Part shown: positions 1-15,336 of the stretch, in pieces | How positions within the stretch are numbered: the first letter of the stretch is position 1 | How the letters are laid out: the number at the start of each line of letters is the position of its first letter | NCBI GenBank assembly: GCA_045863395.1 | Contig: BTVJ01000130.1 | Location: 1-15,336, forward strand | Length of the DNA: 15,336 nucleotides | DNA from: Myxococcales bacterium | GTDB lineage: Bacteria > Myxococcota_A > UBA9042 > JABWCM01 > BTVJ01 | Reading direction: 5' to 3' | Position numbers and translations under genes: made by a program | The notes under the pieces: model-generated | Databases searched by the model: none | Told to the model about the DNA's origin: nothing | The model's input: the letters and a program-made list of their open reading frames with translations, nothing else

Positions 1-1
1 C

Positions 2-148
2 GGGACGAACCGCGCGGCAGTGCGGCAACTTCGCATCCCCACCGAAAGGACACGCCTCGCCGCCTGGGACGCCGTCCCGGAGCTCGTCGCCCAGCGGACG
101 CCCGAGCGGGTGCTCGCGGTGCTGGAGCGACTGGAGAGCCACTGGTAG
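2..148 (+). CDS. 3' end of an unidentified gene entering from the left edge (partial)
   Basis: Frame 2 is open from the edge: GTNRAAVRQLRIPTERTRLAAWDAVPELVAQRTPERVLAVLERLESHW, then TAG at 146-148. Third positions are mostly G/C. It converges on the Ehr operon. No recognisable motif. Confidence 0.45.
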   Translation, partial: GTNRAAVRQLRIPTERTRLAAWDAVPELVAQRTPERVLAVLERLESHW

Positions 149-206
149 GGGCGGTTGCGAACACCCGTGCGCTGCCCTGGCATCGGCGCGCCTTCCGAGG
201 TGGGAG

Positions 207-959
207 CTACCCCTCGACCCGCCCCAGCAGCCGCAGCAGCGCGTCCAGGATGGTCAGCGGGTGCGGAGGGCATCCAGGGACGTAGAGGTCCACCGGCACC
301 AGGCCATCAACCCCGTCGTTGACCTCCGGGTGGCCGCGGAAGGGGCCGCCCGCGATGGCGCAGGCCCCGACCGCGATCACCAGCTTCGGCGCCGGGATCG
401 CCTCCCACGTCTTGCGCAGCGCCAGCTCCATGTTGGCGCTGACGGGTCCGGTGACCAGGATGCCGTCCGCGTGGCGGGGCGACGCCACGAACTGCACGCC
501 GAAGCGCCCGAGGTCCCAGCCCACCGTGCCGAGGACGTTCGTGTCCGCCTCGCAGGCGTTGCAGCCACCAGCGCTCACCTGGCGCAGCTTGAGGGAGCGG
601 CCGAACAGGCGCAGCAGGCCGCCTTCGAGGGGCTGGAGCGGTGGGGGCGCCCCGCTGGCGAGCCCCTCCCGCGTGCGGGAGCCGAGGCTGAAGGCGCGCC
701 CGTGGGCGATGGCCCCGGTCGGGCAGGCGTCGGTGCAGTCCGTGCAGAAGAGGCAGCGGCCCAGGTCGACGGCGGGAGGGTCGAGCGTGATGCAGTCCGT
801 CGGGCAGGCGGCCACGCAGGCCGCGCAGCCGGGCTCGCAGCGCGCCCTGTCGATGGCCGGAGCGCCGCGAAACCGCTCGGGCAGCGGCGGGGGAGGCCCG
901 TCCGGCCACGCCATGGTGCGGTGCCCCTGCCGCACCCGTTCCAGCAGTAGCTTCCACAT
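207..959 (-). CDS. hyfI: Ehr/hydrogenase-4-type small subunit: 2x[4Fe-4S] ferredoxin (HyfH/NuoI-like) fused to a HyfI/NuoB-like domain, 250 aa
   Basis: Start MWKLLLERVRQG at ATG 959, overlapping the upstream TGA (TGATG). Ferredoxin motifs CEPGCAACVAACP and CLFCTDCTDACP. NuoB/HyfI motifs SAGGCNACE, ASPRHADGILVTGP, GACAIAGG and VPGCPPHP. Confidence 0.93.
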   Translation of the reverse strand: MWKLLLERVRQGHRTMAWPDGPPPPLPERFRGAPAIDRARCEPGCAACVAACPTDCITLDPPAVDLGRCLFCTDCTDACPTGAIAHGRAFSLGSRTREGLASGAPPPLQPLEGGLLRLFGRSLKLRQVSAGGCNACEADTNVLGTVGWDLGRFGVQFVASPRHADGILVTGPVSANMELALRKTWEAIPAPKLVIAVGACAIAGGPFRGHPEVNDGVDGLVPVDLYVPGCPPHPLTILDALLRLLGRVEG

Positions 960-2365
960 CAGAGGTCGTGCCCGCAGTAGGAGAGGTTGAAGCTCTTGTT
1001 GCAGAGCGGGAAGTCCGAGATGGGCTGCCCGCGGAGCGCCAGCGCCAGCCCGGTCCAGTTGTGGAAGGACGGGTCGACCACCTTGACCGCGGAGAGCCCG
1101 TCGGGCCCGGTCAGCGCCACGTGGGCGATCTCGCCGCGCCAGCCCTCCACCAGGGAGACGGCGACGTGCCCCGGCCGCAGGGGTCCCACCGGCGCCCGCA
1201 GCGGCCCCGGCGGAAGGGTCGCGATCAGCTCCCGGATGAGCGCCACGGACCGCTCGTGCTCCGCCCACCGCACCCGCGCCCGCGAGAGCACGTCGCCACC
1301 ACCGACCGGCGGCGCCACGTGCAGGGCCCGCCAGGCCCCGGTGGGGTGGTCGGCGCGCACGTCCCGCCCTACCCCGCTGGCGCGAGCCGCCGGCCCCACG
1401 AGCCCCACGGCGCGGGCCTGCTCCTCGGTCACCGTCCCCGTCCCCTCGAAGCGGCTCATGACCGACGGCTCGTCCCAGAGCAGCGCCACGGCGCCGGCGC
1501 CGTCCCGAGCCGCGGCGTCGATGCGCGGCAGGAGGCCGTCCGGCAGGTCGAAGCGCACGCCGCCGGGCACCAGGAGGCCGCGCCCGAAGCGGTTCCCGCA
1601 CAGGGCGGCGGTCAGGTTCAGCCAGTCTCCGCGGACGCGGCCACAGAAGGACGCCGTCGGCTGGTAGGCGACGTCGTTGGCGAGCGCTCCCAGGTCACCC
1701 ACATGGTTGGCGAGGCGCTCCAGCTCCAGCGCGATGGCGCGCAGCCAACGCCCCAAAGGCGGCACCTCCACCCCGGCGAGCGCCTCCACGGCCTGGCACC
1801 ACGCCGTCGCGTGGCCGATGGTGGTGTCGCCGGCCAGGGTCTCCGCCAAGTGGAGCGCGCGGGGACCGAGGAGGCCCCGCTCCACCCCTCTGTGTTGGTA
1901 CCCGAGCGCGATCTCCAGGTGGAAGACCTCCTCCCCGTGGCACTGGAAGCGGAAGTGGCCGGGCTCGATGATGCCAGCATGGACGGGCCCCACCGCCACC
2001 TCGTGGACGCCCTCGCCCTCCACCCGGTAGAAGTCCTGGGCGCCGGGCACGTCGCCCGGGGCCGTGAAGCGCACGGGGTTGGGCCACGGGTGGCCGATGA
2101 GCTCCACCCCCGCCTGCTCCCGGATCTCCCGCTCGAACAGGTGCACCTCGGGCCGCTCTGCCACCAACGAAGGCAGCCGATCCCCGAGCCGCGCGCGCCC
2201 CACCCGCAGGAGGCCCGCCCCGTCGTCCACCACCGCCACCAGCTCCGGGCCTGCCGCGAAGTACGCCACCACCCGCCCGCTCCGCAGCAGCGCGTGCAGC
2301 TCCTCCAATTCGACTAGAGCCGGCAGCGGGGCCGCCTCCCCGTTCCTCAGCACAGCAACGCTCAT
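959..2365 (-). CDS. hyfG: Ehr large subunit (HyfG/HycE/NuoCD-like) lacking NiFe ligand motifs, 468 aa
   Basis: Start MSVAVLRNG at ATG 2365, with an ATGA overlap on the hyfF stop. NuoC-like LFEREIREQ..GHPWP. NuoD-like GPVHAGIIEPGHFRF, LGYQHRGVE, LELERLANHVGD, VEGWRGE and KVVDPSFHNW. Ends DFPLCNKSFNLSYCGHDL. Confidence 0.93.
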   Translation of the reverse strand: MSVAVLRNGEAAPLPALVELEELHALLRSGRVVAYFAAGPELVAVVDDGAGLLRVGRARLGDRLPSLVAERPEVHLFEREIREQAGVELIGHPWPNPVRFTAPGDVPGAQDFYRVEGEGVHEVAVGPVHAGIIEPGHFRFQCHGEEVFHLEIALGYQHRGVERGLLGPRALHLAETLAGDTTIGHATAWCQAVEALAGVEVPPLGRWLRAIALELERLANHVGDLGALANDVAYQPTASFCGRVRGDWLNLTAALCGNRFGRGLLVPGGVRFDLPDGLLPRIDAAARDGAGAVALLWDEPSVMSRFEGTGTVTEEQARAVGLVGPAARASGVGRDVRADHPTGAWRALHVAPPVGGGDVLSRARVRWAEHERSVALIRELIATLPPGPLRAPVGPLRPGHVAVSLVEGWRGEIAHVALTGPDGLSAVKVVDPSFHNWTGLALALRGQPISDFPLCNKSFNLSYCGHDL

Positions 2366-3774
2366 GGCACCGCCAGCCAGGCCACGGTCGCCTGAATCAG
2401 CGCGTCCACCGGCGCCGGGATCGCCACCCCGAGCCACAGGGACAGGAGCAGGAAGCCCACGATGGGGCTCGACATGAGCGCGGTATCCTTCCACTGCGTC
2501 GGCCCCCCCTCGCCGAAGGAGACCCGCAGGACCGTGCCCGCCATGCCGATGAACACCACCATGATCGCCGCCACGAACAGCGCCGCGATCAGCGCGTGAC
2601 CCGCCGACAGGGCCCCGAGCACGATGGTCAGCTCCGACAGGAAGGGCCCGAAGGGCGGCGCCCCCGTCACGGCGAAGAAGCCCAGCAGGAACAGCCACCC
2701 GGACACGGGCACCCCGCGCAGCGCCCCGGTCACGACGTCCGACGACTTGCTCCCGTAGGCCCGGTGCAGGTTGGCGGCGGACAGGAAGACCACGCCCTTG
2801 GTCACGCCGTTGGTCAGCAGGTGAAGGAGCGCCCCGTAGCGGGCCGCGCCGCCGACCCCCGTGCCGACGGCGAGGATGCCCATGTGCTCGACGCTCGACC
2901 ACGCCAGCATGCGCTTGATGTCCCGCTGCCCGAGCATCATGGCCGCCGCGAGCCCCATGGACAGGAGGCCGAGCACGACCAGCATGTCGCTGGCCACCTC
3001 GCCCTGGCCCGCCAGCGAGACCACCCGAAAGACACGAAGGACGGCGAGGAACGCGGCGCTCGTGACCCCCGCGGCGAAGAGCGCGCCGACCAGCCCCGGG
3101 GCCTCCCCGTAGGCGTCGGGCTTCCAGGCGTGCATGGGGGCGAGGCCCATCTTCGTGCCGTAGCCGACCAACAGGAGCACGAAGGCCGCCTTGACCCACG
3201 GCGCCGAGAGCTGCGGCGCCACGGCGGCGAGGTCGTCGAAGAGCAGAGACGAGTGGACTCCGGCGTGCAGCGCCGCGTAGGCCAGGAAGAACGTGCCGAG
3301 CAGCGCCAGGGCGACGCCCACGGACCCGACGAGCAGGTACTTCCAGGTGGCCTCGATGGAGCGAGGGCTCCGGTTGAAATAGATGAGGGGCGCCGCCGCC
3401 AGCGCCGAGCCCTCGATGGCGACCCACATGATGCCGAGGTGCTGAGCCAGGATGGCGAGGGTCAGGGTGCCGAGCAGCGCCGAGAGGCACGCCACGAAGA
3501 CCCGCGTCGTGCGGGTGCGGAGCCGCAGGTAGCCGACGCCGTAGACGGAGGCGCCGGCGAAGACCACGGACACGAGCGGGAGAACCAGACGGGCCGGCGG
3601 ATCCAGCGCGAGCCACCCGGTCGTGGGCGGCACGTCCAGCGCGAGGAGCGCGCCGCTCAGCCCCAGGTGGCCCAAGGTCGTGGCGACCAGGACGAAGGGG
3701 CGCATCCGGTCCGAGGACACCAGGAGCGCGACCACGGCGCCCACCCAGGGCACGAGCAGGAGCGCGACGTCCAT
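2362..3774 (-). CDS. hyfF: HyfF-like proton-conducting antiporter-type membrane subunit (NuoL/M/N/MrpD family), 470 aa
   Basis: Polytopic membrane protein with MWVAIE, EATWKY, GYGTKMGLAPMHAWKPDAYGEAP, DIKRMLAWSSVEHMG and GAPPFGPFLSE. Confidence 0.92.
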   Translation of the reverse strand: MDVALLLVPWVGAVVALLVSSDRMRPFVLVATTLGHLGLSGALLALDVPPTTGWLALDPPARLVLPLVSVVFAGASVYGVGYLRLRTRTTRVFVACLSALLGTLTLAILAQHLGIMWVAIEGSALAAAPLIYFNRSPRSIEATWKYLLVGSVGVALALLGTFFLAYAALHAGVHSSLLFDDLAAVAPQLSAPWVKAAFVLLLVGYGTKMGLAPMHAWKPDAYGEAPGLVGALFAAGVTSAAFLAVLRVFRVVSLAGQGEVASDMLVVLGLLSMGLAAAMMLGQRDIKRMLAWSSVEHMGILAVGTGVGGAARYGALLHLLTNGVTKGVVFLSAANLHRAYGSKSSDVVTGALRGVPVSGWLFLLGFFAVTGAPPFGPFLSELTIVLGALSAGHALIAALFVAAIMVVFIGMAGTVLRVSFGEGGPTQWKDTALMSSPIVGFLLLSLWLGVAIPAPVDALIQATVAWLAVP

Positions 3775-3775
3775 C

Positions 3776-4420
3776 TCACTCCTTCAGCGAGGACAGCTCG
3801 CGGGTGTCCATGGTGGAGAACTCACGCTGGATGTGATCGATGATGATGCCCATCACGAAGATGCCCACCACCAAATCGAGCAGCGCGCCGACCTCGACGA
3901 GCAGCGGCACCGCCTCCAGCAGCAGCAGACCGAACAGGAAGATCCCGTTCTCAAGGACCAGGTAGCCGAGCACCTGGTTGATGGCCTTCAGGCGCGTCGT
4001 CAGCAGCAGGAAGCCGGTGAAGGAGGTCGTCAGGGCGGCGGGCACCAGCAGGCGCATCTCTTCGCCAGCGATGAGTGGGAGGGTGCGGGTGAAGGCCAGG
4101 GCGAGGCCCGCCCCGACGGCGCCGAGCAGCATGGACGCGCCCAGGCTGATGAAGGGCTCCACGGCCAGCCGGATCTGCGCCTTCTTCATGGCGCGCATCA
4201 ACATGCCGGGGATCACCACCCCCTTGAGGGCCCCGGTCAGCGCCGCCACGGCAAAGGCGCGCACGTCGAGCGTCTCGTGGACCAGCAGCGTGAGCACCCC
4301 GAGCACGAGCCCCTGTGCCCCGACGATGCGGATCACGGCCCGGATGCGGCTGGTGCCCAGCGCGAACACGTTGAGCACGAAGAGGAGCACCAGCAGCGTG
4401 TCGGTCCACCAGGCGGCCAT
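3776..4420 (-). CDS. hyfE: HyfE-like membrane subunit, 214 aa
   Basis: Start MAAWWTDTLL at ATG 4420, overlapping the hyfC TGA by 1 nt. Hydrophobic, with LKGVVIP and QVLGYLVLENGIFLFG. It sits between hyfC and hyfF as in hyf/ehr operons. Confidence 0.9.
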   Translation of the reverse strand: MAAWWTDTLLVLLFVLNVFALGTSRIRAVIRIVGAQGLVLGVLTLLVHETLDVRAFAVAALTGALKGVVIPGMLMRAMKKAQIRLAVEPFISLGASMLLGAVGAGLALAFTRTLPLIAGEEMRLLVPAALTTSFTGFLLLTTRLKAINQVLGYLVLENGIFLFGLLLLEAVPLLVEVGALLDLVVGIFVMGIIIDHIQREFSTMDTRELSSLKE

Positions 4421-5328
4421 CAGCGCACCATCAGCAGGAAGGCGAAGGCGGTGAGCAGAGCGGCCCCGGCGATGAGGTCGGGCGCCTTCTGCAGGCGCAC
4501 CCGGGCCGTGACCGACTCGATCACGCCGATGCCCATGGCGAGCACGACCAGCGCCGCGAGCACCGCTGCGCGTCCGAGCCAGGGCGACTCGACGGCCGGG
4601 AGCACCAGCCTTACGATGACCGCGCCGAGCACCATGAGCTTGAGGGCGGCGCCGTAGAGCACGGCGCCAAAGAGGGGGCCGCTGTGGTCGAGGACCATGA
4701 CCTCGTGGATCATGGTCAGCTCCAGGTGCGTGTTGGGGTCGTCGAAGGGCACGCGGGAGCACTCGACGAGCAGCACCACCACCAGGCCCACCACGCAGAG
4801 CGCGACGGACGCCACCGCGCCCTCCACCGGGGCGGAGAGCATGGGGCCGAGCGAGAGGGCACCCGAGAGGCGCACCAGGCACAGGAGCGCGAAGAACACG
4901 GCGAGCTCGGCCAGGGCGGCCCAGGTGACCTCCCGGGCGGCGCCCATGCCCTCGAACGGGGAGCCGGTGTCGAGGGCCGCCGCCGCGGTGAAGAAGCGCC
5001 CCAAGGCGAGCAGGTAGGCGAAGAGGACCAGGTCCCCATCGAAGCCAAGGACGGACTCACCGGGGCCGAGCGGCACCAGCAGGCCCGCGATGAGGGTAGC
5101 GACCACGCCGACGGCGGGCGCCAGCGGAAACACCCACGTCGTCGTGCGGGAGAGCACGACGCCCTTGCGGGCGAGGCGCAGCAGGTCGCGCCACGGCTGG
5201 AGCAGCGGCGCGCCCGCCCGCCCCGCGAACGCAGCCTTCACCCGGTTGACGACCCCCACGAGCAGCGGCGGGAAGAGCAGCAGCAGCGCAAGGTCCACGA
5301 CCTGCGCAAGCGCGGTCATGGGGGTCAT
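4420..5328 (-). CDS. hyfC: HyfC/HycD (NuoH-like) membrane subunit, about 302 aa
   Basis: ATG 5328 makes an ATGA overlap with the hyfB stop (alternative ATG at 5319). Motifs GRAGAPLLQPWRDLLRL, ALDTGSPFEGMGAARE, ECSRVPFDDPNTHLELTMIHEVMVLDHSG and GVIESVTARVRL. Confidence 0.93.
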   Translation of the reverse strand: MTPMTALAQVVDLALLLLFPPLLVGVVNRVKAAFAGRAGAPLLQPWRDLLRLARKGVVLSRTTTWVFPLAPAVGVVATLIAGLLVPLGPGESVLGFDGDLVLFAYLLALGRFFTAAAALDTGSPFEGMGAAREVTWAALAELAVFFALLCLVRLSGALSLGPMLSAPVEGAVASVALCVVGLVVVLLVECSRVPFDDPNTHLELTMIHEVMVLDHSGPLFGAVLYGAALKLMVLGAVIVRLVLPAVESPWLGRAAVLAALVVLAMGIGVIESVTARVRLQKAPDLIAGAALLTAFAFLLMVR

Positions 5329-7283
5329 CGCGCCCACAGCGTCTCCAGGATGGCGTCGAGCGGCAGCGTGCTCGCCAGGAGCAGGAAGGCCGCGAGGAAG
5401 ATGGTCAGCACGTAGAGCTGCACCCGCCCGCTCTGGAGCGCCCGCAGGCGGCCCAAGGCAGCGCCGGTGCGACGGAAGGCGGGCAGGATGAGCCGCTCCA
5501 GGACCGTGTCGTCCACGTGGGTCTCGAAGCGGGTGGCGGGCGGGTGGAGCCCACTGATCGCAGGGCGGTGGGTCCGCGGGCGAAGCGCCACCGCCAGCAG
5601 GCCCACGAGCCCGTCCGAGAAGGACGAGGCGGTGTACTGCATGCGCGGCGTGGGCACCGCGTAGCCACAATCCCAGGTCCCGGTGCGGGGCGCGGCTCGC
5701 AGGGCGCGGGCCTGACGCCAGGTGAGGAGCGCGACCCCAATGATCAGGACGGCCCCCGCCACGCTCAACGGCCAGAACGGGACCAGGGAGGCAAGCGGGG
5801 GGAGCGCGGGGCCTCCAAGAGTGGCAGCCACCCGGTCGAGGGCGGGCGCCAGCAGGGCGGGGAGCAGACCGATGCCGACACACAGCGCCGCGAGGACCAC
5901 CATGGGGGCGAGCATGGCGGCGGGGGCCTCGTGGGCGGTCTCCGCGTGCTCTGTGCGCGGCTCACCCAGGAACACCGCGCCCGTGACCTTGACGAAGCAG
6001 GCGACCGCGAGCGCCCCCACCAGAGCGAGCAGGGGGGCGGTGATCGCCACGAGCACCACCCCGCCCGGGGCCGCAGTCCGGAACAGCCCAAGGTAGACCA
6101 TGAGCTCGCTGGCGAAGCCGTTGAGCGGCGGCAGGCCGGCGATGGCGACCGCGCCCACCACGAACAGGGCGGCGGTGCGAGGCATTGTTCGCGCGAGCCC
6201 CCCGAGGCGGTCGATGGCGCGCGTGCCCGTGGCGTGGACCACCGCCCCGGCCGCGTAGAAGAGCAAGCTCTTGAAGATCGCGTGGTTCCAGACGTGGAGT
6301 AGCCCGCCTGCGATGCCGAGCACCACCCACTCGGGGCGCCCCAGGGACCGCCCGATGAGGGCGAGCCCGACACCCATGAGGATGATCCCCACGTTCTCGA
6401 TGCTGTGCCAGGCCAAGAGCCGCTTCAGGTCGTGCTGGCCGAGGGCGAAGGCGACCCCGAAGACTGCGCTCGCGACGCCCAGGGCCAGGACCAGCCCGCC
6501 AAACTCGACGGGTGCATCCCCCAGGGTCGCGACCCGCACGATGCCGTAGACCCCCACCTTGAGGAGCACGCCGGAGAGCAGCGCGGACACGTGGGTGGGA
6601 GCGACGGCGTGGGCCCCCGGGAGCCACACGTGCCCGGGCATGACGCCCGCCTTGACCCCGAAGGCTATGAGCCCCAACGCGAGCACGGCGGTGCTCCCCG
6701 ATGGGAGGGGCGCGAACCCGAACGTACCCGTCTCCTGGTAGATGGCGGCAAACAGCAGCCACAAGAGCAGCGTCGAGACGTGGGTGGCGATGAGGTAGAC
6801 GAGGGCTGCCTGCCGAGCCTCCTCCCGGTGGTGGTCGGTCGCCACCAGCGCGAAGGCCGAGAGCGCCATCACCTCCCAGGCAGCGAGGAACGCCACCCCG
6901 CTGCGAGCGAGCACCACGACGGTCATGGCCGCGGCCAGCGCACCGAAGCCGACCCGCACGGCCCGGTGGGAGGTGGGGTGGGAGGCCTCCGACCAGTAGT
7001 GGGTCGCGTAGAGGGCGCCGAGCGCGCTGACGAGCCCGATGGGCACGAGGAACAGCGCGGCGAGAGGATCCAGGGCGAAGGAGAGGGCGCCGCCAGGCAC
7101 GGCCCACGGGACCTCCGCGACGGACCCGGGCGCGCCGAAGAGCACCCCGAGCCCCGCGAGAGCGACAACCGCCCCACCGAGGATGCTGAGGCCAGCGGTG
7201 ACTCGGGTGGGGGCGACCAGGGCGAGCAGCCCCGCGAGCAACAGGAGCCCTGAACCGGCGAGGGCGACTCCGACGGCGCTCAT
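5325..7283 (-). CDS. hyfB: HyfB/HycC-like antiporter-type membrane subunit (NuoL family), 652 aa
   Basis: FLAAWEVMALS, GVKAGVMPGHVWLPGAHAVAP, DLKRLLAWHSIENVG, NHAIFKSLLF, GLPPLNGFASE and the HyfB-type TWDCGY...RMQYTASSF. GGAG lies 5 nt upstream of the ATG. Confidence 0.93.
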   Translation of the reverse strand: MSAVGVALAGSGLLLLAGLLALVAPTRVTAGLSILGGAVVALAGLGVLFGAPGSVAEVPWAVPGGALSFALDPLAALFLVPIGLVSALGALYATHYWSEASHPTSHRAVRVGFGALAAAMTVVVLARSGVAFLAAWEVMALSAFALVATDHHREEARQAALVYLIATHVSTLLLWLLFAAIYQETGTFGFAPLPSGSTAVLALGLIAFGVKAGVMPGHVWLPGAHAVAPTHVSALLSGVLLKVGVYGIVRVATLGDAPVEFGGLVLALGVASAVFGVAFALGQHDLKRLLAWHSIENVGIILMGVGLALIGRSLGRPEWVVLGIAGGLLHVWNHAIFKSLLFYAAGAVVHATGTRAIDRLGGLARTMPRTAALFVVGAVAIAGLPPLNGFASELMVYLGLFRTAAPGGVVLVAITAPLLALVGALAVACFVKVTGAVFLGEPRTEHAETAHEAPAAMLAPMVVLAALCVGIGLLPALLAPALDRVAATLGGPALPPLASLVPFWPLSVAGAVLIIGVALLTWRQARALRAAPRTGTWDCGYAVPTPRMQYTASSFSDGLVGLLAVALRPRTHRPAISGLHPPATRFETHVDDTVLERLILPAFRRTGAALGRLRALQSGRVQLYVLTIFLAAFLLLASTLPLDAILETLWAR

Positions 7284-7435
7284 GGGAGCTCCCAGCGGCC
7301 GTGGACACGCGGCGGTCTGAACCGATCCCTGTGCCTCGCGCGGTGGCGAACGGACGTCCCGAGACCCCTCAGGGGGCCGTCCTCAGTGCACTGGGAGCGC
7401 AGCAAGGCGCGCACCTCCGGTCCAAACCCGGGCGC

Positions 7436-7464
7436 AGCATCTTCCCGCCCCCCCAGGATGTCAA
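7436..7464 (-). promoter_or_regulatory. Putative sigma70-type promoter for the hyf/ehr operon
   Basis: Minus strand TTGACA (7464-7459), a 17-nt spacer, then GATGCT (7441-7436). Perfect -35 and weak -10, about 150 nt upstream of the hyfB ATG. Confidence 0.5.
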
Positions 7465-7476
7465 GCGGTCGGTCCC

Positions 7477-8814
7477 TCACTCCTCCCCGAGCTTCCTGTA
7501 GATGGTGCGGCGGTCGATGCCGAGGATGCGGGCCGCCTCCGCCTTGTTGCCGTCGACCGCGTCGAGCACCGCGCGGATGTAGGCCCGCTCCACCTCCTCC
7601 AGGGGGCGCCCACCGAGGGCGGCCAGCTCCAGCGGGCTCGCGTCGCGAGGTGGTAGATCCAGGTCCCCCAGGGTCACCGTGTCGTGGTCAGACAGGGCGA
7701 CCGCCCGCTCCAGGGTGTTGGACAGCTCCCGGACGTTCCCCGGCCACGGGTGGGAGACGAGGGCGCGCAGGGCCGCGGCGCTCACTCCCGTGATCGCACG
7801 GCCCAGGCGGTCGCCGATGCGGGCCAGCAGCGTATCGACCAGCAGCGGGATGTCCTCGCGCCGCTCGCGCAGGGGGGGGATCTCCACGCGGATGACGTTG
7901 AGGCGATAGTACAGGTCCGGCCGGAAGCGTCGGTCCTTGAGCGCCTCCTCCAGGGGGCGGTTCGTCGCCGCGATGACCCGCACGTCCACCGGCACCTCCC
8001 GGGCGCCCCCCACCGCGCGGACGCGGCCGGTCTCCAGGGCCTGGAGCAGCTTCGCCTGGGCCTCCAGGGGCAGCTCGCCCACCTCGTCGAGGAACAGGGT
8101 CCCACCGTCCGCCTGGAGCATGAGGCCCGGGCGATCCTCGCGGGCGTCGGTGAAGGCGCCCCGCCGCACGCCGAACAGCTCGCTCTCCACCAGAGGTAGG
8201 GGCAGCGCAGCGCAGTTCACCTGGATGAAGGGGCGGCCCGCGCGGGCGCTCCCGTCGTGGATCAGGCGGGCGACGAAGCCCTTGCCGGAGCCGCTCTCAC
8301 CGGTCACGAGCACGGTGGAGTCCGTGCGGCCCGCGCGGACGCTCAGCTCCAGCACCTTGCGCATGGCCGGGCTGGCGGCCGCCGAGGCGTCCGCCGCGCG
8401 GGCCGAGAGGGACTGGCGCAGCCGCACGATCTCGCGACGCATCTGCCGCTCGTGCAGCGCCCGGTCCACGGCGCGCACCAGCACCTCCAGGGGGAACGGC
8501 TTGGTCACGAAGTCGCACGCCCCTTGACGGAGCGCGGTCACCGCCATGTCGATGCTCCCGAAGGCGGTCATGAGCAGCACGAGCTGCCCCGGGCGCCGCG
8601 CGTGGATGGCGCCGACCAGGTCGAGGCCCCGCAGCTCCGGCATCTCCACGTCCGCCACCACAAGGTCGTAGCTCCCCGCATCAGGGCGCTCCAGGGCATC
8701 CCGCGGAGAGGTGGTGCCCACCACGTCGTAGCCGGCCTCCCCGAGCGCGTCCACGAGCAGATCCACCAGGTCCTGGTCGTCGTCCACCACCAGGATGCGC
8801 CCTGCTTCCTTCAT
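7477..8814 (-). CDS. Sigma54-dependent response regulator (REC-AAA+-Fis HTH, NtrC/AtoC family), 445 aa
   Basis: REC motifs ILVVDDD and LVVADVEMP. Walker A GESGSGK, ELFG..RGAFTDA, Walker B LFLDEVGEL, RFRPDLYYRLNV and WPGNVREL. HTH GNKAEAARILGIDRRTIYRKL. ATGA overlap with the kinase. Confidence 0.96.
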   Translation of the reverse strand: MKEAGRILVVDDDQDLVDLLVDALGEAGYDVVGTTSPRDALERPDAGSYDLVVADVEMPELRGLDLVGAIHARRPGQLVLLMTAFGSIDMAVTALRQGACDFVTKPFPLEVLVRAVDRALHERQMRREIVRLRQSLSARAADASAAASPAMRKVLELSVRAGRTDSTVLVTGESGSGKGFVARLIHDGSARAGRPFIQVNCAALPLPLVESELFGVRRGAFTDAREDRPGLMLQADGGTLFLDEVGELPLEAQAKLLQALETGRVRAVGGAREVPVDVRVIAATNRPLEEALKDRRFRPDLYYRLNVIRVEIPPLRERREDIPLLVDTLLARIGDRLGRAITGVSAAALRALVSHPWPGNVRELSNTLERAVALSDHDTVTLGDLDLPPRDASPLELAALGGRPLEEVERAYIRAVLDAVDGNKAEAARILGIDRRTIYRKLGEE

Positions 8815-10268
8815 GTCTCCTCCTGCGCCGGGATGTCCACCTCGAACCGGGCCCCCACGGGCGACGAGCGGAACCGGACCGCGCCCCCGTGCTCCGTCAC
8901 GATGCTCTTGACCACCGAGAGGCCCAACCCCGTGCCCCCCTCTGCGGCGCGGGTCGTGAAGAACGGCTCGAACAGGCGCTCCTGCATGTCGTCGGGGATG
9001 CCCGGACCCGTGTCCTCCACGGCGATGCGGACCGCCCGCCGCGCGCCACCTGGCCCCTCGACCACGGCGCTCTCCAGCGAGACCCCGACCTCTCCGCCCG
9101 ACGGCGTGACCGCCAGCGCGTTGGAGACCAGGTTGAGCACCACCTGCTGGACCTGGTCGGCGTCCGCCTGCGCGACCAGGCCAGGCTCCGCGTCGAGGCG
9201 GACGTAGACACCCCGGCGCCGCGCGTCGTACTGCACCAGGTCCAGGACCTCACGCACGGGCCCCTCCAGCGCCACCGGGCCGATGACCGCGGGCCGCCGC
9301 CTCGCGTAGCTCAGGAGCTGCTGCACGATGCGCCCGATGCGCTCCACCTGCGCCACGAGGATCGCGGAGGTTGCCCTCACGCGCGCCGGGTCCTCGGCGG
9401 CACCATCCAGCATGCGCGCCCGGCCCCCGAGCACCTGGAGTGGCGACCCGATCTCGTGGGCGAGCCCCGCCGAGAGCTGCCCGATGGCGATCAGCTTGTC
9501 CGCCTGCTGGAGGGCCCGATCGAAGCGGAGCCTCGCGTCCGCCGCCTCCGAGAGCTGCAGGCGCGCCGCCACGAGCTCGTCCAGCATCGCGTTGAACTCG
9601 CGGGCCACCTCCCCCACCTCGTCCCGGCGGCGGGCGACCAGCTCGGCGCCCAGGTCTCCCCCCCGCACGCGGCGCATGGCGTGGACGAGGCGCGCTAGCG
9701 GGCGGCCGATGAGGACGGTCCCCACCAGCAGCCCCACCGAGGCGGCCACGACCACGAAGAGCGCCACAGTGGTGGCCACCGCGCGGCGGGTGGAGGCCAC
9801 GTCCGCCTGCAGGGAGGCGAGGGGCGTCGACACCACCAGCGCGCCGAGGGTGCCGCCCCGGTCATCGAGGAGCGGCAGCCCCAGAGCGAGGCGGGGCGGC
9901 TCGGTGTCCAGCTCCCAGGAGTGTGCGCCCCCCCGCTGGACGGCAGCCAGGGCGCGGCCCGACGCGGCCGTGGCCAGCGCGCCCGACGATGCGGCGACCA
10001 GCTCCCCCGCGGGACCGTGCAGGAAGACATCCACCAGAGGATCGACCCGCTCCAGCAGCTCCAGCGTCTCGGTCACATCCTGGAGCTGGCGGTCGCGCAG
10101 CGCGTTCTCGACGGCAACCTGCAGGGTCCGCCCCAGGAGCCCCAGCTCTCGCCGCAGCGCTGCCTCCAGCTCCTGGCGCTCGGACGCGACGAGCCACAGC
10201 CCGTAGCTGCCGAAGAGCACCAGGCCGGCGAGGGCGATGGCGCCGGAGATCTTCAGGGAGATGCGCAC
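8811..10268 (-). CDS. Membrane sensor histidine kinase (2 TM, HAMP, HisKA, HATPase), 485 aa
   Basis: GTG start with GGAG upstream. Two hydrophobic helices flank an extracytoplasmic domain. HAMP RPLARL...DEVGEVAREFNAM, H-box LAHEIGSPL, N-box QVVLNLVSNA, EDTGPG, FEPFFTT and GTGLGL. Confidence 0.95.
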   Translation of the reverse strand: MRISLKISGAIALAGLVLFGSYGLWLVASERQELEAALRRELGLLGRTLQVAVENALRDRQLQDVTETLELLERVDPLVDVFLHGPAGELVAASSGALATAASGRALAAVQRGGAHSWELDTEPPRLALGLPLLDDRGGTLGALVVSTPLASLQADVASTRRAVATTVALFVVVAASVGLLVGTVLIGRPLARLVHAMRRVRGGDLGAELVARRRDEVGEVAREFNAMLDELVAARLQLSEAADARLRFDRALQQADKLIAIGQLSAGLAHEIGSPLQVLGGRARMLDGAAEDPARVRATSAILVAQVERIGRIVQQLLSYARRRPAVIGPVALEGPVREVLDLVQYDARRRGVYVRLDAEPGLVAQADADQVQQVVLNLVSNALAVTPSGGEVGVSLESAVVEGPGGARRAVRIAVEDTGPGIPDDMQERLFEPFFTTRAAEGGTGLGLSVVKSIVTEHGGAVRFRSSPVGARFEVDIPAQEET

Positions 10269-10280
10269 CCGCCGCTCCAG

Positions 10281-10321
10281 TGTGACAGAAATGTCGACAC
10301 CATGGCAGAAATGCAGTCACA
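10281..10321. promoter_or_regulatory. Putative upstream activator sequences (bEBP binding sites)
   Basis: CAGAAATG is repeated at 10286-10293 and 10306-10313 (20-bp period), each copy at the centre of a dyad (GACA-GAAA-TGTC, GCA-GAAA-TGC). The block is bracketed by TGTGAC/GTCACA and lies about 105-145 bp upstream of the -24 box. Confidence 0.65.
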
Positions 10322-10426
10322 GATCCAGTCATGCTGCCCCCTCCCCGGCGCATCGGAATGCTCGTCCTGAGCACAACCATCCAGGATTCCTCGAATTCTG
10401 CGGCGGACGCGCCAAGCCACCGCGCC

Positions 10427-10442
10427 TGGCACGGGGCTTGCG
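10427..10442 (+). promoter_or_regulatory. Sigma54 (-24/-12) promoter
   Basis: TGGCACG-GGGC-TTGCG matches TGGCACG-N4-TTGC(W) with correct GG-N10-GC spacing. Predicted start near 10453. A bEBP is encoded divergently. Confidence 0.88.
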
Positions 10443-10584
10443 AACGGGACCGCCGCCCCGCAGGGCCGGTAGGTGCCCTTGGCTCGTCGCGCGCTCGGTG
10501 GCCGCATTCTCCTTCGTGCGGGGAGCGCGCGGCGTGGGACGTCCGGCGCCGGCGGGGCACCAAGCATGAGCTCGGAGGCGCTCC

Positions 10585-10887
10585 ATGGTGAGGATCCTGC
10601 TCGTCGCCGGCATGGCCGCGACCCTGACGCACCCGGCAACGACCCGGGCAGCCTCTGTCCCGAGCGGCTGGTCCTGCGTGCAATGCACACATACCCTCGC
10701 CTCCGCGGGAGGACTCACGGAGCTCACCGAGACCGCGCCCCTGGACGCAGCATCCGGTGGCCCCACCACCGAGGCGTCCCTCACCACGGGCCGCTCCCCC
10801 CGGTTCTGGCTGGTGCTCGGCGCCGGGGTCCTGGGTCTGCTGCTGGTCGTAGGCCTGACCTGGCTCCGGTGGGAGGACCGCTCGTGA
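10585..10887 (+). CDS. Small hypothetical membrane-anchored protein with a CxxC motif, 100 aa
   Basis: GGAGG 6 nt before the ATG. Signal-like N-terminus, CVQCTH (10675-10692), Thr/Ala/Ser linker and C-terminal TM (FWLVLGAGVLGLLLVVGLTWL). The stop overlaps the next start (GTGA). Confidence 0.7.
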   Translation: MVRILLVAGMAATLTHPATTRAASVPSGWSCVQCTHTLASAGGLTELTETAPLDAASGGPTTEASLTTGRSPRFWLVLGAGVLGLLLVVGLTWLRWEDRS

Positions 10888-11426
10888 CCTTCCCGACAGC
10901 CGGTCACCGAGTTTTGGCCGCCGCGCTGTGGGCCCTGACCCTCTGGGGCGCCGCCGAGGCCCGCGAGCCGGAGATGATCCCCGAGGAGGAGCCGGACCTG
11001 ATCGGCCGCACCGCACCCGAGATCGAGGCGCCGCTGCTGGACGGCGGGCAGTTTCGCCTCAGCGAGCACCGGGGCACCCCGACGGTGATCTCCTTCTTCG
11101 CGAGCTGGTGCACCCCGTGCCGCCACGAGCTGCCGGCACTGGCGGCCATGCTCCGGGCCAGGGGTGACGTGCGCGTGGTCGCGGTCAACGTGGACAAGGA
11201 GCGGGCGGCCGCCGAGCGCTTCCTCCGGTCCCTGAGCGGCAGCGTGGAGGGCCTCCCGGTCGCCCTCGACGCCCACGCGGTCTCCCTGGGAGCCTACCGG
11301 GTCCTGAGCATGCCGACCCTGTTCCTGGTCGACGCACACGGCACCGTCAAGTTCCGCCGGGTGGGCTTCAGCCAGACCAAGGCCCTGAGCGAGCTGGAGG
11401 CTGCCATCGAGGAGCTTGCACGATGA
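10884..11426 (+). CDS. TlpA/ResA/DsbE-family exported thiol-disulfide oxidoreductase, about 180 aa
   Basis: GTG 10884 in a GTGA overlap. Signal-like segment ending AEA. Motifs IGRTAPEIEAPLLDG, LSEHRG, VISFFASWCTPCRHELP, VAVNVD and YRVLSMPTLFLVDAHG. The ORF-track extension back to 10473 looks non-coding. Confidence 0.92.
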   Translation: MTFPTAGHRVLAAALWALTLWGAAEAREPEMIPEEEPDLIGRTAPEIEAPLLDGGQFRLSEHRGTPTVISFFASWCTPCRHELPALAAMLRARGDVRVVAVNVDKERAAAERFLRSLSGSVEGLPVALDAHAVSLGAYRVLSMPTLFLVDAHGTVKFRRVGFSQTKALSELEAAIEELAR

Positions 11427-13291
11427 GCGCACAGACCCGCCGGTGGCCCCTGGCGCTGCTGCTCCCCCTGGTGCTGGCCGGCGCGGGCGTCGGCGGGCTC
11501 CTGACGTGGCACCACGAGCGCGAGCTCTACGGGGGCGCCGAGTCGCAGGACGGGCTCATCGGGTGCGAAGAGTCGGCGACCGTGAGCTGCGACCTCGTCA
11601 ACACCAGCGAGCACTCCGAGATCCTCGGCGTGCCCATCGCGACCCTCGCCATCCCGGTGTATCTGCTGGCGGCGATCCTGTGCCTGGGCGCCCTGCGAGG
11701 GCGCGCGGGGACCCTGCCCCTGCTGGCGGCCATGGGGGCTGGCGCGACCGCATACTCCGCGTTCCTGTTCTATGTCTCCGCCGTGCAGCTCGGCTACGTG
11801 TGCGCCTGGTGCCTGCGCCTGTACGGGGTCAACGCGGCGATGCTCGCCCTGCCGCTGCTCGCCGGGTCCCTGCGGGCGCCGCGCCCGACCCGTCGCACCA
11901 TCGCGCTGACCGCCGTGACCTTCGTGCTGCTCGGCACGGTCGCCGTCGCAGGCCAGCGAACCTACCGCGCGACCCTCTTGGAGCAGCGACCGCCGGAGCT
12001 GACCGCCGTGCGCATCGCCCCCCTCCCGGAGCGGGTGGAGTCGGCTCCGGCACCCGACCCCGCGGGGCCACCGCCGGTGTCCGAGGTAGTCCTGGCCGGC
12101 GACGAGGGAGAGCTGCGACTTCCCATCTCCCCGGACGACCCGTGGCGGGGCAACCGCTCCGCCACCGTGACGGTGGTCGAGTTCGCCGACCTCCAGTGCG
12201 GCTACTGCAAGCGCGCCGCGGCCCAGCTCGACCGCCTGTACGCGGCCTACGCAGACAGGGTCCTCTTCGTGTTCAAGCACTTCCCCATGGACCCGGCGTG
12301 CAACCCGGGCGTCAAGAACCGCCTGCACGGCAAGGCGTGCGTCGCGGCCAAGGCGTCGGTGTGCGCGCAGCAGCAGGGCCGCTTCTGGGACTTCTCCCAC
12401 CTGACGTTCAAGAACCAGCACGCCCTGGACGCGAAGATCCTGCGCACCTACGCGGAGCGCGTCGGCCTCGACGTCACCTCCTTCGACGCCTGCATGGCGT
12501 CGGACGTCCCCACGCAGCAGATCCGGCGCCACGGAGAGGAGGGGGCGGCGGTGGGCGTCAGAGGGACGCCCCGCATCTACATCGGCGGGCAGCTCTATCG
12601 GAGCGGGGCCTCGGCCGAGCAGATGGCCATGGCCATCGAGGTCGCCTTGGGCGCGACGGAGGACCAGGCGAGGGTGCTGACGGCCTCCCTCGCGGAGAGA
12701 GACGAGGCGATGGCGCAGGAGGTCCCCGCCGACACGCCCCCACTCCGCACGGTCGCCATCGGGTCCATGCGGTTCCGCATGTTCACCTTCGAGGGGGCGC
12801 TCTCGGAGGACGGCCGCGCAGAGAGCGGCAAGCGCCGGATACCCGCCACCAACATGAGCTGGTACGCCGCCCGCGACGCGTGCGCGGCGGCTGGGCTCCG
12901 CCTGTGCAGCGAGAAGGAGTGGGTGGCTGCCTGCCAAGGGGAGGAGCCCGTGGACGACAACGGCAACGGCGCGTACGCCGACGACATCGTCGAGGGCACG
13001 AGCTACCCCTACGGCGACTACCACGAGCGAGACCGCTGCTGGGACGGCAAGGAGGGCGAGGGGTCCCGCCCCGTCTACACCGGGGAGCTGCCCGCGTGCG
13101 TCTCCACCACGGGAGTCTACGACCTCACGGGGAACGTGGAGGAGTGGGTCGGGCTCACCGAGGGCGAGGCCGTCCTGCTGGGCGGCGCATTCGACACGGC
13201 GAAGGACCACGCGCGGTGTTACCGCCGCAACGACTCCTTCGGCGCCGGGCTCGCCAACCGCCGGACGGGCTTCCGCTGCTGCGGAGACTGA
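11423..13291 (+). CDS. VKOR - DsbA-like thioredoxin - FGE-sulfatase/SUMF1-like fusion protein, 622 aa
   Basis: VKOR: loop cysteines GCEESATVSCDLVNTSEHSEILGVP and CAWC (11801-11812), 5 TM. DsbA-like: VTVVEFADLQCGYC (Cys motif 12197-12208), FKHFP, QGRFW and GVRGTP. FGE/SUMF1-like: PATNMSWYAARDAC, RLCSEKEW, YPYG, GVYDLTGNVEEW, LLGG and GFRCC. Confidence 0.92.
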   Translation: MSAQTRRWPLALLLPLVLAGAGVGGLLTWHHERELYGGAESQDGLIGCEESATVSCDLVNTSEHSEILGVPIATLAIPVYLLAAILCLGALRGRAGTLPLLAAMGAGATAYSAFLFYVSAVQLGYVCAWCLRLYGVNAAMLALPLLAGSLRAPRPTRRTIALTAVTFVLLGTVAVAGQRTYRATLLEQRPPELTAVRIAPLPERVESAPAPDPAGPPPVSEVVLAGDEGELRLPISPDDPWRGNRSATVTVVEFADLQCGYCKRAAAQLDRLYAAYADRVLFVFKHFPMDPACNPGVKNRLHGKACVAAKASVCAQQQGRFWDFSHLTFKNQHALDAKILRTYAERVGLDVTSFDACMASDVPTQQIRRHGEEGAAVGVRGTPRIYIGGQLYRSGASAEQMAMAIEVALGATEDQARVLTASLAERDEAMAQEVPADTPPLRTVAIGSMRFRMFTFEGALSEDGRAESGKRRIPATNMSWYAARDACAAAGLRLCSEKEWVAACQGEEPVDDNGNGAYADDIVEGTSYPYGDYHERDRCWDGKEGEGSRPVYTGELPACVSTTGVYDLTGNVEEWVGLTEGEAVLLGGAFDTAKDHARCYRRNDSFGAGLANRRTGFRCCGD

Positions 13292-13312
13292 CGGCCCCCG
13301 TAACTGCAAAGT

Positions 13313-13341
13313 TTGCGCGCCTCCCCGGCAGTGGGTACCGT
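13313..13341 (+). promoter_or_regulatory. Putative sigma70-type promoter for the MepA-like gene
   Basis: TTGCGC (13313-13318), a 17-nt spacer, then TACCGT (13336-13341), ending 7 nt before ATG 13349. Confidence 0.45.
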
Positions 13342-13348
13342 GGTCCTC

Positions 13349-14740
13349 ATGCTCGCACACCTCGTCGTCGTGACAGCGTCCTGGCTCCAGATCCTGCAAC
13401 CGCCGGTGGTGACCGGCCCCCGCGCGGCCGAGACGCCCGTCCGCCTGGAGCGCGCCTCGGCGACCGTCCCGGTGGAGGCGAGCGTCCTCGGCGCCCTCCC
13501 CCCCCTGCGCCGCGCCCCCGCCCTCGAGGTGGGGCGAGCCTGGGTCGCCGCAAAGGGAGTGCCGGACACGGCGGAGCAGGCGCGCCACGTCGAGGAGCGC
13601 CGGCTCCTGGCCCTGGTCGCCGACGACCTGCTGCCGATCACCACCCTGGGCGACTCCTTCGGCCGCACGCTGCGGCTCCGTGACCGCTGGCGGAACCGCG
13701 GCTGGGCCTCGCCGGAGATGGTCGCCGTCATCGGGCGGGCCGCGGAGCTGCTCGCCGAGCGCATGCCGGGCGTCGTCGTCACCGTGGGAGACATCTCCCA
13801 GGAGGGGGGCGGCCAGATCCCCTACGGCACGCGCGTGCAGATCCTTCGCGACGGCCCCGTCAGGACGCCGGCCACCGATCTCCTCGCCAGGACCCACGTC
13901 CGGTTCGGGCACGTGGAGCGCGTGGAGACCGTGGACCCCCGTGAGGCGTTCCCCATCGAGGCGTCCCGGTTCGCCAGCTTCGAGGACCCGGTCCTCGTAG
14001 ACACCCGCGTCACTGCGGCGTCCGACTGTGAGGGCTGCCCGCTGGAGGCCCGGGTGGAGACGCGGCGCTTCTGGCTGGCCGACCCCAAGGAGGGTAAGCG
14101 CGTCGGGCGGTGGCTCGTCGAGCTGAATCGACAGCTCCGCGGCGCCACGGTGGTGTCCCGTTCCAAGGAGGGTCAGGGGCCCGAGCGCCTGCACCAGGCC
14201 GTGTTCATCCAGGGCGACCGCCAGGTGGAGATCATCGCCCGCCGCAGACCGGCGCCCGGCCTGCGCCTGGCGGACCTGGTGGAGGTGCGCAGGGCGACCT
14301 TGGACCCGAAGAAGCCCGGCGTCGCCATCTCGGAGTCGCGCTTCCTGCCCGAGCAGACCGCGGACGGCACCCGCGTGGTCGTGTGGCGCTCCCTCTACGA
14401 GGCGACGCACGTCTCGCACCTCGCGGGCCGCGACGCGGACATCAGCTACGTGACGACCTCGATCCCCTACCAGTTCACGAAGGAGATCGGCGAGATCGAC
14501 GTCGAGGGCAGCCGCGCCTGGGTCGAGATCCTCGCCGAGGCGGCCTCCGACGTGGGCGCGACGGTCGACGGCATGCTGATCGACCCCCGGGTGCGGTCCC
14601 GCCTGTCCAACGGAATGTCGAAGACACGCAAGGAGCACCCCGCCTGGGGGATGATCCGCAGCTCCCGCGGCCACGACTCCCACATCCACCTGCGCCTCCG
14701 CCCGGGCTTCGCGGCCGTCGCGCGGGCCGCCCAGGACTGA
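13349..14740 (+). CDS. Penicillin-insensitive murein endopeptidase (MepA/M74-like LAS zinc peptidase) with a large internal insertion, about 463 aa
   Basis: RGWASPEMV...VTVGDISQEGGG, HVSHLAGRDAD (HxxH-x6-D, 14408-14440) and GHDSHIHLR (HxH, 14681-14689) match the MepA zinc-ligand pattern. Start uncertain (ATG 13349 or TTG 13313). Confidence 0.8.
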   Translation: MLAHLVVVTASWLQILQPPVVTGPRAAETPVRLERASATVPVEASVLGALPPLRRAPALEVGRAWVAAKGVPDTAEQARHVEERRLLALVADDLLPITTLGDSFGRTLRLRDRWRNRGWASPEMVAVIGRAAELLAERMPGVVVTVGDISQEGGGQIPYGTRVQILRDGPVRTPATDLLARTHVRFGHVERVETVDPREAFPIEASRFASFEDPVLVDTRVTAASDCEGCPLEARVETRRFWLADPKEGKRVGRWLVELNRQLRGATVVSRSKEGQGPERLHQAVFIQGDRQVEIIARRRPAPGLRLADLVEVRRATLDPKKPGVAISESRFLPEQTADGTRVVVWRSLYEATHVSHLAGRDADISYVTTSIPYQFTKEIGEIDVEGSRAWVEILAEAASDVGATVDGMLIDPRVRSRLSNGMSKTRKEHPAWGMIRSSRGHDSHIHLRLRPGFAAVARAAQD

Positions 14741-14742
14741 GC

Positions 14743-14771
14743 TTCCCAGACTCCGCGAGAGGGTGTATCGT
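14743..14771 (+). promoter_or_regulatory. Possible sigma70-type promoter for mscL
   Basis: TTCCCA (14743-14748), a 17-nt spacer, then TATCGT (14766-14771). Confidence 0.3.
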
Positions 14772-14815
14772 CCGCGTCGGCCGCCCGCAGGGCAGGCCGA
14801 AGCGAGGACACACCC
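14761..14815 (+). other. Long imperfect inverted repeat (about 22 bp) directly upstream of the mscL RBS
   Basis: Nested pairings GGGTGT/ACACCC, GTCC/GGAC, GC/GC, TCGGCC/GGCCGA and GCCC/GGGC around a GCA loop. No U-tract follows. AGGGAGG starts at 14816. Confidence 0.6.
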
Positions 14816-14827
14816 AGGGAGGTCGTG

Positions 14828-15286
14828 ATGCTCAAGGAATTCAAGGAGTTCGCGGTCAAGGGGAACGTGGTGGACATGGCGGTCGGCATCATCATCGGTG
14901 CCGCCTTCACCACCATCGTGAAGGCACTCGTGGACGGGATCATCATGCCGCCCATCGGCCTGCTCACGGGCGGTGTGGACTTCTCCGAGCACTTCCTCGT
15001 GCTCAAGGAGGGCGCCAAGGTGGCCGGCCCCTACGCGACGGTCGCCGCAGCCCAGGAGGGCGGGGCCGTGGTCGTGAGCTGGGGCGTGTTCGTCAACGCG
15101 CTGGTGAACTTCACGCTGGTCGCCTTCGCCCTGTTCCTGGTGGTCAAGCAGATCAACCGCCTCCGGCCCGCACCGGCGCCTGCGCCGGCCCCCGTCACCC
15201 GCGAGTGCCCGCACTGCCTGTCTGCCATCTCCAAGAAGGCAACCCGCTGCCCCCACTGCACGTCCGAGGTCGCTCCCGTTGCCTAG
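14828..15286 (+). CDS. mscL: Large-conductance mechanosensitive channel MscL with a C-terminal Cys4 zinc-ribbon-like tail
   Basis: [44 protein letters not shown] and [16 protein letters not shown] 5 nt before ATG 14828. Tail [19 protein letters not shown]. Confidence 0.97.
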
Positions 15287-15336
15287 TAGGGCGTCGCCGA
15301 AGTAATGATGCAACCGGGAGGGCCGATCCATCCCCG

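Follow-up and report, generated by a model that had tools for sequence, protein, structure and literature searches.

In bacteria, the oxidation of disulfides (by DsbA/DsbB or VKOR) and their reduction or isomerization (by DsbC/DsbD or TlpA) are normally separate. Fusions of VKOR to DsbA form disulfides, and in eukaryotic PDI the noncatalytic b/b' domains of thioredoxin fold are located between the active domains. The closest described relatives of the protein reported here are the VKOR-thioredoxin and VKOR-DsbA fusions, i.e., Synechococcus sp. VKOR-Trx (4nv2/4nv6), Clostridium sp. VKOR-DsbA, and plant LTO1; the Clostridium fusion complements E. coli dsbA dsbB (PMC12453122). The known fusions share with our protein the loop Cys pair, the Ser, the CXXC motif, and the fifth helix, and likewise tether an oxidant of thioredoxin fold, but the protein described here additionally possesses a conserved FGE-fold domain and an apparently obligate TlpA-like partner that is either fused or encoded next door. 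Caulobacter and Proteus have an ScsC/ScsB/TlpA redox system in the envelope (PMC3322552, PMC11634996). Like our unit, it includes a TlpA-type thioredoxin, and our DsbA domain has the fold of the catalytic domain of ScsC (Z ∼20); here, however, the ScsC-like domain is tethered to an oxidizing VKOR rather than fed by ScsB, and the soluble oligomerizing helix of ScsC is replaced in our monomer model by a low-confidence Pro-rich linker. The literature yielded no characterized protein with all three domains, in line with the preliminary description, but the architecture is not a rarity because it was found in 63 of the 107 genomes of the class.

The window, a stretch of 15,336 nucleotides from a Myxococcales bacterium, contains a three-domain VKOR-DsbA-FGE-fold ORF on the forward strand (11423..13291, 622 amino acids), which belongs to type A of the family. 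Pfam analysis identified VKOR (residues 13-143, E = 1.4e-17), Thioredoxin_4/DSBA (residues 237-406, E = 2e-19), and FGE-sulfatase (residues 466-619, E = 2.1e-13), all above the cutoffs. The single unbroken frame and the motifs that had been read from it were confirmed. The junction at 12640-12780, which had been flagged for a chimera check, is genuine. Two contigs, each from a different study, cross it: one of 7,266 bases aligns to 10400-13800 without gaps and with 12 differences, and the second covers 11129-13225. All three domains were also common to 119 of 119 further homologues among the matches listed, and these homologues and the independent junction-spanning contigs together rule out an assembly chimera. 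A search for promoter-like sites found none. RNA libraries provided only scattered short contigs that may be DNA.

The VKOR domain (residues 13-143; 11459..11851, forward strand; PF07884, 64.5 bits versus a cutoff of 27.5) is intact, as first read, with the loop Cys pair C48/C56, S62, and the CAWC motif C127/C130; these five residues were invariant in 120 of 120 type A sequences. Its fold matched that of VKOR-like 6wv8 (Z = 15.5, rmsd 2.2, 140 residues aligned). C87 is the only Cys of the fusion that was noted as nonconserved. A fifth transmembrane helix (residues ∼157-180) and a Pro-rich flexible linker (residues ∼188-220) follow (11891..12082, forward strand), assigned from hydropathy, the AF2 model, and charge bias. 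Hydropathy gave three clear and two weak peaks for the membrane region, and the AF2 model contained five helices there, including one at residues 157-187, with pLDDT <50 at residues 189-202. The charge bias of 120 homologues fits an N-in/C-out topology with the Cys loop outside: the N-terminus and loops 2 and 4 of the fusion homologues are rich in K/R, and loop 1 is acidic. The VKOR cysteines and the fused partner are thus predicted to face the periplasm, as had been proposed when the fifth helix was taken to place the remainder of the protein outside.

The DsbA/ScsC-fold domain (residues 237-406; 12131..12640, forward strand; PF13462/PF01323) has a thioredoxin fold with a helical insertion, a CGYC motif (C259/C262), and a GTP cis-Pro loop at residues 381-383. 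Its four extra cysteines (C293, C306, C314, and C357) are conserved, and its best structural matches were 3gyk, alpha-DsbA2, ScsC, and BdbD (Z = 19.8-21). CGYC was present in 111 of 120 type A sequences and GTPR in all 120; CGYC with Thr-cis-Pro is also known from isomerases. The catalytic residues of the oxidase arm were invariant in the 120 type A sequences, and in the 39 type B sequences the sole exception was C48 (36/39).

The FGE-type C-type-lectin-fold domain (residues 437-622; 12731..13288, forward strand) matches FGE-sulfatase (PF03781), as claimed, and contains an acidic DDNxNG loop and eight invariant cysteines (487, 495, 504, 539, 559, 599, 619, and 620) that are probably structural. 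The cysteine count of the preliminary description was correct, but the domain measures ∼186 rather than ∼170 residues. Profile matches included pFGE/SUMF2 (E = 2.5e-11), CalU17, and human FGE, and the fold aligned with CalU17 (6vqp; Z = 15.1, rmsd 2.9, 161 residues). FGE (SUMF1), its inactive paralogue pFGE (SUMF2, the best match), CalU17, TvpA, and the C-terminal domain of EgtB share this fold and the RL..EW, G.YD..GN..EW, GG, and GFRC motifs. In contrast to EgtB, no N-terminal DinB-like iron-binding domain of the EgtB/OvoA/SenA type was detected by Pfam, and the SenA score was 16.6 versus a cutoff of 420. After GG, the loop has the sequence GGAFDTAKDHARC, in agreement with the earlier reading. 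It is shorter than the catalytic-Cys-pair loop of FGE, whose catalytic-Cys segment aligns as an insertion in the human enzyme, and the copper-binding Cys pair is absent: all 82 domains examined contain exactly eight cysteines and none has an extra one in this loop. The earlier judgment that FGE catalysis is unlikely therefore holds, and sulfatase maturation is ruled out since the catalytic Cys are missing and sulfatases occur in 107 of 107 class genomes irrespective of the family; databases nevertheless mislabel the domain as a formylglycine-generating enzyme.

Conservation was greatest in this domain in both subfamilies (67% in type A and 51% in type B). The presumed binding-pocket residues D591, D595, A597, R598, Y600, and N603 are conserved in type A but not in type B, H534 is invariant in type A only, and no free Cys, His, or Met of the domain is conserved across the two types. 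Even L246, a member in which the CXXC motifs of VKOR and DsbA have disappeared, retains the domain. The domain falls into an RLC/RCC subgroup rich in disulfides, where RCC closes 28 of the 29 RLC domains whose C-terminus could be parsed, and into a domain family that is both numerous and promiscuous here (39 FGE-fold matches in one genome, G000). Close stand-alone domains amounted to 32 short matches, mostly on ∼1 kb contigs, that we read as fragments.

A fourth part, which seems to be obligate, escaped the preliminary description. It is a TlpA/ResA-like thioredoxin whose gene lies upstream of the fusion gene and overlaps it in the window, and which is fused to the other domains in paralogues. 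The gene (10884..11426, forward strand; ∼180 amino acids, with a probable GTG start at 10884 chosen by inspection) ends in a stop codon that overlaps the start of the fusion (ATGA). Its product has a redoxin fold, a WCxxC motif (WCTPC, 11106-11120), an SMP cis-Pro motif, and an N-terminus that resembles a signal peptide when read by eye. Pfam assigned it to AhpC-TSA/Redoxin, the closest profile matches were DsbE/ResA/TlpA structures, and the best NCBIfam model was ResA at a score below the cutoff, with neither the ResA nor the TlpA cutoff being reached. A TlpA gene adjoined all 31 three-domain loci with context, directly upstream in 30 cases and directly downstream in one, a count that leaves out five three-domain loci lacking 5' context and four unassigned 3'-truncated loci. 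In 49 distinct paralogous loci (type B) TlpA is fused C-terminally. The stop codons of 22 of the 30 upstream genes form an RTGA overlap, and the motif is CGPC in 23 of 30. TlpA was found beside none of 18 control loci encoding VKOR-DsbA fusions without the FGE domain; these came mostly from other taxa, 10 of 28 having been dropped for lack of 800 bases on both sides, and were what remained of a metagenome scan in which at least six of the 80 matches listed were family loci. Among 42 other FGE-like matches there was one weak TlpA case. A quick tree of the TlpA sequences gave long-branch warnings and left their monophyly open, so we relied on reciprocal profiles, in which, within G000, the upstream TlpA picked out the fused one as its nearest paralogue and vice versa (128-129 bits versus ≤108). 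Because every relative whose flanking DNA is long enough has the partner either next door or fused, the four parts are likely one machine. Complex prediction for the fusion with TlpA gave a score of 0.59 (best control, 0.00), agreement of runs in ≥96% of contacts, and a partner pLDDT of 86; this is weak support, given that at scores of ≤0.60 the mark was reached by 18 of 157 solved pairs and by both mismatches that passed.

The family is distributed unevenly. DsbB was found in 0 and VKOR in 104 of the 107 class genomes; since 44 of the 107 lack the family and nearly all of these retain a VKOR, the family is dispensable for disulfide formation. Type A forms a clade in the unrooted core tree (31 rows, support 97) and is split into two genes, whereas type B is a single chain; at least two split arrangements occur. 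Type A, type B, and a plain VKOR-DsbA exist side by side in G000, and the genome to which the window belongs has two further VKORs and one MauE. Seventeen carrier genomes have just one VKOR match, located in the family ORF; 10 of these are ≥90% complete with a confirmed fused TlpA, and 8 of the 10 also lack MauE. The four-domain form is hence the only oxidant of the DsbB/VKOR/MauE type found in eight near-complete genomes, which carry type B rather than type A and are not independent because all come from one family (f7). All 13 carriers tested had DsbD/CcdA (DsbD_TM), which shows only that a donor exists. No fusion larger than 1,089 amino acids was found, which is weak evidence. No recurring client gene was found next to the family loci with a crude gene caller that had missed five upstream TlpA genes; after the family and thioredoxin clusters, the largest neighbor cluster comprised 8 loci. 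A crude census of G000, made without a control, counted 835 of 3,858 coding-like ORFs with ≥10 Cys. The packing of the domains is uncertain, with a pTM of 0.81 for the type A model, 0.54 for type B, and 0.49 for the Atlas model.

Our best reading of these sequences is a quinone-driven oxidase and a likely proof-reading thioredoxin that are joined via a lectin-fold binding domain. Electrons would flow from VKOR to quinone, keeping the tethered DsbA-like domain oxidized; the FGE-fold domain, which likely binds rather than catalyzes, may hold unfolded clients and/or dock the TlpA part; and TlpA, presumably kept reduced by DsbD/CcdA, would act as a proof-reader that reduces or reshuffles wrong disulfides. 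A reduced TlpA tethered next to VKOR risks a futile cycle, which counts against the proof-reader role. That the fusion and its upstream TlpA constitute a general periplasmic oxidative-folding machine of uncultured myxobacteria is a proposition we rate as evenly balanced, with the status of the four-domain form as the sole oxidant found in the eight near-complete genomes favoring a general over a client-specific role.

TlpA might instead be a second carrier, oxidized by VKOR or the DsbA domain, that passes its disulfides on to further clients or to the many free and tandem DsbA proteins while the FGE domain positions it. Such an arrangement, which we consider rather unlikely, would account for the tie between TlpA and a VKOR in every case and for the many DsbA-like domains of G000 in need of an oxidant, and the predicted complex could represent docking on VKOR. 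Monomeric ScsC becomes a DsbB partner once steric shielding is gone (PMC11634996), and MauD-type thioredoxins are oxidative with MauE (bioRxiv 10.64898/2026.03.05.709764). The weak complex pass may reflect only likeness to a solved VKOR-thioredoxin complex, in which case it would fit an oxidized TlpA instead. Against this carrier role stand the CGPC/xMP motifs, the ResA/TlpA reductases as closest structures, the DsbD/CcdA of all carriers tested, and the lack of TlpA beside the 18 FGE-less fusions, which indicates that VKOR alone does not explain the TlpA link.

The FGE-fold domain had initially been proposed to recruit substrates for a client-specific machine or to be a built-in client. In the former case it would recognize one protein class, e.g., the expanded disulfide-rich FGE-fold or Cys-repeat surface proteins, with types A and B serving different clients. 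The patchy distribution, the type-specific pocket residues, the three coexisting forms in G000, and its 39 FGE-fold matches agree with this proposal, but it is weakened by the eight genomes in which the family supplies the only disulfide-generating membrane enzyme found, by the lack of a recurring client gene, and by the ubiquity of sulfatases regardless of carriage, and we regard it as unlikely. Still less probable is a role in metal-center maturation, in which the module would handle copper or heme-attachment cysteines in the manner of ScsC/TlpA and the FGE-fold domain would be a metal or cofactor-protein site. TlpA reduces Sco/CoxB and FGE uses copper, the nearest structures of the DsbA domain are ScsC-type proteins, and an Atlas cluster (score 0.77, a lead only) fuses SCO1/SenC to an FGE domain; however, the domain lacks a free Cys, His, or Met conserved in both types, copper and cytochrome c maturation genes were not seen among the annotated recurring neighbors, and an oxidizing VKOR is a poor fit to a reductive role. 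Least credible, and in our view very improbable, is a noncatalytic passenger or built-in client drawn from the abundant and promiscuous domain pool, because no other domain is as well conserved in either subfamily and because the TlpA partner can be predicted from its presence; its retention in L246 also speaks against a passenger.

A further possibility, which we consider less likely than not, is that the oxidase/proof-reader unit is a one-piece bacterial counterpart of PDI plus its oxidase that generates and transfers disulfides, binds clients, and proof-reads within one chain or a two-gene unit. The lectin-fold domain would then hold the client and shield the reduced thioredoxin from VKOR, a new way to separate oxidizing and reducing pathways that may have arisen to serve the secreted proteins of Myxococcota, which are extremely rich in Cys. 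By analogy with PDI, type B has two CXXC thioredoxin-fold domains on either side of a noncatalytic one and receives its disulfides from an oxidase; the layouts are not homologous, since the middle domain has a lectin rather than a thioredoxin fold (b/b'), the active domains belong to two different classes, and a membrane VKOR fused to the chain serves as the oxidase. If the unit does fold Cys-rich proteins well, it could become a single-gene tool for disulfide-rich expression in E. coli. An oxidase and a reductase-type thioredoxin are tied together across dozens of genomes, in fused and at least two split forms and always with the same lectin-fold domain, which suggests a role for a noncatalytic FGE-fold domain and makes the VKOR-DsbA-FGE/TlpA unit a testable case of two pathways coexisting without a futile cycle.

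The fusion gene is a single open frame in the window (11423-13291, forward strand) that encodes 622 residues, with Pfam matches, each above the cut-off, to VKOR (residues 13-143), Thioredoxin_4/DSBA (237-406), and FGE-sulfatase (466-619). The AlphaFold2 model, built from a 120-sequence alignment (mean pLDDT 89.5, pTM 0.81), contained five helices in the membrane region and a Pro-rich linker that was disordered, and structural alignment matched its VKOR part (residues 6-153) with 6wv8 (Z 15.5), its DsbA part (225-412) with DsbA/ScsC-type proteins (Z 19-21), and its FGE-fold part (437-622) with CalU17 (Z 15.1). Pfam and structure agreed on all three parts, which confirms the VKOR-DsbA-FGE architecture of the preliminary description, and all motifs it had listed were located on inspection of the sequence. 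Charge bias over 120 homologs fits a predicted cytoplasmic N terminus, with the Cys loop and everything past helix 5 outside. The concern that the junction was chimeric was dispelled by a contig from an independent study covering 10400-13800 unbroken (12 substitutions, 0 gaps); a second outside contig covers 11129-13225 across the junction. A protein search with the fusion gave 358 matches among 8,000 scored candidates, and all 119 matches listed (query aside) were full length, 51-73% identical, and carried all three of these Pfam domains. Where a full-length match had a named record, it came from an uncultured genome in every case, many labeled Myxococcota, Myxococcales, or Deltaproteobacteria and the rest proteobacterial or other, by record title alone. 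Two Atlas clusters (174 and 70 members) matched the family, Myxococcota being commonest in both. These labels and clusters suggest a myxococcotal origin for the window. Within its class, 63 of 107 genomes carried the DsbA plus FGE core, as did 77/401 genomes sampled from its phylum, with a patchy distribution that varied by taxonomic family.

The family exists in two forms: type A (∼600-670 residues, including the window's fusion) stops after the FGE domain, and type B (∼800-890 residues) extends into a C-terminal Redoxin/AhpC-TSA (TlpA/ResA-like) domain. The window's genome, G000, also holds a type B copy (contig C63) and a plain VKOR-DsbA (contig C25). Directly upstream of the window's fusion, a gene for a predicted secreted TlpA-like protein with a WCTPC motif (∼10884-11426, forward strand) has a stop codon overlapping the fusion's ATG; the earlier three-domain reading held for the fusion protein but missed a fourth part of the system. 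Once near-duplicates were removed, 31 three-domain loci offered 5' context, three of them truncated at the 3' end and placed in type A by identity; a TlpA-like gene lay directly upstream in 30, and the domain was fused in 49 more distinct loci. In the tree the 31st locus falls among type B, and a separate lipoprotein-type TlpA overlaps its stop. By sequence pattern alone, an RTGA overlap was present at 22 of the 30 upstream TlpA stops. Two controls show that the link is specific: TlpA was found beside 0/18 FGE-less VKOR-DsbA loci with context, and among 44 FGE-like matches it lay within 3.5 kb only at the pair belonging to the family and at a single weak case of 32 bits. With profiles built without G000's own copies, the upstream and fused TlpA of this genome were each other's nearest paralogs (128-129 bits versus at most 108 for others). 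The predicted complex of the fusion with TlpA scored 0.59 versus 0.00 for the best control, with contacts agreeing at ≥96% and a partner pLDDT of 86; scores near this value were also reached by 18 of 157 solved pairs and by both mismatches that passed. The score lends weak support to the modeled association and could stem from resemblance to the solved VKOR-thioredoxin complex. The type B model (pLDDT 88.3) had a pTM of 0.54, indicating no fixed predicted arrangement of its domains.

Several loci departed from these arrangements. L219 carries a forward-strand tandem (3922-9254) of TlpA, a type A fusion, a type-B-like three-domain fusion, and a separate lipoprotein TlpA, and a second, more distant thioredoxin-like or double-DsbA gene follows the fusion in others (just downstream in L011, L017, L044, L050, L052, L094, L217, and L218; also L022 and L024). 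A five-domain VKOR-DsbA-DsbA-FGE-TlpA protein (L237:692-3685, forward strand) has every CXXC motif intact. The degenerate four-domain member at L246:487-3792 (forward strand) has lost the CXXC motifs of VKOR and DsbA, retains a CXXC in its TlpA part along with the structural Cys of DsbA and FGE, and looks like a putative pseudo-enzyme or scaffold. VKOR-DsbA-rhodanese is a different recurring three-domain fusion on metagenome contigs, seen in 4/4 such long ORFs tested (L102:3884-5479, L112:2464-4302, L117:2902-4518, and L120:3884-5506), with ∼10 further loci of similar length as candidates. The window's type A copy shares 54-63% identity with those from other classes of the phylum, but at most 45% with any from the remaining 106 genomes of its class, whose examined copies were type B; this pattern suggests old transfer or repeated loss. 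The 4-mer make-up of the window contig is ordinary for G000 (72nd percentile). Elsewhere in the window, a reverse-strand operon (207-7283) encodes complex-I-like membrane and 49 kDa/20 kDa subunits by Pfam and presumably resembles a hydrogenase-4/Ehr-type energy-converting complex; a sigma-54 two-component pair (7477-10268) precedes it. A MepA-like protein with a partial Peptidase_M74 match and a long insertion (13313-14740) and an MscL whose C-terminal extension carries CxxC...CxxC (14825-15286), both on the forward strand, recur next to the family in none of the other loci.

The best PDB match of the FGE-fold domain was the inactive paralog pFGE (E 2.5e-11). On alignment, the human FGE segment holding the Cys that we take to be catalytic is an insertion missing from the family, in keeping with the earlier judgment that FGE catalysis is unlikely. 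The domain contained exactly eight Cys in 82/82 sequences of both types, four of which align with human FGE Cys that presumably form structural disulfides. Among 29 related RLC domains whose C terminus could be parsed, 28 had the Cys of both the RLC and RCC motifs, and two other domains lacked both; this joint presence and absence suggests that they may pair as a third bond. FGE is the best conserved domain in type A (67% versus 65% and 55% for the others) and in type B (51% versus 46%, 35%, and 41%); most residues that the two types have in common belong to fold motifs, and the types differ at the presumed binding face. The pool of such domains is large (39 Pfam matches in G000), and the FGE-type CLec fold is described as a general ligand-binding motif (PMC5006420). 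In our reading, the FGE-fold domain serves in binding or docking and not in catalysis, which is compatible with the substrate-recruiting role first proposed for it, but the client-specific machine attached to that role is rated below a general oxidase. A lead to another thioredoxin-fold and FGE-fold pairing comes from a 71-member Atlas cluster (score 0.77), largely of Verrucomicrobiota, in which SCO1/SenC is joined to an FGE domain.

DsbB was absent from the window's class (0/107 genomes), and VKOR was present in 104/107. The sole VKOR match sits in the family ORF in 17 carrier genomes, 10 of which are at least 90% complete and have a fused TlpA (one with a second DsbA domain). MauE, recently proposed as a third oxidant (bioRxiv 10.64898/2026.03.05.709764), was found in just two of these 10, and the four-domain protein is the only known-type disulfide source in eight genomes, which belong to one family and are not independent. 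These eight argue for a general oxidase role, the sole-oxidant evidence being from type B only; type A in G000 has type B, MauE, and two further VKORs alongside it and may be more specialized. Sulfatases occur in every class genome and are uninformative. In a rough heuristic census, made without a control, 835 of 3,858 coding-like G000 ORFs had at least 10 Cys, suggesting a very Cys-rich predicted proteome. At least 20 Cys were counted in 338 ORFs, and very large Cys-rich ORFs on contigs C70, C31, C88, C11, and others reached 502 Cys in 6,762 codons.

It is reported that bacterial VKOR keeps DsbA oxidized via menaquinone (PMC13486548) and that a VKOR-DsbA fusion complements E. coli dsbA dsbB (PMC12453122). 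From the parts and motifs present, their co-occurrence, and the lack of FGE catalytic Cys, we propose with moderate confidence that oxidase, client holding, and TlpA proof-reading form one machine. The CGYC domain would oxidize clients, the lectin-fold domain would hold them, and a CGPC-type TlpA would reduce or reshuffle wrong disulfides; DsbD/CcdA, present in 13/13 carriers tested, would feed TlpA, as ScsB supplies it in Caulobacter (PMC3322552). The CGPC motif was present in 23 of the 30 TlpA partners, whose nearest structures are DsbE/ResA/TlpA. The main rival, in which VKOR oxidizes TlpA as a second oxidant, appears distinctly less probable; it draws on the finding that direction in ScsC proteins can be set by shielding rather than by motif (PMC11634996). 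Weaker still are a client-specific machine, which we consider improbable, maturation of metal centers, which is very unlikely, and an FGE-fold domain that is a mere passenger, the least credible of these readings.

VKOR-DsbA fusions are already known. The preliminary description knew of no characterized protein with all three domains, and we likewise found neither the three-part nor the four-part form described in the open-licence PMC/bioRxiv literature; the supplementary InterPro fusion figure of the MauE preprint may tabulate such forms. The fusion family is real, conserved, and uncharacterized, and what is new here is the near-perfect coupling of its split form to TlpA, the control with FGE-less loci, and the test for a sole oxidant.
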